Shown here: in pieces, positions 1-64,000 of the stretch
Numbering within the stretch: position 1 is the first letter of the stretch
How the letters are laid out: each line of letters begins with the position of its first letter
Program-made: the position numbers and the translations under genes
NCBI GenBank assembly: GCA_964499705.1
Contig: CAZCME010000013.1
Coordinates: 45,217-109,216 of the forward strand
Direction of reading: 5' to 3'
Source of the DNA: an uncultured bacterium
GTDB taxonomy: Bacteria > UBA8481
Length of the DNA: 64,000 nucleotides
The notes under the pieces: model-generated
Told to the model about the DNA's origin: nothing
The model's database searches: none
The model's input: only the letters and a program-made list of their open reading frames with translations

Positions 1-738
1 ACGATGTCGGCCCCTTCCTCGATATCCAGAGCGATCTCCTTCATGGCCTCGCGCGCGTTCCGGAAATCCATCTGGTAGGACTTCCGGTCGCCGAACTGCG
101 GAGGACTCTGCGCAGCGTCGCGGAACGGGCCGTAGAACGCGGAAGCGTATTTCGCGCTGTATCCCATGATGCCGGTGGTCGAATGGCCGGCGGAATCGAG
201 CCCGCGCCGGATCGCTCCGACGGTACCGTCCATCATGCCCGAGGGCGCGACGAAATCGGCGCCCGCTTTCGCATAGGCGACGGAGGCCTTGACGTAACCC
301 TCCACCGCGGCGTCGTTGTCGACCTCCTTCGACGCCGTGATCGGACCGCAATGTCCATGATCCGTGTACTCGCAGAGGCAGACATCGGCGAAGACGAACA
401 TCCCGGGCAGCTTCGTCTTCAAGGCGCGGATCGCCATCGGAACGATACCATCCTCCGCCCACCCGGCCGAACCGGACGCGTCCTTCCGGTCGGGAATACC
501 GAAGAGCATGACCGCCCGGAGGCCATACGAATAAAGTTCCTCCGCGTCCGCCAGGAAGGTATCGATGGAGAACTGTTGGATGCCCGGCATGGAGACGATC
601 GGCTGGCGAACGCCGCTGCCGAACCGGATGAAATAGGGATACACGAGGTGATCGGCCGTCAGGGACGATTCCGCGACCAGGTCCCGCAGCGCGGGCGTGG
701 TCCTCAGCCGCCGGGGGCGTTGTGTCAGATTCAGCATG
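1..738 (-). CDS. hemB: Porphobilinogen synthase (delta-aminolevulinic acid dehydratase), partial; 3' end beyond window start
   Basis: Minus-strand reading frame from ATG at 736-738 is open to coordinate 1 (not in the ORF track because no stop is inside the window). My translation: MLNLTQRPRRLRTTPALRDLVAES...VSMPGIQQFSIDTF...LFGIPDRKDASGSAGWAEDGIV...FADVCLCEYTDHGHCG..., the characteristic ALAD pattern. Confidence 0.85.
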
Positions 739-848
739 GGAGAAGGATACGGTCTGTCACCGGAGCGGACAAGGGACGTGTGAGGGAGTGAAGCAGGTGT
801 CACTTTCAACTTTTGTTCGGAGGCTCTCTCCTGTAAATTGGTTTTCTC

Positions 849-2198
849 ATGGAAACCACCTACCAGCAGATCAGGAAACGGGACGGCTCGATCGTGCCGT
901 TCACGCCCATCCGGATCACCAACGCGATCTACAGGGCGGCCATCGCCGTCGGTGGACGCGATCGAACAACCGCGGAAAGCCTGACCGGGAAAGTCGTCGC
1001 CTATCTCCGCAGCCGGCACGCGGACGATATCCCGGCCGTGGAGATGGTCCAGGATGCGATCGAGAAGGTTCTCATCGAGAACGGCCACGCGAAGACGTCG
1101 AAGGCGTTCATCCTCTATCGCGACGAGCGGACCCGCAAGCGGCAGGGACGGATCGGCGACATGGCCGGACCGAACCAGCAGGGCGAATGCATTCCGTGGA
1201 AGAAGATCTGGAACATCCTCAACTGGGCCGTCGATCACCGCGTCGCGACCGTCGGGCAGCTGAACGAGCGGATCCTGGACGGTTCCTTCTTCGATCTCGT
1301 CAAGGAAAGCGAGGAAGCGTATTCGCTCGACATCGCCCGCGCCGCCGACGCCATCCTGAAGCGGCGCCATGAAGTGCGCGTCGTCATCGTCGCCGGCCCT
1401 TCCTCCTCGGGCAAGACGACGACGACCATCAAGATCGCGGAACATCTCCGCAACGAGGGTTTCGAGTTCGTGCCGTTCCACGTCGACAATTACTTCTTCA
1501 ACCTGGAGGACCATCCCAAGGATGAGTTCGGTGACTACGACTACGAGACACCGCAGGCCCTCGACCTTCCGCTCATCAACGATCATCTGAAGCGATTACT
1601 CGCGGGCGAGGGAGTCGACGTGCCCTATTTCAACTTCATGTCCGGCAAGCGGGAGGGATCTCACGAGCATCTCAAGATCAACGATCAGCAGATTCTGCTC
1701 ATCGATTCCCTGCATGGCCTCTACGGAGCCATGACCGAGGGAATACCCGTGACGGCGAAGTTCCGGCTCTATATCGAGACGCTTCTGCAGATGCGCGGGA
1801 CCGACGGAACATTCATTCGATGGACGGATCTGCGGCTCATCCGCCGCATGGTCCGCGATTCCCGGTCGCGGAACATGACGCCGACGAAGACTCTGGAGCA
1901 CTGGCACTATGTGCGCCGGTCGGAACTGGAGCATATCTGTCCGTTCGTCACGACCGTCGATTACGTTGTGAACGGCGCCCTGCCGTACGAGCTCCCCATC
2001 TGGGCCGCGCGCATGAGGGATAACTTCCAGAAATGGGCGAAAGAATACGAGGGAAATCATCACAAGACCGACGCCTTCCGCCGCGCCACCCGCGTCGCCA
2101 ACATGCTCGAATCCATAACCCCCTGGACCGATGAAACGATCGTCCCGGAAAATGCCCTGATGCGCGAATTCATAGGCGGCTCGTCGTACAAATACTAG
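849..2198 (+). CDS. ATP-cone domain fused to uridine kinase/phosphoribulokinase-like P-loop kinase
   Basis: ORF 849..2198. N-terminus (QQIRKRDGSIVPF...ITNAIYRA...AFILYRDER) resembles an ATP-cone; central Walker A VVIVAGPSSSGKTTTT and downstream HVDNYFF / YDYETPQALDL resemble uridine kinase family proteins. Confidence 0.7.
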   Translation: METTYQQIRKRDGSIVPFTPIRITNAIYRAAIAVGGRDRTTAESLTGKVVAYLRSRHADDIPAVEMVQDAIEKVLIENGHAKTSKAFILYRDERTRKRQGRIGDMAGPNQQGECIPWKKIWNILNWAVDHRVATVGQLNERILDGSFFDLVKESEEAYSLDIARAADAILKRRHEVRVVIVAGPSSSGKTTTTIKIAEHLRNEGFEFVPFHVDNYFFNLEDHPKDEFGDYDYETPQALDLPLINDHLKRLLAGEGVDVPYFNFMSGKREGSHEHLKINDQQILLIDSLHGLYGAMTEGIPVTAKFRLYIETLLQMRGTDGTFIRWTDLRLIRRMVRDSRSRNMTPTKTLEHWHYVRRSELEHICPFVTTVDYVVNGALPYELPIWAARMRDNFQKWAKEYEGNHHKTDAFRRATRVANMLESITPWTDETIVPENALMREFIGGSSYKY

Positions 2199-2200
2199 GG

Positions 2201-2228
2201 GGGGACATTCTCCAACATTCCAACATTG
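2201..2228 (-). repeat. 28-bp REP-like repeat, copy 1 (reverse orientation of CAATGTTGGAATGTTGGAGAATGTCCCC)
   Basis: Exact GGGGACATTCTCCAACATTCCAACATTG immediately after the stop of the kinase-like gene; inverted partner lies 67 bp downstream. Confidence 0.8.
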
Positions 2229-2295
2229 GCAATATTGAAGTTCACAATCCTTCCATGGAACTTTCCTTCGCAAAAGCACGTAACTCCTTCTGACA

Positions 2296-2323
2296 CAATG
2301 TTGGAATGTTGGAGAATGTCCCC
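2296..2323 (+). repeat. 28-bp REP-like repeat, copy 2 (CAATGTTGGAATGTTGGAGAATGTCCCC)
   Basis: Exact reverse complement of copy 1; together they form an inverted doublet with a 67-bp spacer (2229..2295). Confidence 0.8.
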
Positions 2324-2433
2324 TGTCTCCACTTCGCGACAGTCTGTTCGGATTCCAACGACACTAAAACTTACATAAACCAAGTTTGACCCATTGAAAT
2401 TACACCATTTGCGCGAATCCCATCCATGGCACA

Positions 2434-2766
2434 ATGATTGCTCTTATGTCCTGCATGATGCTCAAACAGACCCTGGAGGGACATGACATGATTCTCAATC
2501 CACCGCTCGATTCCTTTTCGCACACGCACGCCTCGGACCATGCAGAACGCCAAAACCTGTATCGCGAGCTTCTGACCGTCACGTGCGGCATCGATCTGAT
2601 CGGCGTCATCCTCATCATCGCGGGGCTCGTGAAGTGGTCGTATTTTCCGAGCCCGCATCTTCTGGAGACGCTCTTTCTGGGAGCCTGCGTCTTCTTCTCG
2701 GCGGGGGTCGCGCTCTGGGCGCTGGGAAATCGAAATACGGAATTCGAAAAGCTCACAGAGGTTTGA
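2434..2766 (+). CDS. Hypothetical small membrane protein
   Basis: ORF 2434..2766 with a hydrophobic stretch (IDLIGVILIIAGLV...LGACVFFSAGVALWAL); no recognisable motif; start uncertain. Confidence 0.35.
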   Translation: MIALMSCMMLKQTLEGHDMILNPPLDSFSHTHASDHAERQNLYRELLTVTCGIDLIGVILIIAGLVKWSYFPSPHLLETLFLGACVFFSAGVALWALGNRNTEFEKLTEV

Positions 2767-2807
2767 ATCGCCGGGGGGCGGAGACGTTCTTCGCCTCCCG
2801 CGGTTCC

Positions 2808-3341
2808 TTAGCGCGGTACCATGATGAATGGCAGGTTGCGATAGCGTTCCTGCCAGTCTAGACCGTACCCCACGACGAACTTGTCCTCGATGACGAATCC
2901 CGTGTAGTCCACCTTGACGTCCGTCTTGCGGCGGCTCGGCTTGTCGAGAAGCGAGCAGATCCTGATGGATTCCGGATTTCGGACGGACAGGATCTGCTTC
3001 AGGTAAGACCATGTGAGGCCGGTATCGACCACGTCCTCGACCATGAGAAGATGCCTGTTCTCCAGCGGCACGACGATGTCCTTGATGATCCGGACAACGC
3101 CGGAGGATTTCGTGGAGATGCCATAGGACGAGACGGAAATGAAATCGATCTCGATGGGAAGATGAATTTCGCGGACGAGATCCGCGAGAAAAACCGAGGC
3201 GCCCCTCAAGATGCCGACGACGAGGAGATCCTTGCCGCGGTATTCCTGGGTGATCGTTTCTCCCAACCTCTTGACGGCACCCCTGATCTGATCCTCGGTG
3301 ATGAGGACTTCTCCGATGACGTCATCCGCCCAACTCACCAT
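2808..3341 (-). CDS. hpt: Hypoxanthine phosphoribosyltransferase
   Basis: ORF 2808..3500 trimmed to the internal Met at 3341 (MVSWADDVIGEVLITEDQI...). PRTase motif LLMVEDVVDTGLT and overall Hpt-like sequence; lies downstream of tilS as in many bacteria. Confidence 0.85.
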   Translation of the reverse strand: MVSWADDVIGEVLITEDQIRGAVKRLGETITQEYRGKDLLVVGILRGASVFLADLVREIHLPIEIDFISVSSYGISTKSSGVVRIIKDIVVPLENRHLLMVEDVVDTGLTWSYLKQILSVRNPESIRICSLLDKPSRRKTDVKVDYTGFVIEDKFVVGYGLDWQERYRNLPFIMVPR

Positions 3342-3423
3342 GTTTGTCGCCTCCAGGATTGAAGTATGGAGGATGAAGGGCGACGAAGACAATGCCTCTT
3401 TTCTTCCTTCCAACGTGACTTCA

Positions 3424-4866
3424 TCACGCCGCGTCCGGACTCTCCGACTCGACCGGAGCCCGCTCCACATCGATACGCAACACCCGCGTCGTCGTCTCAT
3501 GGATCCGGGTCCGCTCGTCCTGCTTCAGGCCGATGACCCAGAGGATTCCTTCCTCGTCGCACAGGATCGGCCAGCGGTCCCGTTCAAGGAGCGAAATCTT
3601 CTCGTCGATGAAGATATCGTGCAGCTTCTTGGATCCCTGCATGCCGAAGGGCCGGATGCGATCGCCCTCGCGGCGCGTCCGGACGACCAGTCCGCCGCGA
3701 ATCGCGGAGCGATCGAAGAAAGCCGAGTCGCGGAGCACGCCCTCGGAAACGACGCGGAGCGAGCGGGGGCGGAATTCCTTCACGCCCGGGCTGTGCGACG
3801 CAAGTGAACACGTCACACTCAGAGAAAGCGGCGCGATCCGCGTGAGACCGTTCTCCTCCACGGGGAATACACCTTTCACGAGCGGCGAGACCTCAGGTGG
3901 ATGACCGATGACGAACGTCCTGCGGAAACGGCCTTCGACGTAGGCGAATAATTCGCCGGCCACGCTGACGCGTTTTTCATCGGCAACGACCCCGGCGAGA
4001 AGTTCAAGGAGCTCATATCCCGGAGCGACGCCGAACTTGACGAGGACGAGCTGGAAGACCCTGGCCCGAAGCGCGGGATGCAATTGCCGCAGGGATTCCA
4101 GTTCCCGCTCCAGTCGGCCGCCCGCCTCCCGCCACTTCCCCAGCTCCTCCGCCGCATGCGCCTCCAGGTAATCGTCCTCCCCGCGGATGATCTCCGCGGT
4201 CCGGCAAAGCCCGTCGATCAACTGGGGATTGCCGTGCTCCATCAGGAACGGCAGCACCTGGTGGCGGATCCTGTTCCGGGCGAAGACGATTTCCGCGTTG
4301 GTCGGATCGTCTCGGTGCGACACGCCCTGCGCTTCCGCGTAGCGGATGATCTCCGCGCGGCGCACCGAGAGGAGCGGCCGGAGAATAAGGAGCCCTCCGG
4401 AATTCCGGACGGGCGGAATGCCGGCCAGGCCGCGGATTCCCGTTCCCCGCAGGAGGCGGAAGAGCACGGTCTCCGCCTGGTCATCGGCATGATGCGCGGT
4501 CACGACCGCATCGAGGGCAAGCTTCCGAGCGGCGCGCTCCAGAAAGGCATATCGCGCCTTCCGCGCCCATTCCTCCACGGATCCTTCCCGCGACTCGAGC
4601 GTTCTCTTCTCGGAATGAACTTCCAGGCCGCATTCCCGCGCCGCCTTCTCGACGAATTTCCTGTCTTCGTCGGATCCGGGCCGCAGGTCATGGTCGAAAT
4701 GGAGCACAACGGGGATGAACAAGGATCGGGAGGCGAGGCGCCGGACGACATGCAGGAGCGTCATCGAGTCGATGCCGCCGGAGACCGCCACGCCCAGGCG
4801 CGCCGGCTTTCCATCGGGCAGATGCTCCGCCAGAAACGCCTCCACGATCTCGACCATGCCCTTCAT
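3424..4866 (-). CDS. tilS: tRNA(Ile)-lysidine synthetase
   Basis: ORF 3424..4866; N-terminal PP-loop motif VAVSGGIDSM and HHADDQAETVLFRLLRG region typical of TilS. Confidence 0.85.
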   Translation of the reverse strand: MKGMVEIVEAFLAEHLPDGKPARLGVAVSGGIDSMTLLHVVRRLASRSLFIPVVLHFDHDLRPGSDEDRKFVEKAARECGLEVHSEKRTLESREGSVEEWARKARYAFLERAARKLALDAVVTAHHADDQAETVLFRLLRGTGIRGLAGIPPVRNSGGLLILRPLLSVRRAEIIRYAEAQGVSHRDDPTNAEIVFARNRIRHQVLPFLMEHGNPQLIDGLCRTAEIIRGEDDYLEAHAAEELGKWREAGGRLERELESLRQLHPALRARVFQLVLVKFGVAPGYELLELLAGVVADEKRVSVAGELFAYVEGRFRRTFVIGHPPEVSPLVKGVFPVEENGLTRIAPLSLSVTCSLASHSPGVKEFRPRSLRVVSEGVLRDSAFFDRSAIRGGLVVRTRREGDRIRPFGMQGSKKLHDIFIDEKISLLERDRWPILCDEEGILWVIGLKQDERTRIHETTTRVLRIDVERAPVESESPDAA

Positions 4867-4943
4867 CCCTGATGATCATATCACGTTCTTTATCGCTCCA
4901 AGTCAACATGGCGCGAGCGCGGAGAATCCCTATAATCGACCCG

Positions 4944-6185
4944 ATGAGACATCCCCTCGGCAATCTTCTCCTGACCCTCTTCTGTTTCACGCCGATGGTT
5001 CCCGCGCACGCGGCCGACACGGTCACCATCTCGCTCTGGCATTCCTTTCGCGGGCAGGAAGCGATGGCCCTGGAGACCGTCGTCGCCACCTTCAACGAGC
5101 AGCATGCCGACAGGCTTGTGACACGGCAGATCGACGGGCATCGCTTCAACGACATCGTCGAGGAGGCATTCCAGAAGAACGGCGGTCCCGACATCGTGGT
5201 CTGGGCGCACGACAAGGTCGGGCCGTGGGCGAACCGCGGCTTCATCCTGCCCCTCGACGATCTCGTCGACACCGATACGCTCGATCTCTACATCCCGAAC
5301 TGCCTCGATGCCGTCCGAAGTTCCGGACGGCTGTACGGCCTGCCCCTCTCCTTTGAAACGCTCATCCTCTATTACAACCGCAACCTTGTCTCCCGTCCTC
5401 CCGCAACCACCGATGAACTGATCGAGATCGCCCGCGGGATTTCCAATCCGGCGGAAAAACGGTACGGCCTTGTTTACGAACGCGGCAATTTCTACTTCCA
5501 CGCGATCTGGCTGCACGGCTTCGGAGGCCGCGTCTTCGACGAAGCGGGCCGGTTCGACGTCCGATCGCCCGCGATGATCCGCTCCCTGGAATTCGCGCGC
5601 GACCTGTCCGCGACGCACCGGATCATCCCGGACACCGTCGACTGGAATGTCGAGATCGACCTCTTCAATGCCGGTCGCGCCGGCATGCTCATCAGCGGCC
5701 CCTGGGCCTGGGGCAGTCTCGACTGGGACAGCGTTCCAGTCGGCATCGCGGCAATGCCCGTCGTCTCCGCGACGAACCGGTTCGCCGCGCCGTTTCTCGG
5801 AGTCAAAGGCTTCTACATCAATGCCAGGTCCGCGCATCCCCGATCCAGCCTGGCCGCGATGACGCACCTCACGTCCGCCTTCAGCGGATGCCTCATGAAC
5901 GTGATGGCCGGCTATCTCCCCGCGAACCGGTTCGCGTATGAATTCAACGCGCTCGCGGAGCATCCCATCACGGCGAAGTGCGAGGAGCAGGTCGATTCGA
6001 CGGTGCTGATGCCGTCGAGCCGGGAGATGGGGTATGTGTGGCAGGTGATGATCCACGACAATGCCACGAACCACCCGGGATGTCTTGACAGGATTTTCCT
6101 GGAAGGAGTATCCGCGGAAGACGCGGCGCAGGAAGCATGGAATCGCTACCAGGCGCTGGCGGAAGCCGATCAGCGCGGAAAGTGA
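4944..6185 (+). CDS. ABC transporter substrate-binding protein (family 1 solute-binding, sugar type), orphan
   Basis: ORF 4872..6185; start placed at Met 4944 giving a signal peptide MRHPLGNLLLTLFCFTPMVPAHAAD; mature part resembles MalE-type binding proteins. No permease or ATPase genes adjacent. Confidence 0.65.
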   Translation: MRHPLGNLLLTLFCFTPMVPAHAADTVTISLWHSFRGQEAMALETVVATFNEQHADRLVTRQIDGHRFNDIVEEAFQKNGGPDIVVWAHDKVGPWANRGFILPLDDLVDTDTLDLYIPNCLDAVRSSGRLYGLPLSFETLILYYNRNLVSRPPATTDELIEIARGISNPAEKRYGLVYERGNFYFHAIWLHGFGGRVFDEAGRFDVRSPAMIRSLEFARDLSATHRIIPDTVDWNVEIDLFNAGRAGMLISGPWAWGSLDWDSVPVGIAAMPVVSATNRFAAPFLGVKGFYINARSAHPRSSLAAMTHLTSAFSGCLMNVMAGYLPANRFAYEFNALAEHPITAKCEEQVDSTVLMPSSREMGYVWQVMIHDNATNHPGCLDRIFLEGVSAEDAAQEAWNRYQALAEADQRGK

Positions 6186-6366
6186 GCGCATTCGGGCGGG
6201 CGGAAAAAGAAAAACCCCCGGAAGCGAGCGTCGCTCCGAGGGTTTCCTTGTCCCGGAATCCTTGACCCTTTTCAGGGGGCGTTCCGATTCCGAGCTTTAA
6301 ACCTCTGTTCGATTTCAGCGACCTGCTTTACCTTTTAGAAGGGCGGCCGCAACCTGTCCGAACGCG

Positions 6367-6585
6367 TCAGGCTCCCTGCTGGACCGCGAACGCCTCCAGG
6401 AGATCGGTCTTCCTGAAGCGGCGATGTCCCATGCGGGAGAAACGGTAGCACTTCAGCCTGTTCGATGAAGTCATGCGCCGGATCGTCGCCTGGGAGACAC
6501 CAAGAAATTTGGCGGCCTCGTCAATGCCGATGAATCCGTCGCGACCGTCGCTGATCCTGGGGGAAACCTCTTGAACCTGTTCCAT
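6367..6585 (-). CDS. Helix-turn-helix DNA-binding protein (excisionase/MerR-like HTH)
   Basis: 72-aa ORF with AAKFLGVSQATIRRMTSSNRLKCYRFSRMGHRRFRKTDL, an excisionase-type HTH pattern. Confidence 0.6.
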   Translation of the reverse strand: MEQVQEVSPRISDGRDGFIGIDEAAKFLGVSQATIRRMTSSNRLKCYRFSRMGHRRFRKTDLLEAFAVQQGA

Positions 6586-6753
6586 CTTCCTTCTCCTTTA
6601 GCGTATGATCTATATCGATCCCGATTTCGCCGGAAGCGAAGGCGGGACGGAGTATTTCGAGCCGATGCTCTTGAGCGCCGGAGGACTCTTTCGAGCCCTT
6701 TCCAACCGCTCCATCAAAGTAATCGGTTGGCTATAGCCAGACTTTAATATTTA

Positions 6754-6963
6754 TTGTTAGATTTTTTACCGGGAGGCTATTTTTACAGGCATATGGAACA
6801 ACATGGTGAGAATCGGATGAGCGAAGATGAGAAAACCATCCTCAAGTTCGACTCCGGAGCGGGAGGATTCGAGTACATGATCATCATCCTCGTCGTTCTC
6901 GCCGTTTTCATGCTCCTGGCGGGCGGTTACTTCCTCTGGACGTGGCAGCCGCCGGGCACCTGA
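6754..6963 (+). CDS. Hypothetical small membrane protein
   Basis: ORF 6754..6963 with a single hydrophobic helix (MIIILVVLAVFMLLAGGYFLW); weak support. Confidence 0.3.
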   Translation: MLDFLPGGYFYRHMEQHGENRMSEDEKTILKFDSGAGGFEYMIIILVVLAVFMLLAGGYFLWTWQPPGT

Positions 6964-7359
6964 TCATTCATCGTACGAAACCGCGGTGTGATGGCTGTAT
7001 TCGCCTATATGCGGCGGAAGCGACCAGCCCCGGCATCGCGCGTGACAACGATAGCAGACGGCAAGCTGGGGGACACGGCGGTAGAGCAACCAGTCGATGA
7101 GAGCCGCGACGGGAAGAGAGAGGCCGTATGTGGACGGCACGAGACCGATCGCAACGAGCATGATGGCGCATCCCAAGGCGGTGTTGAAATCGCGCTGGAG
7201 GTAGAAGTGCGGGCAATCGCAGAGCGGGCAATGTTCGAATGAGAATTCCGCATCGGGCAGGCTGAATGTTTTTCCGCACGCGGAACATTTCAAATTGCCG
7301 TCCGTGACGCAGATCGATGCCTTGCAGCCCGGACAATGACCGTCGATCGAACGGCTCAA
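6964..7359 (-). CDS. Zinc-ribbon membrane protein, hypothetical
   Basis: ORF with CPGC...CSAC and CPLCDC...CYRCHARC cysteine pairs flanking a hydrophobic segment; overlaps the stop of the upstream membrane protein gene by 4 nt (7356..7359). Confidence 0.5.
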   Translation of the reverse strand: MSRSIDGHCPGCKASICVTDGNLKCSACGKTFSLPDAEFSFEHCPLCDCPHFYLQRDFNTALGCAIMLVAIGLVPSTYGLSLPVAALIDWLLYRRVPQLAVCYRCHARCRGWSLPPHIGEYSHHTAVSYDE

Positions 7360-8129
7360 AGCGCGAGCCCATACCGGATGAGATAGTACTTGTAGGCCAG
7401 CTCACCCATCAGCATCGAAATGAGAACGACGTACAGAAGACCCGTCGCGGACTGCGTTGATTCGATCTTCACGGTGCCGAGGACGAAGAAGCCGACGATG
7501 AGCGGGAAGACCGTGCCGAAGATGAGCGCAATCCAGAGCAGGAATCCTTCGTAGGTCTGGAGATATTCCGACATCGGGATGAGCATGTCGCCCTCGAACA
7601 CGACCGGCCTGAACGCAAAGGCGTAAGCGTCCCAGATGAGACGCAGAACGAGGAGCGCGACGAGAACTCTCGCTGCATTTCGGAGAGGCCGGATCGAGAG
7701 CTTCTGGACGCTCAGATACCAGTGCCCGAGAACGACGGCATAAATGGAAGCGCAGAGAAGGAGCCCGCCGAGAACGGATGCCAGGAAGGATCCCGCATCC
7801 ATGGGTCTCACGTGACGTTGAAACGCCACGAGAACAAGAAGTCCCGCCGTCGCCGGAACAATAAAGAGAGAATCGCGGATGATCTCCCTCTTCCACGAAA
7901 CAGCCGTCACGGCCAGTGCAAGGACCATCCAAATGCCGATGAGAATCTTTGTTTCCTCCGGAATGCCCTGGAACCAGAGAATGAGGAGGACCACTCCCGC
8001 CGGAACATAGGCCATGCCGATGTTGAACCGGTAGAAGTCGGGATCGACAACATCCTTCGTGTGGCAGAAGAAGAAGAGCGGGTAGAGCGCTCCGATCAGG
8101 ATGAAGTCGAGATAGAGAATGGAGGACAT
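7356..8129 (-). CDS. Polytopic membrane protein, hypothetical (last gene of the bc-complex operon)
   Basis: 257-aa ORF with multiple hydrophobic helices, directly downstream of the multihaem cytochrome c gene on the same strand. Confidence 0.55.
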   Translation of the reverse strand: MSSILYLDFILIGALYPLFFFCHTKDVVDPDFYRFNIGMAYVPAGVVLLILWFQGIPEETKILIGIWMVLALAVTAVSWKREIIRDSLFIVPATAGLLVLVAFQRHVRPMDAGSFLASVLGGLLLCASIYAVVLGHWYLSVQKLSIRPLRNAARVLVALLVLRLIWDAYAFAFRPVVFEGDMLIPMSEYLQTYEGFLLWIALIFGTVFPLIVGFFVLGTVKIESTQSATGLLYVVLISMLMGELAYKYYLIRYGLAL

Positions 8130-8163
8130 AGGAGAAGTATGAAGTATGAAATACTTCGTACTT

Positions 8164-11031
8164 CTATTGCGCCGTCACAAGGTAATCGCGAAGTGCCTGG
8201 AGCTGCTTTTCCTCGTCCGGCGTTCCGCCGTCGAGGTTGGCGGGCATCCGGACTCCGGGATAGAAGGCGGCCGGGTTGCGGATCCATTTAACGATCCAGT
8301 CCGCGCGGAGCCTCTTTCCGGCGAGCGCCAGGTCGGGAGCCCATGTGTTGGATCCGCTGAGCGGCGTCTTCGCGCCGATGATGTGGCACGTAGTCGCGCA
8401 TCCCAGGTCGTCGACCAGTTGTCGGCCTGCCGCGACTTCCGCGGAAGAGGGATCGGGATGGCGAAGTTCGCTGAGGATCATGGTCGGCGTTTCCACGGCG
8501 GCGAAATAGTAGACGAGCGTGTTCAGCTCCGCGTCCCTGAATCCGAACGACGGCATGCGTACATTCAGCCACGGCCGCGGTCTCGCCATCGCCGGATCAC
8601 GGATGAAGTCGTAGAGCCACTCCGCCCGGATCTTCTGGCCGGTGCTGATGAGATTCGGAGGATTGACGTTCGTGAGCCACGGAGCATCGAAAACATCCGA
8701 TTCGACGCCTTCGTATTTCATCACGGCTTCGCGTATAACGGGCCGGATCGAGCCGCCGCGTCCTTCGATGATATGGCAACCCTGGCAGTTGTATTCGCGG
8801 ACGAGCCGCTGGCCCTGTTCCACGACGAGGTTCTTCGGGGTTCTCGGGAACATCTTCTCCGCCTTCACGCTGGGCTTCACGAATCCGACGATGGCCGTCA
8901 CGACCGCGTCGATCTCGGTGTCGGAGAGATCGAAGTTCGGCATCCGGAGCTTATCCAGCGGCGCAAGAACCCGCTCACGGTCGAAGATCCTCGGCTCCTT
9001 CAGCTTCTGCGTGAACCAGTCGTAGTTGTTATGGCCGATGTCATGAATGTAGCCGAAATCGAGCTTGGAAACCGGCTTGGAACCTTCCTCCGTCAATTCG
9101 GTGCCGATCGGCATCGCGGTGTCGAATCCGGGGATCTCGTGGCAGCCGAAGCAGCCATACGTGCCTATCAGTTTCCGGCCGGTGAACTCGAGCTTCTGCG
9201 CCTGAGAACTCTTTTCGATCGTCTCTTTCGCCTGGGCGTTCGTCATGTTCTTCGCGAGAAACTCCAGCATGATTCCATTCAGGATCTTCTCATCGAGGGG
9301 AGGAATCTCCGTGTTGAACTCCTCGTTCCTGTTCTGCATCAGGTACGCCGTGACATCAGCCGCTTCCTGATCCGTCAGTCTCAGATCGGGCATCCTCGTA
9401 TTGGGCGAGAACGCATGAGGATTCCTGATCCAGTTGTAGACCCAGTCGGCGGAGGTCTTCGTCGCCAGTCCCGTCAGCTCCGGCCCCTGCATTCTCCGTA
9501 TCATGTCCGACGTCGTGTTCGTCCTTATGAAGGCCGATCGATCCTTGTCAAAGTGCGTCTTGTCTTCCTGCAGGTGGCATCCGTAGCAGCCAGTCGTCGC
9601 GAGGATCTTTTCGCCGCGGGCCGGATCGCCGGGCATCGCCATCGAAGCCATCGCATGCGTATCGCTGAACTGGAAGAGGTAGGCGACCATCGCGTGGATT
9701 TCCTGGCGGGATCGAGCCTTCTGTTCGTCGGAGCTGTTGTTCGACTGATCGAAGAACCGCGGCATCCACGTGTTATGGCGGAAGCTCTTCGGGTTCAGGA
9801 TCCACCGGTACGTCCAATCCTTGGACGTCTTCGCGGCGATCTTCCTCAGCGACGGGCCCGGCTTCGACCGGCCCAGGTAGCGGGAGATGTTATGGCAGCC
9901 GTAGCATCCGGCCTTCTCGATGACCTGGAGGCCCAGGTTCAGTTTCTCCGCGCCGCGCAGTTCCGTGGCGTGCGAATGACAGTTCAGGCATCCCGCTTCC
10001 GTGTACTTCGTCGGAAGCATCGGAGTCTCCCAATAGTGATAGAGATACCAGCCGTATTTCGCCTTCCATTCCTCTTCCTGCTCATGTGACGACGGCCTGT
10101 GAATCGACATCAGGAAGCTCGTGCCGCGTCCGCGGCCCAGGTGGCAGCTCGCGCAGCCGAACTCCTCGACCGGATGCGGGGAGGCGCTCGAAAGAAACAG
10201 ATCCAGCTTCGGATGCGTCTTGAAGGGCTGGGCATCTTCCGCGAATTCGGGCCTCATGAGGCCCTGGTGGCAGGTCTGGCACCGGTCGACGCTCGGGACG
10301 CGGAGAAAGTTCAGGTTGTCGGTGACGTCAGGAACGACGACTTGTTCGATCTTGTAGGACGGGTTGAGGAAATCGAGAAGCGGCATGTCGCGAATGGCGT
10401 TGCCGATCTTCGCGAGGAGGCTCATGTTCTCCGGATCCATGTTCGCCAGTTTCCTCTGGAGAACGGCGGCCTTCCTGGCCAGCGCGGCGGCGGAATCGTT
10501 CAGAGCGCGGATGGCGTCCTGCTTCTTCATCATCTCGGCGGAGGCGCTCTCCAGGTCCGTCGCGGCCTTCTCGTTCTTCAGGCGCAATGCTTCCATCTCG
10601 CCGAAGAGCTTGTCCATCTCCGCCTTCTGCTTCTGCCCCTCATGCCCGTGGCCGCGTTGGTTCTCGTAGCGATATTTCGCGGCTTCGTACTCCGATTTGC
10701 GGAACTGGTAATCCTGGTTCGCCTTGTCGCTGACGGCCTTCAATTCCGTGATGGTTTTCGCAAACTCCTGGCTCACCATCTTCCGGATTTCCAGGTCCGC
10801 CTCCACCTGAGCGACCGCGTCGACCGCGTTCTGCAGGTCGGCGCTGGAGAGGACATCGCGCGTCTTGGAGATATCGAGCTTCCTGAATTCGCGCTGAAAG
10901 TGTTTCCATTCGCGGTCGTAGTCGTCCACGAACATCCAGATGAACGTGGCGAACATGATGATGCTCGATATCGCGAAGACCCGGTTCACCCGGGACATCA
11001 CGTAATATCTCTGCTCGCCCTTCTCCGCCAC
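8164..11031 (-). CDS. Multihaem c-type cytochrome (about 8 haem-binding sites), bc-complex associated
   Basis: 955-aa ORF with CxxCH motifs CQTCH, CASCH, CLNCH, CYGCH (twice), CFGCH, CQGCH and one CxxxCH (CATTCH); N-terminal TM segment followed by a coiled-coil-like region. Confidence 0.8.
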   Translation of the reverse strand: MAEKGEQRYYVMSRVNRVFAISSIIMFATFIWMFVDDYDREWKHFQREFRKLDISKTRDVLSSADLQNAVDAVAQVEADLEIRKMVSQEFAKTITELKAVSDKANQDYQFRKSEYEAAKYRYENQRGHGHEGQKQKAEMDKLFGEMEALRLKNEKAATDLESASAEMMKKQDAIRALNDSAAALARKAAVLQRKLANMDPENMSLLAKIGNAIRDMPLLDFLNPSYKIEQVVVPDVTDNLNFLRVPSVDRCQTCHQGLMRPEFAEDAQPFKTHPKLDLFLSSASPHPVEEFGCASCHLGRGRGTSFLMSIHRPSSHEQEEEWKAKYGWYLYHYWETPMLPTKYTEAGCLNCHSHATELRGAEKLNLGLQVIEKAGCYGCHNISRYLGRSKPGPSLRKIAAKTSKDWTYRWILNPKSFRHNTWMPRFFDQSNNSSDEQKARSRQEIHAMVAYLFQFSDTHAMASMAMPGDPARGEKILATTGCYGCHLQEDKTHFDKDRSAFIRTNTTSDMIRRMQGPELTGLATKTSADWVYNWIRNPHAFSPNTRMPDLRLTDQEAADVTAYLMQNRNEEFNTEIPPLDEKILNGIMLEFLAKNMTNAQAKETIEKSSQAQKLEFTGRKLIGTYGCFGCHEIPGFDTAMPIGTELTEEGSKPVSKLDFGYIHDIGHNNYDWFTQKLKEPRIFDRERVLAPLDKLRMPNFDLSDTEIDAVVTAIVGFVKPSVKAEKMFPRTPKNLVVEQGQRLVREYNCQGCHIIEGRGGSIRPVIREAVMKYEGVESDVFDAPWLTNVNPPNLISTGQKIRAEWLYDFIRDPAMARPRPWLNVRMPSFGFRDAELNTLVYYFAAVETPTMILSELRHPDPSSAEVAAGRQLVDDLGCATTCHIIGAKTPLSGSNTWAPDLALAGKRLRADWIVKWIRNPAAFYPGVRMPANLDGGTPDEEKQLQALRDYLVTAQ

Positions 11032-11046
11032 GTTCCGTCTTCCTCT

Positions 11047-12162
11047 CTAAATGTTGAAGAAATACTCGGGGATCGCCACGAGGTATTTCAGGTTGAATGT
11101 CCAGCGCAGGTACATCTTGATCGGAATGAGGATCGCCCACAGGAGCATCACGATGAAGGTGCTGTAGCGGATCGGCCCCAGGCCGGCGTACATCTTCTTC
11201 AGCCAGGTCTTCGCCAGGAGAGGCGGCATCACCGCGAAATATCCTCCGACGAATAGAATGCCCCACATCTCCCGCAGGAGAATGTTCTTCGGCAATCCGA
11301 TGTTCAGGCCCTTCATGTAGATGTATTCGGACAGGTTGACGTTCGTCAGCGCTTCGAGCTTATGCAGGTCCCACGCCTCGAACGGGCCGAAGAAGTTCCA
11401 GTTCGGGCCGCGGAGAAATGTCCCGATGAAGATGAGGTAGACCCAGAGGATGAGCCAGCCGAACATGAAGAGCGAGATCGCAAGGCGCCGCTGCTTGTAG
11501 CTGTAATACCCGACGCCCTTTTCATTGTTGTCGATGAAGGGAATCGCGGCGATGCCTCCGAGGACAAGCGTCGGGAGGATGACGCCGGCGATCCAGGGAT
11601 CGAAATAGACGAGAAGCTCCTGGAGACCGAGGAAGTACCACGGGGCCTTGGCCGGATTGGGCGAGAGCGTCAAGTTCGCGGGTTCCTCCACGGGTGCCGG
11701 GAGATAGATCGACCAGACGATGAGAAACGCGGTGCAGAGAATAAGGGAGATGAACTCGATGTAGACGAGGTCCGGCCAGACAAGCACTTTATCCTTCGGA
11801 TCATGGATTTCGGTCGGCTTCATCCCGCTCGCGAGCTTCGCGTCGTTCTCCACGGCCTGCTTCATCGCGAGCCAGAGGAAGAAGTATGTCAGGAATGCGA
11901 GCCCCGCGATCGGCACGTTATCGGGCTTTGTCAGAATGAGGCTGCAGTTCTCGTCGGCCAGTCCAATGAGAAAGAAGAGCGTCATCAGGGCGAAGACCGT
12001 GACCGCGCCCTTGTTGGTCCAGAGGAACGGGATCTTCAGCCGTGCGTTCCACTTCTCGAACCAGTCGTTCGGCGGAAAGACGAAGAAGAGACCGCCCGCC
12101 AGGACTGTGAATGTAATGCGCGGGTCCGAGAGGAAGTTGACGAATTCCTTGAGGTAATGCAT
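11047..12162 (-). CDS. Cytochrome b C-terminal domain protein (subunit IV-like, split cytochrome b)
   Basis: 371-aa polytopic membrane ORF containing PWYFLGLQELL, which resembles the conserved PEWY region of cytochrome b C-terminal domains; start overlaps the stop of the cytochrome b N-terminal gene by 1 nt. Confidence 0.75.
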   Translation of the reverse strand: MHYLKEFVNFLSDPRITFTVLAGGLFFVFPPNDWFEKWNARLKIPFLWTNKGAVTVFALMTLFFLIGLADENCSLILTKPDNVPIAGLAFLTYFFLWLAMKQAVENDAKLASGMKPTEIHDPKDKVLVWPDLVYIEFISLILCTAFLIVWSIYLPAPVEEPANLTLSPNPAKAPWYFLGLQELLVYFDPWIAGVILPTLVLGGIAAIPFIDNNEKGVGYYSYKQRRLAISLFMFGWLILWVYLIFIGTFLRGPNWNFFGPFEAWDLHKLEALTNVNLSEYIYMKGLNIGLPKNILLREMWGILFVGGYFAVMPPLLAKTWLKKMYAGLGPIRYSTFIVMLLWAILIPIKMYLRWTFNLKYLVAIPEYFFNI

Positions 12163-12974
12163 CAGGTCGGCCCCGATATTCCGCCGTCCTTGCGGACGCG
12201 CCAGAAGTGCACCGCCATCATGATCATGATGACAAAGGGAAGACCGATGCAGTGGAGCACATAGAACCGCAGGAGCGTCGCTTCGCCGACGAACCTACCG
12301 CCGAGAAGCGCGAACCGGACGTCGGAACCCTGGTGGACGAAGTTGATGTCACCGAGCGCCAGGAACGCCGTTCCCGGGCCCTGCGCTCCCATGAACGGTG
12401 TCGCACCGCCCATGTTGGATCCGACCGTGATGGCCCAGATCGCGAGCTGATCCCACGGCAGGAGATAACCCGTGAAGGAGAGAAGCATGGTGAGAAGGAG
12501 GAGAACGACGCCGACGACCCAGTTGAATTCGCGCGGCGGTTTGTACGAACCGGTCATGAAGACACGGAACATATGGAGCCAGACGGTGATGACCATCAGG
12601 TGAGCGCCCCAGCGGTGAATCTCGCGCATGATCCCCAGCGGCACCTGTTCGCCCAGGTCGACGATGTCACCGTAGGCGTATTCGACGGTCGGGCGGTAAT
12701 AGAACATGAGGAGAATACCGGTGATGGTGAGGACGAGGAAGATGAAGAACGTGAGTCCTCCCATGCACCAGGTGTATTTCACCTTCACGGCGTGAGTCGG
12801 GAGCTGGACGGGATGGAGGTGCAGAAAGACGTTGTTCAAAACGACCATCATCCGGTCGCGCCGCGTGGAGGGCGGGCCGCCGCCCTGGCGAAAGAGCGAC
12901 CGCCAGATTGGCGAATCGGCGATATACTTCCACACATCCGCCGGAGTGATCATCTTCTTCTGTTCGTCAGCCAT
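12162..12974 (-). CDS. Cytochrome b N-terminal domain protein (b6-like)
   Basis: 270-aa ORF with haem-ligand-bearing helices ([31 protein letters not shown]) typical of cytochrome b/b6. Confidence 0.85.
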
Positions 12975-12994
12975 CGTTTACCTTCCTGTTGTCA

Positions 12995-13897
12995 TCAGAC
13001 GCGGAGATAGGACTCGGGATTTTCCCATTCGCCCTTCTCCTGCTGAAACTTTCTCGTCTTGTCCACGAAGATCTGCCCGTCGTCCGCCATGACAATCTTG
13101 TAGCGTTCGAGCGGACGGGGGGCCGGCCCCTCGAAGTTGATGCCCGTTCTGCGAAATCCGCTGCCATGGCACGGGCACTTGAATTTTCCTTCGCCGGCCA
13201 GCCAGTTCGGCGTGCATCCCAGGTGCGTGCAGACCGTGGAGAGCGCGAACATGTTGCTGCCATCGCGGACGATCCAGACGCCGTATTTCTCCTTCCAGCG
13301 CTCGGAGACACCGGCGTCGTATTCGTCGGGGAAACCGGCTTTGAACGATTGCGGCGGCTCGAAGAGGACATTCGGGAACATGAAGCGCTGCATCATCGCG
13401 AGCGAGCCGGCGGTCGCGGCGGAGAAGGCGAACCAGCCGACGGAGAGCGCGGATATGAACGCGCGGCGGTCGACGCCTTCACCGTCGGGCATGAGGGCGG
13501 CGACGGGAGTCTTCTTCGGATCGAATTCGATGGCGTGAGCTTTCCCATAAATCTGATCGCGAGCGATGACGACCTGGCCGGGACCGATCGAAGCGGGAAG
13601 ATATTCGAGCGGCTTGGCTTCAGCAGGTTTCGCAGCAGCCGCAGGAACCGGTTTTGCAGCGGCGACAGCGGGTTTGGCAGCGCCGGCTGTCGCGGGCGTT
13701 GCTGCGGTGGTTACGGGCTTGGCGGCGGGCGAGGAGGATGCCGCCGATACGGACGCGGCTTTTTCAATGACGGGCGCGGAGCCTGCGACGGGCGAGGCCT
13801 TAGGAGCCACTTTCACTGCGGGCTTCTGGACTGAGGCGGCGGCTTCTTTTTTTTCCGGCTCCACGGAAGGAGCCGACTCTCTGTTTGATTCCGTCAT
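12995..13897 (-). CDS. Rieske [2Fe-2S] protein of the bc-type complex
   Basis: C-terminal CTHLGC...CPCHGS Rieske boxes; twin-arginine/TM anchor DRRAFISALSVGWFAF. The ~135 N-terminal residues are Ala/Pro/Lys-rich low complexity; an alternative start at Met 13492 (MPDGEGVDRRAF...) would remove it. Confidence 0.8.
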   Translation of the reverse strand: MTESNRESAPSVEPEKKEAAASVQKPAVKVAPKASPVAGSAPVIEKAASVSAASSSPAAKPVTTAATPATAGAAKPAVAAAKPVPAAAAKPAEAKPLEYLPASIGPGQVVIARDQIYGKAHAIEFDPKKTPVAALMPDGEGVDRRAFISALSVGWFAFSAATAGSLAMMQRFMFPNVLFEPPQSFKAGFPDEYDAGVSERWKEKYGVWIVRDGSNMFALSTVCTHLGCTPNWLAGEGKFKCPCHGSGFRRTGINFEGPAPRPLERYKIVMADDGQIFVDKTRKFQQEKGEWENPESYLRV

Positions 13898-14017
13898 ACG
13901 TAGCTGGATACACCTTGCGCGACTGAATTTAAGCGTCGGGGATTGTAATCATCCCATGTGAGTTTAATCAAGTGAAAATCTACACACACTCCTTTAATTT
14001 CTCTCCTCATTCGTCCT

Positions 14018-14926
14018 TCACCTGCCGGATGCTTCCATCGCGGCATGGCGAACTTTCATGTTCGGATCCTCTTTCGCCAATCTAGCGGTGGCCGCCTGTA
14101 AATCCGTATCCTGCAGCCCTTTGGACACTTCGATCACGACCTTGATCGCCTCATTCACTTCCTCGGAGCTGACCTCGGGAAATTCAGAGTAATAGTTCCG
14201 ATCCAGCAATTTCAGGAGCTGATCTTTCCCGGAAGGGTCCTTCATTTTTGCCAGCGCGATAGCCGCATCCCATCGGATGTTCGGCTCCGCATCATTAAGG
14301 GCTCCGCGCAGCACCTCGATCGAGGAAGAGTCGCCGATATTCCCGAGAGCGATGATCGCATTCAGGCGAATCCTCCCGTCCGGATGCGCGCTCGCCGTCA
14401 TGAGCGGCGGCACGGCGCGCGGATCGCGGATCGTCCCGAGCGCATGAATGAGGGAAGGCTTATTCTCATCGGGATCTTTTCCCAGAGCCGCGATGAGCGG
14501 CTCCACAAATGCGATGTTGCCCGTTCTTCCCATCGCCAGAGCGAGGTATTGCCGGACACGATTGTCGTCATGTTCCGCGTGTTCGAAAGCCGCGATCATC
14601 TCCGCGACAAATCGTTCTTCCTTCGGAACCAGCTCGGAATTGGCGAGAATCCGCGACAGCTCGAACGCCGCCTGCCAACGTTTCGTGGCCGCGCCCGTCT
14701 TGATGTCGTTCAGGTAATCGTATGTGGTGTGCTGCTCCATGGTGATGATCCGCACGATGAGATAGATGAGCACTGCGAAGACGGCGATGAGAAAAGGGAC
14801 AACGAAGAAGGAATGCACGATGACGCGGAGCAGGGACGGTTTTTTTTCAGGAGACGCGTTCGCCTGAGGCAGACTGGCCTGGGACACGTCGGACGTCGGG
14901 GGACCGGATGAGTGGGAATTTTCCAT
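14018..14926 (-). CDS. HEAT/PBS-lyase-like repeat protein with N-terminal membrane anchor
   Basis: 302-aa ORF; TM helix near the N-terminus, then repeated alpha-helical units (LIAALGKDPDENKPSLIHALGTIRDPRAVPPLM..., AIIALGNIGDSSSIEVLRGALND...) of HEAT-like type. Confidence 0.6.
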   Translation of the reverse strand: MENSHSSGPPTSDVSQASLPQANASPEKKPSLLRVIVHSFFVVPFLIAVFAVLIYLIVRIITMEQHTTYDYLNDIKTGAATKRWQAAFELSRILANSELVPKEERFVAEMIAAFEHAEHDDNRVRQYLALAMGRTGNIAFVEPLIAALGKDPDENKPSLIHALGTIRDPRAVPPLMTASAHPDGRIRLNAIIALGNIGDSSSIEVLRGALNDAEPNIRWDAAIALAKMKDPSGKDQLLKLLDRNYYSEFPEVSSEEVNEAIKVVIEVSKGLQDTDLQAATARLAKEDPNMKVRHAAMEASGR

Positions 14927-15045
14927 CGATGTGATTGCGGATTAAAACGGCCTGCGCGGATCAAGTCAATGCTCATGAAAATCCTGCGAGAGTCAAATCG
15001 GGTCAAGAGCGCCGTGATAACTATCTCCCTGCCCCCGGGCAGGAA

Positions 15046-15492
15046 TCAGGCGGCGGGAATGTTCAGAGCAGGACCGCCGTCCTCGGGGAAATCAGCGCGG
15101 CGTGAATTGGCGTCGTAGAGCATCTCGTAGATCCGGTGTGTCATCGGATTGGCTCCCTGGTTCGCCGCGTTCTTGGCGTAATCGTCAAGCACCATGGAGC
15201 GGAACGTCTCCTCGGTGGTGCCGCCGTCGAGAAATCCCGTCCGTTGCACGGCCTTGTCCATCTCCTTGAACATCATGCCGAAGAGGATGGAAACGAACTC
15301 GGAAGCGGTCTCCTTCATCTTCACTTCCTGCGGCGTGGATGCGGATTCGAAGAGCTTCCTGGACTTGTCGATCGAGCGGATGACCTTCTGGCCGAATTCC
15401 GGAGCGGAATTCCGGAGGTTTTCGAGTTGCTGCTCGCGGGCACGGTCGGCGGTCATGTCGCCGACCTTCAGGAGGGAGCCAAGACCAATCAT
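15046..15492 (-). CDS. Flagellar rod-binding protein (FlgJ N-terminal domain-like)
   Basis: ORF 15046..15621 trimmed to Met 15492 to avoid overlap with flgI; ASEFVSILFGMMFKEMDKAV...GGTTEETFRSMVLDDYAKNAA resembles rod-binding domains. Start uncertain (Met 15456 also possible). Confidence 0.55.
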   Translation of the reverse strand: MIGLGSLLKVGDMTADRAREQQLENLRNSAPEFGQKVIRSIDKSRKLFESASTPQEVKMKETASEFVSILFGMMFKEMDKAVQRTGFLDGGTTEETFRSMVLDDYAKNAANQGANPMTHRIYEMLYDANSRRADFPEDGGPALNIPAA

Positions 15493-15577
15493 AAAGCCGG
15501 ACCGACGACCCCCACGGATGGGGGAACGGCCTTGGCCGGCAGTGCCGCGAGAGTCCAGGGATGGACGGAGCGGCACA

Positions 15578-16699
15578 TCAGATGAACTCCAGTTCCGCGT
15601 GCAGTGCTCCGGCGGAGGCAATCGCCTGCAGCACCGCGATGATGTCCTTCGGCGTGGCGCCGACGGCGTTCAAGGCGCGGACCAGCTCCCGGACATTCGT
15701 GCCCTCGGGAAGCGTCACCGTATTCTCCGGTTGCTCCTCGATCGTCTGCTCCGTGGCGGCCGTGGCTCCGCCGCCCGTGCCCGCATTCGCGGCGGTCGTA
15801 CTCTTGATCGAGAGCGACAATTCGCCGTGCGAGATCGCGACGGTGGAAATGCGGGCGTTCTCTCCGAAGACGATCGTACCCGTCCGCTCGTTGATGATGA
15901 TCTTCGCCACCGCGTCGGGCTGCAGAAGGATATCCTCGATCTTCGCGATGAAGGGGACGGGATTATCGCGATAGTTGGCCGGCAGGATGACTTTGACGCG
16001 CTCCGCGTTTTCAGCGCGCGCCAGGGGCGGACGAAAGGCCGCGTTGACCGCGTCCGCGAGGCGCGAGGCCGTCGCGAAATCGGGGCGCTTCAGGACCCAG
16101 GTGAGCGAACCGTCCGCGTCGATCATGTCGGATGCGATGGAATTTTCGACGATCGCGCCGTTCGGAATCCGCGCCGTCGTCTTGTGGCTCTCCGCCGTCC
16201 GCGCTCCGGCCGCCCCCGACGAGAGCGATGCGCCGCCGCCCAGGGAGATCTGGCCCTGCGCCACGGCGTAGACCTTGCCGTCGGCTCCGACGAGCGGAGT
16301 CTGGAGGAGCACTCCGCCTTCGAGACTCTCAGCGTCGCCGATGGAGGAGACCGTGATATCAAGCTTCTGGCCGGCGGAGATGAACGGAGGAACCTGCACC
16401 GTCACGATGACCGCCGCGAGATTTTTCGGATCGAGCGTCTGCTGATCGAGCCGGATGCCGAACTTGCCGAGCATCGCGAGGACGGACTGGATCGTGAAGC
16501 GCGAACGGGCCGAATCACCCGTGCCCCGAAGGCCGACGACGATGCCGTAGCCGACGAGCTGGTTCTCCCGGACACCCACGAGCTTGGCGACATCCTTGAT
16601 GCGAACCGCCGGAGCGGAAGAAGCGGAGATGCCAAGCGCCATGATGAGCGCTAGAGCGGTGCCGCGATGGGCGGCGTGCAGAATGCGTGAGAGGCTCAA
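15578..16699 (-). CDS. flgI: Flagellar P-ring protein
   Basis: 373-aa ORF with signal peptide and overall FlgI-like sequence (IKDVAKLVGVRENQLVGYGIVVGLRGTGD...LGGGAS...); start overlaps the flgH stop by 4 nt. Confidence 0.9.
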   Translation of the reverse strand: MSLSRILHAAHRGTALALIMALGISASSAPAVRIKDVAKLVGVRENQLVGYGIVVGLRGTGDSARSRFTIQSVLAMLGKFGIRLDQQTLDPKNLAAVIVTVQVPPFISAGQKLDITVSSIGDAESLEGGVLLQTPLVGADGKVYAVAQGQISLGGGASLSSGAAGARTAESHKTTARIPNGAIVENSIASDMIDADGSLTWVLKRPDFATASRLADAVNAAFRPPLARAENAERVKVILPANYRDNPVPFIAKIEDILLQPDAVAKIIINERTGTIVFGENARISTVAISHGELSLSIKSTTAANAGTGGGATAATEQTIEEQPENTVTLPEGTNVRELVRALNAVGATPKDIIAVLQAIASAGALHAELEFI

Positions 16700-17505
16700 A
16701 AGAAGATCCCCGTCACGAAGGCGAAGGCCTTTTCCAGGAAGCTGGGGCGCTCGTCGTTCGTATAGCGGAGCGTCCCGTTCACCTTGATCGAAGCGTTCGC
16801 GACGGCATTGGACGAGACGATGTTGCTCGCGGAGACGTCATCAGGACGGATGTGGCCCGTCAGTTCGATGAGCTGTTCCTCGGAGTTCACGCGCATGATC
16901 TTGCGGGCGATGACCTGGAGATTGCCGTTCGGAAGAACGTTCAGGACTTCCGCGGCGACCGTCGCCGTCAGGGACGTGCGGCGGTCGGACTGGTTATCGC
17001 TGGAGAGCTTGCCCTCGTAATCGAGATTGATGAACGGCACGAACCGGCCGAAGAGATTCTTCGTTCCGGCTCCGTTGCCCGTCGGAGCGACCGTGCCATC
17101 AGCAGTCACTTCCTTTTCGCGCTCCGTCTTCCACTGGTGATTGGCGTCCGTCGTCTCGTCGATCCGGATCGTGATGATGTCGCCGGTCTTGAAGGAACGC
17201 TTGCCGGCGTTGAAGAGCCCGCCGCCGTTGCCCTGCTGCCACAGCGACACGGCGGACGCCTGGAAAGTCAGTGCGACGACGAGGCTCATGCCCATGATGA
17301 CCTTGGCCGCCAGTCCCGGCCCCCGCTTGCGGCGACTGCGCTTTCGCTTCTGGGGTGTCGGGTTCGCGGAAACGGGACGCGCCGATGGCGCCACGCTCGG
17401 CTCGCTCTGAAGCGCGGGCGCCGAATCGCCGACGAACGCGATCGCGGGCTGCGAAAACAGATCGAGCTGCAAGGGTTCTGCGTTTGTTTCTTCGTTCCTG
17501 TTCAT
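16696..17505 (-). CDS. flgH: Flagellar L-ring lipoprotein
   Basis: 269-aa ORF; C-terminal region (GDIITIRIDETTDANHQ...VLPNGNLQVIARKIMRVNSEEQLIELTGHIRPDDVSASNIVSSNAVANASIKVNGTL) is FlgH-like. N-terminal start may be internal. Confidence 0.85.
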   Translation of the reverse strand: MNRNEETNAEPLQLDLFSQPAIAFVGDSAPALQSEPSVAPSARPVSANPTPQKRKRSRRKRGPGLAAKVIMGMSLVVALTFQASAVSLWQQGNGGGLFNAGKRSFKTGDIITIRIDETTDANHQWKTEREKEVTADGTVAPTGNGAGTKNLFGRFVPFINLDYEGKLSSDNQSDRRTSLTATVAAEVLNVLPNGNLQVIARKIMRVNSEEQLIELTGHIRPDDVSASNIVSSNAVANASIKVNGTLRYTNDERPSFLEKAFAFVTGIFF

Positions 17506-17532
17506 GGCCTCATCCTTTTTTTCATTGCCGAA

Positions 17533-18510
17533 CTATTCGATGCTGACTTCGCCCGCTCCCGTGATCCGTCCCGAAATGATCCTGTTCGACGAAACGTTCC
17601 GGACCTTGATGATCTTGCCGATTCCGCCCGGCTCGAAGGCTTCCCCGATGGACGTGATCTCGAGCCCGCGACCGCGCACGATCATCCGGATCCGGTCTCC
17701 GCGCTTGACGAGAGTCTCCTGCTCGATGACCGACGAAGTCACGACCACGCCCGGAAGGACCGGCCTCGTGAGGACTCGACCGACCGCGGCTTCCAGGCTG
17801 CCGACCGCATCGCGCGGCTGCTCGAAGAGGTCGCGCGTCTCGACGCCGAGATCCTCGGCCCGGAGAATCGCTCCGCGTTCCGCGCGCTTGAGAGCGACAA
17901 CGACGGCTCCCGGCCGCACGGCTTTCAGGGTGACATTCTCCTTCTGCACTTCATCTCCGACCGAAAGCTCGATCGTGACAAAGAACTGCCCTTCCATCCG
18001 CCTCGGTTTCGAAACGGACAGCTCGACGTCGCCGAGCGGCAACGCCGGGATCGAAGGAGCGCGAACGACCTCAATTCGCACGTCGGCCGGTGCCTGCTTC
18101 TTCAGTTCGGCGACGACGGCCTCCATGATCCATTCGGATGAAACGTTCTGCCCCTTGCGGGAGACGACGATCTGCTCCTCGCCGCGGAGCGTGATCTGCT
18201 GGGGAAGAAATCCCTCCTGCAGAAGCCGCATGCGGATGTGATCCGAGGAAACGACCCGGCTGCGTCCCGGCGGAGGAGCGAATCCGACCGAAAGCAATTC
18301 GAGACGCTTCGCCTCGTCGGCGTTGATGCCGGAGATCGCGCAGACGTCTCCGAGCGAGATGAACTTCCCGTCGACCTCGGCTCCGTGCATCGTGGCCGTC
18401 AGTGCCGTCGCCGGCGCGGCGCAGATGAGAAAGCTCGCCACGACGCGGCTCAGGAGGCTGGGACGGAAGAGTCCCAGCTCATGGACGATCACGCGAACGA
18501 GGCTGCTCAT
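17533..18510 (-). CDS. flgA: Flagellar basal-body P-ring formation protein FlgA (SAF domain)
   Basis: 325-aa ORF with signal peptide and C-terminal SAF-like region (GVVVTSSVIEQETLVKRGDRIRMIVRGRGLEITSIGEA...GKIIKVRNVSSNRIISGRITGAGEV). Confidence 0.75.
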   Translation of the reverse strand: MSSLVRVIVHELGLFRPSLLSRVVASFLICAAPATALTATMHGAEVDGKFISLGDVCAISGINADEAKRLELLSVGFAPPPGRSRVVSSDHIRMRLLQEGFLPQQITLRGEEQIVVSRKGQNVSSEWIMEAVVAELKKQAPADVRIEVVRAPSIPALPLGDVELSVSKPRRMEGQFFVTIELSVGDEVQKENVTLKAVRPGAVVVALKRAERGAILRAEDLGVETRDLFEQPRDAVGSLEAAVGRVLTRPVLPGVVVTSSVIEQETLVKRGDRIRMIVRGRGLEITSIGEAFEPGGIGKIIKVRNVSSNRIISGRITGAGEVSIE

Positions 18511-18543
18511 GAAACGCTCGATGCCATGGAAGAGGTCATCGGA

Positions 18544-19329
18544 TTACCGTTTCAGGCTGGACGCTGTCGAGAGGATCGAATCCTGGGTCTGGATCGACTT
18601 GGAATTAACCTCGTAGGCGCGCTGGGCGACGATAAGGTCGATGAGTTCCTCCGCGACGTTCACGTTGGAGATCTCGATGAATCCCTGGCGCAACGCGCCG
18701 GTGCCGTTCTGGCCGGGATTTCCGGTCAAGGGCGGACCCGAGGCCGCGGTTTCGCGGTACGTGTTGGTGCCGAGCGCCTGGAGACCGGCGGGATTGACGA
18801 AGTTGGTGAGCTGGATCGTTCCGACACCCTGAAGAGTGCCGTCCGCGAGCTGCTGCGTCACGATCCCCTGCTGGTTGATCTCGATGTTGACAGCGGTCGG
18901 ATCGACCTGGATCGCGGGCTGCAGAAGGAATCCGGAGTGCGTCACGATCTGACCCGTCGAGTCGCGCTCGAAGGAACCGTCGCGCGTGTAGGCGACCGAA
19001 CCGTCCGGAAGCTGGATCTGGAAGAAGCCGGAACCCTCGATGGCGATGTTGAACTGGTTCTCCGTCTGGCGGAAGGACCCCTGCGTGAAGATCCGCTCCG
19101 TGGAGACGATGCTCGTGCCGTGTCCGACCTGCACGCCGGAAGGAACCTGCGTGCCGACCGAAGACGGCGTGCCTGCGAGATGGACCGTCTGGTAGAGAAG
19201 ATCCTGGAAGTGCGCGCGGGCGCGCTTGAAGCCGGTCGTGTTGACGTTGGCAAGATTATTCGCGATGACGTCGGTGTTGAATTGCTGCGCGGCCAGGCCG
19301 GTCGCGGCCGTGTAGAGGGCTCGGGTCAT
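18544..19329 (-). CDS. flgG: Flagellar basal-body rod protein FlgG
   Basis: 261-aa ORF; N-terminal MTRALYTAATGLAAQQFNTDVIANNLANVNTTGFK and C-terminal LIDLIVAQRAYEVNSKSIQTQDSILSTA are rod-protein signatures; AAGGAG Shine-Dalgarno upstream. Confidence 0.9.
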   Translation of the reverse strand: MTRALYTAATGLAAQQFNTDVIANNLANVNTTGFKRARAHFQDLLYQTVHLAGTPSSVGTQVPSGVQVGHGTSIVSTERIFTQGSFRQTENQFNIAIEGSGFFQIQLPDGSVAYTRDGSFERDSTGQIVTHSGFLLQPAIQVDPTAVNIEINQQGIVTQQLADGTLQGVGTIQLTNFVNPAGLQALGTNTYRETAASGPPLTGNPGQNGTGALRQGFIEISNVNVAEELIDLIVAQRAYEVNSKSIQTQDSILSTASSLKR

Positions 19330-19414
19330 CTAAGGCTCCTTGGTACTGCGATCGCGGCGAATCGGTCGGTCATCGCCGCGCGGGCTTCTCCAAAGAGACC
19401 AGCCCGTAAGTTAT

Positions 19415-19440
19415 TTATCGACCTTTCCAAACTAAACTAA
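19415..19440 (-). promoter_or_regulatory. Candidate sigma-28 (FliA)-type promoter upstream of flgG
   Basis: Minus-strand sequence TTTAGTTT-N11-GTCGATAA resembles the TAAAGTTT-N11-GCCGATAA class; located ~85 nt upstream of the flgG ATG. Pattern match only. Confidence 0.3.
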
Positions 19441-19462
19441 AGGGAACATTTTCGAACAATTA

Positions 19463-20308
19463 TCAGCCGACCCGGCCGACGTCGTTGACGGCCTGACCGA
19501 GGAGCGTGTCATGGGTCTGGACAACCTTGGCGGAAGTCTCGTAGGCGCGCTGCGATTTGATGAGATCGATCATCTCGCGGACAAGATTGACATTGGATTG
19601 CTCGAGCATGCCGGTCCGGAGCTTGGTGCCGAAGAGAAGCTTCTGGGGAGGACCGGACTCGTCCGTGGCGCGAAAAAGGGTATACCCGACCTTTTCCAGG
19701 CCATGGACATTCTCGAAGGATACCAATCTCAGCGCGTCGGCCGTCACCGGATCCTGCCAGAGGTTGACGCCTTCTCCGGTGTAGGTCGGATTCGTGATGA
19801 TCCGACCGTCCGGTTCGAATCGGATATTGGAGGCGTCGACCTTCACGGGACCGTTTTCCCCGAGGACGAGGGCTCCAGCCTGCGTCGCGAGGTATCCTTC
19901 GGAATTGACGATGAAATTTCCGGCGCGCGTGTACATCTTGCCCTGGGGAGTCAGAACCTCGAAGAAACCATAGGATCGCGCCACGCCGGGGATGCCCTCG
20001 ATCGCCATATCGAAGAGATTCCCGGTGTTGATGGTAGCCGGAGAAACCTCGTGAGTGGTGACGATGTCGTCCACCTGGACGCCCGTTCCCACTCGTCCCA
20101 CCGGCGGAGTGAGATCGAATTCGCGCATCGGAGTCACGAGCTTTTCATCGTGCATCCTGTGGGCGAGCATGGACGGGAAATCGCGGTACACGACCGTATC
20201 CTGCTTGAAACCGACCGTGTTGCCGTTCGCGAGGTTGTTGGCGATGACTTCCATCTCCACGCCCCGCGCGATCATCGCCATCGCACCCGTATAAAGTCCT
20301 CGATCCAT
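19463..20308 (-). CDS. flgF: Flagellar basal-body rod protein (FlgF-like)
   Basis: 281-aa ORF; rod-protein N-terminal motif VIANNLANGNTVGFK and C-terminal MIDLIKSQRAYETSAKVVQTHDTLLGQAV. Confidence 0.85.
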   Translation of the reverse strand: MDRGLYTGAMAMIARGVEMEVIANNLANGNTVGFKQDTVVYRDFPSMLAHRMHDEKLVTPMREFDLTPPVGRVGTGVQVDDIVTTHEVSPATINTGNLFDMAIEGIPGVARSYGFFEVLTPQGKMYTRAGNFIVNSEGYLATQAGALVLGENGPVKVDASNIRFEPDGRIITNPTYTGEGVNLWQDPVTADALRLVSFENVHGLEKVGYTLFRATDESGPPQKLLFGTKLRTGMLEQSNVNLVREMIDLIKSQRAYETSAKVVQTHDTLLGQAVNDVGRVG

Positions 20309-20355
20309 GTTTCTCGAATATCGGGATAGATTTGATATAACATGACAAGAAAATT

Positions 20356-20961
20356 ATGACCATCCGTCCTCCCGCCTTCGAACGCCTCGTCGATGCCCTG
20401 TCGAGATTCCCCTCGATCGGCCCCAAGACTGCCGCGCGGATCGCGCTCTGGCTTTTGAACCAGCCGCCGGAAGCCAGCGAGCGGATCGCGCGGGCCATCA
20501 CGGAAGCGCGGCAGACAATCAGAAGATGCAGGATCTGTTTCCAGTACGCGGAGGACGAGCTGTGTCCGGTCTGCGCCGATCCGGCGCGGGACAAATCCAT
20601 TCTTTGCGTCGTGGAGGAAGCCGTGGACGTCTGGAGCTTTGAGCGGACCGGGCGATATCGAGGAACCTACCATGTCCTCGGCGGCGCGATTTCTCCATTG
20701 GACGGAATCGGTCCCGACGAGCTGACAGTCCAGGCTCTCTTGGAACGAGTCGCGGATCCCGCGCAGGGAATAGCGGAAGTCATTCTCGCGACCGATCCCG
20801 ACACGGAGGGCAACGCCACCGCGCTCTTCATCGCAGACCACCTGCCGCGGAGCCGCGTCAAGGTAAGCCGACTCGCGCACGGGCTGCCCGTGGGCGGCGA
20901 ACTAGCCTATTCCGACGATGCGACTCTGGCGGAAGCTCTGGCGGGTCGACGGATTTTATGA
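20356..20961 (+). CDS. recR: Recombination protein RecR
   Basis: 201-aa ORF with C4 zinc finger (CRICFQYAEDELCPVC) and Toprim-like region (LCVVEEAVDVWSFERTGRYRGTYHVLGG); divergent from flgF. Confidence 0.9.
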   Translation: MTIRPPAFERLVDALSRFPSIGPKTAARIALWLLNQPPEASERIARAITEARQTIRRCRICFQYAEDELCPVCADPARDKSILCVVEEAVDVWSFERTGRYRGTYHVLGGAISPLDGIGPDELTVQALLERVADPAQGIAEVILATDPDTEGNATALFIADHLPRSRVKVSRLAHGLPVGGELAYSDDATLAEALAGRRIL

Positions 20962-21142
20962 ATCGACACCGGAAGCGAAACTGGCGGACGCAAGGGCCTG
21001 CGCACTTCTCCCTGGGCCTCTGCACCGAGTGGGCTCGATCTCTTTCGTCCGCAATTTTCATGAGACGAGGAGACACGCGTCTTGTGCGCCGGTTTCACCT
21101 CATATAGGATCGATTCTCGTTCAGCAGGGAGGAAAAAGTAGA

Positions 21143-23584
21143 ATGAGAAACAACGCTTCATGTTCGACGTTCCGAATTCGATATTTATTTCTGTCAGGTT
21201 ACTTACTCGCCCTATTCGCAGCGAGTGATACATCCGCCGCCGCGCTGATCTTTCCGGATTCGCCAGGACCGGTTGCCGACAAGGTATTCGGGCAGCCGGG
21301 TTTCATAACCAACACCGCCGGAACATCTCTCGATCAGATGTCTGGCCCTTCTGATATTCTTTTCGACTCCGTCGGTCGGATGTACATTGCGGACCTGAAC
21401 AACGACCGTATTCTAATCTTCGCAAACCAAGACGATACAAGGGCCGATTTTGTGATAGGCGGGCCAATCAGTGGCGCGTTGCCAGGTCTTACCGGGGTTC
21501 CTTCTGGCGCGGGGGCCGATAGGCTGAATGCTCCAACGTTTCTCGCTCTCTTTGACGGCCCGGACACCTCCGTGTTGTTTGTATCCGAACAGTTGAACCA
21601 GAGGGTTCTCGGTTACATCTTAAGGCAACCTGGGTTTTCATTTCTCAGCGACACGCTGGCAGACTATGTCTTTGGGCAACCCACGTTTGATACAAACGTT
21701 ATTTCCAACAATGGCACAGGGGCCTCGTTACTTTCTGCCGTTGGACTTCGGAATCCGGCCGGACTTTCAATCCTGGATACTGGAGCTTCCACGATTTCGC
21801 TTTTCGTTGCGGATAGAACCAACTTGCGTGTTCTCCGGTATGACATCAATAAATCCCTTTTTGGTCTCCCCAATAGCAGCATGGATACAATTCCGGATGA
21901 GTTGTGGGGACAACCCGATTTTATGACTTCCGAACTAACTTTTGCCGTTTCGCGAGAAATCATTAGAGGGCCGCTCGGTGTAGCTTCAACGCCGGACAGG
22001 TTATTCATTGCCGCGGTACAGCCGAGGGTCGTAGTCGAATCTCTCACCGATCCCGACACTTCTTTTGACGGAGTTTATGGTCAGCCCGATTTTACATCTC
22101 AGACTGCCGGAAATGACACCACCTCGCTCGCTTCGCTTTTCTTATCGGTGGCGATAGGTCCAACAAAAAATGTATTAGCGATCATAGACAGGCAAAATCA
22201 TCGTATTCTACTGCACACCGATACTTCAGGCGCAGATATCATTCCCGATGATATTATCGGCGATACGAACTTCGTGGCACCCGTTCTTACCGGACCAAGC
22301 GCACAGTCGCTGCGTCTCCCAACCGCAGCTTATTTCCGATCCGACTCTGAAGTTTGGGTCACCGATTTCGGCAATAATCGCGCCCTGAGATTTGACCGCG
22401 GCTCCAACAACACGCCTGTTGGAAATAATGTGAACGTGACGGAATCGTTTGCAGTCCAAGGATTCCTGGTTACTGTGAAATTCGCATCAGTTTCGCAGGC
22501 GGGCAACACCGAGATCAGGTTACTCGACTCGATCCCACCGCTCGGAACAGATTTCCGCCTGACGAGCGATTCACTCTGTCCATCTTCCGATAATATGATC
22601 TTCCAGATCGGAACGACTGCGATCTTCACAACGGCTCAAGTGACGATCAATTTCAATGATAATGCCTGCCTGAAAAGCCTTTCGGTTCCCAATAAACTGA
22701 GCCTTGAGATGTTGCATTTTGACCTAATCCCGCCAGACCCGGACACCGTGACGTTCGGTAATGCTAATCCGGGAACAAATGAGATCAAAAGCATCGATCT
22801 CACCACGCTTTCGCCCTTTGTCGTCGCGGAGAAGATCTTTCGCGATCTCACACCGCCGACTATCACAATCGAAATCGAGAGCGGACATGTTTTTCATAAC
22901 TACGACGAGCCGGTTTTCAAGCCCAAGTCATTTGTGACGCTCAGCGCGACGGACAGCTCCGGAGTTTCCACGTTTGAGTGGCGGATCGATGATGGCGAAT
23001 TCCAAAGCTACTCCGAACCGTTCCAGATTGGCGAGAGCGTCGCGCGATCGAAGGGGGCGAATCCGAAGTCTGAAACGCACGTTCTGACAGCGCGAGCAAG
23101 CGACGTCTTCGGTAATACAGAGGAAACGCATCTCATATTCCGACTTGCGTCAAACGGACAACCGCGCGTTGATCGCAGCGTGCAGAACCTCACTATCCAA
23201 AGGGGAACTCTTCACATTTTCTCGATGCTCGAAAGCATTCAATTCGACCTCGGAGAGGAGATCGTTCTCACCATTGTATATGAGAATTCGCAGGATGTTT
23301 ACCGGCCTAACAATCCAAACCCGACGCCCGATGGAGGACAAACGATCGTCAGCATTTTAGATTCCCTTGGTCGCGAAGTCCATTCGCAAAGACGACACCC
23401 CGATCCTGATCCCGCGAAAGTCACGATCGGTATGGGCGAGAAATTAACCTACTCCTATTCCGTCATTTCGAAGATGTTTCCAAATGGTCTGCCTGCGGGT
23501 CGATACACCCTTGTGATTCAGTTCCGCGGCGAGTTTGCCGGACATCATGCATTCGAGGTAATGGACGATGACAGCGTCAAATAA
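21143..23584 (+). CDS. Secreted NHL-repeat beta-propeller protein with C-terminal beta-rich extension
   Basis: ORF 20918..23584 trimmed to Met 21143 (GGGAGG Shine-Dalgarno 10 nt upstream; signal peptide MRNNASCSTFRIRYLFLSGYLLALFAASDTSAAA). Repeated GQPGF/GQPTF/GQPDF and (A/S)DxxNxR(I/V)L motifs; gene is visibly lower in GC than its flanks. Confidence 0.75.
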   Translation: MRNNASCSTFRIRYLFLSGYLLALFAASDTSAAALIFPDSPGPVADKVFGQPGFITNTAGTSLDQMSGPSDILFDSVGRMYIADLNNDRILIFANQDDTRADFVIGGPISGALPGLTGVPSGAGADRLNAPTFLALFDGPDTSVLFVSEQLNQRVLGYILRQPGFSFLSDTLADYVFGQPTFDTNVISNNGTGASLLSAVGLRNPAGLSILDTGASTISLFVADRTNLRVLRYDINKSLFGLPNSSMDTIPDELWGQPDFMTSELTFAVSREIIRGPLGVASTPDRLFIAAVQPRVVVESLTDPDTSFDGVYGQPDFTSQTAGNDTTSLASLFLSVAIGPTKNVLAIIDRQNHRILLHTDTSGADIIPDDIIGDTNFVAPVLTGPSAQSLRLPTAAYFRSDSEVWVTDFGNNRALRFDRGSNNTPVGNNVNVTESFAVQGFLVTVKFASVSQAGNTEIRLLDSIPPLGTDFRLTSDSLCPSSDNMIFQIGTTAIFTTAQVTINFNDNACLKSLSVPNKLSLEMLHFDLIPPDPDTVTFGNANPGTNEIKSIDLTTLSPFVVAEKIFRDLTPPTITIEIESGHVFHNYDEPVFKPKSFVTLSATDSSGVSTFEWRIDDGEFQSYSEPFQIGESVARSKGANPKSETHVLTARASDVFGNTEETHLIFRLASNGQPRVDRSVQNLTIQRGTLHIFSMLESIQFDLGEEIVLTIVYENSQDVYRPNNPNPTPDGGQTIVSILDSLGREVHSQRRHPDPDPAKVTIGMGEKLTYSYSVISKMFPNGLPAGRYTLVIQFRGEFAGHHAFEVMDDDSVK

Positions 23585-23729
23585 TGGCAGTGAAACTTCT
23601 TACATAACAATTGCGGACCAGATAGATCCTGTATTATACTGGTTTCGGATAAAGGGCATCAGTCGTTACTGACCCTTATCCTTGTTCCAGGATTCCATTG
23701 ACTGTGAACAATATTGCATCGGAGCTGAA

Positions 23730-24788
23730 ATGAAGCGCGTCGAACCCGCCTTGGTCAACGTGAAATTCGCGAAATTCCCGACGCCAACTGCTGCCGTTCT
23801 TGAGCTGACGAACAGATGCAACGAACAATGCATTCACTGCATTCGCGAATCACCCGATCTACGATTCGACGACGAACTTGCGACCGCCGAATGGCTGAAG
23901 GTCGTTGATGATCTTGCGGACATCCGTACTTTTTCCGTATGTCTGACGGGTGGAGAGTGCACGATCCACCCCGGGTTCCTGGAAATCATCGACCGATGCC
24001 GAAGCCATCGCATTAATGTGTCGATAAAGACAAATGCACTTTCGTTGGCGCGAATCGCGCCGATGCTAGCGCGCAAGGGAGTCGGATTCATTGAAATCTC
24101 GCTGTACGGCGCGACACCGGAATCGCACGATCGGTGCACCCGGATTTCCGGTTCATTCCAGCGTCTCGTCGAGGGTGTCAAGGCGGCGAGAAAAAACGGT
24201 ATTCCAGTCTCCATGAACGCGATTGTCTTTCGATGGAATGCTCATGAGGCTCTTGCGATGCGCCGGCTTGGCCAGGAACTGGATTGCCCGATCAAACGCG
24301 ACTTCATGCTCTCGACCACCGATCTTGGCAGGCACCTCGATCTGGAATTGGTGACGTCTGCCCAGATTCGAGAAATCGAGTCGATCTGGCCCATGAACAC
24401 GCTGCCGGGCGCGCAGAACCGTCTTTCCCGGGTAAAAATCTGTACTCAGGGCATGAACACAGTCTGCGTAACCGCGCGTGGCGAAGTACTTTCATGCGTC
24501 ACGATCCGCAAGCCGCTCGGCAACGTCAGAAAAAATGGCCTCGCCGATACCTGGCTCACCACGACGGGAGGTCACAGCGGTGCAGCCCGGCGAGCGCATG
24601 ACGTGGACTACGGGAATTTCACTCGCTGCGAAGCGTGCAAGCATCTTCCGGTCTGCAGCGTCTGCCTGGGACAAAACTTCGCCGCCACCGGCAGCTTTTA
24701 CGAACCTCCCCTTGAAAGATGCTTTATTACCATGTCATTATTCGGTAACAAGGAAGGGATGGAAAATGGAAAGGAAGTCCATGCGTAA
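23730..24788 (+). CDS. Radical SAM enzyme with C-terminal SPASM/twitch-like cysteine cluster (putative peptide maturase)
   Basis: ORF 23682..24788 (TTG) trimmed to ATG 23730 with GGAG upstream. CNEQCIHC (Cx3Cx2C) radical SAM cluster near the N-terminus; C-terminal CEACKHLPVCSVC auxiliary-cluster motif. Confidence 0.8.
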   Translation: MKRVEPALVNVKFAKFPTPTAAVLELTNRCNEQCIHCIRESPDLRFDDELATAEWLKVVDDLADIRTFSVCLTGGECTIHPGFLEIIDRCRSHRINVSIKTNALSLARIAPMLARKGVGFIEISLYGATPESHDRCTRISGSFQRLVEGVKAARKNGIPVSMNAIVFRWNAHEALAMRRLGQELDCPIKRDFMLSTTDLGRHLDLELVTSAQIREIESIWPMNTLPGAQNRLSRVKICTQGMNTVCVTARGEVLSCVTIRKPLGNVRKNGLADTWLTTTGGHSGAARRAHDVDYGNFTRCEACKHLPVCSVCLGQNFAATGSFYEPPLERCFITMSLFGNKEGMENGKEVHA

Positions 24789-24996
24789 GTTATATGAAAA
24801 GCCGGAGCTGATCTGCTACAGCGGAATCAAGGTCGGAGTCTATTCCGTCTCCAACTCCAACGCCAATTGTCAGGCGGATTGCGCCGCCACTGTCTGTTCA
24901 TTTGTCGCGACAGCGTCGGCGGCTCCATGCGACACCTGCGATAACGACAATTCCCAGTGCGCTACCGGCCTGAATCCCGTGGTGGACTGCCTCTAA
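24766..24996 (+). CDS. Cys-rich small peptide, candidate RiPP precursor (76 aa, 8 Cys)
   Basis: ATG 24766 preceded by AAGGAAGGG about 8 nt upstream; overlaps the last 23 nt of the radical SAM gene in another frame. Sequence MERKSMRKLYEKPELICYSGIKVGVYSVSNSNANCQADCAATVCSFVATASAAPCDTCDNDNSQCATGLNPVVDCL. Confidence 0.5.
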   Translation: MERKSMRKLYEKPELICYSGIKVGVYSVSNSNANCQADCAATVCSFVATASAAPCDTCDNDNSQCATGLNPVVDCL

Positions 24997-25045
24997 TCCG
25001 GCGCGCTTTCTTGCGCCTTCCCCACGCCTCCGATAACATCCTCGA

Positions 25046-25705
25046 ATGCCCTACTACGTCAGCATCGGTGGACAGAATTACGGACCGGCCGAGCCGGACG
25101 AGCTCCAGAAATGGCACAAGGCGGGTTCCTTCAATCCCACTGACTTCGTATGGAATGAAGACGCCAACGAGTGGACCGAGGCGGCCCGGTTCGCGCCGCT
25201 GGCGCACCACTTCGATACGGCGGCGGCACCGGCCGTGGGCATCGAGGAGATCGACGAGCTTCCGCGCGAACAGAGCGCGCTTCAGCCGGCCGCGGGTCCC
25301 GAAACCGAAAGCTGGTGCGCGAACCATGAGACGAACAGAGCGACGGCGGTCTGCCCCCATTGCCGGAAATCCTTCTGCGCCCAATGCATGGTCTCGACGG
25401 GAGGAATCTCCGTCTGCATCGACTGCGTCAGCTCCGAAAAGGGCTCCGCGACTAAAAGTCCGAAGCGCACGGTCCTTCTGATCGGCGCCGTCATCGTCCT
25501 CATCGGCATCGCCGTCGGATCCTATCTCTTCTTCGCTCCGAAGCCCATCGAGCAGCCGGCCACGCCGGAGCTGATCGAACTGAAGCGAGGAGATGCGCCG
25601 GCCTCTCTGGCGGCGCCGGACAAGGCCGCCCCTCCCGCTGAAACTCCGGACACATCCGATTCGTCGGCCGGAGCCGTTGCTCCTTCAGATACTTCCACAC
25701 CATGA
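25046..25705 (+). CDS. DUF4339-like N-terminal domain / zinc-finger / single-pass membrane protein
   Basis: N-terminus MPYYVSIGGQNYGPAEPDELQKWHKAGSFNPTDFVWNEDANEWTEA; Cys/His cluster CANHETNRATAVCPHCRKSFCAQCMV...CIDC; TM helix VLLIGAVIVLIGIAVGSYLFF; Pro/Ala-rich C-terminus. Stop overlaps the glnD start (ATGA). Confidence 0.6.
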   Translation: MPYYVSIGGQNYGPAEPDELQKWHKAGSFNPTDFVWNEDANEWTEAARFAPLAHHFDTAAAPAVGIEEIDELPREQSALQPAAGPETESWCANHETNRATAVCPHCRKSFCAQCMVSTGGISVCIDCVSSEKGSATKSPKRTVLLIGAVIVLIGIAVGSYLFFAPKPIEQPATPELIELKRGDAPASLAAPDKAAPPAETPDTSDSSAGAVAPSDTSTP

Positions 25706-28020
25706 AAGGTTTCATCGCGCCGCTCATTCCTCCAAGCGAGCCCGAGGAGCTGGCACTCTGGGGCTCCAATCTCACGAAAGCTCTCACCGACCTGACGGAG
25801 AAGCTGACCTCGCCGGCCTTTGCCGAGCTCGATCCCGCGCGCGTCAGCGCATACGCCGTCGGCGGATACGGGCGCCGCGAGCTCGTTCCCTTCTCGGACG
25901 TCGACATTCTCTTCGTCGTGAAAAAGGACAAGGAAGTCGACCTCTCGAAGTCGATCTCCTTCCTATGGAGCCTGGGACTGAAACCGAGCGTCCTCATCCG
26001 GAATCTCGACAACCTGAAGGCCGCGGTCGCTGACGATCTGCTCTTCGCAACGACTCTCATCGACGCGCGGCACCTTTTCGGTTTCGAAGCGGAGCTCCTG
26101 TCCGGCCCGAAGACGTGGATCCGGTCGATCCGTCCGAAATTCGCGGAGGAGCACGAGAAGGAGAGAATGATCCGGCACCTGAAATATCTCGGCGCGGGCC
26201 ATCAGGAGCCCAACGTCCGGGATGGTCGCGGAGGCCTGCGCGATCTCCAGGATCGCCGGTGGATCGGCGCCATGGACAACTGGGAGAAACGCGACGAGGC
26301 GCTCTCCCCGGGGCAATGGGAGGATTACCGCAGGCTCCTCGCCGCCCGCGCGATCATCCACTGCGCGCTGGAGAAGCGCGAGGACCGGCTGCTGCTGGAA
26401 GAACAACAGACGATCAACGACTGGCTCGGATGGCCCATCGGAAAAAATTTCGCGAAGGAAACGCTCAGCACGATGAAACGCGTCGTCCGATCCTTCGATC
26501 CGGCGCCGCCCGACCCCGAATCCCGCGTCACCATCACGGAATTTCTGAACCGCATCGGAGCCGCAGACGAGAAGCCGCCGGCGACTTACCTGCGAAGGTG
26601 CGACGAAACAGGCGACCTGGGCCGACTCATCCCGGAATGGACGCGCATCGAATGCCTCACGAGGAACGATCCGATCCACCTCTTCACGCCCGAGGAACAT
26701 ACGCTCCGGGCCGTGGAACACCTGGATGCGATGCTCGCCGAAGGCCGCTTCCCGATCGACATCGCCGCCCTGAAGCGCCGCGATCTCCTGACGCTCGCGC
26801 TCCTCTTCCACGACATCGGCAAGGGATCCGGCAGGGACCACGAGGTGCGCGGACGGGAAATCGCGGAGGAGACGATGGAACGATGGGGTTATCCGCCGGG
26901 CGACATCGCGCTCGTCGCGTTCCTCGTGAACGAGCATCTGCTTCTCTCGTCGAACGCGTTCATGCGGGACGTTCACGATCCGAGCCTCATCCATGATGTC
27001 GCGAAGCGGATCGGCGACATCGAAAAGCTGACGATGCTCTATCTCCTAACGGTCGCCGACATCCGTGCCGTCAACGTGGAGTCGTTTTCGGAATGGAAAG
27101 CGAACCTCCTCAATACTCTGACGCGCCGCCTGTACCGCCAATGCCAGGCTTACCTCCCGACCGCCAAGCTCGCGGCGGACATACTCCGGCGTCGTCACGA
27201 GGCCGTGCTGCGACTCCCAGGGATGGGAGGAGTGTCGCGGGAGTCCACGGAGGGACGGAGCGACCCGCTCATGGCCAGCGATGCTCTCGACATGGACATC
27301 GAACGGCACTTCGCCAACATCGACGCGCGGTACGCCCTTGCTCATTCGCCCGAGCAGATCGCCAGCCACATCAAGCTGATCCCGAGATTGACGGCCGAGA
27401 AGACGGTGATCGAGCACCACTCCCATCCGGAAATGGGCTACACGGAAGTCCTGGTCATCACTCAGACCCATCACGGCCTCTTCGCCGAGATCGCCGGCAC
27501 CCTGTCCGCGAAGGGCTTCAATATTCTCGAAGCGGACATTTCCACCCGGACCGACGGCATCGCGATCGACTCCTTCAAGGTGAGCGACACATTCGATCCG
27601 GACCGCTGGAAATCCTTCGACCGTGACCTGATGCGCCTTCTTTCTAAGGAGATTTCGGCGGCGGCGCTGATCGCGGAACGCATGCCCTACGCCCGCCGGA
27701 ACGACCGCAAGGGGTCAGCGGCCGGCCGCAAGAAAACCGCGATCCTCATCGATAACCAGAGTTCCAAGACAAACACCGTCGTCGAGGTGATGGCGCCGGA
27801 CGAGATGGGCATTCTATACAGAATCGCCAAGACATTTCGTGATTGCGAGATAGGCATCAATTCGGCTATCGTATCGACAACATCGGATCAGGTAGTCGAC
27901 GTCTTCTACGTCACCACCCGGTCCGGAGAGAAGATCACGGACAAGACGGGCATGGAACGAATGGAATACCTGTTGCGCCAGATTATTTCGACCGAGAATT
28001 CAGGAGCCGCCATAGCATGA
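25702..28020 (+). CDS. glnD: [Protein-PII] uridylyltransferase/uridylyl-removing enzyme
   Basis: 772-aa ORF with nucleotidyltransferase motif (AVGGYGRRELVPFSDVDILFV), HD domain (LLFHDIGKG) and C-terminal ACT-like repeats. Confidence 0.85.
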   Translation: MKGFIAPLIPPSEPEELALWGSNLTKALTDLTEKLTSPAFAELDPARVSAYAVGGYGRRELVPFSDVDILFVVKKDKEVDLSKSISFLWSLGLKPSVLIRNLDNLKAAVADDLLFATTLIDARHLFGFEAELLSGPKTWIRSIRPKFAEEHEKERMIRHLKYLGAGHQEPNVRDGRGGLRDLQDRRWIGAMDNWEKRDEALSPGQWEDYRRLLAARAIIHCALEKREDRLLLEEQQTINDWLGWPIGKNFAKETLSTMKRVVRSFDPAPPDPESRVTITEFLNRIGAADEKPPATYLRRCDETGDLGRLIPEWTRIECLTRNDPIHLFTPEEHTLRAVEHLDAMLAEGRFPIDIAALKRRDLLTLALLFHDIGKGSGRDHEVRGREIAEETMERWGYPPGDIALVAFLVNEHLLLSSNAFMRDVHDPSLIHDVAKRIGDIEKLTMLYLLTVADIRAVNVESFSEWKANLLNTLTRRLYRQCQAYLPTAKLAADILRRRHEAVLRLPGMGGVSRESTEGRSDPLMASDALDMDIERHFANIDARYALAHSPEQIASHIKLIPRLTAEKTVIEHHSHPEMGYTEVLVITQTHHGLFAEIAGTLSAKGFNILEADISTRTDGIAIDSFKVSDTFDPDRWKSFDRDLMRLLSKEISAAALIAERMPYARRNDRKGSAAGRKKTAILIDNQSSKTNTVVEVMAPDEMGILYRIAKTFRDCEIGINSAIVSTTSDQVVDVFYVTTRSGEKITDKTGMERMEYLLRQIISTENSGAAIA

Positions 28021-28042
28021 TGATGAGACAGGGCCCCGCCCT

Positions 28043-28924
28043 GTGAAGGTCCATTTCTACGGTGTCCGAGGTTCCCTGCCGACACCCGGCCCCTCGACGG
28101 TAAAGTACGGGGGCAACACATCCTGCGTCGAGGTCAGCGTTCCTGAAAGCGACAACATCTTCATCATCGACGCCGGCACCGGGATCCGCGAGCTCGGCGG
28201 CAAGCTCGCTTCCAAGCGCGACAAGGTCATCAACCTCTTCATCTCCCATACGCACTGGGATCACATCCAGGGCTTTCCCTTCTTCGTGCCGATCTACATG
28301 CCCCATCACAAGGTCAAGGTCTTTGGCCCCACCAACGATTCGCTCGACCTCTCCCTGCACGACGTCCTCACAAAGCAGATGGACTACTCCGTCTTCCCCG
28401 TCCGCTACGGCGAGCTCCAGGCGACGCTCTCGTACACGGCCATGAAGAAGGAGACGCTGATGATCGGCGAAGTCGAAGTGACGGCGCGCCCCCTGAATCA
28501 TCCCGTCCTGACGCTCGGATATTCCATCGCTCACAAGGGAAAGAAGGTCGTGTATCAGTCGGATCACGAACCTTTCTACAATCTTTTTTCCGACGGCGCG
28601 GAGGAGGCGGATTCCTTTATCAACGAGTTGAACCAGGAGATCGTGGATTTCGCCGCCGGAGCGGATCTTCTGATCGCCGACGCGATGTACACGGCCGAGG
28701 AATACGACAAGCACCGCGGCTGGGGACACTCCTCCGTTCTGCACGTCCTCGACCGCGCCATCGCCGCCAAATGCCGGAAGCTCGCCATCTTCCATCATGA
28801 CCCCCTGCACAACGACGCGTTCATGGATAAGATCTACGAGGATCTCATGGCGGAAAAAGCCAGGCGGGATGCGGGCGACCTGGAAATCTTCATAGCGGCG
28901 GAAGGTCTCGAGATTACTCTTTGA
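28043..28924 (+). CDS. MBL-fold metallo-hydrolase
   Basis: 293-aa ORF with the metallo-beta-lactamase motif ISHTHWDHIQGFP and downstream His/Asp ligands. Confidence 0.75.
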   Translation: MKVHFYGVRGSLPTPGPSTVKYGGNTSCVEVSVPESDNIFIIDAGTGIRELGGKLASKRDKVINLFISHTHWDHIQGFPFFVPIYMPHHKVKVFGPTNDSLDLSLHDVLTKQMDYSVFPVRYGELQATLSYTAMKKETLMIGEVEVTARPLNHPVLTLGYSIAHKGKKVVYQSDHEPFYNLFSDGAEEADSFINELNQEIVDFAAGADLLIADAMYTAEEYDKHRGWGHSSVLHVLDRAIAAKCRKLAIFHHDPLHNDAFMDKIYEDLMAEKARRDAGDLEIFIAAEGLEITL

Positions 28925-29292
28925 CCGGGGGAGGGGACATGATCTTCACGAGCAGATTCTTCAAGGTCATCGCCGGCCTTGCGATCCTGTTCTCGGCGGC
29001 CTGTTCGGCGCAACCCACGGGAATCGACCTGGAGAAGCTGGATGATGCGTCGCGGCACGCCGTGCGGCGCGCGGTCGAGCTCGTCATGGAAGCGAAGAAT
29101 GTCCGGGCGGAGGACGTGGAGGTGCTCTCGGCGGAAGCGGTCGACTGGCCGGACTCCTCCCTCGGACTGCCGGAACCGGGGATGATGTATGCCCAGGTGA
29201 TCACTCCTGGCCATCGCGTCAGGCTGAAGGCGAAAACGGACGAGATCCTCGAAGTGCATACGTCCGGAACGAGAGCAATCCTGAAACACTGA
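28921..29292 (+). CDS. Hypothetical small secreted protein or lipoprotein
   Basis: 123-aa ORF; N-terminal hydrophobic segment ending in SAAC; start overlaps the upstream stop. Confidence 0.4.
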   Translation: MTGGGDMIFTSRFFKVIAGLAILFSAACSAQPTGIDLEKLDDASRHAVRRAVELVMEAKNVRAEDVEVLSAEAVDWPDSSLGLPEPGMMYAQVITPGHRVRLKAKTDEILEVHTSGTRAILKH

Positions 29293-29367
29293 TTTGTTTC
29301 AGCCGGAAAATGGATTTTCGCGAACTGAAATCGTAAATCCTCAATCCTTATGATACAGTTTCACCCC

Positions 29368-32055
29368 ATGTTGACCTCTTCCGACATCCGCGAGTCGTTC
29401 CTCGGCTTCTTCGAGAAAAAAGGCCACCGCCGCGTGCCGTCGTCGCCCCTGCTGCCCGCGGAGGATCCGACCCTTCTGTTCACGAACGCGGGCATGAACC
29501 AGTTCAAGCTCGTTTTCACCGGCCGCGAATCGCGCGACTACAACCGGGCGGCTTCCTCGCAGCGTTGCGTGCGTGCGGGCGGCAAGCATAACGACCTGGA
29601 GAATGTCGGATACACGGCTCGCCACCACACCTTCTTCGAAATGCTGGGCAATTTCTCCTTCGGGGATTACTTCAAGGAAGGCGCCATCTCCTTCGCTTAC
29701 GATCTCCTCGTTCGAGAATGGAAGATGGATCCGGCGCGGCTCCTCTTCACGGTCTTCTCCGGCGAAGGCGGAATCCCGGCCGACGACGAGGCGCGCTCGT
29801 TGTGGAAGAAGATCGCGGGAGTCGGAGACGACCGCGTGCTGGGGCTGGGGATGCAGGACAATTTCTGGGCGATGGGCGACACGGGGCCGTGCGGACCGTG
29901 TTCCGAGATCCATTACCACCTGGGCGACGACATCGCGTGCGCGGAAGAGTCGGCCGGACGAAAATGCAAAGGTGTCGCGTGCGATTGCGACCGCTGGATG
30001 GAGATCTGGAACCTTGTCTTCATGCAGTACGAGCGATCGGGCGAAGGCGTGCTGACTCCCCTGCCTGCTCCCTCGATCGACACGGGCATGGGACTGGAGC
30101 GCGTCACCGCGGTCCTGCAGGGTAAACGCTCCAACTACGATACCGATCTTTTCCAGCGGATCATCGCGGAGATCGGATCGCGCATGAACAGGACCTATGG
30201 TCAGGAGGAGACGACCGACGTCTCCCTCAGGGTCGTCGCGGATCACCTCCGCGCCGCCGCGTTTCTCATCGCGGACGGCATCTATCCCTCGAACGAAGGG
30301 CGGGGCTATGTGCTGCGGAGGATCATGCGCCGTATGATCCGGCATGTCCGACTGATGGGTTCGCACGAACCCGTGGCCTTCACGCTCGTGCCCGTTCTCG
30401 TCGAGCTGATGGGCCAGGCTCATCCCGTCCTGGAAGAACGCGCGGCGATCATCACGCAGGCGATCCGCCGCGAGGAGGAGACATTCCTCGTCACGCTCGA
30501 TCGGGGCCTGTTGCTCCTGGACGAAGCCATCGCATCCCTGAAGGAGAAGACGATCCCCGGCAGCATCGTCTTCAAGCTGTATGACACATACGGATTTCCT
30601 CCGGACCTGACCGCCCTTCTCGCGCGCGACCGGAATCTCGCGATCGACCAGCCGGGATTCGACGCGGAAATGGCGGCTCAGCGGGATCGTTCGAGAAAGG
30701 CTTCGAGCTTCGAAGCGGCGGCGGAGATCGACACGGATGTGGAGACGCCGACGGAGTTCGTGGGATACGAGGAGCTCCGCGCGGATGCGCGCGTCCTCAC
30801 GGTCTTTCCCGAGGCGAACGGGAAGCATTGCGTCGTCCTCGATCGTTCGCCTTTCTACGCCGAGTCCGGCGGCCAGGTCGGCGATCAAGGCCTCATTTCG
30901 GGCGGAACAGCCCGCTTCCAGGTGGAGGGAACCATCAAGAATTCCCGGGGTGTTTATTTCCACACGGGCGTATTCGAATCCGGAATGCTCGACGTGGGCG
31001 CCCTAGTCCGCGCGGAGGTCAATCGCGGTGCGCGCGTGGCGACGGAGCGCCATCATACGGGAACGCATCTGCTTCACGCCGCGCTTCACGAAGTGCTGGG
31101 AGATCACGTACGGCAGGCCGGGTCGCTCGTGACGCCCGACAGGCTGCGCTTCGACTTCGCTCATTTCCAGGCCATGACTCCGGAAGAAATCCGAAAGGTC
31201 GAAGAAATCGCGAACGCCGCCGTGCTCGCCGACCTGGATGTCACGAAGCGGGTCTACCCCATAGAGGAAGCGAAGAAGATGGGGGCGAAGATGTTCTTCG
31301 GGGACAAGTACGGGGAACTGGTCCGCGTCGTCTCGATCGAAGGGCGCAGCGATTACGGCGAGAGCTCTTCGGCCGCTCGGGAAGTTGCATCGCGAGAGTT
31401 CTGCGGCGGCACTCATGTCCGGCGGAGCGGCGAGATCGGGATCATCAGGATCCTCTCGGAGTCGGCCATCTCGGCGGGAGTCCGGCGCATGGAAGCCGTG
31501 GCCGGAACGAAAGCGCTGGAGCATGTCGTCCGCCACGAGGAGATACTGCACACGGTCGGAGCCAGGCTAACTTCGACCGTGGCTGAGCTGCCGGAGCGGC
31601 TGGAGCGGGTGCTCGACGAGAGGAAAAAGCTCCAGAAGGAACTGGCGCGAGCGCGCGCGGAAAAGGCGATGCGGGAGGCGGATGAAGCCGTGAAGGGATT
31701 TCAGGACCTCGGCGGCGTCCGGCTGGGCGCGGCCTTCATCGAGGACATCGATCGCACCGCCATGCGACTGGTCGGAGACAAGCTCTTGCAATCCATCGGC
31801 AGCGGCGTCATCATCGTCGGCAGCAATCCCGCCGATGACGAAGGCCGCAGGAAAGCCGCGCTCTGCGTCCTCGTCTCCAAAGATCGGACGAACATCGTCA
31901 AGGCGGGTGACATCGTCGCGCGGCTGGCGAAGATATGCGGCGGCGGCGGCGGGGGACGACCTGAGATTGCCGAAGCGGGCGGCAAGGATGCGGCGAAGGT
32001 GCCCGAGGCGATCGATGCCGCGGCCGGAATCGTAAAGGAGCTGATGAAAGCATGA
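29368..32055 (+). CDS. alaS: Alanine--tRNA ligase
   Basis: ORF 29350..32055 trimmed to Met 29368 (MLTSSDIRESFLGFFEKKGH...); class II aaRS motifs and AlaS editing/C-terminal regions (HHTGTHLLH). Confidence 0.9.
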   Translation: MLTSSDIRESFLGFFEKKGHRRVPSSPLLPAEDPTLLFTNAGMNQFKLVFTGRESRDYNRAASSQRCVRAGGKHNDLENVGYTARHHTFFEMLGNFSFGDYFKEGAISFAYDLLVREWKMDPARLLFTVFSGEGGIPADDEARSLWKKIAGVGDDRVLGLGMQDNFWAMGDTGPCGPCSEIHYHLGDDIACAEESAGRKCKGVACDCDRWMEIWNLVFMQYERSGEGVLTPLPAPSIDTGMGLERVTAVLQGKRSNYDTDLFQRIIAEIGSRMNRTYGQEETTDVSLRVVADHLRAAAFLIADGIYPSNEGRGYVLRRIMRRMIRHVRLMGSHEPVAFTLVPVLVELMGQAHPVLEERAAIITQAIRREEETFLVTLDRGLLLLDEAIASLKEKTIPGSIVFKLYDTYGFPPDLTALLARDRNLAIDQPGFDAEMAAQRDRSRKASSFEAAAEIDTDVETPTEFVGYEELRADARVLTVFPEANGKHCVVLDRSPFYAESGGQVGDQGLISGGTARFQVEGTIKNSRGVYFHTGVFESGMLDVGALVRAEVNRGARVATERHHTGTHLLHAALHEVLGDHVRQAGSLVTPDRLRFDFAHFQAMTPEEIRKVEEIANAAVLADLDVTKRVYPIEEAKKMGAKMFFGDKYGELVRVVSIEGRSDYGESSSAAREVASREFCGGTHVRRSGEIGIIRILSESAISAGVRRMEAVAGTKALEHVVRHEEILHTVGARLTSTVAELPERLERVLDERKKLQKELARARAEKAMREADEAVKGFQDLGGVRLGAAFIEDIDRTAMRLVGDKLLQSIGSGVIIVGSNPADDEGRRKAALCVLVSKDRTNIVKAGDIVARLAKICGGGGGGRPEIAEAGGKDAAKVPEAIDAAAGIVKELMKA

Positions 32056-32225
32056 AGCAGAAAAGGAAGTCGGGAGAGACCACGGACGAAATGGAACAGG
32101 CGGAACTCGCGACCCTGGCTCCGGAGCTGGCGGCGAACGACAAGAGCGAAGAGAAAGCCTGGGGCATCAAGACCGACAAGGCGGCCTACAGCCGCCAGCG
32201 CATCGACATACCCGACCGCTGGTAA
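32052..32225 (+). CDS. Hypothetical 57-aa hydrophilic small protein
   Basis: ATG at 32052 overlaps the alaS stop (ATGA); my translation MKQKRKSGETTDEMEQAELATLAPELAANDKSEEKAWGIKTDKAAYSRQRIDIPDRW with genome-like GC-rich third positions. Below the ORF-track length cut-off. Confidence 0.25.
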   Translation: MKQKRKSGETTDEMEQAELATLAPELAANDKSEEKAWGIKTDKAAYSRQRIDIPDRW

Positions 32226-32241
32226 TTTCCGCTTCATCCCT

Positions 32242-32649
32242 TTGAGCAAGCCCTCGACCGTCCTCGCCGTCGACGCCGGCACGGTCCGGATCGGCTTGGC
32301 GATTTCCGACGAGACCGGCACGTTTGCATTTCCCCTCGAAGTCATCCCCGCAAAAAATGCGATTGCGCGAATCAAGGCGCTCTGCGAGGAGCGCACGGTG
32401 ACGCAGGTGATCGTGGGACTGCCGCTGACGATGAAGGGAGACATCGGCCCCGAAGCCGCGCGTGTGGAGAAGTTCATCCGGAAACTTCAGCGCGCTCTTC
32501 AACCCCTGCCCGTGACCGCCGTCGATGAACGGCTCAGTTCACTCGTGGCGGACCGTATTCTCGAATCCGGCAAGGGACACCCAAAGCGCGACGCCGTGGC
32601 GGCGGCGGTGATACTGGAGAGCTATCTGAAGACGATCAATGACAAATGA
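32242..32649 (+). CDS. ruvX: Putative pre-16S rRNA nuclease / Holliday junction resolvase-like protein (RuvX/YqgF)
   Basis: 135-aa ORF (TTG start in track) with VLAVDAGTVRIGLAISD... and VIVGLPLTMKGDIGPEA; canonical position downstream of alaS. Confidence 0.8.
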   Translation: MSKPSTVLAVDAGTVRIGLAISDETGTFAFPLEVIPAKNAIARIKALCEERTVTQVIVGLPLTMKGDIGPEAARVEKFIRKLQRALQPLPVTAVDERLSSLVADRILESGKGHPKRDAVAAAVILESYLKTINDK

Positions 32650-32719
32650 CGAATGAACAACGACTGATGAACAATTCCTGATTGTTCATCAGTCGTTGTT
32701 CATTCGTCATTTGTCATTG
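32637..32719. terminator. Perfect 39-bp inverted repeat with 5-nt loop; candidate bidirectional terminator
   Basis: Arms 32637..32675 and 32681..32719 are exact reverse complements (loop TCCTG). The arms contain the last codons and stops of convergent ruvX and asnB, so both proteins end in NDK. Confidence 0.5.
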
Positions 32720-34617
32720 GAACCCTGGTCCGCAAACTGACGGTGCCATAGCTCCAGCATCAGAAGCGCCCAGAGACGGAAGGCATTATTGCGGCGACCG
32801 GCCTTGTGGTCATCAATGAGGCGTTCGATGACTTCGCGCTTGAAGTAGCCGCGCGCGAGGGAACCCGAGTCCAGGAGGATCTCGCGAATATATCCGTGCA
32901 GCTCGCCCTGGAACCAATGCGAAAGCGGAACGCTGAAGCCCATCTTTCTTCGATAGAGAATCTCATACGGCAATATTCCGTGATGCGCTTCCTTCAAAAT
33001 TTTCTTCGACGAGAACGCTCCGACTTTCCACGTCCGCGGCAGGGAAGCGGCGAACTCCATGATCGACGTGTCGAGGAGAGGCGATCGGGTTTCGAGCGAG
33101 ACGGCCATGGAGGCGACATCGACCTTCACGAGAAGCGTATCCGGCAGGTACATGAGCGTATCGGAACGGAGAACGCGGTCGACGAGATCGGCCTTGCGGG
33201 GATTGTCCCAGCCGTCGGTCATGAGACGGAGGAGATAATCGTCGGCGGAGTGGTTGCCGAGCCGGGCGCGAAATTCGTCGGAGTACATCTGTTGCCGCGC
33301 CTCGGCGTCGAAGTATGCGAAGATGCTGAGATTGAACTTGTCCGGAGTGCATTGCGAGGCTCGCGCGAAGCGGCGGATCTTCCTCGCGAGCGATCGGTTT
33401 TGCACTCCCTCGGGAAGCCATGACGTCGCTTTTTCCGTGAGCGAGCGTATGCCGGAGGTCGTGAGGCTGGAATAAAGCCCGTGCATGAGGAGCGCGCGGT
33501 AGCGCTCGTAGCCACCGAAGTATTCGTCTCCCCCGTCGCCGTTCAACGCCACCGTGACGCGCTGGCGCGTCATGCGGCTGACGTAGTAGGTCGGCAGGGC
33601 GGACGAGTCGGCGTAGGGCTGGTCGTAGTGCCAGACGAGCTTCGGCAGGATCTCCATGGCGTCCGGTTCGACGATGAATTCCTCGTGCTGCGTGCCAAAC
33701 TTCTCCGCGACCATCCGGGCATACTGGGTCTCGTTGAAATCCCTGTTCGGAAATCCGATGGAAAACGTTTTGACCGGCGCGGAGGATACTTCCGCCATGG
33801 CGGAAACCACCGCCGAGGAATCGACGCCTCCGGAAAGAAACGCGCCGAGCGGAACGTCGGATATGAGCCGGGCTTTTGTGGCGTCGACGATCAATTCGCG
33901 TAGCCTGATTTTCGCGTCGTCGTACGAGAGATCGGTCTTCCGGACCCAATCCGCCTGCCAGTAGGTTTCGATCTTTGCGCTTTCGCCTGTCCAGACGAGT
34001 CGCGAAGCGGGAGGCAGGCGATGCACGCCATTGAAGATGGTTTTCGTTCCCGGAATCGACTGATATGTAAGATACAGATCGATCGACTCCGGATCGATTT
34101 CGCGCGGGCAGTTCGGAAGCGTCAGGAGCGCCTTGATCTCCGACGCGAAGTAGATCCCCTCGGCGTCCTCGAACCAGTACACCGGTTTTTTGCCCGCGCG
34201 ATCGCGCGCGATGAGGAGCGAGCGATCCCGCGTGTTCCAGATCGCGAACGCGAACATGCCCCTCAGTTTTTCCGGAACGCGCGCGCCGAGTTCCTCATAG
34301 AGATGAACGATCGCCTCCGTGTCGGAATGCGTCCGAAATCGATGACCCCTGGATTCCAGATCCGGCCGCAGCTCGAGAAAGTTGTATACCTCCCCGTTGA
34401 ACGTGATCCAGACCGATTCGTCCTCGTTGGACAAGGGTTGCCTGCCGCCCTCGAGATCGATGATGGAGAGCCGGCGATGTCCAAGCCCACAGCCTTCCAG
34501 CGCGACGTGCCCTTCCCCGTCGGGACCGCGATGGACCAGCGTATCGGTCATACGTTTGAGAACGGAAACGTCGGGCTTGCGCCCATCTCGATAAACAATT
34601 CCAGCTATGCCGCACAT
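32707..34617 (-). CDS. asnB: Asparagine synthase (glutamine-hydrolysing)
   Basis: ORF 32707..34647 trimmed to Met 34617 so the protein begins MCGIAGIV (catalytic Cys2); PP-loop SGGVDSS; the upstream 10 codons of the track ORF are encoded by a repeat copy. Confidence 0.85.
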   Translation of the reverse strand: MCGIAGIVYRDGRKPDVSVLKRMTDTLVHRGPDGEGHVALEGCGLGHRRLSIIDLEGGRQPLSNEDESVWITFNGEVYNFLELRPDLESRGHRFRTHSDTEAIVHLYEELGARVPEKLRGMFAFAIWNTRDRSLLIARDRAGKKPVYWFEDAEGIYFASEIKALLTLPNCPREIDPESIDLYLTYQSIPGTKTIFNGVHRLPPASRLVWTGESAKIETYWQADWVRKTDLSYDDAKIRLRELIVDATKARLISDVPLGAFLSGGVDSSAVVSAMAEVSSAPVKTFSIGFPNRDFNETQYARMVAEKFGTQHEEFIVEPDAMEILPKLVWHYDQPYADSSALPTYYVSRMTRQRVTVALNGDGGDEYFGGYERYRALLMHGLYSSLTTSGIRSLTEKATSWLPEGVQNRSLARKIRRFARASQCTPDKFNLSIFAYFDAEARQQMYSDEFRARLGNHSADDYLLRLMTDGWDNPRKADLVDRVLRSDTLMYLPDTLLVKVDVASMAVSLETRSPLLDTSIMEFAASLPRTWKVGAFSSKKILKEAHHGILPYEILYRRKMGFSVPLSHWFQGELHGYIREILLDSGSLARGYFKREVIERLIDDHKAGRRNNAFRLWALLMLELWHRQFADQGSNDK

Positions 34618-34629
34618 GGGGGAAGAATA

Positions 34630-34657
34630 GGGGACATTCTCCAACATTCCAACATTG
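34630..34657 (-). repeat. 28-bp REP-like repeat, copy 3
   Basis: Exact GGGGACATTCTCCAACATTCCAACATTG; on the minus strand it ends 12 nt upstream of the asnB ATG. Confidence 0.8.
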
Positions 34658-34826
34658 AGGATGAAGGAGTTATGGAATTCATTCCTAAAGGAATCATGAA
34701 AAGTTCATCATCATCTCGCGGGAAAATGCATCTGGGATATTTTTCAAGGCTGGAATCGCTGAAAATAGGGTCCAACACGCGAATGCGTCTGAGTTTTCAT
34801 CGTTTCAACCCCGATAAAATCCAGAC

Positions 34827-35849
34827 CTAAACGACTAACTCCTGCTGCGTCAATGTTGGAATGTTGGAGAATGTCCCCCTGATTGCTTCGGCAAGGGCTC
34901 CTTTGCGCCTGTCTTTTCGCATGCGAGAAACGATCATCGAATAATAACCATTCGGGTGGCGATCGCCGTCCTCATGCTGGATACGGTCGTAGGTCCAGCG
35001 GGCCAGCTCATGCGCAATGTAGATCGTGAGTTCGCGGTGCATCGCCTCGATCGACGACCATGCCTGGCGGCGCATTTCGGATGTGGCCATGACGAACCGG
35101 TCGGCCATCTGCTGAAGATCGCTCCAGGACCACGACACGGCGTCGCGGTCCATCGTGCGTCGCTTTCTGGTTTCTTCGAACCGCTGACGGCGTTCCGTCT
35201 GGAGTTCGATACGCTTTCGAAATAGATGCGAGCTCATGAAACGGCCGTTATGGCCCTCGCGAAACAGTGTTTCGTTGGATTCTGCGTTGAGTTCATTGAA
35301 CCATCTGTCCAATACGCCCAACTGTTTAACATGATCGAAGGAGGAGATGTTCTTTCCGAAGAGTTGCTCGGCGAGCAGATGCCGGTCGACGCGATTTCTC
35401 TGGGTTCCCATGCCCAGCATTTCCCGCGCACTGCACCAAGGATAAAGAAGCGGATCGCGTACGAAACCGGCACGGACTGGATTGAGGATGATGTAGGCGA
35501 CGACGGTTTCAAAGTAGGACTCCGTCTCGATGACGAGCGACTTCGATCTGCCCTGGAAGAGGTGGCCGGTCCGGTCGTGGCGTCGGTTGAGTTCCTGAGA
35601 GGCGCGCGTCAAAAATCGCCGCAGGAATTCCGAAATGTCGCCGCCGGGCGTTCGAAGGCAGAAATGAAAATGATTCGGCATGAGACAATAGGCATACGTG
35701 ACGACGCGAAACATCTTTGCCGACTCGAAATAGAGATCGAGAAATCGACGGTAATCGGACTCGTGCTGGAAGAACGGGTGCTTGTCGACGAAGCGATTGA
35801 GGACGTGGTAGACGGCGTCCTTGTAGGCGATGCGTGGACCTCTGGACAT
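34827..35849 (-). CDS. IS200-like Y1 (HUH) transposase, REP-associated tyrosine transposase (RAYT)-like
   Basis: 340-aa ORF; HUH motif CLMPNHFHFCL and tyrosine motif VAYIILNPVRAGFV align by eye with the PEHMHCIW and YIYINPVK regions of E. coli RayT; N-terminal AVYHVLNR. C-terminal codons read through a repeat copy. Confidence 0.75.
   Translation of the reverse strand: MSRGPRIAYKDAVYHVLNRFVDKHPFFQHESDYRRFLDLYFESAKMFRVVTYAYCLMPNHFHFCLRTPGGDISEFLRRFLTRASQELNRRHDRTGHLFQGRSKSLVIETESYFETVVAYIILNPVRAGFVRDPLLYPWCSAREMLGMGTQRNRVDRHLLAEQLFGKNISSFDHVKQLGVLDRWFNELNAESNETLFREGHNGRFMSSHLFRKRIELQTERRQRFEETRKRRTMDRDAVSWSWSDLQQMADRFVMATSEMRRQAWSSIEAMHRELTIYIAHELARWTYDRIQHEDGDRHPNGYYSMIVSRMRKDRRKGALAEAIRGTFSNIPTLTQQELVV
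34851..34878 (+). repeat. 28-bp REP-like repeat, copy 4
   Basis: Exact CAATGTTGGAATGTTGGAGAATGTCCCC; inverted partner of copy 3 with a 193-bp spacer; lies inside the last ~17 codons of the transposase ORF. Confidence 0.8.
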
Positions 35850-35860
35850 GGCGATGTCTC

Positions 35861-36202
35861 CTATCGGCTTGCGGTGCGGTCGAAATAGTCGCGGACGATG
35901 TTACGGAAGCGTGTGGATCGATGAGGAAGTTCGGCGAGCCATCGCATGTATGTCGGGTCGCGCCGGCTGATCTCCTCGAGCGACCGGCCGCGATGCTTGC
36001 CGAACGCGATTCGATGCGACCTGCCGTGGGGAATCAAACCGGATCGCTTCCGTTCGAAGTTATCGCTGCAGGCGGCTGAATAGACCTCGTCGGCCTTCCG
36101 GAAGGCTTCGTCTTCCGATAGGCCGATACTTCTGAAAATTCCGAATGCACAGGCGCGATCCTGCTCCGGGCTGGTCACTTTCCGCCGATCCTGTTTCGCC
36201 AT
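35861..36202 (-). CDS. Small protein with exodeoxyribonuclease X C-terminal-like (DUF3820-like) motif
   Basis: ORF 35861..36373 trimmed to Met 36202 (MAKQDRRKVTSP...); IAFGKHRGRSLEEISRRDPTYMRWLAEL resembles the FGKYKG...DP.YL.WL motif of that family (recalled, not searched). Confidence 0.45.
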   Translation of the reverse strand: MAKQDRRKVTSPEQDRACAFGIFRSIGLSEDEAFRKADEVYSAACSDNFERKRSGLIPHGRSHRIAFGKHRGRSLEEISRRDPTYMRWLAELPHRSTRFRNIVRDYFDRTASR

Positions 36203-36286
36203 TGTGGTCTCCTTTCGTGATTGAGTGTCATACAGAGCAGAAGTTGTGCCGGCAGAAGTGCTTATTTTCCAGCAAGAGCATATCCG

Positions 36287-36332
36287 GAAAAGTGTCGAAT
36301 CCTGGACACATGTCCAGAATTCGACACTTTTC
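36287..36332. promoter_or_regulatory. 46-bp imperfect dyad symmetry, candidate operator
   Basis: GAAAAGTGTCGAAT-CCTGGACA-CA-TGTCCAGA-ATTCGACACTTTTC; 14-bp outer arms perfect, inner arms 7 of 8; located ~85 bp upstream of the small gene preceding the transposase. Confidence 0.3.
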
Positions 36333-36551
36333 ACGCACAGGATTCTCAGGATCAACAGGATGAAAACCGGCAAATCATATATTTTGAACGTTCATCCTAT
36401 CCTGTGGATCCTGCTCAATATTGAAGCGAAAATAATATTTGCAGTGGCTATAGAGCTCGGGTATTGACTACGGGGACAGATATTTCTTGGATTGGAGCGC
36501 AGCCAGGATTTTGACTGCCGGCTGCAAAAATGTGTTCTATGATGAAAATGG

Positions 36552-37496
36552 ATGAAAATGGGCCGTCCAATCACTTTTCAGTTGTTGATTGGATCTATTC
36601 TTTTACTTTTTGCCGACGAAGGTCCCGCCGGAATCTGCCTTCTCTATTTCAGTCAGAACATCGCTACTTTTGGTCGAATTGCGTTTCATTCACGATCCAG
36701 ACGAATGATCGCGCTCGGCCTCATTCTTATTTTGGTTCAGATATTTTTTTGCATGAAACTTTTCTTTGCTCTCACGCTAGACACATTCGAGTTGCTTCTT
36801 CGCAACAACTTTATTCCTGCCGTTTTCGTTTTCTTCCTCGAAGGTGCGACAGTCGATGAGGCAATGGCGAAGCGCGCCGGCTTTTGGATCTTTCTAATTA
36901 ACTGGGCGATTCTCTCGGCCGGTATGATTGCGTTTGCTCGACTAAAAGCTGAGCACCACCTTCAATTCGCTATCATTGCGTTGGTAGCTCTCTGCAAAGG
37001 ACTGTCGCAACTGGCGCCAACATTGCGTGAAAACCGCAAGCGAACTCCGTTTGGGCACGCGGCATACGGGGTACTCGTTCTGATAATGCTATTCGGTTTC
37101 TATCACACAATTGGAAGCGAGCGTCCATCTGTTGATTACGCGGGCGCGCTTGAACGTGCATTAACGACAGGCGATTCAGAACAAGCGATTGCGCTTTTGC
37201 AATTAACCAATCCTTCCGGGCAAATCGTGGTCGCCCACCAGGTCGACGGCACACCTGCAATCGAGCTCGCGCTGCAATCTCAGTTGCCGCAGGTTCGCAA
37301 AGCGGCAATTAGAACGTATGAGGTCTGGATGATCAACGCCGTCGATCGGGATCCATCCGATCGTGATGACCTTGAACGTCGCTACAAATCTCACATGACC
37401 CCGCTACTGTCCGATCCTGTATCAAGAATTCAAGAACTGGCGAGGGAAGCATATGAAAATCCAAAAGGCTATTCGGGATGGAGAAGCCCGTTCTAA
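36552..37496 (+). CDS. Hypothetical membrane protein with C-terminal helical-repeat region
   Basis: 314-aa ORF in an AT-richer stretch; several hydrophobic helices then a soluble C-terminal part (ALLQLTNPSGQIVVAHQVDGTPAIELALQSQLPQVRKAAIRTYEV); start uncertain. Confidence 0.45.
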   Translation: MKMGRPITFQLLIGSILLLFADEGPAGICLLYFSQNIATFGRIAFHSRSRRMIALGLILILVQIFFCMKLFFALTLDTFELLLRNNFIPAVFVFFLEGATVDEAMAKRAGFWIFLINWAILSAGMIAFARLKAEHHLQFAIIALVALCKGLSQLAPTLRENRKRTPFGHAAYGVLVLIMLFGFYHTIGSERPSVDYAGALERALTTGDSEQAIALLQLTNPSGQIVVAHQVDGTPAIELALQSQLPQVRKAAIRTYEVWMINAVDRDPSDRDDLERRYKSHMTPLLSDPVSRIQELAREAYENPKGYSGWRSPF

Positions 37497-37627
37497 TTTT
37501 CGTGACTGTGAAAGGAGATATTCTCTACATTCCTACATTTAAATAAATGAGTTGCAGAAGCGTCATTCCGGCGAATACAAAATTTGCATTTGCTCTGAAC
37601 AACTGCCTTCTCTAACTCCATCATCCT

Positions 37628-37655
37628 CAATGTTGGAATGTTGGAGAATGTCCCC
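37628..37655 (+). repeat. 28-bp REP-like repeat, copy 5
   Basis: Exact CAATGTTGGAATGTTGGAGAATGTCCCC ending 14 nt upstream of the STAS gene ATG. Confidence 0.8.
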
Positions 37656-37669
37656 CTATACTCCCTCTC

Positions 37670-38035
37670 ATGGAATTCGATCGCATACCGGGGGACACCG
37701 TCACTCGCTTCATTCTCTCAGGCTCCATGGAGACGGGGCGGTTCGAGCGGTTTCGCTTCGAGGCCAAGGATGCCGTCATCCCGCAGTCGCCCCACCTGAT
37801 GCTCGATGTGTCCGGCGTCGACTTCATCGATTCGTGCGGGATCGGGACGATGATCGAGCTCTTCAAGCACACGAAACTCCACGGCGGGGAGCTCATCATC
37901 GCGGGAATGCAGGAGCACCTCGTCAAGCTCTTCCAGATGCTGAAGCTCGATACGTTCTTCACCATGGTGCCCGACTTATCCGCCGGAGAAGCTCTGCTGG
38001 CGAAGATTCGCCGCAGGGATCAGGGCGTGTCATGA
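37670..38035 (+). CDS. STAS-domain protein (anti-sigma-factor antagonist-like)
   Basis: 121-aa ORF; LMLDVSGVDFIDSCGIGTMIELFKHTKLHGGELIIAGMQEHLVKLFQMLKLDTFF is a SpoIIAA/STAS pattern. Confidence 0.75.
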   Translation: MEFDRIPGDTVTRFILSGSMETGRFERFRFEAKDAVIPQSPHLMLDVSGVDFIDSCGIGTMIELFKHTKLHGGELIIAGMQEHLVKLFQMLKLDTFFTMVPDLSAGEALLAKIRRRDQGVS

Positions 38036-39477
38036 CGCCGGAGAACGACAAGGCTCCGGCGGAATCGGTTTTGCCCGGGTCCGCGTCCCCGAAAACCGCT
38101 CAGCTCGAATCGATCTTCTCCCAGCTCGACAAGATCCAGAAGCAGGTTTCACTGACGAGGCACGAGCGGCCGATGACGGAGATGTTCTTCGAAGTGCGCG
38201 AGCGGAAGTCGGTCCTCTTCGCCAACATATCCCGCGCCGTTCTGAAAAGCCTTTCCAGCCACGATCGTATGATGACAATGATCCGCAGCTCCATGTCGCG
38301 GGAGGAAAAATCGCGCGAATTGAAGGCGAGTTCCGCGGTCATTCTTCAGGATGTACTCTCCGCACTGGCAGCATCGCTGACGACGCGCGAGAAGGAACTC
38401 GTCCTCCTGGAGATCATCGACGAGGTCCTCGGCCTGGGCCCCATCGAGCAGCTGATCCGGGACCGGGAGATCGGGGAGATCATGATCAACGGGCCGGACT
38501 TCATTTTCATCGAGCGGCGCGGCAAGATCGAGCTTACTCCGCTGAAATTCCAGGATACCGAGCACCTCATGAAGACGGTGGAGAAGATCCTCTCGCCGGT
38601 GGGCCGCCGCGTGAACGAGTCGACTCCCTGTGTCGACGCGCGCCTGGCGGACGGCTCGCGCGTCCACGTCGCCATCGCTCCGGTCGCCCTGAACGGCCCT
38701 CTCGTGACGATCCGGAAATTCCCGGAGCGCGCATTGACGCTCGACGACTTGATCGACGCGGGCACGCTCTCTCCGGCCATGGCGGATTTCCTGAAATGCT
38801 GCGTGGAAGGACAGTTGAATATTCTCGTGTCCGGAGGAACCGGCAGCGGAAAAACCACGCTCTTGAATGTGCTCGGCATGTTCATCCCGAGCGGAGAGCG
38901 GATCGTCGTCATCGAGGATTCGGCGGAACTGCAGATCCACCGGATGCACGTCAACGTCGCGCGACTGGAATCCAAGCTGGCCAACATGGAAGGGCGGGGC
39001 GAGATCCCGATCCGCGAATTATTGAGGAACGCGCTCAGGATGCGGCCAGACAGGATCGTCATCGGCGAGGTACGCGGAGGCGAAGCGTTCGAGATGCTGC
39101 AGGCGATGAACACCGGGCATGACGGCTCTCTTTCCACGGCGCACGCGAATTCGCCGATGGACATGATCCACAGGCTGGAAGGGATGTGCCTGATGGCGGG
39201 GCTCGACCTTCCGATTCCTGTCATCCGGCGGATGATCGCGGGAGGCCTCAACCTCATCATCCAACAGAACCGCCTGAAGGATGGAACTCGCCGAATGGTG
39301 GAAATCTCCGAGGTTGCCGGCATGGAGGACGGTCACGTCAAACTCCAGTCGCTCTGGAAATTCCGTTCGACCGGAACCGACGCGCGGGGAAGAATCGCGG
39401 GAGCGTTCGATCGATCGGCTCACCAGCCCAAGTGTCTCGACAAGCTCGTCTCGGCGGCGACGGAACTGAACCTGTAG
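38032..39477 (+). CDS. CpaF/TadA/VirB11-family secretion ATPase, orphan
   Basis: ATG 38032 overlaps the STAS stop (ATGA); Walker A VSGGTGSGKTTLLN, Walker B/Asp box IVVIEDSAEL, His box GHDGSLSTAHANS. The upstream 160 codons of track ORF 37552..39477 are out-of-frame read-through. Confidence 0.8.
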   Translation: MTPENDKAPAESVLPGSASPKTAQLESIFSQLDKIQKQVSLTRHERPMTEMFFEVRERKSVLFANISRAVLKSLSSHDRMMTMIRSSMSREEKSRELKASSAVILQDVLSALAASLTTREKELVLLEIIDEVLGLGPIEQLIRDREIGEIMINGPDFIFIERRGKIELTPLKFQDTEHLMKTVEKILSPVGRRVNESTPCVDARLADGSRVHVAIAPVALNGPLVTIRKFPERALTLDDLIDAGTLSPAMADFLKCCVEGQLNILVSGGTGSGKTTLLNVLGMFIPSGERIVVIEDSAELQIHRMHVNVARLESKLANMEGRGEIPIRELLRNALRMRPDRIVIGEVRGGEAFEMLQAMNTGHDGSLSTAHANSPMDMIHRLEGMCLMAGLDLPIPVIRRMIAGGLNLIIQQNRLKDGTRRMVEISEVAGMEDGHVKLQSLWKFRSTGTDARGRIAGAFDRSAHQPKCLDKLVSAATELNL

Positions 39478-39535
39478 TTCCCGGTCATGGCTCATCATTT
39501 CCCGTCGTCAATTCCGCGAAAGCGGGACTGACGAA

Positions 39536-40237
39536 TTATTCCATCAGGTTGTACTTCACGATGTGCCGGAACGCGGCGACGCCGTCTTTCCACGTGATCT
39601 TCTTGCCTTCGTCGTAAGTCCGGCCGAAGTAGGAGATCGGGATTTCGAAGATCCGGGCTCGCGCTTTCGCCACCTTGGCGGTCAGTTCGGGCTCAATGCC
39701 GAAACGGTTTTCCTTCAGGTTCAAACTCTTCAAAAGCGGCGCGCGGAACGCCTTGTAGCCGGTCTCCATGTCGGTAAGGTTGATGTTCGAGAATGCGTTC
39801 GACATGAGCGTCAGGAACATGTTACCGAGATAATGCCAGAAGTACAGGACACGGTGGGGACCTCCGAGAAAGCGCGAGCCGTACACGACGTCGGCGTCGT
39901 TGTTGAGAATGGGAGCGATGAGCGCGGCAATGTCCTTGGGATCGTATTCGAGATCGGCGTCCTGGATGACGATGATATCGCCCGACGCCAGGGCGATGCC
40001 TTCGCGAAGGGCCGCCCCTTTCCCGCGGTTGACGGGGCAGTATTTCGTCACGAGTTTCGCGACCGGATGCGCTTCCGTGTATTCGCGGATCCGGTCCGGA
40101 GTGCCGTCCTGCGACGCATCGTCGACGATGATGATCTCGGTGTCGTCCGCTCCAGTCTTGACCGCGCGGACCCGATCGAGGATCGTATGAATCGTATCGT
40201 GCTCGTTGTAAACGGGTATGACGATGGAAAGTTTCAT
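39536..40237 (-). CDS. Family 2 glycosyltransferase (Dpm1-like)
   Basis: ORF 39536..40273 trimmed to Met 40237 (MKLSIVIPVYNE...); IIVDDASQDGT and VIQDADLEYDP motifs. Confidence 0.8.
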   Translation of the reverse strand: MKLSIVIPVYNEHDTIHTILDRVRAVKTGADDTEIIIVDDASQDGTPDRIREYTEAHPVAKLVTKYCPVNRGKGAALREGIALASGDIIVIQDADLEYDPKDIAALIAPILNNDADVVYGSRFLGGPHRVLYFWHYLGNMFLTLMSNAFSNINLTDMETGYKAFRAPLLKSLNLKENRFGIEPELTAKVAKARARIFEIPISYFGRTYDEGKKITWKDGVAAFRHIVKYNLME

Positions 40238-40247
40238 GGCCATGCTC

Positions 40248-41003
40248 CTAGATCGATCCATTCGCCGGCGCAAAATGCCGGTCCGTCGCCACCCCGATGC
40301 GATGCATCGAGAAGCGTAAAAGGCGCCACAAGATGTTGAGGCCGTATTTCACGGAGCGTTGGAAATTGATCTGCGACGCTTCGTCGAAATAGCGCGTCTC
40401 GATGGGGATCTCGACGAAACGCATTCCCGCCTGGATGCCCTGCAGGATGATCTCCGTGTCGAATATGAAGTCGTCGGAATTTTCGTCCATGCGGATCGCC
40501 TCGAGATATTTCCGCGTGTACGCGCGGAACCCGGAGTGGATCTCCGTCAGGTACACGCAACACGTGATGTTGAAGATCGCGGTCAGGGCGACATTCGCGA
40601 CGAATTTCCACTTCGGCATGCCTCCCTCGTTGAAGCGGCCACCCAGCATGCGGGAACCGAACGCGGCGTCGGCGCGACCTTCCTTCAAGGGAGCCAGCAG
40701 ATCGGGGATCATGCGGGGATCATACTGGTGGTCGGGATGGACCATCACGACGATGTCGGCGCCGCGATCCAGCGCGGTCCGGTAACACGTCTTCTGATTC
40801 CCTCCATAGCCGCGGTTTCTGGGATGGACCGTCACTTCGATTCCCAGGGATCGGGCCTTCTCCACGGTCTTGTCCCGCGAAGCGTCGTCGACACAGAGCA
40901 CATGATCAAAGTGGCCCTGCGGTAGGTCGTGGTACGTGCGCTCGATCGTCTTCTCCGCGTTGTACGCGGGCATCACGATCCAGACAACCGGGTTCCTGTC
41001 CAT
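40248..41003 (-). CDS. Family 2 glycosyltransferase
   Basis: 251-aa ORF with VWIVMPAYNAEKTI, LCVDDASRD and VVMVHPDHQYDP motifs. Confidence 0.8.
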   Translation of the reverse strand: MDRNPVVWIVMPAYNAEKTIERTYHDLPQGHFDHVLCVDDASRDKTVEKARSLGIEVTVHPRNRGYGGNQKTCYRTALDRGADIVVMVHPDHQYDPRMIPDLLAPLKEGRADAAFGSRMLGGRFNEGGMPKWKFVANVALTAIFNITCCVYLTEIHSGFRAYTRKYLEAIRMDENSDDFIFDTEIILQGIQAGMRFVEIPIETRYFDEASQINFQRSVKYGLNILWRLLRFSMHRIGVATDRHFAPANGSI

Positions 41004-41012
41004 TCAGGAAAT

Positions 41013-42509
41013 CTAGCGACTCGGCGACTTCGGAGCAAGGGGGACGAGATCGGGGGGCAGGGACTTGTACACGACGAAAAGAATGCGACTGTCGAGATCG
41101 TGGGAGGCGAAGTCAATATTCCTGGCTACAAGGAGCCGTTCCCAATTTCTCGTGTTCGCGTCATCCGGCAATAAGACCGCGGGGCGCTCCGCACGCCGCA
41201 ACTGTTCCGTCCACACAGGACGTCGGTCACTGGAATTGGGAGGCATTGTCGCGGACACGGGGATCCGCCCCAGCAGGCGAAATCCGATCGGATAACCGAG
41301 ATCGTAGTCCGCATACAACCCGTCCGCGCCCGCCCGTAGGATGATGTCCGCGGCGCGGCCGACAACGGGATGGGGGGCGAACGCGGCAATCATGCGGACA
41401 TCCGCATACAACGAGACCACGACGAGCGGAATCAGAACGCAGCGCGCGCCGTACTTGCCGAAAGCCTGAACGGCGACGACGAGCGCGATCGCTACCGTGG
41501 TCCACTGGCGATCGCGCGTCAGATTACCCGCAAGATTGAATAGAAGCAGCGCGACGAGGAAGGAAAGAACAAGGATGCCCCATTCGCTCCCCTGCCTGTG
41601 AAGGAGAACGCCGCCCCAGACAGCCAGTCCCAGAAGGATAACGGCTCCAGCGAGACCTCCGCAGGGCGAGAACAGATTCGACAGCCCCAGCATCGTCTCC
41701 ATGATCCACTGAGGCACCTGGCCGACGCGGCCCATCATCGCGTCCCACAGATTCGACTGGGCCGTCGCGTCCAGCGATCGCCCTCCCAAGCGCCGGAATG
41801 TGGCGCCCGGAGCGATGGAGAGATTATATATCCAGAACGGCAGGCTCCCCGCCATGAAGCCCGCGCACATCGACAAGCAACCCTTCACGTGGAGGGAGCG
41901 CTTCCAGAGGAGAAGCACAAGACCTGAAATAAGAAAGGGCAGGCCAAGCCAGAGGATCATGAAAGACGCTCCCATTAGAAAGCCCGCGGCCAGGAAATCG
42001 CGCGAGCGAAGGGAGCGGGAAGCCGCGATGCACATGATCCAGATGGCGAAACCCAGGCAATACGTCTCGGGATAGCCTCCGTGGGCTGTTGTCGAGAGCA
42101 AGAACATGGTGGGAAGCGAAGCCGCCATCGCCATGGCGGCCAGGTAGGAATTGAAAGTATCGAACGCGCGACGCAGTGACAAGAACACAAGGGGAGCCAG
42201 CACGGCGTCATAGAGGAGCGTAGGCAGACGAAAAGAGAAGGGGCTCGGTCCATACCAGGCCATGAACGGTATGCTCAGGTAGGAAATGAGCGCCGACGCA
42301 TAATGCGCGCCCCAGCAATAGAGGGGATATTCCTCCCCTCGCGCGATCGCGAATGCCATGAGACCGAATACGCTTTCGTCTCCGGACAATTCGCTGCGGG
42401 AAATGAGCGGCAGGCGGAGTAGAATCGCGAACGCTCCGGTCACCAGGGCGGGAAACATCAGATTGGAGGATGGATCACGCGCGGTTTCGGGAGAAGGAGA
42501 AGCGCTCAC
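41013..42509 (-). CDS. Polytopic membrane glycosyltransferase-like protein (ArnT/PMT-like)
   Basis: 498-aa ORF, about 12 hydrophobic helices, located with the two GT2 genes; family assignment by architecture only. Confidence 0.5.
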   Translation of the reverse strand: MSASPSPETARDPSSNLMFPALVTGAFAILLRLPLISRSELSGDESVFGLMAFAIARGEEYPLYCWGAHYASALISYLSIPFMAWYGPSPFSFRLPTLLYDAVLAPLVFLSLRRAFDTFNSYLAAMAMAASLPTMFLLSTTAHGGYPETYCLGFAIWIMCIAASRSLRSRDFLAAGFLMGASFMILWLGLPFLISGLVLLLWKRSLHVKGCLSMCAGFMAGSLPFWIYNLSIAPGATFRRLGGRSLDATAQSNLWDAMMGRVGQVPQWIMETMLGLSNLFSPCGGLAGAVILLGLAVWGGVLLHRQGSEWGILVLSFLVALLLFNLAGNLTRDRQWTTVAIALVVAVQAFGKYGARCVLIPLVVVSLYADVRMIAAFAPHPVVGRAADIILRAGADGLYADYDLGYPIGFRLLGRIPVSATMPPNSSDRRPVWTEQLRRAERPAVLLPDDANTRNWERLLVARNIDFASHDLDSRILFVVYKSLPPDLVPLAPKSPSR

Positions 42510-42590
42510 GCGCCGATAATACAGTGTCAGGCCGCCTCATTGCCATATTCAATGTGGTCATGTGACGGCCCGGCATCGTAGAATGCCGGC

Positions 42591-44138
42591 ATGAAATGGA
42601 ACAGCTACGATTTCGTTCTCTCCGCTGACGCCCAGTGGAACGGCGCGAGCCAGGATTATATCCGCGACCTCCGGGAGTATCGCCGCGCCGATCTGAAGAG
42701 CGAATACCAGACGATCGTCTCTCCGGAACTGCATCGACTGTTGCCTCGACGGGCCGGACGAACGTTCGAGTCGGCCGACCAGAGCACATGCGTCCGGGTC
42801 AGGGCGATCGACCAGCGGATCGGATTCCCGGCGGAGTTCTTCCAGTGCATGCTCCAGAAGCCCCAGCACTACGTCGACTACCACAGCCGGCATCCGGCAT
42901 TCATGAGCCTCGTGCGGAACAATCACGCGAAGCTGAACGAAATCCTGGACGCGGGATTCCGCGCCTATTACGCGCGCGGCGTCTCTCCCGATCATGCGAT
43001 CTACGACGAGATCGACCGGCTCTTCCGCAGTGAAGACGCGGAAATGCGCGGGATGCTGAAGGGATACCTCACGCAGAAGCCGCAGCGCGCGATCTTCCTC
43101 ATCGACGTGGAGTCGGCACCGGCATCGCTGCCGTGGCTGGAGCCCGTCTACCAGACGATCAAGCACCACCTGCTGAACTGGGGGATCGACCACATCGCGG
43201 TCCTGACCGGAAAAGGTTATCACTTTGTTACGCAGGTTCCGCTGTATGCGGAACGCGGCATCCACGACGGCAAGGCGCATCTGAACTATGCAATGCTGAA
43301 CCTCATGGCGCGCGGCGGTCCCGTCAAACCCGAGACGCTCGACGGGCTCGTGTCCGTCCGCTGGGGCAGCCGTAAGCAGTCTCCGACGCCCCTCCTGTCG
43401 CAACGCTCCTACCAGGGCATGTGGAAGCTGCAGCAGTTTTTTCTCGTCAACATCGCCGACGACATCCGGCGCCAGCTCTCTCGCGCGAGGATGAATCCGT
43501 GGGTCAACTTCAGCGACACGGAGAAGGAGACCGTCATCCTGGACACGACGAGCATGCTGCGGCAGGTGGAGATGGGCGTCTTCGGCAGCGTCGGAAGCCT
43601 GTACAACAAGAAGAGAAATCCGCCGAAGGTCCGGATCATCCGCAGCCGGAACGGGCACGAATTCTTCCGGAACGACCTGAACTGGATGCTCTCCACGCGA
43701 ACCGATCTCGGCGCCGTGAAGCACCACCTCGTCCACACCGGTGGCCGCATCCCCGACGGCTCGCGTGGCATCGAGAACATGATCCACGGGTATGATTCCA
43801 GCCGGATGAAACGCGAACTGCACGACCCCTGCGACCGACCGCTCTCGCCGGAATGGATCTCCGAGATCTTTCAGTCGAACTACCGCATCATCTGGCAGCG
43901 GTGCCCGGAGATCCTCTCCCACATCGAGCACGCCCAGCCGAATTTCCTGAATCCGTCATGTCTCTCTTATGTCTATCGCCGCCTGGCCGCGCGCGGATTC
44001 TCCGTGCCGGAGATGATGACGATCACGAAGGCGGTGTACTGCGATCCGGCCAAGAACGTTCAGATCGACGGCAAGTATTCAAAGGACGAATGGTGCCGGT
44101 GGCCCGAGCTGCTGCTGGGAGAGTGGTTCAAGGGGTAG
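42591..44138 (+). CDS. Hypothetical protein, 515 aa, no recognisable domain
   Basis: Long ORF with genome-typical codon usage and non-repetitive composition; several His-rich segments (WGIDHIAVLTGKGYHF, HHLVHTGGRIPDG) but no motif I can assign. Confidence 0.55.
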   Translation: MKWNSYDFVLSADAQWNGASQDYIRDLREYRRADLKSEYQTIVSPELHRLLPRRAGRTFESADQSTCVRVRAIDQRIGFPAEFFQCMLQKPQHYVDYHSRHPAFMSLVRNNHAKLNEILDAGFRAYYARGVSPDHAIYDEIDRLFRSEDAEMRGMLKGYLTQKPQRAIFLIDVESAPASLPWLEPVYQTIKHHLLNWGIDHIAVLTGKGYHFVTQVPLYAERGIHDGKAHLNYAMLNLMARGGPVKPETLDGLVSVRWGSRKQSPTPLLSQRSYQGMWKLQQFFLVNIADDIRRQLSRARMNPWVNFSDTEKETVILDTTSMLRQVEMGVFGSVGSLYNKKRNPPKVRIIRSRNGHEFFRNDLNWMLSTRTDLGAVKHHLVHTGGRIPDGSRGIENMIHGYDSSRMKRELHDPCDRPLSPEWISEIFQSNYRIIWQRCPEILSHIEHAQPNFLNPSCLSYVYRRLAARGFSVPEMMTITKAVYCDPAKNVQIDGKYSKDEWCRWPELLLGEWFKG

Positions 44139-45037
44139 TGCTCACCACGATCACGTTCAGCTCCCGCGACCGGGAGACGGTTCAGGACCTGGACGAACGC
44201 TTCCATCGATCCGATGCCTGCGACCCCTGGGTCAAATCCTTCTTTATCCACGCTTATCGCGATCTCTTCGACGACATCAGGAGCGTCGCGCCGGCGGTCG
44301 CCGTGCCGTACAACTGCGGAACGCTCATCGCCGCTCCCAACGGCAAGCTCGTCGGCATCGACCTGACGCTTCTGGAGAATTATTACGGCGGTCGCGACTG
44401 GAATGTGCCGGGCTGGCTGTACGATCTCATCTCCGACCGTCTCGACGTCCTCATCGTCTCGCACGGGCACTGGGATCATTGCTGGGTGGAACTCATCTGG
44501 AGCATGATCCGGAAGGGCAAGACCGTGATCGTGCCGGAGGGAATCCGCACCTGCGCGCCCAAGTTCCTGCCGCAGGGGTGTCGCGGTGTAGCGGACGACG
44601 CGCGCTTCTGGTGGAACGGGCTCCATTTCGCCTTTCACCACAACAGGCACGTGTACGACGGCGGACGCGGCATGAATGTCCTGACGACGCGCATCTGGGA
44701 CGGCCGGAACGTCTACCTGCACACATCTGATGCGGACCCCACCGACGAGGAGCGATTCCGCTGGCACGATCCTCATCCTGTCGATGTGCTCCTCTTCAAG
44801 TTCGGCGGCGTCTCCCCCTTCGTCTCCGACTACGACGCCCTGGTCCGGACCGTGGACCTGATCTCCCCCCGAAAGCTCCTGCTGCCCATTCACCTGAACG
44901 AATTCGGCCATCGGGGCACGGGAGCCGCTCTGCCGTATGGGCACACGTATGACGTCTTCGAGAGGTATCGCGCGGAGGGTCGGCTCGGGTCGAGGCGGTA
45001 TGCCGTCCTCTTCGGGAACAGGATAGTCCGTCTGTAG
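44138..45037 (+). CDS. MBL-fold metallo-hydrolase-like protein
   Basis: Reading frame of ORF 43853..45037; contains VLIVSHGHWDHCW (HxHxDH) before the first internal ATG, so the start must be the GTG at 44138 overlapping the upstream stop (AAGGGG just 5'). Start uncertain. Confidence 0.5.
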   Translation: MLTTITFSSRDRETVQDLDERFHRSDACDPWVKSFFIHAYRDLFDDIRSVAPAVAVPYNCGTLIAAPNGKLVGIDLTLLENYYGGRDWNVPGWLYDLISDRLDVLIVSHGHWDHCWVELIWSMIRKGKTVIVPEGIRTCAPKFLPQGCRGVADDARFWWNGLHFAFHHNRHVYDGGRGMNVLTTRIWDGRNVYLHTSDADPTDEERFRWHDPHPVDVLLFKFGGVSPFVSDYDALVRTVDLISPRKLLLPIHLNEFGHRGTGAALPYGHTYDVFERYRAEGRLGSRRYAVLFGNRIVRL

Positions 45038-45040
45038 GGA

Positions 45041-45069
45041 GGGGAAATTCTATGTTGGAGAATGTCCCC
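45041..45069 (+). repeat. Degenerate hairpin copy of the 28-bp repeat family, copy 6
   Basis: GGGGAAATTCT-ATGTTGG-AGAATGTCCCC: the right half matches the family consensus (ATGTTGGAGAATGTCCCC), the left arm is its near-complement. Confidence 0.6.
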
Positions 45070-45283
45070 TTGACGCTGCGGCTTTCTCTTCGATATAGTT
45101 TCTCCTGAAGGATCCCTGATCCTTCCAAGCAGAGGCACCCGCCTCTCACCTCGCAGCCTGCCGCTGTTTCCGGCGCGGACTTGCGCGACCGAGGTTTTCG
45201 TGTTTTGCCTGTGACGACGTGTGTCCAGGGGGCGGGTATCCAAGGATCGGCCGGACAGCGCAGTTGAACAAGGAGACCGCGGA

Positions 45284-45796
45284 ATCAGCAAAGGAAAGCT
45301 CAGAATCAACGAGGACATCAACGTTCGCGAAGTGAGGCTGATCGGGGAAAATTCCGAGCAGCTCGGAATCGTCAGCAAGGAAGAGGCTCTGGCAAAGGCT
45401 CGCGCCGCCGGCCTCGATCTCTGCGAAATCGCAGCGAATGCGAAGCCGCCCGTCTGCAAGCTCATGGATTTCGGGAAATACAAGTACGAAATGCAGAAGA
45501 AGCTGAAGGAAGCGCGGAAGAAGCAGAAGGTGATCCACGTCAAGGAAGTCAAGCTCTCCCCCAAGATCAACGAACACGACTACCTCAACAAGTACAACGC
45601 GGTGGAACGGTTCATATCCGAGGGAGACAAGGTGAAGGTGACGATGGTATTTCGAGGCCGCGAGGGAGCACATCCCGAGTTCGGCGCGAAGATCATCAAC
45701 AGGCTGGTCGAACAGATCAAGACAACGGCTCAGATCGACCGCATGCCCAAGCAGGAAGGCAACCAACTCTCGGTGATCCTCTCCCCGATGCCCTAG
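45284..45796 (+). CDS. infC: Translation initiation factor IF-3, probable non-AUG (AUC) start
   Basis: ORF 45221..45796 (GTG in track) is IF-3-like (KLRINEDINVREVRLIGENSEQLGIV...PPVCKLMDFGKYKYE...). A strong AAGGAG at 45270..45275 sits 8 nt before an in-frame ATC at 45284; no Shine-Dalgarno precedes the GTG. Confidence 0.75.
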   Translation: MSKGKLRINEDINVREVRLIGENSEQLGIVSKEEALAKARAAGLDLCEIAANAKPPVCKLMDFGKYKYEMQKKLKEARKKQKVIHVKEVKLSPKINEHDYLNKYNAVERFISEGDKVKVTMVFRGREGAHPEFGAKIINRLVEQIKTTAQIDRMPKQEGNQLSVILSPMP

Positions 45797-45857
45797 GCTC
45801 GGATGAAGGCATCGCCCGGGAACCGGCGCTGCCTTGTGGAAGAGGAGAAAGAAGAGT

Positions 45858-46049
45858 ATGCCCAAATTGAAATCGCACAGCGGAGCCAAGAAGAGGTTCC
45901 GCGTCACCGCGAGCGGGAAAGTCACCAGCAAGAAGGCCGGCCGGAAGCACAACCTTTCCCATAAAGCCCGGAACCGCATGCGCAAATTGAGGACCGGACT
46001 TGTTCTGGCGCCCGTCGAGACGAAAAAGGTTCTCGGCGTTCTGAAATAA
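45858..46049 (+). CDS. rpmI: 50S ribosomal protein L35
   Basis: ORF 45834..46049 trimmed to Met 45858: MPKLKSHSGAKKRFRVTASGKV... Confidence 0.9.
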   Translation: MPKLKSHSGAKKRFRVTASGKVTSKKAGRKHNLSHKARNRMRKLRTGLVLAPVETKKVLGVLK

Positions 46050-46061
46050 GGAGACACTACA

Positions 46062-46451
46062 ATGCCAAGAGCCAAGGGCGCTTCATCGCGCCAGAAGAGA
46101 CACAAGATATTCAAACTCGCGGAAGGAATGCGCGGAGGCCGGTCGAAGCTGTACAAGACGGCCAAGGAATCGGTCATTCGAGCGCTCTCGTTCTCATACC
46201 GCGACCGCAAGACGAAGAAGCGCGAGTACCGCGCTCTCTGGATCGCCCGCATCAACGCAGCGACCCGCAACTCCGGAATGAGCTACAGCCGCTTCATCGA
46301 CGGGCTTAAAAAAGCCGGCGTCGATATCAACCGCAAGATGCTTTCCGAGCTGGCGGTCAACAGTCCGGACGCGATGAACAACCTCATCGAGATCGCCCGT
46401 TCGCAGCAGGCAGCGGAGAATCCGGTCGCGACTTCTGCACAGCAGGGATAG
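46062..46451 (+). CDS. rplT: 50S ribosomal protein L20
   Basis: MPRAKGASSRQKRHKIFKLAEG...YRDRKTKKREYRALWIARINAA is L20-like. Confidence 0.9.
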   Translation: MPRAKGASSRQKRHKIFKLAEGMRGGRSKLYKTAKESVIRALSFSYRDRKTKKREYRALWIARINAATRNSGMSYSRFIDGLKKAGVDINRKMLSELAVNSPDAMNNLIEIARSQQAAENPVATSAQQG

Positions 46452-46499
46452 AGGCGGAACCATTTCCACCTGGCGTACCGGAGCCGGGATCACACGCGC

Positions 46500-47603
46500 A
46501 TGAATGAGCGGTTGCGCGCGCTCCGGGACGAAGCGCTCGGCCGGATCGAGGCGGCATCGGCCGCGGAGCTGGAGAACCTGCGCGTCAGCTATCTGGGCCG
46601 CAAGAGCGAGCTGAAGTCCCTCTTGAAGACGCTCGGGTCCCTCTCCCCGGAAGAACGCCCCGCGTTCGGAGCCGCCGTCAACGCGGCGGTGCGGGAGATC
46701 GAGGGGCGGATCGAGGCGCGCCTGGAGCAGCTCTCCACGACCTCGAGCGGGCCGCTCATCGATTTCACGCGCCCCGGGTTCGCGCGTCGCCAGGGACTTC
46801 CGCACCCCATTATTTCCACGATCGAACAGATCACTCAAATCTTCGTCCGGCTCGGATACGGCGTCGCCGACGGACCCGACATCGAGGATGACGCGCACAA
46901 TTTCCGCGACCTGAATTTCCCTCCGGATCATCCCGCGCGCGACGCTCAGGATACATTTTTCGTCAAGCGACATCCGATCGGCGACAATCCCCTGCTGCTC
47001 CGCACGCATACCTCGCCTGTCCAGATCCGCGTCATGGAGGCGATGACTCCTCCCCTGTCCATCATCATCCCGGGCCGGACCTACCGCGCGGATGCCCAGG
47101 ACGCGACGCACTCCCCGATCTTCCACCAGGTCGAAGGGCTCGTCGTCGGATACCACATCTCGATGGCCGATCTGAAGGGGACGCTGGAACATTTCGCGCA
47201 GGAATTCTTCGGCCCGAAATTCCACGTCCGGTTCCGGCCGTCGTTCTTTCCCTTCACCGAACCGTCCGCCGAAGTCGATGTCTCCTGCGTCGCCTGTCGC
47301 GGCGACGGTCGTTCCGTTCCTCCCTGGACGTCCCCGGCGTCTCCCGCGCACGCGGGAGCGGGCGCCTCATGCCGCGTCTGCCGGGGCACCGGTTGGCTGG
47401 AAATTCTCGGCGCGGGCATGGTGGATCAGAACGTCTTCGAAGCGGTCTGCGCCAGGCGCGGCGACCGCGTCTACGACCCTGAAAAAATCTCCGGATTCGC
47501 CTTCGGAATGGGAGTGGAACGCGTGACGATGCTCCGCCACGGCGTCGACGACCTGCGGCTCTTCTTCGAAAACGATCCGCGATTTCTCGCGATGCTGGCA
47601 TGA
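46500..47603 (+). CDS. pheS: Phenylalanine--tRNA ligase alpha subunit
   Basis: Class II aaRS motifs (FRPSFFPFTEPSAEVDV, GFAFGMGVERVTMLRHGVDDLR); carries an extended double-CxxC insertion between them. Confidence 0.9.
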   Translation: MNERLRALRDEALGRIEAASAAELENLRVSYLGRKSELKSLLKTLGSLSPEERPAFGAAVNAAVREIEGRIEARLEQLSTTSSGPLIDFTRPGFARRQGLPHPIISTIEQITQIFVRLGYGVADGPDIEDDAHNFRDLNFPPDHPARDAQDTFFVKRHPIGDNPLLLRTHTSPVQIRVMEAMTPPLSIIIPGRTYRADAQDATHSPIFHQVEGLVVGYHISMADLKGTLEHFAQEFFGPKFHVRFRPSFFPFTEPSAEVDVSCVACRGDGRSVPPWTSPASPAHAGAGASCRVCRGTGWLEILGAGMVDQNVFEAVCARRGDRVYDPEKISGFAFGMGVERVTMLRHGVDDLRLFFENDPRFLAMLA

Positions 47604-47613
47604 GCGATCCGCG

Positions 47614-49650
47614 ATGAGAATTCTCCGTTCGTGGCTGTCGGAATTCGTCGACCTCGACAGCATCCATGATGACGACACGCTCGCGGCGCTCTTTTCCCGC
47701 GCGGGCATCGAGGTGGCGGCGCGCATGCCCTCGGAAACCGGCACGATCTTCGAGGTCGAGGTGACGGCCAACCGACCGGACCTGCTCTGCCACAGGGGCG
47801 TCGCCCGGGAACTGGCCGCGCTGATGGAGACTCCGATGAAGCCGTCGACGGCCGGAGCCGAACTCGATTCCGGAGGCACCTATCCGATCCAGATTCTCGC
47901 TCCCCAGTGTTCCCGTTACAGCGGCGTCGTCCTGAGAAACATCACGGTGACGGAGGCGCCGTCGTGGATGGCCGATCGGATCAGCGCCATGGATCTGAAA
48001 CCGATCTCCAACGTCGTCGACGCCACCAACTACGCGCTCTTCGAGCTGAATCATCCGCTGCACGCCTTCGATCTCGACAAGCTCGACGGCGAGATCCAGG
48101 TCCGCCACGCGCGCGACGGAGAACGGATCGCTCTCCTCGACGGAACCGACCGGCTCCTGACGCGCGACGACCTCGTGATCGCGGATTCGAGGCGCGCCGT
48201 CGCCCTCGCGGGCGTGATGGGCGGCGCGGACACGGCCGTGACGACGGAGACGAAGAATCTCCTCCTGGAGGCCGCCTGGTTCGATCCGGCCGCCGTCCGG
48301 AAGACCGCGCGACGGCTCGGCATCTCCACCGATTCGTCGTATCGCTTCGAGCGCGGCGCCGATCCGGAGGGAACGATCCCCGCGTTGAAACTGCTCGTCT
48401 CGCTCATCCAGAACACGGCCGGAGGCGAGATCGAGCATGGCGTCCACGATGTCCGTCGCGAGCCGGTGCAGGCGCGATTCGCCGCGATGCGGCCCGGAAG
48501 AATCCGGGACATGCTCGGCCATGACGTGGAGCGATGGGAAGGCAAGCTCAACGCCATCGGCGTCACCGTCGCCGGCGGCCAGGCCATCCTGCCTTCATGG
48601 CGTCCCGATCTCTCGCGGGAAATCGATCTCATCGAGGAACTCGCGCGCCTCGACGGATACGACAAGATCCGAGCGACGCTCCCGTTTCGCGCGGGGCGCA
48701 CGCGCGATTTCCATTACGAGCATGCCGATGCGTCGCGGTATCGCTCCCTGAAGGAATCCATCGCCGATTTCGCGACCGCGCAGGGATTCGATCGATGCCT
48801 CAATTTTTCCTTCGATCGCCCCGAAGGAGGCGACGTCGAGCTTCTCAATCCCATCAACGCCGAAGAATCCGTGCTCCGCGGCTCGCTCCTGCCGTCCCTC
48901 CTCCGGACCGCCGGACTTCGCGCCGACCGCGCGGGCGAGAATTCCGCGTTTCTTTTCGAGATGGACAAGATCTTCAGAAACGGGGATGCGGCGCCCGAGG
49001 AGCGGGATTGCGCCGCGTTCCTTTTGTCCGGCCGCGCGGAGGATCGCCGCTATGACGGCCGTGCGGCCGACGAGATCACGATCGATCATCTGCTCGGAAT
49101 CCTCCGCGCTCTCTCGAACACGCTCCGGGTGCGGATCGAATATCGCCCTGGAAATTCCGACGGTCTCTTCCAGGCTCGATTCGCCGGAGCCCTGTTCCAG
49201 ACGTTCGCCGCGATTCTCGCGAACGATGCTCCCTGCGGAATCGCGGGAGAAATCCGGTCGAACGGAGGAGCGAAAGTCTACGGCGCGGAGCTCGATCTGT
49301 ATGCGCTGCACGGGATCGTCGCGGAGTTCGCGCCACCGCGCTACGAGCCACTGCCCCGCTATCCGGGTTCTACGAGGGATCTGGCTTTCTGGATCGCTTC
49401 CGACACGCTTGTCGGTTCCCTCGTGGATGCCGCGCGCGCGGCCGGAGTGGATATCCTGGAGAGTTGCGAGATATTCGACGTCTTCACGGCGAAGGCCGCC
49501 GCCGGCGCGGTCCCGAGGAAATCGGTCGCGCTCCGGCTGAGCTTCCGTTCGAAAGACCGGACGCTGACGGAGGAGGAAGTGGCGGAGGGCACGCGTCGGA
49601 TCAAGGAGAGGATCTGCGCCGCATGCGGCGGGGAGCTTCGCGCGTCATGA
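47614..49650 (+). CDS. pheT: Phenylalanine--tRNA ligase beta subunit (short form)
   Basis: 678-aa ORF with B3/4 and B5-like regions and C-terminal FDVF...RLSFRSKDRTLTEEEV anticodon-binding-like end; directly follows pheS. Confidence 0.85.
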   Translation: MRILRSWLSEFVDLDSIHDDDTLAALFSRAGIEVAARMPSETGTIFEVEVTANRPDLLCHRGVARELAALMETPMKPSTAGAELDSGGTYPIQILAPQCSRYSGVVLRNITVTEAPSWMADRISAMDLKPISNVVDATNYALFELNHPLHAFDLDKLDGEIQVRHARDGERIALLDGTDRLLTRDDLVIADSRRAVALAGVMGGADTAVTTETKNLLLEAAWFDPAAVRKTARRLGISTDSSYRFERGADPEGTIPALKLLVSLIQNTAGGEIEHGVHDVRREPVQARFAAMRPGRIRDMLGHDVERWEGKLNAIGVTVAGGQAILPSWRPDLSREIDLIEELARLDGYDKIRATLPFRAGRTRDFHYEHADASRYRSLKESIADFATAQGFDRCLNFSFDRPEGGDVELLNPINAEESVLRGSLLPSLLRTAGLRADRAGENSAFLFEMDKIFRNGDAAPEERDCAAFLLSGRAEDRRYDGRAADEITIDHLLGILRALSNTLRVRIEYRPGNSDGLFQARFAGALFQTFAAILANDAPCGIAGEIRSNGGAKVYGAELDLYALHGIVAEFAPPRYEPLPRYPGSTRDLAFWIASDTLVGSLVDAARAAGVDILESCEIFDVFTAKAAAGAVPRKSVALRLSFRSKDRTLTEEEVAEGTRRIKERICAACGGELRAS

Positions 49651-49889
49651 GCGTTGTGAATCTCGACGATCTCGAGAATGCCGTGGAGCGTCTGATCGGC
49701 GCGCTCGTCGCGGAACGGTCGCGGAAGAAGGAACTGATGATCCGGCTCGCGGAGCAGGAAGCGCGCCTGGAGAAGGAACCGTTCGAGGTCGAGACGCTGC
49801 GGAAGGAAAACGCCCGCCTGAAGCGGAACTGCTCGATCGCGGCGGAGAAGATCGAGGAGCTCCTCGCCAAAATGGATACGCCCACATGA
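49647..49889 (+). CDS. Small coiled-coil protein (ZapB-like), hypothetical
   Basis: ATG 49647 overlaps the pheT stop; 80-aa heptad-rich MSVVNLDDLENAVERLIGALVAERSRKKELMIRLAEQEARLEKEPFEVETLRKENARLKRN...; the longer track ORF 49464..49889 is out of frame upstream. Confidence 0.45.
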   Translation: MSVVNLDDLENAVERLIGALVAERSRKKELMIRLAEQEARLEKEPFEVETLRKENARLKRNCSIAAEKIEELLAKMDTPT

Positions 49890-50167
49890 AGCAGACGGTC
49901 CATGTCATGGGGCAGAACGTGACGGTCAACACCGCCTCCACCGATCCCGTCTATGCTCACGATGTGGCTCAGCACGTGAACCAGGTCTCCGCTCGTATTG
50001 CGGCCCAGCTTCCGAAGATCTCCCGGGAGATGCTCGCCATCATGACCGCGATGGAAATATCGGATGAACTCTTCCGGCAGACATCCAGCGCCCTTCCGGA
50101 AGGCCGCCGGCCGAAGGCGCGGATCGAGACCCTCCTGAAGCGGATCAACGACGCGATAGGAAACTGA
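49886..50167 (+). CDS. zapA: Cell division protein ZapA
   Basis: 93-aa ORF; VHVMGQNVTVNTASTDPVYAHDVAQHVNQ...MLAIMTAMEISDELF fits the ZapA pattern; start overlaps the upstream stop. Confidence 0.65.
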   Translation: MKQTVHVMGQNVTVNTASTDPVYAHDVAQHVNQVSARIAAQLPKISREMLAIMTAMEISDELFRQTSSALPEGRRPKARIETLLKRINDAIGN

Positions 50168-50225
50168 TCTCTTCGGTTGCTAACCCCTTGACCATCACGC
50201 GCCGGATGATTACGCTCGCGGCAGG

Positions 50226-51605
50226 ATGAATCATTCGGGCCGATCGCTTCTCCTTCTCTTCCTCCTGATCCTCTTCTCCTCCTGTACCCCCACAAGGCTC
50301 GCTGTCACTTCGACGCCGACCGGCGCCGTGGAAATCGACGGTCGCGAGCGAGGCATGACTCCTGTCACCATCGAAACCGAGTCGGGCCGGACGCACGACA
50401 TCGTCGTTTCGGCGGCGGGATACGAGAACTGGCGTTCCCGCGTCCGCGTCGAGCGGGACCAGGAAGTTCATGCGATCCTGACGCGCACACCTCCGCCCGT
50501 GACCGTCAAGGAAACCGTCGAAGTGCCGACCGCGTCCCGGACAAGGCTCGCGGTCTTCGTCGAACCGGACGGGGGCGAGGTCTGGGTCGATGGAAAGAGT
50601 CGCGGCATGGCCCGGGCCGACCGGCCTGTCGAGGTCGTGTACACGACGAATCCGACGCTGGCCGACGTGGTCGTGACGCGCGAGGGCTTCCGGAAATGGA
50701 CGCGGTCCGTGGATCTCGAATCGGGCCGCGAGAACCGCGTCATCATCCGCATGGAACCGCTCGCGGCCTGGTACACGTTCACCTCCGACGCGGAGATGCT
50801 CCGCAACACCGTCAGCCAGGTCGTATCCTCCACGGCGAACCTGCCATCCCTCGACCGATCTTCGAAAATCGCCGTGCTCTCCATCGCTCACGGCGAAGGC
50901 TCCGACGAGCCGCTGCAATCGCTCCTCGACGACGCCTTCATAACCACGCTCGCCCAGGCGGGATTTTCTCCGGCGGAAAACGACGACCACATGCTGGTGC
51001 AGCTGGCGCATTCCGCTTCCGGAGATTCCATCCCCATCAACGTGATCACGGACAACAAGGGCCCTGACCGGCCGTTCGTTTACGACGCGGAAATCGCGAC
51101 GAAGAGAACCGAGCGCGCGGTGGACGCCCTCCCGGTCACGATCACATCGAGCGTGAGAACGACAACCGAGGATGACGACGTGACGACGGAATCGACGACG
51201 ATCCGGACGGAAACGGTGATGAAGGAGCGGACGCGGCAGATTCCCATCACGGCTTACATTCCCACGGCCGACCAGTTCCTGGCGTATCGCGTCCTGGATT
51301 GCGGGATCTCCAAGACGCCGATCGAGGAGGGAGAAGCGCGCGAGGAGAACATGCTGTATCGCCGCGCCGAATTGCGCGTTCACCTGCGCGTCATCAACGC
51401 CAAGACAGGGATCATCACGTGGGCCGGATTCCTGACCGGGAGAACCGCGGATGAAATTCCCGTGCGCGTCAGCATGGACCTGGCGAATCCGCCGAACCGC
51501 ATGTATGCCGATCCGCTTCCGGACTCGTGGCAGAAATTGCGTCACCCTCCGTCCCGAAGGGTGAACATGGATGTACCGGCCGTCGTCTCCCCCACGCCGC
51601 GCTGA
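50226..51605 (+). CDS. PEGA-domain lipoprotein, paralog 1
   Basis: Signal/lipobox-like N-terminus (LLLLFLLILFSSCTPTRLA) then two PEGA-like beta modules (AVEIDGRERGMTPVT..., EVWVDGKSRGMAR...) and a C-terminal domain sharing blocks with the downstream paralog (KGPDRPFVYDA). Confidence 0.6.
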   Translation: MNHSGRSLLLLFLLILFSSCTPTRLAVTSTPTGAVEIDGRERGMTPVTIETESGRTHDIVVSAAGYENWRSRVRVERDQEVHAILTRTPPPVTVKETVEVPTASRTRLAVFVEPDGGEVWVDGKSRGMARADRPVEVVYTTNPTLADVVVTREGFRKWTRSVDLESGRENRVIIRMEPLAAWYTFTSDAEMLRNTVSQVVSSTANLPSLDRSSKIAVLSIAHGEGSDEPLQSLLDDAFITTLAQAGFSPAENDDHMLVQLAHSASGDSIPINVITDNKGPDRPFVYDAEIATKRTERAVDALPVTITSSVRTTTEDDDVTTESTTIRTETVMKERTRQIPITAYIPTADQFLAYRVLDCGISKTPIEEGEAREENMLYRRAELRVHLRVINAKTGIITWAGFLTGRTADEIPVRVSMDLANPPNRMYADPLPDSWQKLRHPPSRRVNMDVPAVVSPTPR

Positions 51606-51612
51606 ACTTTCT

Positions 51613-53151
51613 TTGAAAGTACTGCATCGCTCTCTTCCGGCACTTCTTCTTCTCGCGGCGTCATGCACTCCCACGCAACTCGCGATCTACTCCCGGCCGG
51701 GCGGAGCGGAGGTTTACATCGACGACAGGCTGTATGCGCGGACGGTGAACGAAGCGACGCCCGTGACGCTGGAAGTGCGGAGCGGAAAATATGGAGTGAG
51801 CATTCTGAAGGACGGGTATCACCCCTGGGCGCGGACCGTGGACGCCAAGCCCTACTCCGTCACTCCCGTCCTGGCCGACCTGGTCCCGATCGAACCCATC
51901 CGGACCTATGTGCCGATCGGGGCCGTCGAGATCCGCATTCATCCGGCGGGAGCGCGCGCCTGGCTAGACGGACAACTCCTGTCACAGCTACCGGAGAACG
52001 CGGGAGAACCCTTCATCATCGAGGGGTTGACGCCGGAGGCGCACGTCCTCCGGGTCGAACGGCAGGGATACGAGTCGGAGGAAACCCGGTTTGAAATCTT
52101 CTCGCAGCTCGTTTCGAACGTCACCCTGAGGCTGGAGCCTTTGAAGCCGTACTATGTCTACCCTTCGAACGACGATCTCCTGAGGAACGCGGCGGTACGC
52201 GCGCTTCGGGGAATCGCTCATCTGCCCGGGATGCGTTCCACGAAGACGATCGGCCTTGTGAGCCTTGACGGGGAAGCGGACGAACTGGACGGGCTCCGGC
52301 CGCTCGTGGAGGACGTGATGATCGCGGAGCTCGCCCGCAACGGCCGGGGCGTGGTCGAAAGGGAGAATCATCTCCTCGTGCGCCTCGCGCAGGAATCGGC
52401 GCGTTCCGATTCCTTCTCGCTCGAAGTGCTCACGAAGCACGGCGGGCCCGACCGGCCGTTCCTGTATGACGCGCGCCTCAAGTCAGCCGCGGACGCGATC
52501 GCGATGCTGGCGACGGACACGGCGGGGCGGGCGCGGCAGATCATCGTCCGCAATCGCGTCGAAGAACCGCTCGCGCATCTGAAGACCGCGGACCAGATCA
52601 TCGGCTATCGCATCGTGGAACGTTCGCTGCGATCCGATCCGATCGACGATCCCGGCTCGCCCGAGCCGATGATCCGGCGCGAAGCGATCATCCGCCTCTT
52701 CATCCGCTTCCTCGACGCGAAAACCGGAATTGTGCAATGGGCGGAACGTTTCGAGGCGTCAGTCGCGGACCGTGTGCCGCAGCGTGTGTACCGCTGGCTC
52801 GAGCATCCGCCCTCGCGCACGTACGCCTACGAGATGAAGCAGAAGCCCGGAAGGGACGCGCGCGAATCCCGGGATACCGCGGCGGCATCGCCCCCGATCG
52901 AATATTTCACCGAGGACGACCTGGGCGGCATCGGCGACCAGGATATCCTCTTCTGGTACTGGCGGAACATGGGCGAAGCCTATCTCCGTGCCGGCCGCTT
53001 CGGCGACGCCGCGCGCCACCTGCGGGAGGCCGTGGCGATCCGGCCGCTGGACTACGAATCAAGGATGCTCTACGCCGAATCGCTCCTGAAGAACGGTCAA
53101 TTGAACGAGGCGGGCCGTGAATACATCCAGGCCATGCGACGCATGGAATGA
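51613..53151 (+). CDS. PEGA-domain lipoprotein, paralog 2, with C-terminal TPR-like tail
   Basis: Track ORF 51571..53151 overlaps paralog 1; in-frame TTG at 51613 gives lipoprotein N-terminus LKVLHRSLPALLLLAASCTPTQLA. Shares CTPT(R/Q)LA, PEGA modules and HGGPDRPFLYDA with paralog 1. Confidence 0.6.
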   Translation: MKVLHRSLPALLLLAASCTPTQLAIYSRPGGAEVYIDDRLYARTVNEATPVTLEVRSGKYGVSILKDGYHPWARTVDAKPYSVTPVLADLVPIEPIRTYVPIGAVEIRIHPAGARAWLDGQLLSQLPENAGEPFIIEGLTPEAHVLRVERQGYESEETRFEIFSQLVSNVTLRLEPLKPYYVYPSNDDLLRNAAVRALRGIAHLPGMRSTKTIGLVSLDGEADELDGLRPLVEDVMIAELARNGRGVVERENHLLVRLAQESARSDSFSLEVLTKHGGPDRPFLYDARLKSAADAIAMLATDTAGRARQIIVRNRVEEPLAHLKTADQIIGYRIVERSLRSDPIDDPGSPEPMIRREAIIRLFIRFLDAKTGIVQWAERFEASVADRVPQRVYRWLEHPPSRTYAYEMKQKPGRDARESRDTAAASPPIEYFTEDDLGGIGDQDILFWYWRNMGEAYLRAGRFGDAARHLREAVAIRPLDYESRMLYAESLLKNGQLNEAGREYIQAMRRME

Positions 53152-53162
53152 AATCCACGCAA

Positions 53163-53194
53163 CCAAATCCCAAATCCCAAATCCCGAATCCCAA
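53163..53194. repeat. Tandem heptanucleotide repeat (CCAAATC, ~4.5 copies, one variant)
   Basis: CCAAATC CCAAATC CCAAATC CCGAATC CCAA in the intergenic region; an inverted complement TTGGGATTTGGATT occurs at 53267..53280 abutting the HD-GYP gene start. Confidence 0.7.
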
Positions 53195-53257
53195 CTTCTC
53201 CATACGGAAGCGGAAACGGGCCGGGCAATCTTCCTGCCTTGATGGTCGGAAACGGAA

Positions 53258-54427
53258 ATGTGTATTTTGGGATTTGGATTAATGTACACAGTCGAAGTGC
53301 GCGACGCGAAGGCGGGCATGACGCTCTCGCGGCCGGTCTTCACCCGGAACGGAAACCTGCTCCTCGATGCCGGCACCCGCCTCTCCGATCATACCCTCGA
53401 CCTGCTCGATCTCTGGGGCATCTTCGACATCCAGGTCGATTCGATCGACTCGCCTTCCGGTCACGCGCCCGCTCCCCGGCAGAAGAAAAAGTTCGATCCT
53501 GTGAAGCGCGAGGCCGAGAAGAAGCGAGTGGAGGATGTGGGCGGCTGGGTGCGCGATGAGATCGAGGGTCTCATGAAGCAGATGAATTCCGGGGGAAGGG
53601 ACATCGACATGGAGCGGCTCAAGGGAGTCGCGGAGTCGATCGTGGAGGAATCCATGAAGGACAACGAGCTGATGGTCTCCCTGACGACGCTCATGGACTT
53701 CGACAGCTATCTCTTCTCGCACGCCGTCCACGTCTCGATTCTCTCCGTCGTGATCGGCATCGCGATGGGCCTCACGCAGAAGGAAATCCAATCGCTGGCC
53801 ATCGGAGGAGCGCTCATCGATCTCGGAATGCTTAAGGTGGACCGGAAAATATGGGATAAGGACGGCGTCCTGTCGGAAGCCGAGTTCAACTTCGTGAAAC
53901 AGCATCCGCTCCTGGGATTGAAGGACGCCGAGCCGCACTGCCGGGGCGATGTGGCTTCTCTCCGGATCATCGCGGAGCATCACGAGCGGCTGGACGGATC
54001 GGGCTATCCCCGGAAGCTGCGGGACAAGGCGATTCATCCTCTGGCGAAGATCGTCGCCGTCTGCGACATCTATGACGCGATGCAGCAGCCCCGCGCCTAC
54101 AGGAAGAAGTGGCTCCCCTACCAGGTCATGGGCCATCTGCTCGTCTCGTCCACGGAGACCCTGGACGCGCAGGTTGTGAAGACTTTTCTCCGCACGATGT
54201 CCGCGTATCCCATCGGATCGTTCGTGAAGATGGATACCGGCCAGGTCGGCGTCGTCGTCTCCTCCAATCCCGCCAGCCCGATCCGACCTGTCGTGAAGCT
54301 CTTCCTGCTGGCTTCGGGAGAGACCATGGAGAAGCCGGAATTCGCGGATCTTTCCGCCGATAAGAGATTCATCATCGGACCGATCGATCCCCGCCAGATC
54401 CACGTCAAACCCTTCGATGTTTTCTAA
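53258..54427 (+). CDS. HD-GYP domain phosphodiesterase (c-di-GMP-type)
   Basis: HD motif (HAVHVS) and EHHERLDGSGYPRKL GYP signature. Alternative start at Met 53282 (MYTVEVRD...) would place the inverted heptamer segment in the 5' leader. Confidence 0.8.
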   Translation: MCILGFGLMYTVEVRDAKAGMTLSRPVFTRNGNLLLDAGTRLSDHTLDLLDLWGIFDIQVDSIDSPSGHAPAPRQKKKFDPVKREAEKKRVEDVGGWVRDEIEGLMKQMNSGGRDIDMERLKGVAESIVEESMKDNELMVSLTTLMDFDSYLFSHAVHVSILSVVIGIAMGLTQKEIQSLAIGGALIDLGMLKVDRKIWDKDGVLSEAEFNFVKQHPLLGLKDAEPHCRGDVASLRIIAEHHERLDGSGYPRKLRDKAIHPLAKIVAVCDIYDAMQQPRAYRKKWLPYQVMGHLLVSSTETLDAQVVKTFLRTMSAYPIGSFVKMDTGQVGVVVSSNPASPIRPVVKLFLLASGETMEKPEFADLSADKRFIIGPIDPRQIHVKPFDVF

Positions 54428-54439
54428 AGCGACGACGGG

Positions 54440-55966
54440 ATGAATTCTCATTCCGGGATCGCGCGGTGCCGGACCGCGGTCCTGTCCGGGATAGACGCTC
54501 TTCCGGTGGATGTGGAAGTGGATATCGGGCGCGGATTGCCGGGCCTCAAGTGCGTCGGGTTGCCGGGCGCCAGCGTGAAGGAATCGGAGGAGCGGGTCAA
54601 ATCGGCGATCCGGAAATCGGGCTTCGACTGGACGAGGAAGCGGATCACGGTCAATCTCGCGCCCGCCGACCTGCGAAAGGAAGGCTCCGGTCTCGACCTC
54701 CCCATCGCCCTCGGAATTCTCGCCGCTTCCGGAGCGCTGCCTCACGAAGCGCTGGAAGGATGGATGGTCCTCGGGGAATTATCGCTGGACGGCCAGCTCC
54801 GCCCGGTCCGCGGCGCCTTGAATTTCGCGATGCTGGCCCGCCGCTCGGGCGTCAGGCGATTGCTGGTTCCGCAGGAAAATGTCGCGGAAGCCTCGCTCTG
54901 CCATGACGTGGATGTCCACTCCGCGCGGAATCTTGCTGAAGCGGCTGCGCTGTTGCCGGCCCCCGGTGCTGTTCCACCTCGTGCGCCCGCGTCGGCGATT
55001 CCGGAAAGCGACCTGGACTTCGCGGATGTCCGCGGACTTTCGACACCGCGCCGGGCCGCGCTTGTCGCCGCGGCGGGCGGCCACAATATTCTCATGATCG
55101 GGCCGCCCGGTTCCGGGAAGACGATGATCGCGCGACGCTTTCCGACGATCCTGCCGGCGCTGGAATTCGACGACGCCCTGGAGATGCTCCGGATCCATTC
55201 CGCGGTCGGCCTGACCCTGAACGGCACGCTCCCGTCGATTCCTCCATTCCGCGCCCCCCACCATACGACCTCCGCGGTCGGCATGATCGGCGGCGGCCAT
55301 CCGATGCGGCCCGGCGAAGTGTCGCTGGCGCACCGTGGCATTCTCTTCCTGGACGAGCTGCCGGAATTCCGCCGCGATCTCCTGGAGTCGCTGCGTCAGC
55401 CGATCGAGGACGGGCACGTCACGGTGACGCGTGCGTCGGGATCGGCGAATTTCCCCGCGAAGTTCATGCTCGTCGCCGCCATGAATCCCTGCCCCTGCGG
55501 CCAGCTCGGCTCGGACATCCCGTGCGAATGCGCGCCGTCGCAAGTCGGCAAGTACATGCGCCGCATCTCCGGTCCGCTCCTGGACCGCATCGATATCCAC
55601 CTGGAGGTTCCGCGCCGGCCGTACCGCGAGACATCCGCGAACGCGCCCGGCGAAACATCCGCTTCGCTGCGGCAGCGGGTGACCGAGGCGAGAACGCGCC
55701 AGAATCTGAGATATGCGAAGGCTCGATATCGCACCAACGCGCAGGTTTCCGCGAAGGCGTTTCGGCAGTCCTTCGAAGCGGAGGAGGCCGCGCACGAACT
55801 GCTGCGGGAATCGGTCGACGGGCTCGGATTGTCCGCGCGCGCCGCGGAGAAGGTGGAGCGCCTGGCGCGGACCGTCGCGGACCTGGCGGGGCGGGACCTG
55901 GTCACGGAAGACGATGTCGCCGAAGCGGTCGGCTACAGGACGCTCGACAGGCGTTGCCGCGCATGA
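54440..55966 (+). CDS. comM: YifB/ComM-family Mg-chelatase-like AAA+ ATPase
   Basis: N-terminal Lon-protease-like domain, Walker A MIGPPGSGKTMIA, Walker B ILFLDELPEF, and Cys cluster NPCPCGQLGSDIPCEC typical of the family. Confidence 0.85.
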   Translation: MNSHSGIARCRTAVLSGIDALPVDVEVDIGRGLPGLKCVGLPGASVKESEERVKSAIRKSGFDWTRKRITVNLAPADLRKEGSGLDLPIALGILAASGALPHEALEGWMVLGELSLDGQLRPVRGALNFAMLARRSGVRRLLVPQENVAEASLCHDVDVHSARNLAEAAALLPAPGAVPPRAPASAIPESDLDFADVRGLSTPRRAALVAAAGGHNILMIGPPGSGKTMIARRFPTILPALEFDDALEMLRIHSAVGLTLNGTLPSIPPFRAPHHTTSAVGMIGGGHPMRPGEVSLAHRGILFLDELPEFRRDLLESLRQPIEDGHVTVTRASGSANFPAKFMLVAAMNPCPCGQLGSDIPCECAPSQVGKYMRRISGPLLDRIDIHLEVPRRPYRETSANAPGETSASLRQRVTEARTRQNLRYAKARYRTNAQVSAKAFRQSFEAEEAAHELLRESVDGLGLSARAAEKVERLARTVADLAGRDLVTEDDVAEAVGYRTLDRRCRA

Positions 55967-57933
55967 AGAAGGAGGATATTCGAAACCAGCTGCGAGGATT
56001 GCAGGCTCTGCAGGGGCTCGCGCCGTCGTTCCTCGACGAGATCGCGGAACTGGGGGTGGAAAGAACATACGCGCGCGATTCGATCGTCATATCCGAAGGG
56101 CAGGTCGTGGAACATTTCTTCGTGATACTCGGAGGACGGCTGCTGGCTCACTATGGCGACAAGGTTGTTTCGCACATGGAGCGAGGCGACACGTTCGGCC
56201 AGCTGAGCCTGATGGCGGAAGTGCCGTCGCTCGTCACCGTGAAGGTGCGGCACGACGCGCGGCTCCTGCACGTTCCGCGCAATCTCTTCCGGAAAGCGCT
56301 GGCATCGAGCCCGGAGTTCGCGGCGCAGATCTTCAAGGGTTCCGCCGCGCGCCTCGCGACGATCAACCAGGAGACGAGGACGCGCCAGCCCGTCATCGTC
56401 GCCGTGCATTCGGCGCCCGCGGGAGTCGGCAAGACGAAGTTCGCCATCAACCTGGCGTGCGCCATGGCCGCGGAAAATGCCGGCCGCGTGCTTCTTGTCG
56501 ATGTCGCCACGGAGAAAAAGCGCTTCATCGACATCTTCGGTTTCGGAGGATCTCTGCCTCTTGTCGATCTGCGGGACATCGAGACATCGAGCCGGGACGC
56601 GGTGCGGGAAAAAACGCGAAAGCACGATGCCGGGTTCGAGATACTCCGCCTGGCCCATCGCGGGAGCTCCGCGAGCGCGGACCAGACGCGCGAGGACGAG
56701 GCGGTCGCGCCGCTGCTTTCATCGCTGTCCCGGACATTCCATTACATCGTGACCGATCTGCCTCCGGTCATGGACGCGACCGTCTGGAAATTCCTGACGC
56801 ACGCCGATACCGCGATCATCCTGACGTCGGCCGAGCCGGTCCATCTCGCGCAAACAGCCAATCTCCTCGGAAAGCTGCCCGGCAAGGCCAGGGTCCTTGT
56901 GACGCGGGCCACGACCGAGCTCGAAGCCAAACGAGAAACGATCGACACCGCGCTCGGACAGCGCGTGGACGAATTCCTCGAGGAGCTCCCGGAAGGCGAT
57001 GAAATCGCTTTCATCTCCCGCCCGGGATCCCGCTACGCCTCGGCGGTACGCCGCCTCGCTCGCGGCATCCTCGGCCGGCTCGTGGGCCTGGCGCTCTCCG
57101 GAGGCGCCGCGAGAGGGATGGCTCACATCGGCGTCCTGAAGGTGCTGGAAGAGGAAGGCATCCGGCCCGATATCATCGCCGGAACTTCGATGGGGGCCCT
57201 GATCGGCGGGATGTGGGCGTCCGGGAGCAACGCGGCCGTATTGGAAAGGATCGCGCGGAGGATCCGACGGAGCGAGTTCTTCAGCATCTTCGACCTGGCC
57301 CTGCCGCCTTCGTCAGGGCTCCTTCGCGGCACCAAGGTCGATCACTTCATCCGCGGCGTCTTCGGCCAGAAGCGCTTCTGCGACCTTCTGATTCCGCTCC
57401 GGGTCATCGCCACCGACATCGACACGGGAGATCACGTCGTCTTCGATCACGGTTCCGTGGCCGACGCCGTCCGGTCTTCCGTGGCCATCCCCGGAATCCT
57501 GAAGCCGAACATCGTCGACGGCAGGCGCCTGACGGACGGCGCCGTCATCGCTCCCGTTCCCGTCGATACGCTGCGGGAGGCGGGCGTGTCCCGGATCATC
57601 GCCGTCAACGCGATTCCCACCGCCGAATGCTTCCGCGATTACAGCCGTTCGGCGATCCAGCCCGCGGCGGGACGGAGCGATTTTCTCGCGCGCCTCTTCC
57701 ATTTCAGCACCCGCGACGTGCCAAGCCTTCTCGATATCATCGTCCGCTCGAACCAGTTCATGGAGGCGGCGATCGCGGAACATTCCTGCCAGGGCGCCTC
57801 GGTCATCATCCGCCCGTGGCTCCCGGAACTGCACTGGATGGATTTCGACTCCGCGCCGCGCTTCATCGAGTCCGGCGTCAAGGCCGCCAGGGAGGCGATG
57901 CCGGAGATCAGGGAGATGATGAATGGGGGATAA
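55963..57933 (+). CDS. Three-domain fusion: cNMP-binding domain / ParA-MinD-like P-loop domain / patatin-like phospholipase
   Basis: ATG 55963 overlaps the comM stop (ATGA); the upstream part of track ORF 55522..57933 is out of frame. cNMP-binding (ISEGQVVEHFFVILGGRL...GDTFGQLSLM); P-loop AVHSAPAGVGKTKFAINLA with Walker B IVTDLPP; patatin motifs SGGAARG, GTSMG, TDGAV. Confidence 0.75.
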   Translation: MKKEDIRNQLRGLQALQGLAPSFLDEIAELGVERTYARDSIVISEGQVVEHFFVILGGRLLAHYGDKVVSHMERGDTFGQLSLMAEVPSLVTVKVRHDARLLHVPRNLFRKALASSPEFAAQIFKGSAARLATINQETRTRQPVIVAVHSAPAGVGKTKFAINLACAMAAENAGRVLLVDVATEKKRFIDIFGFGGSLPLVDLRDIETSSRDAVREKTRKHDAGFEILRLAHRGSSASADQTREDEAVAPLLSSLSRTFHYIVTDLPPVMDATVWKFLTHADTAIILTSAEPVHLAQTANLLGKLPGKARVLVTRATTELEAKRETIDTALGQRVDEFLEELPEGDEIAFISRPGSRYASAVRRLARGILGRLVGLALSGGAARGMAHIGVLKVLEEEGIRPDIIAGTSMGALIGGMWASGSNAAVLERIARRIRRSEFFSIFDLALPPSSGLLRGTKVDHFIRGVFGQKRFCDLLIPLRVIATDIDTGDHVVFDHGSVADAVRSSVAIPGILKPNIVDGRRLTDGAVIAPVPVDTLREAGVSRIIAVNAIPTAECFRDYSRSAIQPAAGRSDFLARLFHFSTRDVPSLLDIIVRSNQFMEAAIAEHSCQGASVIIRPWLPELHWMDFDSAPRFIESGVKAAREAMPEIREMMNGG

Positions 57934-58018
57934 ATACGAAGACACGAAGTTTGATATTCAACACAATTCTTTTGCTTTTCTCTTCGCGTCCTGGTGTCTT
58001 CGTGGTTAAATCCCACTC

Positions 58019-59506
58019 ATGATCTCCAACTGGAGCCGATTCACGGCGTGGCCGGCGCGCGAAATGAAGCGCCTCCAGGACCGGCTCCTCGTGGATTTCC
58101 TTCGCGAAGACCTCGTCCCGTTTTCCTCCTACTACGCGAAGCTTTTCGACGAGCAGGATATCGACGTGGATGAGATCAACGCGGTGTCCGACCTCGCGGG
58201 TCTTCCCTTCACGACGAAGTCGGATCTCATCGCGGCATTGGACGAAGATCCGCTCGCCTTCGTCCTCCGGCCGACCGCGGACCTGATCCGGGCTCACTGG
58301 CCCCTTGCGAGAAAGTTACCGCTCCTGGCGCGGAAGCTCTTCAAGGGCGAAGCCGATGTGAAGCGCGTCCTGGAGAAGGAATACCTGCCGATCTTCATGA
58401 CGGCAACGACGGGACGCGCGGCGAAACCCGTGTCGTTTCTTTACACGCGAGCGGACATGTATCGACTTCGCACGGCGGGGCGTCGCACCGCTGATGTCAT
58501 TGGCCTGACATCCGCGGATCGCTGCATCAACCTCTTCCCTTATGCTCCGCATCTCGCCTTCTGGCAGGTCGCCTTCGCGGGTTTCGAATCGGGCATCTTC
58601 ATGCTCTCCACGGGCGGCGGGAAGACCATCGGCACGGCGGGAAATATCCGCGCGATGGAAAAAGTGAAGCCCACGTGCCTCCTCGGCGTCCCGAGCTACG
58701 TGTATCACATCCTCCGATGCGCGGAGAAGGAAGGATTGAAGCTGTCGTCGATCAACACGATCGTGCTGGGCGCCGAAAAGGTGCCGCCCGGCCTGAAGGA
58801 ACGTCTCTCCGACCTGGTCGTTCGCCTGGGAGGAAAGCCGCCGCGCGTCGTGGGGACATATGGATTCACCGAAGCCAAGATGGCGTGGTCGGAATGCGAT
58901 GGCGGCACCCAGGGCAGGGAAAGTTCCGGTTACCATCTCTATCCCGACATGGAAATCATCGAGATCGTCGAACCGGAAACAGGCCGCGTCGTCGGCGAAG
59001 GCGAAAGCGGCGAGATCGTCTACACGTCGCTCGATGGGCGCGGCACGGCCGTGCTGCGGTATCGAACGGGAGACTACTGCGAGGGCGGAATCACGTATGG
59101 CCCGTGTCCTCATTGCGGCAAGACCCTTCCCCGTCTCTCCTCGAACATCACGCGTCTTTCGAACGTGAAGGATGTCAGCCTCACCAAGGTCAAGGGCACG
59201 CTCGTCGATCTGAATCACATCGCCTCGCTCCTGTCGGACGCAAGCGAGATCGAGGAGTGGCAGCTTGAGATATCGAAACTGAATGACGATCCGTCCGAGG
59301 TGGACGTCATGACGCTCTCCTTCACGCCCGTCGCGGGAGCGCGGATCGAGCCGAAGGAAATCTCCCGCAGGATCTTTGACGCCACGGAAGTGGCCTTGAA
59401 CAAGGTCGAAGTCCTGGCGCTTCCGGAGATGGTCGCGAAGCTGGGGCTCGAAACCGAATTGAAGGAGAAACGAATCATCGACCGCAGAGCGGAAGCGAAG
59501 AAGTAG
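58019..59506 (+). CDS. Phenylacetate-CoA ligase-like adenylate-forming enzyme (PaaK / F390 synthetase family)
   Basis: 495-aa ORF; N-terminal LAGLPFTTKSDL motif, TTGRAAKPV (AMP-binding P-loop-like), and C-terminal domain typical of PaaK-like ligases. Confidence 0.7.
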   Translation: MISNWSRFTAWPAREMKRLQDRLLVDFLREDLVPFSSYYAKLFDEQDIDVDEINAVSDLAGLPFTTKSDLIAALDEDPLAFVLRPTADLIRAHWPLARKLPLLARKLFKGEADVKRVLEKEYLPIFMTATTGRAAKPVSFLYTRADMYRLRTAGRRTADVIGLTSADRCINLFPYAPHLAFWQVAFAGFESGIFMLSTGGGKTIGTAGNIRAMEKVKPTCLLGVPSYVYHILRCAEKEGLKLSSINTIVLGAEKVPPGLKERLSDLVVRLGGKPPRVVGTYGFTEAKMAWSECDGGTQGRESSGYHLYPDMEIIEIVEPETGRVVGEGESGEIVYTSLDGRGTAVLRYRTGDYCEGGITYGPCPHCGKTLPRLSSNITRLSNVKDVSLTKVKGTLVDLNHIASLLSDASEIEEWQLEISKLNDDPSEVDVMTLSFTPVAGARIEPKEISRRIFDATEVALNKVEVLALPEMVAKLGLETELKEKRIIDRRAEAKK

Positions 59507-59523
59507 GAACTACGCGGCTTCCT

Positions 59524-60057
59524 TCAAATTCCGCCCTCTTCGACCCGATCGAGCTTCTGAACGGTTCCATCCGGAGCCGAAATCTCGAAAGGAAACCAGA
59601 GATCGCGCGAGTCGTCGTCCATGCGACACGAGAGCTCCTCGATTCCGCCCCCGACATCCGTGACGCGAATTTTCACATCGGCATCGAGATCCTTCGACGG
59701 ACCGGGAGCCCAGTATCGGACGGCGACGCGCCAGGAACCTGTTTCGCGGGCCGGAACGAAGCGGAGTTCCTCGTCGCCGGAGAGTCCGGAGACACGCTCG
59801 GTCGCGGCGGTTTTTTTCGCGAGCACGCGCACGTTGGAATCGCCGGATGATGCGGCCATCTGCCAGAGCTCGACATCGAGGTCGGCATCATTATCCCAGG
59901 AGAGCCGGATCAGTACTCCCTGCTGTTGCGGCTCGCCACAACCCAGGATGGTCGCCGCGACAAAAAGCGCGGTAGCCAGAACCTTGACGAAGCCGGCGTG
60001 CCCGCGTACGATTTCAGAGGAAATGAATTTGTCCGGCCGCATCATCCCGGCCATCAT
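59524..60057 (-). CDS. Hypothetical lipoprotein
   Basis: 177-aa ORF; lipobox-like LFVAATILGCGEP; rest hydrophilic, no motif. Confidence 0.5.
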   Translation of the reverse strand: MMAGMMRPDKFISSEIVRGHAGFVKVLATALFVAATILGCGEPQQQGVLIRLSWDNDADLDVELWQMAASSGDSNVRVLAKKTAATERVSGLSGDEELRFVPARETGSWRVAVRYWAPGPSKDLDADVKIRVTDVGGGIEELSCRMDDDSRDLWFPFEISAPDGTVQKLDRVEEGGI

Positions 60058-60092
60058 ATTCCAAAACCGGTTATCTGATATTCGAATTCACC

Positions 60093-60165
60093 GGGCGCGT
60101 AACTCAGCGGCTAGAGTGCCACCTTCACACGGTGGAAGTCGCAGGTTCAATCCCTGCCGCGCCCA
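60093..60165 (+). tRNA. tRNA-Val (anticodon CAC)
   Basis: 73-nt cloverleaf folded by hand: acceptor GGGCGCG/CGCGCCC, D-stem ACTC/GAGT, anticodon stem CCACC/GGTGG with loop TTCACAC (anticodon CAC), T-stem GCAGG/CCTGC with loop TTCAATC, discriminator A; CCA not encoded. Confidence 0.85.
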
Positions 60166-60266
60166 GGATCAGCGGCTGCCATCCATCAGCGGGAGGAAAT
60201 TCGTGTGAATCGGAAGCGCGAAGATTTTTCAGAATATCGGCCCATCGCTCGCGACTTCATGGTGCC

Positions 60267-60791
60267 ATGACGACCACCCCCATCAACAATCTCGCTGCCG
60301 TCCCCTTCCTGGCGCTCCTGGACGACAACGAATGCCGGGCTCTGGGAGCGCGCCTGCAATCCAAATCCTATCAAGCCGGCGAGGAAATATTCGCGCAGGG
60401 GCAGCCGGGGGATTCGTTCTACATCGTGAAAAGCGGTCGCGTGAAGATCTTCATCGAGAGCGGGGACGGAGAAGAGATCGTCTTGACGGAGAGCAAGGCG
60501 GGCGACGCGTTCGGCGAAATCTCGCTCTTCGACGGAGGTCCGCGCACCGCCACCGCCGTCGCCGCATCGCAGGCCGAATTGCTCTGGCTCGATCGAGGAC
60601 GCCTCCTCGATTTTCTCTCCGACTTCCCGCATGCCGCGCTCGACCTCATGGCGTTCATGGGTCGCAGGCTTCGCGAGACGGACGAATTGCTCCGCGTCAT
60701 CATCGCCCGCAAGCCCGAGAGCAAGGCGGCCGAAGAAAACTCCACCTTCGATCAGATCTCCAGGAGCATCAGGAAGTTCCTGTCGGCCTGA
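60267..60791 (+). CDS. Stand-alone cyclic-nucleotide-binding domain protein (Crp-like effector domain, no obvious HTH)
   Basis: ORF 60132..60791 trimmed to Met 60267 (MTTTPINNLAAVPFLALL...); motifs GDSFYIVKSGRVKIF and AGDAFGEISLFDGGPRTATAVA; C-terminus too short for a Crp-type DNA-binding domain. Confidence 0.7.
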   Translation: MTTTPINNLAAVPFLALLDDNECRALGARLQSKSYQAGEEIFAQGQPGDSFYIVKSGRVKIFIESGDGEEIVLTESKAGDAFGEISLFDGGPRTATAVAASQAELLWLDRGRLLDFLSDFPHAALDLMAFMGRRLRETDELLRVIIARKPESKAAEENSTFDQISRSIRKFLSA

Positions 60792-60838
60792 TGCGCGCCA
60801 TGGACGAAGCCGCGGCCGTGCGATAACCTCCGTCGCGG

Positions 60839-63800
60839 ATGGCCTCCAAGGGAACCAAGGGTAAGGAAGCGAAAAAGAGCTCCGCCGCGTCCAAGCGCCT
60901 GCGTGCTCTTCTGTGGGGTTTCCTCATCGGCATCCTCGTCTGCGCTTTCACGCTGGCCGTCGGTACGACGAATTTCGCGAAGAAGACGGAGCTGATCACG
61001 CTCGATCTCCGCTATCGCCAGAGGCCTCCCGTACGTTTTCATCCCGATGTCGGATATATCGACTTCGACGACTCTTCCATCGCGCTCTTCGGCCGCTGGG
61101 TCTGGCCGCGACACCGGATGGTGGCGCTCGTTCGAACGCTCGATCGATACGACGCGCGCGCGGCCGGATACGACGTCTTCTTCACGGAAAAAAACGACGT
61201 TGTCCTGGCCACGGACCGGCTCGCGAGAGAATCCTCCGACACGGGCACCGCGCCTCCTCCCGTGGAGAAGGTCACGGCGGCCTTCCGGGACTACGACATG
61301 GAATTCGAGGAGGCGATCCGCGACGCGGGCAACATGTATCTGGGCCAGTTCATGCCTCAGCCCGACGCGGAAATGGCCGCGGGAAGCCCGACGGAGAGAC
61401 GGGCCAAGATCCAGAACTACATCGACTCCCAGTTCATGCCCACGCGCACGCCGGATCAACTGGCGGCGCTCGTGGTGGCCGAGCAATTCGCCGTCGACGC
61501 CGATTCCGCGATGGACGAGCATCTCTACAAGGCCATCGGCATCACGACGGTGCTGCCCGAACTCTCTCTCGCCGCGGCGGGCGTGGGCTACGCCCAGATC
61601 ATCGAGGATCTCGATCCCGCCGTCCGACTGTATCCCCTCTTCATGTATTTCAACCGAAAGGCCTACCCTTCCATCGCCGTCGTCATGCTCTGCCGGCTCC
61701 TCGATGTGCCGGTGCAGAACATCCGCATCGTGCCGGGCGAGTTCATCGAGTTCCCGAACGCGCTGACCGAGCCTCCGGACCAGTCGGTGCTCGCCGATCC
61801 GGAACACCCCGTCCGGAAGGAAGCGCCCCGCGGGACGATTCGCATCCCCGTGGATCAGCATGGCCAGATGCTCGTCAACTGGGCGGGCTCCTTCATGGAA
61901 CGGGGCCTCCATATATCTTTTCGCAGCATATCAGCCTTCCATGCGCTCGCGCGCTCCAAGGAGATCGCCGGGCGCTACGCCCCCGTGCCCGACTCCTATG
62001 CGCCACTCCGTGACGAAATCTGGACGGCCATCAGCGAGGACAAGCTGGTGACGGACGAGGAAGGCAGGAGACTAGCCGAGGAGATCGCTCTGGCTCACGT
62101 CGTGGAGCCGATGCTGGACGCGGGCGTTTCGCCGGTGGACGCATGGACGACGGTGACATCGGGCCCGGAGCCCATCTGCCCGCCCGAGCCGAACTTGAAG
62201 GACGTCATCACCGCGCTCGACGTCGCTCATCGCGCCCGGGACGGGCAGGACACGACCAGCCCCCTCGGCGAAACCTGGAATCGGGAGATCAGCCGCAACA
62301 TCGCCTTCTTCGCGAAACGCGATCGCCTCCAGGAAGTATCGCCTCTTTATTTTCCACGGCCCTCCTCCGCCATGTGGGACGGAGAGATGAAGGAATTCTC
62401 GCCGGTCGACCTGGAAAACAAGATGCTCATGATCGGACTGACCGGGATCGGCACGATCGATCTGAACCCGATGCCATTCGAGCGCGCCTGTCCGATGGTG
62501 GCGCTGCACACCAACGCCCTGAACACGATTCTCACGAAGCAGTTCCTCCAGTTCCCCGAAAAATCCGACCGTTACATCGCCGTGCTCATCCTGGGGCTGG
62601 GCGCGTCCCTTCTCTGCGCTTTCCTCTCGCCCTCGCAGGCCTTCCTGCTCTGCCTCGCCATGGGAGGCGGCTACACATGGCAGGTCTGGTCCTACTGGCG
62701 CAACGACGGCCGCTGGGTCCCGCTCGTGGAGCCGCTCCTTGCGCTTTCGCTCACCTACGTCATCCACGTCGTCATCGAATTCATCCGCGCGCTCCGCGCC
62801 AAGCAGCAGATCCGCGGCCTCTTCTCGACGATGGTCTCCCCGAACGTCCTGAAGCTCATGGAGCAGAATCCGGACAAGTTCTCCCTGACCGGCGAACGAA
62901 AGCCCGGCACGATGTTCTTCTCCGGGATCGAGGGATTCGGCAAGGTGACGCAGGGTGTCGCTCCGGAGGATCTCTCCGCGATCCTCGGCATGTATCTCAC
63001 GCCGACGAGCGAGATCATCATGGATTACGACGGTTACATCGACAAGTACGAGGGCCATATCATCATGGCCGATTTCGGAGTTCCGCTGGACGATCCGGGC
63101 CACCCGTGGAAGTGCTGCTACTCCGCGATCGAGCAGCAGCAGGATATCGAGGCCTTCCGCGTCTTCGTCGCGGCGCGCTACGGCGAGGACGTCACGGTCG
63201 CCATGGGAATCAACAGCGGTTACGTCTCCGCGGGGAACATGGGCTCGGAGAAAAAAATGCAGTACACTGTGATGGGCGACGCCGTGAACGTGTCGGCCCG
63301 GTTCCGTCCCGCGAACATCATCTACAACACGGGAGTCATCACCGGCGAAGCCACGGAACCGCTCATTCGCGACACGGTCGAGCTCCGCATGCTCGACAAG
63401 CTCCTCCTGAAAGGCAAGACCAAGCCCACGACCATCTATGAAGTGATGGGGTGGAAGGAAGAGAGCTATCTGAAGACGAAGGCGGGAAAACCCGTGCCGC
63501 CGTCGCTCTTTGTCCGCTGGCGAACCTGCCCGCCGGAGAAGGTCTTCGGATATATCCTCTTCTGGCGCAGGCGTGAAAAGGACCACGGAGTCGCTCTCTG
63601 CGGCGAGATCGCGGCGTTCTTCGAATCGGTGGTCCCGATCGCGGAAGAGATCATGATCCACTCCGCGACGCTCTCCATCAGCTCCCTGGATGCCGCCATC
63701 AACCGCGTCGAGGACGCCGTCAGGAGCATCGCTCCGGAATCCTGGTCCACGCCGGATGTTCCGCCGCGACAGGAAGGCGATCCGACATGGATGCAGAAGC

Positions 63801-64000
63801 TCCATCACTGGGCCATCCGCGTGGAGGCGATGGACAAGGTGCTGCACGACGCGCATCACCGCGGAGCCACCTCGCCGGACGGCGTGCCCGCGGTCGTGGA
63901 GCTTTTGATGCAGACCGTCTCTCTCGCCGGCAAGATCCAGCGGCTCCGCGAAAACCTGCCCAGGCAGTCCCGGCTCGGCATCGCCTCCATCAACCGCGCG
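60839..64000 (+). CDS. CHASE2 sensor domain-containing class III adenylate/guanylate cyclase, partial (3' end beyond window)
   Basis: Frame open from ATG 60839 to the window end (no such ORF in the track, consistent with no stop in the window). My translation: MASKGTKGK..., CHASE2-like ITLDLRYRQRPP...YIDFDDSSIALFGRWVWPRHRMVALVRTLDRYDARAAGYDVFF, TM helices, then cyclase domain MFFSGIEGFGKV...MADFGVPLDDPGH...YTVMGDAVNVSARF. Confidence 0.75.
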   Translation, partial: MASKGTKGKEAKKSSAASKRLRALLWGFLIGILVCAFTLAVGTTNFAKKTELITLDLRYRQRPPVRFHPDVGYIDFDDSSIALFGRWVWPRHRMVALVRTLDRYDARAAGYDVFFTEKNDVVLATDRLARESSDTGTAPPPVEKVTAAFRDYDMEFEEAIRDAGNMYLGQFMPQPDAEMAAGSPTERRAKIQNYIDSQFMPTRTPDQLAALVVAEQFAVDADSAMDEHLYKAIGITTVLPELSLAAAGVGYAQIIEDLDPAVRLYPLFMYFNRKAYPSIAVVMLCRLLDVPVQNIRIVPGEFIEFPNALTEPPDQSVLADPEHPVRKEAPRGTIRIPVDQHGQMLVNWAGSFMERGLHISFRSISAFHALARSKEIAGRYAPVPDSYAPLRDEIWTAISEDKLVTDEEGRRLAEEIALAHVVEPMLDAGVSPVDAWTTVTSGPEPICPPEPNLKDVITALDVAHRARDGQDTTSPLGETWNREISRNIAFFAKRDRLQEVSPLYFPRPSSAMWDGEMKEFSPVDLENKMLMIGLTGIGTIDLNPMPFERACPMVALHTNALNTILTKQFLQFPEKSDRYIAVLILGLGASLLCAFLSPSQAFLLCLAMGGGYTWQVWSYWRNDGRWVPLVEPLLALSLTYVIHVVIEFIRALRAKQQIRGLFSTMVSPNVLKLMEQNPDKFSLTGERKPGTMFFSGIEGFGKVTQGVAPEDLSAILGMYLTPTSEIIMDYDGYIDKYEGHIIMADFGVPLDDPGHPWKCCYSAIEQQQDIEAFRVFVAARYGEDVTVAMGINSGYVSAGNMGSEKKMQYTVMGDAVNVSARFRPANIIYNTGVITGEATEPLIRDTVELRMLDKLLLKGKTKPTTIYEVMGWKEESYLKTKAGKPVPPSLFVRWRTCPPEKVFGYILFWRRREKDHGVALCGEIAAFFESVVPIAEEIMIHSATLSISSLDAAINRVEDAVRSIAPESWSTPDVPPRQEGDPTWMQKLHHWAIRVEAMDKVLHDAHHRGATSPDGVPAVVELLMQTVSLAGKIQRLRENLPRQSRLGIASINRA

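Follow-up and report, generated by a model that had tools for sequence, protein, structure and literature searches.

A soluble NTE-type patatin lipase with a CNB-fold domain and conserved P-loop motifs from a Candidatus Hydrogenedentota bacterium

Within a 64,000-nucleotide stretch of DNA from an uncultured bacterium (hereafter the window; all features given with coordinates lie on its plus strand), a single gene at positions 55963 to 57933 encodes a protein of 656 amino acids in which a CNB-fold domain, a MinD-like P-loop domain and a patatin domain are fused. The protein is identical to one from a metagenome-assembled genome at NCBI, 'patatin-like phospholipase family protein [Candidatus Hydrogenedentota bacterium]'. 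Directly upstream lies a comM/yifB-type gene for a Mg-chelatase-like AAA+ protein (54440 to 55966; Pfam ChlI, Mg_chelatase and Mg_chelatase_C), whose stop codon shares bases with the ATG of the fusion gene (ATGA, a 4-nt overlap), in keeping with the translational coupling to comM proposed in the first-pass annotation of this DNA; homologues start at the same position, which supports the annotated start codon. The comM gene is preceded by one for an HD_5 (HD-GYP-like) protein (53258 to 54427), by synteny a conserved upstream neighbour in the clade to which the fusion belongs (clade A, Hydrogenedentota and relatives). A gene for a PaaK/FlxY-like acyl-CoA ligase (AMP-binding; 58019 to 59506) follows 85 nt downstream, with no terminator-like site between 57933 and 58019. 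Pfam places cNMP_binding, AAA_31 and Patatin in the one open reading frame, and Foldseek and an AF2 model of the full-length protein (pLDDT 88.3, pTM 0.87) agree on the folds, which upholds the three-domain architecture read from the sequence at first pass. Neither a transmembrane segment (highest 19-residue Kyte-Doolittle mean 1.27) nor a signal peptide was found in the 656 residues. The gene encodes a predicted soluble, cytoplasmic lipase of NTE build, known in its layout and distinctive for its intact P-loop motifs.

The C-terminal patatin domain is of the RssA/PlpD type by Pfam, NCBIfam and Foldseek (aa 374-656 and stop codon, 57082 to 57933). Pfam Patatin (PF01734) covers aa 376-537 (E 5e-34, 118.6 bits against a cut-off of 27.7) and NCBIfam RssA covers aa 374-652 (E 4e-38, 131 bits, under the equivalog cut-off of 272). 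Its Foldseek match to PlpD (5fya) has an E-value of 1.7e-20, a target-normalised TM-score of 0.86 and 33% identity; further matches are 1oxw/4pk9-type patatin, CapV and CapE. The patatin motifs that had been claimed form a complete set: an oxyanion-hole loop SGGAARG (aa 379-385, 57097 to 57117), a nucleophile elbow GTSMG (aa 407-411, 57181 to 57195) containing Ser409, and the catalytic Asp in D525-G-A (57535 to 57543). In a family alignment of 42 homologues (13 from clade A and 29 others), the core residues Gly381, Gly385, Ser409, Asp525 and Gly526 are identical in every member; positions 380 and 384 of the oxyanion loop vary. The Ser409-Asp525 dyad is intact, and lipid acyl-hydrolase activity is predicted. 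RssA/YchK and PlpD, the closest relatives of this domain, have the same Ser-Asp dyad and oxyanion loop, but PlpD is secreted, as the passenger of a type Vd autotransporter that also has POTRA and beta-barrel domains, whereas the window protein carries cytoplasmic regulatory domains.

Between the CNB and patatin domains lies a P-loop domain with the MinD/ParA fold (CpaE/TadZ-like; aa 144-372, 56392 to 57078). It matches Pfam AAA_31 above the gathering score (aa 145-300, E 1.6e-9) and, more weakly, CbiA, ParA and BcsQ. The best solved relative is 3ea0, a Chlorobium ParA-family protein, with MinD structures 4v02 and 3q9l also found, and the best single-sequence match in the PDB is VpsO (E 7e-6). 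Its MinD/ParA fold is genuine. Its Walker A motif SAPAGVGKT (aa 150-158, 56410 to 56436) follows [AG]xxxxGK[ST] as A151-PAGV-G156-K157-T158, with Lys157 and Thr158 retained, and the Walker B strand YIVTDLPP (aa 261-268, 56743 to 56766) gives the hhhhD pattern as IVTD265 (IVTDLPP, aa 262-268). The signature Lys of KGGxGK[ST] (MinD Lys11) is absent, Pro152 standing there in all clade-A members; the Walker motifs are thus as first described, the A motif without its signature Lys and the B motif of the hhhhD form. The catalytic Asp (MinD Asp40, Soj Asp44) is missing at switch I (D180-V-A182, 56500 to 56508), where Ala182 aligns with residue 40 of 3q9l. The 3q9l MinD chain itself has Ala at this position.

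Walker A GK[ST], Walker B hhhhD and a downstream 'AD' strand motif, typical of MinD/ParA-type ATPases, are thus common to the window protein and to MinD/FlhG/FleN/ParA and CpaE/TadZ. The window protein differs from MinD/ParA ATPases in having Pro for the signature Lys, Ala for MinD Asp40 and a covalent fusion to a lipase, and its MinD-like domain showed no separate C-terminal helix for membrane targeting. The BY-kinases (VpsO, BceF, Wzc, CapB), among them the best PDB match, also lack the signature Lys. The nearest non-fused sequence relatives are proteins that join a sensor domain to a MinD-like one (REC + AAA_31, CNB + AAA_31). The protein cannot be equated with CpaE/TadZ, as its N-terminal domain is CNB rather than REC and no tad genes are adjacent; the ATPase domain is nonetheless nearest this group (3ea0; REC + AAA_31 relatives).

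The first-pass annotation had regarded the ParA-like module as an unusual insertion into an NTE-like protein. The likeness to NTE proteins is borne out by the shared order of modules and by profile-profile homology of the middle domain, but the insertion is not new, because Pfam PF24179 (NTE_Ploop, 'NTE family P-loop like domain') already occupies the same position, for example between CNB and patatin in reference P0049. PF24179 presumably occurs in eukaryotic NTE proteins, to judge from the Pfam family name. The same order of CNB, NTE_Ploop and patatin is found in 120 relatives among the matches listed, and at least 1,467 bacterial proteins of this architecture already exist, so that it is not rare. 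An hhalign comparison of the middle domain with the NTE_Ploop region gave Prob 95.5% with a 42-sequence profile (E 1.3e-8, 139 columns), against 0.1% for a reversed control; a 20-sequence profile gave 72%, and each clade alone an in-register match at 45-89%. With hmmscan, PF24179 had no match to the query at E<=1 and none among the 42 family members at E<=10. By these profile-profile scores, the middle domain is homologous to NTE_Ploop, and its motifs mark it as the non-degenerate counterpart of that domain in the widespread NTE family (PNPLA6/NTE, Drosophila SWS, yeast Nte1 and a large bacterial group). Both also share a conserved helix '..RR.AR..' leading into the patatin start GLALSGG.ARG. 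They differ in that NTE_Ploop sequences have 'VVPxxxDVPL' at the position of the P-loop, where clade A has GKT and DLPP, and in that the window protein has one CNB domain as opposed to two or three. Eukaryotic NTE has an N-terminal transmembrane anchor, which the window protein lacks.

What sets clade A apart from the known NTE layout is its invariant SAPAGVGKT and DLPP motifs. Walker A and Walker B are both kept in 13/13 clade-A members and in 1/29 of the others, clade A being the sole clade examined that has the two motifs; AAA_31 (MinD/ParA) is matched by 22/42 family members with hmmscan. Pairwise identity in clade A is 93% for the P-loop, 53% for the middle domain and 40% for the CNB domain, and the middle domain is 22% identical in clade B and 33% in clade C. 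Judged from sequence conservation, the P-loop is under selection, and among the clades examined only in clade A.

The neighbourhood of the gene points to lipid catabolism rather than defence. The adjacency of comM and fusion gene is kept in L001, L002, L007, L008 and L010, and an acyl-CoA ligase gene lies downstream at five of the six clade-A loci (window, L001, L002, L007 and L008; L010 has no ligase). At four of the six, thiolase and FadB genes, with or without ACAD, come after the ligase, and in L008 the fusion, ligase, thiolase and FadB genes are joined by overlapping stop and start codons. Of these genes, the window has just the ligase after the fusion gene, and the ORFs scanned there yielded no thiolase, FadB or ACAD; orthologues of this ligase (56-69% identity) stand ahead of thiolase, FadB and ACAD genes in related genomes. 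At three independent clade-B loci, the neighbours are thiolase, 3HCDH, ECH and ligase (L004), glycerol kinase before the fusion with a long-chain ligase and Hydrolase_4 after it (L016), or, in L012, glycerol kinase and G3P dehydrogenase before the fusion and thiolase, 3HCDH, ECH, ACAD and ETF after it. Lipid-catabolism neighbours were not found at the clade-C loci or L005. Since conserved gene order in clade A reaches as far as PheST and ComM, part of it may reflect lineage inheritance and not functional coupling. Hydrogenedentota have been described as degraders of lipids, glycerol and fatty acids (PMC10866078).

With intermediate confidence, we favour an NTE-type cytoplasmic acyl-hydrolase under regulation, in which the CNB-fold and MinD/CpaE-like P-loop domains would form the regulatory half and the RssA/PlpD-type patatin the catalytic half, with the clade-A P-loop serving as a nucleotide switch. 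As gene context suggests, the patatin domain would free fatty acids from (lyso)phospholipids or acylglycerols, and the acyl-CoA ligase encoded immediately downstream would activate these for beta-oxidation. It is possible, though rather unlikely, that the protein is instead a housekeeping enzyme of membrane-lipid homeostasis of the NTE/Nte1/RssA kind, a lysophospholipase or phosphatidylcholine deacylase that remodels or detoxifies the cell's own membrane lipids and does not serve catabolism. Its architecture is homologous to that of the NTE family, whose bacterial members bear the JGI name 'lysophospholipid hydrolase' (the group also 'NTE family protein'), NCBIfam puts the patatin domain nearest RssA, the housekeeping PheST and ComM belong to the clade-A synteny, and catabolic neighbours are lacking at some loci, all of which would suit such a role; however, genes for beta-oxidation, glycerol kinase and ETF recur beside the family's genes at loci with otherwise unrelated flanks, and the stop/start overlaps in L008 tie the gene to the ligase, thiolase and FadB. 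Homeostatic and catabolic roles are not mutually exclusive.

The CNB-fold domain (aa 1-135 including a C-terminal helix, aa 117-134; 55963 to 56367) is supported by Pfam cNMP_binding (PF00027; aa 34-115, E 6e-12, 45.8 bits against a cut-off of 27.5), by PDB sequence matches to PKG and PKA-R and by Foldseek (target-normalised TM-score 0.75-0.86 to PKA-R/PKG CNB domains). Its phosphate-binding cassette, FGQLSLMAEVPSLVT (aa 78-92, 56194 to 56238), is degenerate by the family table and by alignment to PfPKG 'FGEAALIHNTQRSAT': Gln80 replaces Glu and Ser89 replaces Arg, so that neither residue of the canonical G-E-x-A-L-x5-R-[ST]-A is kept. The same holds across clade A, in which 13/13 members have Ser, Ala or Cys in place of the phosphate-binding Arg and Gln, Gly, Lys or Asp in place of the Glu. 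Because the residues that hold the cyclic phosphate are gone from the pocket, the signal here is probably neither cAMP nor cGMP. The earlier claim of a cyclic-nucleotide-gated phospholipase, in which cAMP or cGMP on the CNB domain activates the patatin and the ParA-like module is a second switch or a localisation device, is therefore doubtful, and such gating appears unlikely for the window protein and clade A as a whole. It draws on the genuine CNB fold, on the remoter clade C, which retains the canonical cassette FGEMALL..PRNAT, and on Drosophila SWS/PNPLA6, where CNB-site mutations alter phospholipase function; two of the three CNB domains of SWS/PNPLA6 likewise lack the Arg (PMC12710771). 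In the window itself, genes for a canonical CNB protein that stands alone and for a class III cyclase with CHASE2 lie 2.3-3 kb downstream, which makes a cyclic-nucleotide link possible in this genome, but these neighbours are not kept at other clade-A loci, and within clade A the cassette ranks with the more loosely constrained regions of a protein whose P-loop is nearly invariant.

Judging by its motifs, the P-loop domain is likely to bind ATP or a similar nucleotide. With Pro in place of the signature Lys and Ala at the position of MinD Asp40, ATP hydrolysis is probably poor or absent. MinD/ParA proteins normally depend on the signature Lys to form their ATP-sandwich dimer, and the loss of this Lys makes a canonical dimer switch doubtful. 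Binding with little or no hydrolysis would give a switch, conformational or by oligomerisation, that depends on nucleotide and licenses the lipase. We consider it quite unlikely that the domain is, in clade A too, a structural pseudo-NTPase scaffold that acts as a spacer or dimerisation platform without nucleotide. Both the signature Lys and the Asp40 equivalent are gone, and Walker A is lost in 28/29 members outside clade A and in the NTE_Ploop family with the domain still kept, so that nucleotide binding is dispensable for the basic role of the domain. In clade A, however, the 9-residue P-loop is conserved to the degree given above and DLPP is invariant in proteins that are ~51% identical overall, which is hard to account for without a ligand.

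An anti-phage or abortive-infection effector like CBASS CapV/CapE or Pycsar, in which a second messenger activates membrane destruction, is highly improbable: weak domain-level PADLOC matches (PycTIR CNB part, E 7e-8; phospholipase effectors, E 3e-7), an NCBIfam CBASS_lipase score of 25.2 bits against a cut-off of 200 and CapV and CapE among the Foldseek matches are set against a nearest patatin structure that is PlpD and not CapV, neighbours (ComM, the HD_5 protein, the acyl-CoA ligase) that include neither a CD-NTase nor a Pycsar cyclase, and a place in the chromosome beside housekeeping and catabolic genes that is conserved between genomes sharing 44-77% identity. The analogy drawn at first pass to nucleotide-activated patatin effectors of the CBASS type accordingly finds no support, with PADLOC and NCBIfam far under their cut-offs and neighbours of housekeeping and fatty-acid catabolism. 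CapV and CapE resemble the window protein at the level of domains, as patatin hydrolases under a nucleotide-type ligand, and they might plausibly share with it a logic in which oligomerisation activates the enzyme; they bind their ligand by the patatin protein itself, without a CNB or P-loop domain.

Returning to the regulated acyl-hydrolase, a bolder extension, which we regard as tentative and on balance improbable, is that the clade-A MinD-like domain is a working nucleotide sensor that ties lipolysis inside the cell to its energy or beta-oxidation state, and that it represents the ancestral, functional form of the P-loop-like domain of PNPLA6. The ligand might be ATP or ADP; a metabolite that contains ADP, such as CoA or acyl-CoA, is also conceivable. 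If the extension holds, NTE would carry in its regulatory region a fossil nucleotide switch of the MinD/CpaE type, for which the soluble bacterial proteins would offer a tractable model. The sister family to which the window protein belongs is small, with about 61 clusters at 50% identity.

The fusion gene, on the + strand at 55963..57933, codes for a protein of 656 aa; its start codon ATG overlaps, as ATGA, the TGA of the ComM/YifB-type Mg-chelatase-like AAA+ gene directly upstream (54440..55966), and its homologues start at the equivalent methionine. The product is identical in sequence to a MAG protein in NCBI that bears the name 'patatin-like phospholipase family protein [Candidatus Hydrogenedentota bacterium]', and neither a TM segment nor a signal peptide was found in it. 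The first-pass annotation had described a cyclic-nucleotide-binding (CNB) domain, a ParA/MinD-like domain and a patatin-like phospholipase in one chain. Pfam searches and motif inspection recovered all three domains and every motif named there: cNMP_binding (aa 34-115, E 6e-12), AAA_31 (aa 145-300, E 1.6e-9, with a score over the gathering threshold) and Patatin (aa 376-537, E 5e-34), with Walker A SAPAGVGKT (aa 150-158), Walker B IVTDLPP (aa 262-268), oxyanion loop SGGAARG (aa 379-385), nucleophile elbow GTSMG (aa 407-411) and the catalytic Asp motif D525-G-A. The NCBIfam matches, to RssA-like (aa 374-652, E 4e-38), MinD (E 6e-10) and BY-kinase-type (E 9e-9) models, all fell below the equivalog cut-off. 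AlphaFold, with 42 homologues as input, gave a full-length model with pLDDT 88.3 and pTM 0.87, and aa 136-372 modelled separately reached pLDDT 87.7 and pTM 0.88. In a Foldseek search of the whole model, the patatin part matched PlpD (target-normalised TM-score 0.86, 33% identity), the middle part MinD, ParA and FlhG, and the N-terminus PKA-R and PKG; no solved structure among the matches spanned more than one domain. As modelled, the middle domain has a true MinD/ParA fold and is not a linker with no ATPase fold.

The fusion is thus real, and its layout is a known one. A more weakly matching protein (P0049) carries PF24179, the 'Neuropathy Target Esterase family P-loop like domain' (NTE_Ploop), between its CNB domains and patatin. 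At a cut-off of E<=1e-20, a search with this protein found at least 1,467 proteins; among the matches listed, PF24179 and patatin occurred in 120 of 120 and CNB in all but two, and many bear the JGI name 'NTE family protein / lysophospholipid hydrolase'. The combination of CNB, P-loop-like domain and patatin is therefore a common arrangement that has already been catalogued. None of the 42 query-family members scanned matched PF24179 directly, and AAA_31 matched 22 of them. With hhalign, a middle-domain profile gave nothing or weak hints against the single sequences P0049, P0058 and P0107, and the link to NTE_Ploop required profiles on both sides. A 20-sequence profile placed the middle domain exactly onto the NTE_Ploop region (Prob 72%, E 3e-5), the 42-sequence profile raised this to Prob 95.5% (E 1.3e-8, 139 columns) with a reversed-sequence control at 0.1%, and profiles of each single clade gave in-register matches of 45-89%. 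The ParA-like module is therefore no insertion peculiar to the query, and the 'unusual fusion' of the first-pass annotation turns out to be the common NTE layout.

At the P-loop position, NTE_Ploop sequences read VVPxxxDVPL. Judged from the profiles, the query's middle domain and the NTE P-loop-like domain are homologous, the query's being the less degenerate, and the clade to which the query belongs (clade A) is the form in which the putative nucleotide-binding motifs are intact; this form merits note and hints at the source of the NTE domain. The bacterial sister family is small, and in it the P-loop-like domain can still be recognised as a MinD/CpaE-type NTPase. For NTE/PNPLA6, a lipase linked to disease, regulation by the large N-terminal region is poorly understood, and the soluble, single-CNB members of the family offer test proteins for the coupling of sensor to lipase. 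In the literature searched, including that on Rv2565 and on PNPLA6 with P-loop, the CNB + ParA/MinD + patatin architecture is undescribed, and no paper was found there that discusses the origin or function of the NTE P-loop like domain.

Alignment to MinD shows that the Walker A motif retains G156-K157-T158 and that Pro152 stands at the position of the signature Lys (MinD Lys11), whose absence the first-pass annotation had noticed. The switch I pair MinD Asp38/Asp40 is half kept, as Asp180 and Ala182, and Walker B Asp265 and Asp282 of the downstream 'AD' motif are present. The 3q9l chain also has Ala at the MinD Asp40 position, and the mutants MinD D40A and Soj D44A are ATP-binding yet hydrolysis-deficient. 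By analogy, the middle domain should bind nucleotide and hydrolyse it poorly; a canonical ATP-sandwich dimer is doubtful because the signature Lys is absent.

About 45 full-length homologues of 585-730 aa come from uncultured lineages, and the taxonomic distribution, based on a few source names, includes Hydrogenedentota, Lindowbacteria, Omnitrophota, Desulfobacteraceae, KSB3 and Elusimicrobia. A GTDB genome scan with the clade-A alignment found at least three loci, two of clade A among those listed. HMMER, run exhaustively with the middle-domain profile, gave 61 cluster representatives at E<=1e-30, mostly of 640-710 aa. The next tier consists of REC + MinD-like proteins, about 400 aa long with canonical KGGxGK[ST] and a CpaE/TadZ-type layout, and also holds CNB + MinD-like and REC + CNB + MinD-like proteins; a sensor domain joined to a MinD-like ATPase is therefore a recurrent module. 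Among other sensor fusions seen, P0251 combines CNB, a canonical MinD-like ATPase (SPKGGTGKT) and a C-terminal membrane region, and P0238 is REC + CNB + MinD-like.

All 42 aligned members share S409, D525, G526 and the glycines of the oxyanion loop; the regulatory motifs, unlike this catalytic core, divide by clade. Both Walker motifs are kept in the 13 members of clade A (query included, at least 44% identity), all without the Arg of the CNB phosphate-binding cassette. In clade B (13 members) Walker A is mostly lost and the cassette Arg is His, and in clade C 14 of 15 members have lost both Walker motifs, P0029 retains the pair, and the cassette is canonical in 15/15; one sequence outside these clades (P0060) has lost both Walker motifs and the Arg. 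Pairwise identity in clades A, B and C is 53%, 22% and 33% for the middle domain, 93%, 16% and 30% for the P-loop, and 40%, 41% and 45% for the CNB domain. On the alignment, the two putative sensor sites appear to decay reciprocally across the family, which is noteworthy, and the Fisher p = 0.007 for this pattern is overstated because only about three lineages underlie it. The query cassette reads FGQLSLMAEVPSLVT and its PfPKG counterpart FGEAALIHNTQRSAT; in their alignment Ser89 takes the place of the Arg that holds the cyclic phosphate, and Gln80 that of the Glu. Gating by cyclic nucleotides, as proposed in the first pass, was weighed as a rival at this site; in clade A, small-molecule input is probably received by the MinD-like domain rather than by the CNB pocket.

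In the window, the order is PheS/PheT, PEGA, PEGA/TPR, HD_5 (HD-GYP-like), ComM, fusion gene and a PaaK/FlxY-like acyl-CoA ligase, followed by a small - strand ORF, a stand-alone CNB protein and a CHASE2 class III cyclase. A promoter and terminator scan found no signal above shuffled expectation. The CNB protein (60267-60791, 174 aa) has a canonical cassette, FGEISLFDGGPRTATA, and the CHASE2 + class III adenylate/guanylate cyclase ORF directly after it (60827-64000) runs off the window end; the two look like a local cNMP signalling pair, and they are not conserved beside the fusion gene in other genomes. The - strand ORF (59524-60057, 177 aa) is lipobox-like at its N-terminus (…TILGCGEP…), matched no Pfam or NCBIfam model, and takes up the place of the thiolase gene in related genomes.

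Four clade-A loci in other genomes (L001, L002, L007, L008) share PEGA/TPR, HD_5, ComM, fusion and ligase, the ligases being 56-69% identical to that of the window, and run on with thiolase and FadB-like genes and, in some, acyl-CoA dehydrogenase; L008 has several stop/start codon overlaps. A fifth (L010) keeps the upstream genes and has no ligase. The PEGA, PEGA/TPR, HD_5, ComM block (window 50184-55966; L001, L007, L008, L010) stands upstream in every clade-A locus seen, which may be either functional coupling or lineage synteny, and in the window and L007 PheST is found beyond it on the upstream side. In clade-B loci the upstream genes are unrelated and the lipid-catabolism theme recurs: Era, fusion, thiolase, 3HCDH, ECH and ligase in L004; glycerol kinase, G3P dehydrogenase, fusion, thiolase, 3HCDH, ECH, ACAD and ETF in L012; and glycerol kinase, fusion, long-chain ligase and Hydrolase_4 in L016. 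Three loci (L005, L006, L014) have no lipid-catabolism neighbours, the sequence of L013 stops at the fusion gene, and L015 has upstream a 582-aa CNB + MaoC dehydratase fusion (2136-3884) and ACOX fragments. YajQ and PilZ genes precede the fusion by two to three genes in L012 (2227-3782) and L016 (4326-5405), and together with the HD-GYP-like gene of clade A they hint at a possible c-di-GMP connection.

The recurrent linkage to lipid-catabolism genes is a noteworthy family feature, and the repetition of acyl-CoA ligase, beta-oxidation, glycerol kinase and ETF suggests a lipase at the entry to lipid catabolism. Hydrogenedentota have been described (PMC10866078) as organisms that degrade lipids, glycerol and fatty acids. 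Dead-biomass lipids are the presumed food of the lineages with the fusion family, Hydrogenedentota among them. Pure membrane homeostasis and a purely structural pseudo-NTPase were weighed as rival readings. A defence effector was rejected on weak domain-level PADLOC matches, NCBIfam scores and gene context. Anatomy, homology and synteny are direct observations; the best-supported reading of them, in which we infer substrate, ligand and switch, is a regulated intracellular lipase: a cytoplasmic patatin enzyme of NTE architecture that would release fatty acids for the adjacent activation and beta-oxidation pathway. Should those inferences fail, what is left is no more than an NTE-like patatin protein with a generic annotation.

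Elsewhere in the window, an ATP-cone domain is fused to a phosphoribulokinase/uridine-kinase family domain (837-2198), and the N-terminal part of a 357-aa ORF (34827-35900, -) holds an IS200-like Y1 transposase domain. Two - strand stretches, 8164-13948 and 15578-20353, carry a multihaem cytochrome c of 960 aa with FixO/cbb3-like modules beside a Rieske protein and, downstream, a flagellar basal-body cluster (FlgI, FlgA, FlgG/F).

Follow-up and report, generated by a model that had tools for sequence, protein, structure and literature searches.

Gene content of the locus

The window analyzed here, that is, the whole 64-kb stretch of DNA, carries a short open reading frame between a tRNA-Val gene and a large cyclase gene (Table 1). 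This frame runs on the forward strand from an ATG at 60267 to a TGA that ends at 60791, stop codon included, and encodes a product of 174 aa. A longer reading from a GTG at 60132 overlaps the tRNA gene and is not credible, and the ATG at 60267 is therefore the sensible start. The protein has a single Pfam match, to the cyclic-nucleotide-binding (CNB) family PF00027 (cNMP_binding; residues 33 to 118, 92.3 bits against a gathering cutoff of 27.5 bits, E = 1.9e-26), and we refer to it as the CNB protein. An identical 174-aa protein (P0001) is present in public databases, where it comes from a groundwater Candidatus Hydrogenedentota MAG and bears the NCBI name "Crp/Fnr family transcriptional regulator." The GC content and GC3 of the gene (0.62 and 0.81) equal those of the neighboring genes. 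Stand-alone CNB proteins are commonplace, with 67,889 representative clusters matching the domain in a search of representatives. The top of that ranking was dominated by giant proteins with multiple CNB domains and additive scores, and no closer stand-alone relative was obtained among the 67,889 matches.

TABLE 1 Positions of genes and protein segments around the stand-alone CNB gene (window coordinates)
Feature	Position	Strand	Evidence or remark
177-aa lipoprotein-like gene, signal peptide and lipobox, no Pfam match	59524..60057	-	Conserved neighbor of the tRNA-Val/cyclase pair
tRNA-Val(CAC), upstream boundary of the putative insertion	60093..60165	+	Adjoins the cyclase pair also in relatives without the CNB gene
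Stand-alone cyclic-nucleotide-binding gene, 174 aa	60267..60791	+	ORF, PF00027, identical P0001, dN/dS 0.19, AlphaFold2 (AF2)
CNB beta-barrel, residues 33-118	60363..60620	+	Pfam match, AF2, Foldseek matches to CRP/GlxR sensor domains
Phosphate-binding cassette FGEISLFDGGPRTATAVA, residues 82-99	60510..60563	+	Sequence, BLASTP against E. coli CRP
Long C-helix, residues 121-147, with CRP-like MGRRLRETDE	60627..60707	+	AF2, BLASTP against CRP
C-terminal amphipathic basic helix TFDQISRSIRKFLS, residues 160-173	60744..60785	+	Alignment A1, P0003 model, hydrophobic moment
47-nt spacer, CNB stop to cyclase 1	60792..60838	+	No terminator-like site
Cyclase 1 (Cy1), CHASE2 and class III cyclase (Guanylate_cyc)	60839..64000	+	Passes the window edge, ends at ~64384

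A preliminary description of this DNA had presented the product as a stand-alone cNMP-binding protein that lacks a DNA-binding domain and is unlikely to be a Crp/Fnr transcription factor. Both points held: the 174-aa protein is a real single cNMP-binding domain without a DNA-binding part. Our Pfam scan of the protein returned no helix-turn-helix (HTH) family at E ≤ 0.01, and the NCBIfam CRP equivalog reached 52 bits, below its cutoff of 266, with only profile positions 21 to 134 of 214 matched. Only 27 residues follow the long C-helix, and no HTH was found in other frames or in the 47-nt spacer that comes after the stop codon. A Crp-type HTH concealed by a frame or stop error was excluded as well, since the spacer is too short, the other frames are empty, and an ortholog of 88% identity stops alike. 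Compared with Crp/Fnr factors, the effector domain and the long C-helix (predicted) are present and the winged HTH (PF13545/PF00325) is missing, and the CNB protein therefore cannot control transcription in the way that CRP does. A true Crp/Fnr factor with a cryptic or miscalled DNA-binding domain would agree with the CRP-like sensor domain and C-helix and with the NCBI name of P0001. Given the missing HTH and the lack of room for one, an equivalog match and structural matches that cover the sensor part only, and a tail that aligns to the DUF1003 family (see below) and to no HTH, we consider it barely conceivable.

The stop codon lies 47 nt from the ATG at 60839 that opens the CHASE2 cyclase gene, in keeping with the position directly upstream of the cyclase that had been reported. 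An 8-codon mini-ORF (60800..60826) falls within this spacer. No terminator-like site was found in the region 59400-61400, where the sole sigma-70-like consensus lies upstream of the tRNA, and the only structured RNA that Rfam returned from the tRNA-to-cyclase stretch was the tRNA. Cotranscription of the CNB gene with the cyclases is plausible, the operon being read from gene spacing alone. The idea that the protein regulates the adjacent cyclase is thus supported in spirit, by the shared strand, the 47-nt gap without a terminator-like site, and the recurrence of the arrangement in a second lineage (contig L001).

The other partner that had been suggested, a cNMP-binding/ParA-like/patatin fusion (55963..57933), fared worse. 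Its gene lies within 5 kb, and both proteins belong to cyclic-nucleotide signaling, yet the fusion has its own CNB domain and sits in a different gene string, overlapping the preceding ComM/ChlI-like gene by 4 nt. Between it and the CNB gene lie an AMP-binding enzyme gene, a gene on the opposite strand, and the tRNA. Moreover, L001 keeps the CNB gene though its region upstream of the tRNA is unrelated. We thus regard a role of the CNB protein as the sensor for this fusion as highly improbable.

Relationship to CNB-DUF1003 membrane proteins

A homolog search covering 5.8 billion proteins returned P0001, a second protein of 176 aa with 88% identity (P0002), and then about 100 proteins of 270 to 295 aa with 42 to 59% identity; no homolog fell between 59% and 88%. 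All of these ~100 relatives combine PF00027 with PF06210 (DUF1003). Their alignments cover 88 to 97% of the query (best identity 59%, E = 1e-48), and genuine Crp-type proteins rank below them, at ~40% identity. In an alignment of 11 sequences (A1), the CNB protein matches the CNB-DUF1003 proteins end to end and is alignable to residue ~171. Its tail segment STFDQISRSIRKF matches LTFGQRIADRVAxF of the family, ...ENSTFDQISRSIRKF-LSA is placed on ...ERLTFGQRIADRVAxFGGSW, and the end of the CNB protein coincides with the start of TM1 in the relatives. The RNxN linker motif of the family is changed to ARKPE. In the model of the nearest full-length relative (P0003), the C-helix (residues 116-141) is followed by a juxtamembrane helix (155-167) and TM1 (170-189), and TM2 continues into a long helix (201-272).

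Judged from these alignments, the 174-aa protein represents the cytosolic half of a CNB-DUF1003 protein, truncated after the juxtamembrane helix and before TM1. The two have in common the barrel, the phosphate-binding cassette (PBC), the C-helix motif, the linker, and the juxtamembrane helix, whereas the CNB protein has neither the two TM helices nor the segment with the QNRQ motif nor the long helix at the C-terminus. CNB-DUF1003 proteins, which occur in Acidobacteriota, Planctomycetota, Gemmatimonadota, and others and are functionally uncharacterized, are its closest sequence relatives; by architecture, the CNB protein is a derivative of this family and not a member of it.

No DUF1003 remnant was found in any frame of the 64-kb window, either by tblastn or with a purpose-built HMM run on ORFs of at least 60 aa, and no DUF1003 sequence was found on the longer contigs. 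We also examined the best 80 CNB-DUF1003 loci among GTDB species representatives. DUF1003 lay in the same ORF for ~73 of their 88 CNB ORFs; the others were members of other CNB families, fragments at contig ends, or a product of a possible frameshift. A comparable truncation was seen in none of the 88 ORFs, and the protein's own ortholog is the only other truncated form found. Hydrogenedentota genomes were absent from these 80 loci. A CHASE2 cyclase gene directly upstream of a CNB-DUF1003 gene was seen at one of the ~73 loci (L067), which is about the chance expectation in cyclase-rich genomes, and a general linkage of the two was rejected. The parent family offers no functional guide: in the literature searched, DUF1003 was mentioned incidentally by two papers, with the name absent from titles and abstracts, and nothing directly relevant was found on stand-alone bacterial CNB proteins.

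Predicted fold and ligand site

The AlphaFold2 model of the CNB protein, built with 81 homologs, has a mean pLDDT of 84. It contains a CNB barrel of eight strands with pLDDT above 90, and its helices are an N-terminal helix, the PBC helix (residues 84-89), the B-helix (110-119), the C-helix (121-147), and, at low confidence, a last helix (160-173). In a Foldseek search against the PDB, the best matches were the sensor domains of Mycobacterium tuberculosis CRP and Corynebacterium glutamicum GlxR (E = 1e-15 to 1e-13, ~138 residues aligned, rmsd ~2 Å), with an alignment that ends with the C-helix. BLASTP to Escherichia coli CRP placed G83-E84 on G71-E72, R93-T94 on R82-S83, and T138 on T127; these are the CRP contacts to the cAMP ribose, phosphate, and adenine N6. 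The same cAMP-contact residues are shared with the CRP/FNR sensors as a group (E. coli CRP; Rv3676, 3h3u/3d0s/3i54; GlxR, 4byy). G83, R93, and T138 are invariant in A1, G83 and R93 also in alignment A2, and the Gly-Glu ... Arg-Ser/Thr-Ala phosphate-binding cassette is intact (FGEISLFDGGPRTATAVA). The RRLxxT motif of the C-helix corresponds to the dimer-interface motif of CRP that touches adenine N6.

By these residues, the pocket looks intact and CRP-like, and cAMP is the probable ligand; the Thr that follows the PBC Arg is found in cGMP-selective PKG domains too. The protein probably dimerizes through its C-helix, as CRP does. Overall, we think it quite probable that the gene encodes a functional cAMP-binding protein.

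The C-terminal tail

The Ala/Glu-rich tail of the preliminary description is a loosely correct label. Residues 148-159 do form a short acidic linker, disordered in the AF2 model, but a basic amphipathic helix that is not of low complexity follows at residues 160-173 (TFDQISRSIRKFLS). Its hydrophobic moment (0.79 over 14 residues) is the highest in the protein and its net charge is +2; the model confidence for this helix is low (pLDDT ~45-53). Between the window and L001, the helix differs only by the conservative changes T>S, I>V, R>K, and F>Y, and the linker has diverged (KAAEEN versus RNSDWL).

From its place in the alignment, the terminal helix is best read as what remains of the juxtamembrane helix located ahead of TM1 in CNB-DUF1003 proteins, and we infer that it may associate the CNB protein with the membrane. 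C-terminal amphipathic membrane-targeting helices are a feature of MinD/FtsA-type proteins. The likeness to these lies in a helix that is short, basic, and amphipathic and ends a protein that is probably a dimer; it involves no homology.

Insertion in one lineage and selection on the gene

On L001, the contig that carries P0002, the order is tRNA-Val, the CNB gene (176 aa), and then the beginning of the CHASE2 cyclase gene known from the window. Homology to the window begins at the tRNA, and the ortholog keeps the same truncation and the same neighbors. By contrast with these two loci, the CNB gene was missing upstream of Cy1 in all eight ortholog contexts examined (38 to 52% identity; L087, L088, L089, L090, L091, L092, L093, and the P0274 contig, with tblastn on L087-L089). 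A second large gene directly follows the Cy1 ortholog in each of the eight. It encodes CHASE2 and a cyclase domain in L088, L089, L090, and L092, is split in two in L091, and has no recorded Pfam match in the remaining three (L087, L093, and the P0274 contig). The gene order of L087 and L088 is that of the window, with a lipoprotein-like gene on the minus strand followed by tRNA-Val(CAC), Cy1, and Cy2. Their lipoprotein-like genes encode 165 to 183 aa and are 37% and 29% identical to that of the window, this conserved neighbor marking the ancestral synteny. The gap from the tRNA to Cy1 measures 308 nt in L087, 153 nt in L088, and 673 nt in the window.

The Cy1 proteins of the window, L087, L088, and L093 share 47 to 53% mutual identity and are about equidistant, and the CNB gene is absent from the outgroups as well; for these reasons, a single gain in the lineage of the window and L001 is far more parsimonious than several losses, and we read the CNB gene as a lineage-specific insertion. 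No mobile-element signature was found at the insertion, where only short chance-level repeats and no integrase occur. Since GC and GC3 also equal those of the neighboring genes, the gene would be either old enough for amelioration or copied from a resident gene.

For the CNB gene, the comparison of the window with L001 gave a dS of 0.41 and a dN/dS of 0.19, with 0.13 over residues 1-145 and 0.30 over the tail, the latter from 29 codons and all from one sequence pair. The N-terminus of the cyclase gave 0.07 in the same comparison, and the noncoding stretch from the tRNA to the CNB start codon is visibly diverged. As far as one pair can tell, the gene appears to be kept by purifying selection, and a decaying fragment is unlikely because dN/dS is low, the terminal helix is conserved, and the noncoding flank has diverged.

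These data bear most directly on the possibility that the gene is a nonfunctional remnant of a rearrangement beside the tRNA, still uneroded. Such a remnant would be expected to be a truncated form of a longer family, to adjoin a tRNA gene, a site at which rearrangements take place (upstream of the tRNA, L001 is different), and to be missing from all other cyclase-pair loci examined, all of which is the case. It would, however, hardly retain an open frame and the same end point in two lineages at a dS of ~0.4, with the ratios given above for the whole gene and for the domain, while the flanking noncoding DNA diverged; the residues invariant in A1 are present too, by construction, since the CNB protein is part of A1. 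We therefore hold a remnant to be very unlikely and retain a gene captured once and kept by selection as the preferred reading.

A complementary pair of CHASE2 cyclases

On L004, a longer contig of the same organism, Cy1 measures 1181 aa, and its gene overlaps by 4 nt the next one, Cy2, which encodes another CHASE2 and cyclase protein (1168 aa). The two proteins are 27% identical. We aligned both to Pseudomonas aeruginosa CyaB (3r5g) and Cya2 (2w01). Cy1 has Gly/His at the two metal Asp positions (FFSGIEGF, YEGHIIM) and contains the transition-state Asn and Arg (GDAVNVSARF), whereas Cy2 has both Asp residues (FSSDVSGF, YEGDAIK) and carries Thr/Glu in place of Asn/Arg (GEQVTLAEEL). Because the metal Asp residues are found only on Cy2 and the Asn and Arg only on Cy1, the two together look like an obligate heterodimeric adenylate cyclase. 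Complementary residues recur in orthologous pairs of five other lineages (Hydrogenedentota and Nitrospirae, 38 to 52% identity). In four aligned pairs, the window's and three others, each of the four residues was verified, and a motif search of two further pairs confirmed all positions except the first Asp of the first gene, for which the pattern was unmatched.

Lys (DKYEG) and Thr (QYTVMG) are present in both proteins. A Lys-Asp/Thr specificity pair is characteristic of adenylate cyclases and a Glu-based pair of guanylate cyclases (PMC6005667). On these residues, Cy1/Cy2 are expected to make cAMP, in agreement with a CNB protein whose pocket is CRP-like. Mammalian cyclases divide the labor between C1 and C2, and Cy1/Cy2 display the same division of catalytic residues. 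Bacterial class III cyclases have been described as homodimers, and engineered Rv1625c mutants D300A and R376A complement each other (PMC4821796). Cy1/Cy2 would be the natural equivalent of this engineered pair. We found no description of heterodimeric CHASE2 cyclases in the literature searched.

A CNB protein beside a class III-type cyclase also calls to mind the antiphage system Pycsar, whose effectors carry CNB fused to a TIR or transmembrane domain and adjoin a small pyrimidine cyclase (PycC). PADLOC returned weak PycTIR and PycC matches (37 and 57 bits) that involve generic CNB or cyclase cores only. Pycsar or another defense system was rejected, as the locus lacks a killing domain of the TIR or TM type and is not a defense island, and the cyclases are CHASE2 receptors of ~1180 aa with Lys/Thr and with chromosomal synteny across phyla.

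Possible mode of action

Three aspects of the locus had escaped the preliminary description: the apparent origin of the CNB protein by truncation of a CNB-DUF1003 protein, its probable status as a recent insertion instead of a conserved cyclase partner, and the fact that the adjacent cyclase looks like one half of a pair. In the scheme that we favor, the cytosolic half of a CNB-DUF1003 protein would have landed between tRNA-Val and Cy1 in one Hydrogenedentota lineage, where selection would have retained the captured gene. The gene would probably be transcribed together with Cy1/Cy2, and its product, a probable dimer, would bind the cAMP made by them. Without a DNA-binding or membrane output domain, the CNB protein would signal by protein or membrane contact, its most likely output being cAMP-dependent feedback on the membrane-bound cyclase heterodimer. 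The terminal amphipathic helix, which would once have lain at the membrane surface before TM1, may hold the protein beside the cyclase. For this scheme as a composite, namely, a CRP-like cAMP receptor that arose from a CNB-DUF1003 truncation and likely exerts feedback on the co-encoded membrane cyclase heterodimer, we see about an even chance. The cyclase pair occurs without the CNB gene in the eight other contexts, and the CNB protein is therefore an accessory at most. The weakest of its inferred steps is the cyclase as the direct target of the CNB protein, which is tentative and, taken by itself, on the doubtful side.

A passive cAMP buffer or sink without a specific partner, shaping the amplitude or kinetics of the signal, would also be compatible with an apparently intact ligand site and with the absence of an output domain, and a place at the head of the putative cyclase operon would couple its amount to the cAMP source. 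There is precedent for cAMP-binding proteins that are neither enzymes nor DNA-binding proteins: Rv1636/MSMEG_3811 is an abundant mycobacterial cAMP-binding universal stress protein for which cAMP sequestration is proposed (PMC11107214). The CNB protein resembles it as a small, here predicted, cAMP-binding protein without enzymatic or DNA-binding output and differs in that Rv1636 has a USP fold, not a CNB fold, and is not encoded with a cyclase. A buffer would need to be highly abundant, however, and would have no need of the C-helix and the terminal helix, both of which are kept with conservative changes, and we rate this explanation as rather unlikely.

Alternatively, the CNB protein might act on the membrane as such or on a paralog elsewhere in the genome, either of the DUF1003 type or a full-length CNB-DUF1003 protein. 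With such a paralog, it could engage in mixed dimers by way of the C-helix common to both and act in a dominant-negative or modulatory manner. It retains the C-helix, the linker, and the juxtamembrane helix, the very parts that in CNB-DUF1003 proteins touch the membrane domain or come close to it, and a GC content and GC3 equal to those of the neighbors would fit an origin from a resident paralog. Yet the 64-kb window and the longer contigs yielded no DUF1003 sequence, and the best 80 GTDB CNB-DUF1003 loci include no Hydrogenedentota. A target of this kind therefore seems unlikely to us.

Feedback on the cyclase heterodimer, our preferred output, could take a stricter form, in which the CNB protein is a dedicated third subunit of the heterodimeric CHASE2 cyclase, a cAMP-gated dimer that provides product feedback and is tethered to the membrane by a MinD-like amphipathic helix left over from the lost transmembrane domain. 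We judge this form decidedly unlikely. Were it true, the protein would be a bacterial counterpart, for a cyclase, of a regulatory subunit, recently made by gene-fragment capture. The CNB domains score E = 1e-24 against PKA RI, and the proposed likeness to the PKA regulatory subunit, that of a separate ligand-binding polypeptide modulating a catalytic partner, is a functional analogy only. In contrast to that subunit, the CNB protein has a single CNB domain in place of two and lacks both a docking domain and an inhibitor or pseudosubstrate segment, and its proposed partner is a cyclase and not a kinase.

To our knowledge, single-domain cNMP-binding proteins usually bear a mistaken Crp/Fnr regulator label, and a mode of action is known for almost none of them. 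The bare observation of a stand-alone CNB protein would not surprise a specialist. What is new is a documented route, in which a membrane sensor appears to have been cut at the membrane boundary, captured before a cyclase operon, and retained by selection, together with a testable hypothesis for the tail helix. This traceable history makes the CNB protein a case for how cAMP sensors without an output domain signal. The cyclase pair is less expected than the CNB protein and may be the more valuable lead: two-gene complementary CHASE2 cyclases would represent a natural version of the C1/C2 arrangement with two different extracellular sensor domains.

A tandem pair of CHASE2 cyclases with complementary catalytic defects

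The CNB gene is followed by a gene for a CHASE2 class III cyclase (Cy1), and on L004, a longer contig of the same organism, a second such gene (Cy2) comes next, the two overlapping by 4 nt. Examination of the catalytic residues revealed that Cy1 has lost both metal-binding Asp residues and retained the Asn/Arg pair, while Cy2 displays the reverse pattern (metal Asp retained, Asn/Arg missing); Lys/Thr are present in both. These complementary defects, together with the Lys/Thr shared by the two proteins, imply that Cy1 and Cy2 make up a predicted adenylate cyclase, an obligate heterodimer whose two extracellular CHASE2 sensors differ from each other. Furthermore, the same complementary pattern was found in five other Hydrogenedentota/Nitrospirae lineages (38-52% identity), and we found no description of such a CHASE2 cyclase pair in the literature searched. 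In one Nitrospirae assembly (L091), the second cyclase is encoded in two pieces, one gene for the CHASE2 part (523 aa) and another for the cyclase part (636 aa), and is intact in a related assembly (L092); a frameshift or an assembly error may explain this split.

Genomic surroundings of the cyclase pair

Homology between the window and L001, a contig carrying an 88%-identical CNB orthologue, starts exactly at tRNA-Val(CAC), which is a rearrangement point; the CNB gene insertion site lies just 3' of this tRNA gene. The spacer between the CNB gene and Cy1 contains an 8-codon mini-ORF (MDEAAAVR*) whose L001 counterpart (MDEVPLVR*) has the same start, stop and length; three of the changes between them are non-synonymous. 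This mini-ORF may be a regulatory uORF or a chance occurrence. The 177-aa lipoprotein-like protein encoded nearby has no Pfam match. In two loci lacking the CNB gene, homologues (37% identity in L087 and 29% in L088) are found at the equivalent divergent site ahead of tRNA-Val and the cyclase pair. The protein may act in the periplasm as a partner of the CHASE2 sensors. Nucleotide second-messenger genes are also abundant around the patatin fusion gene, which is preceded by a ComM/ChlI-like gene with a 4-nt overlap.

Coordinates of the features discussed
Feature	Location	Strand
HD_5 (HD-GYP-like) protein	window 53258-54427	
656-aa fusion: cNMP_binding, ParA/MinD-like P-loop ATPase (AAA_31), patatin phospholipase	window 55963-57933	+
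177-aa protein, signal peptide and lipobox (…ATILGC)	window 59524-60057	-
tRNA-Val(CAC)	window 60093-60165; L001 336-408	
Mini-ORF	window 60800-60826	
Cy1	window 60839-64000, on to about 64384; L004 5781-9326	
Cy2	L004 9323-12829	
Complete, homodimer-type CHASE2 adenylate cyclase (Tepidisphaeraceae MAG)	L067 3094-5925	
Full-length CNB-DUF1003 gene (same MAG)	L067 6001-6849	
Split second cyclase	L091 8180-9751 (CHASE2), 9779-11689 (cyclase)	
Intact second cyclase, 1159 aa	L092 8134-11613	

The CNB-DUF1003 family

Among about 73 loci encoding CNB-DUF1003 membrane proteins, the parent family of the 174-aa CNB protein, pairing with a CHASE2 cyclase was observed only in L067, where the CNB-DUF1003 gene lies 75 nt downstream of the cyclase gene; chance could suffice to account for this arrangement. 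In NCBI or JGI annotation, the 174-aa protein (P0001) and many of the CNB-DUF1003 membrane proteins bear the name 'CRP/FNR family transcriptional regulator', and those so named are devoid of any HTH. This naming is a systematic annotation error across the CNB-DUF1003 family.
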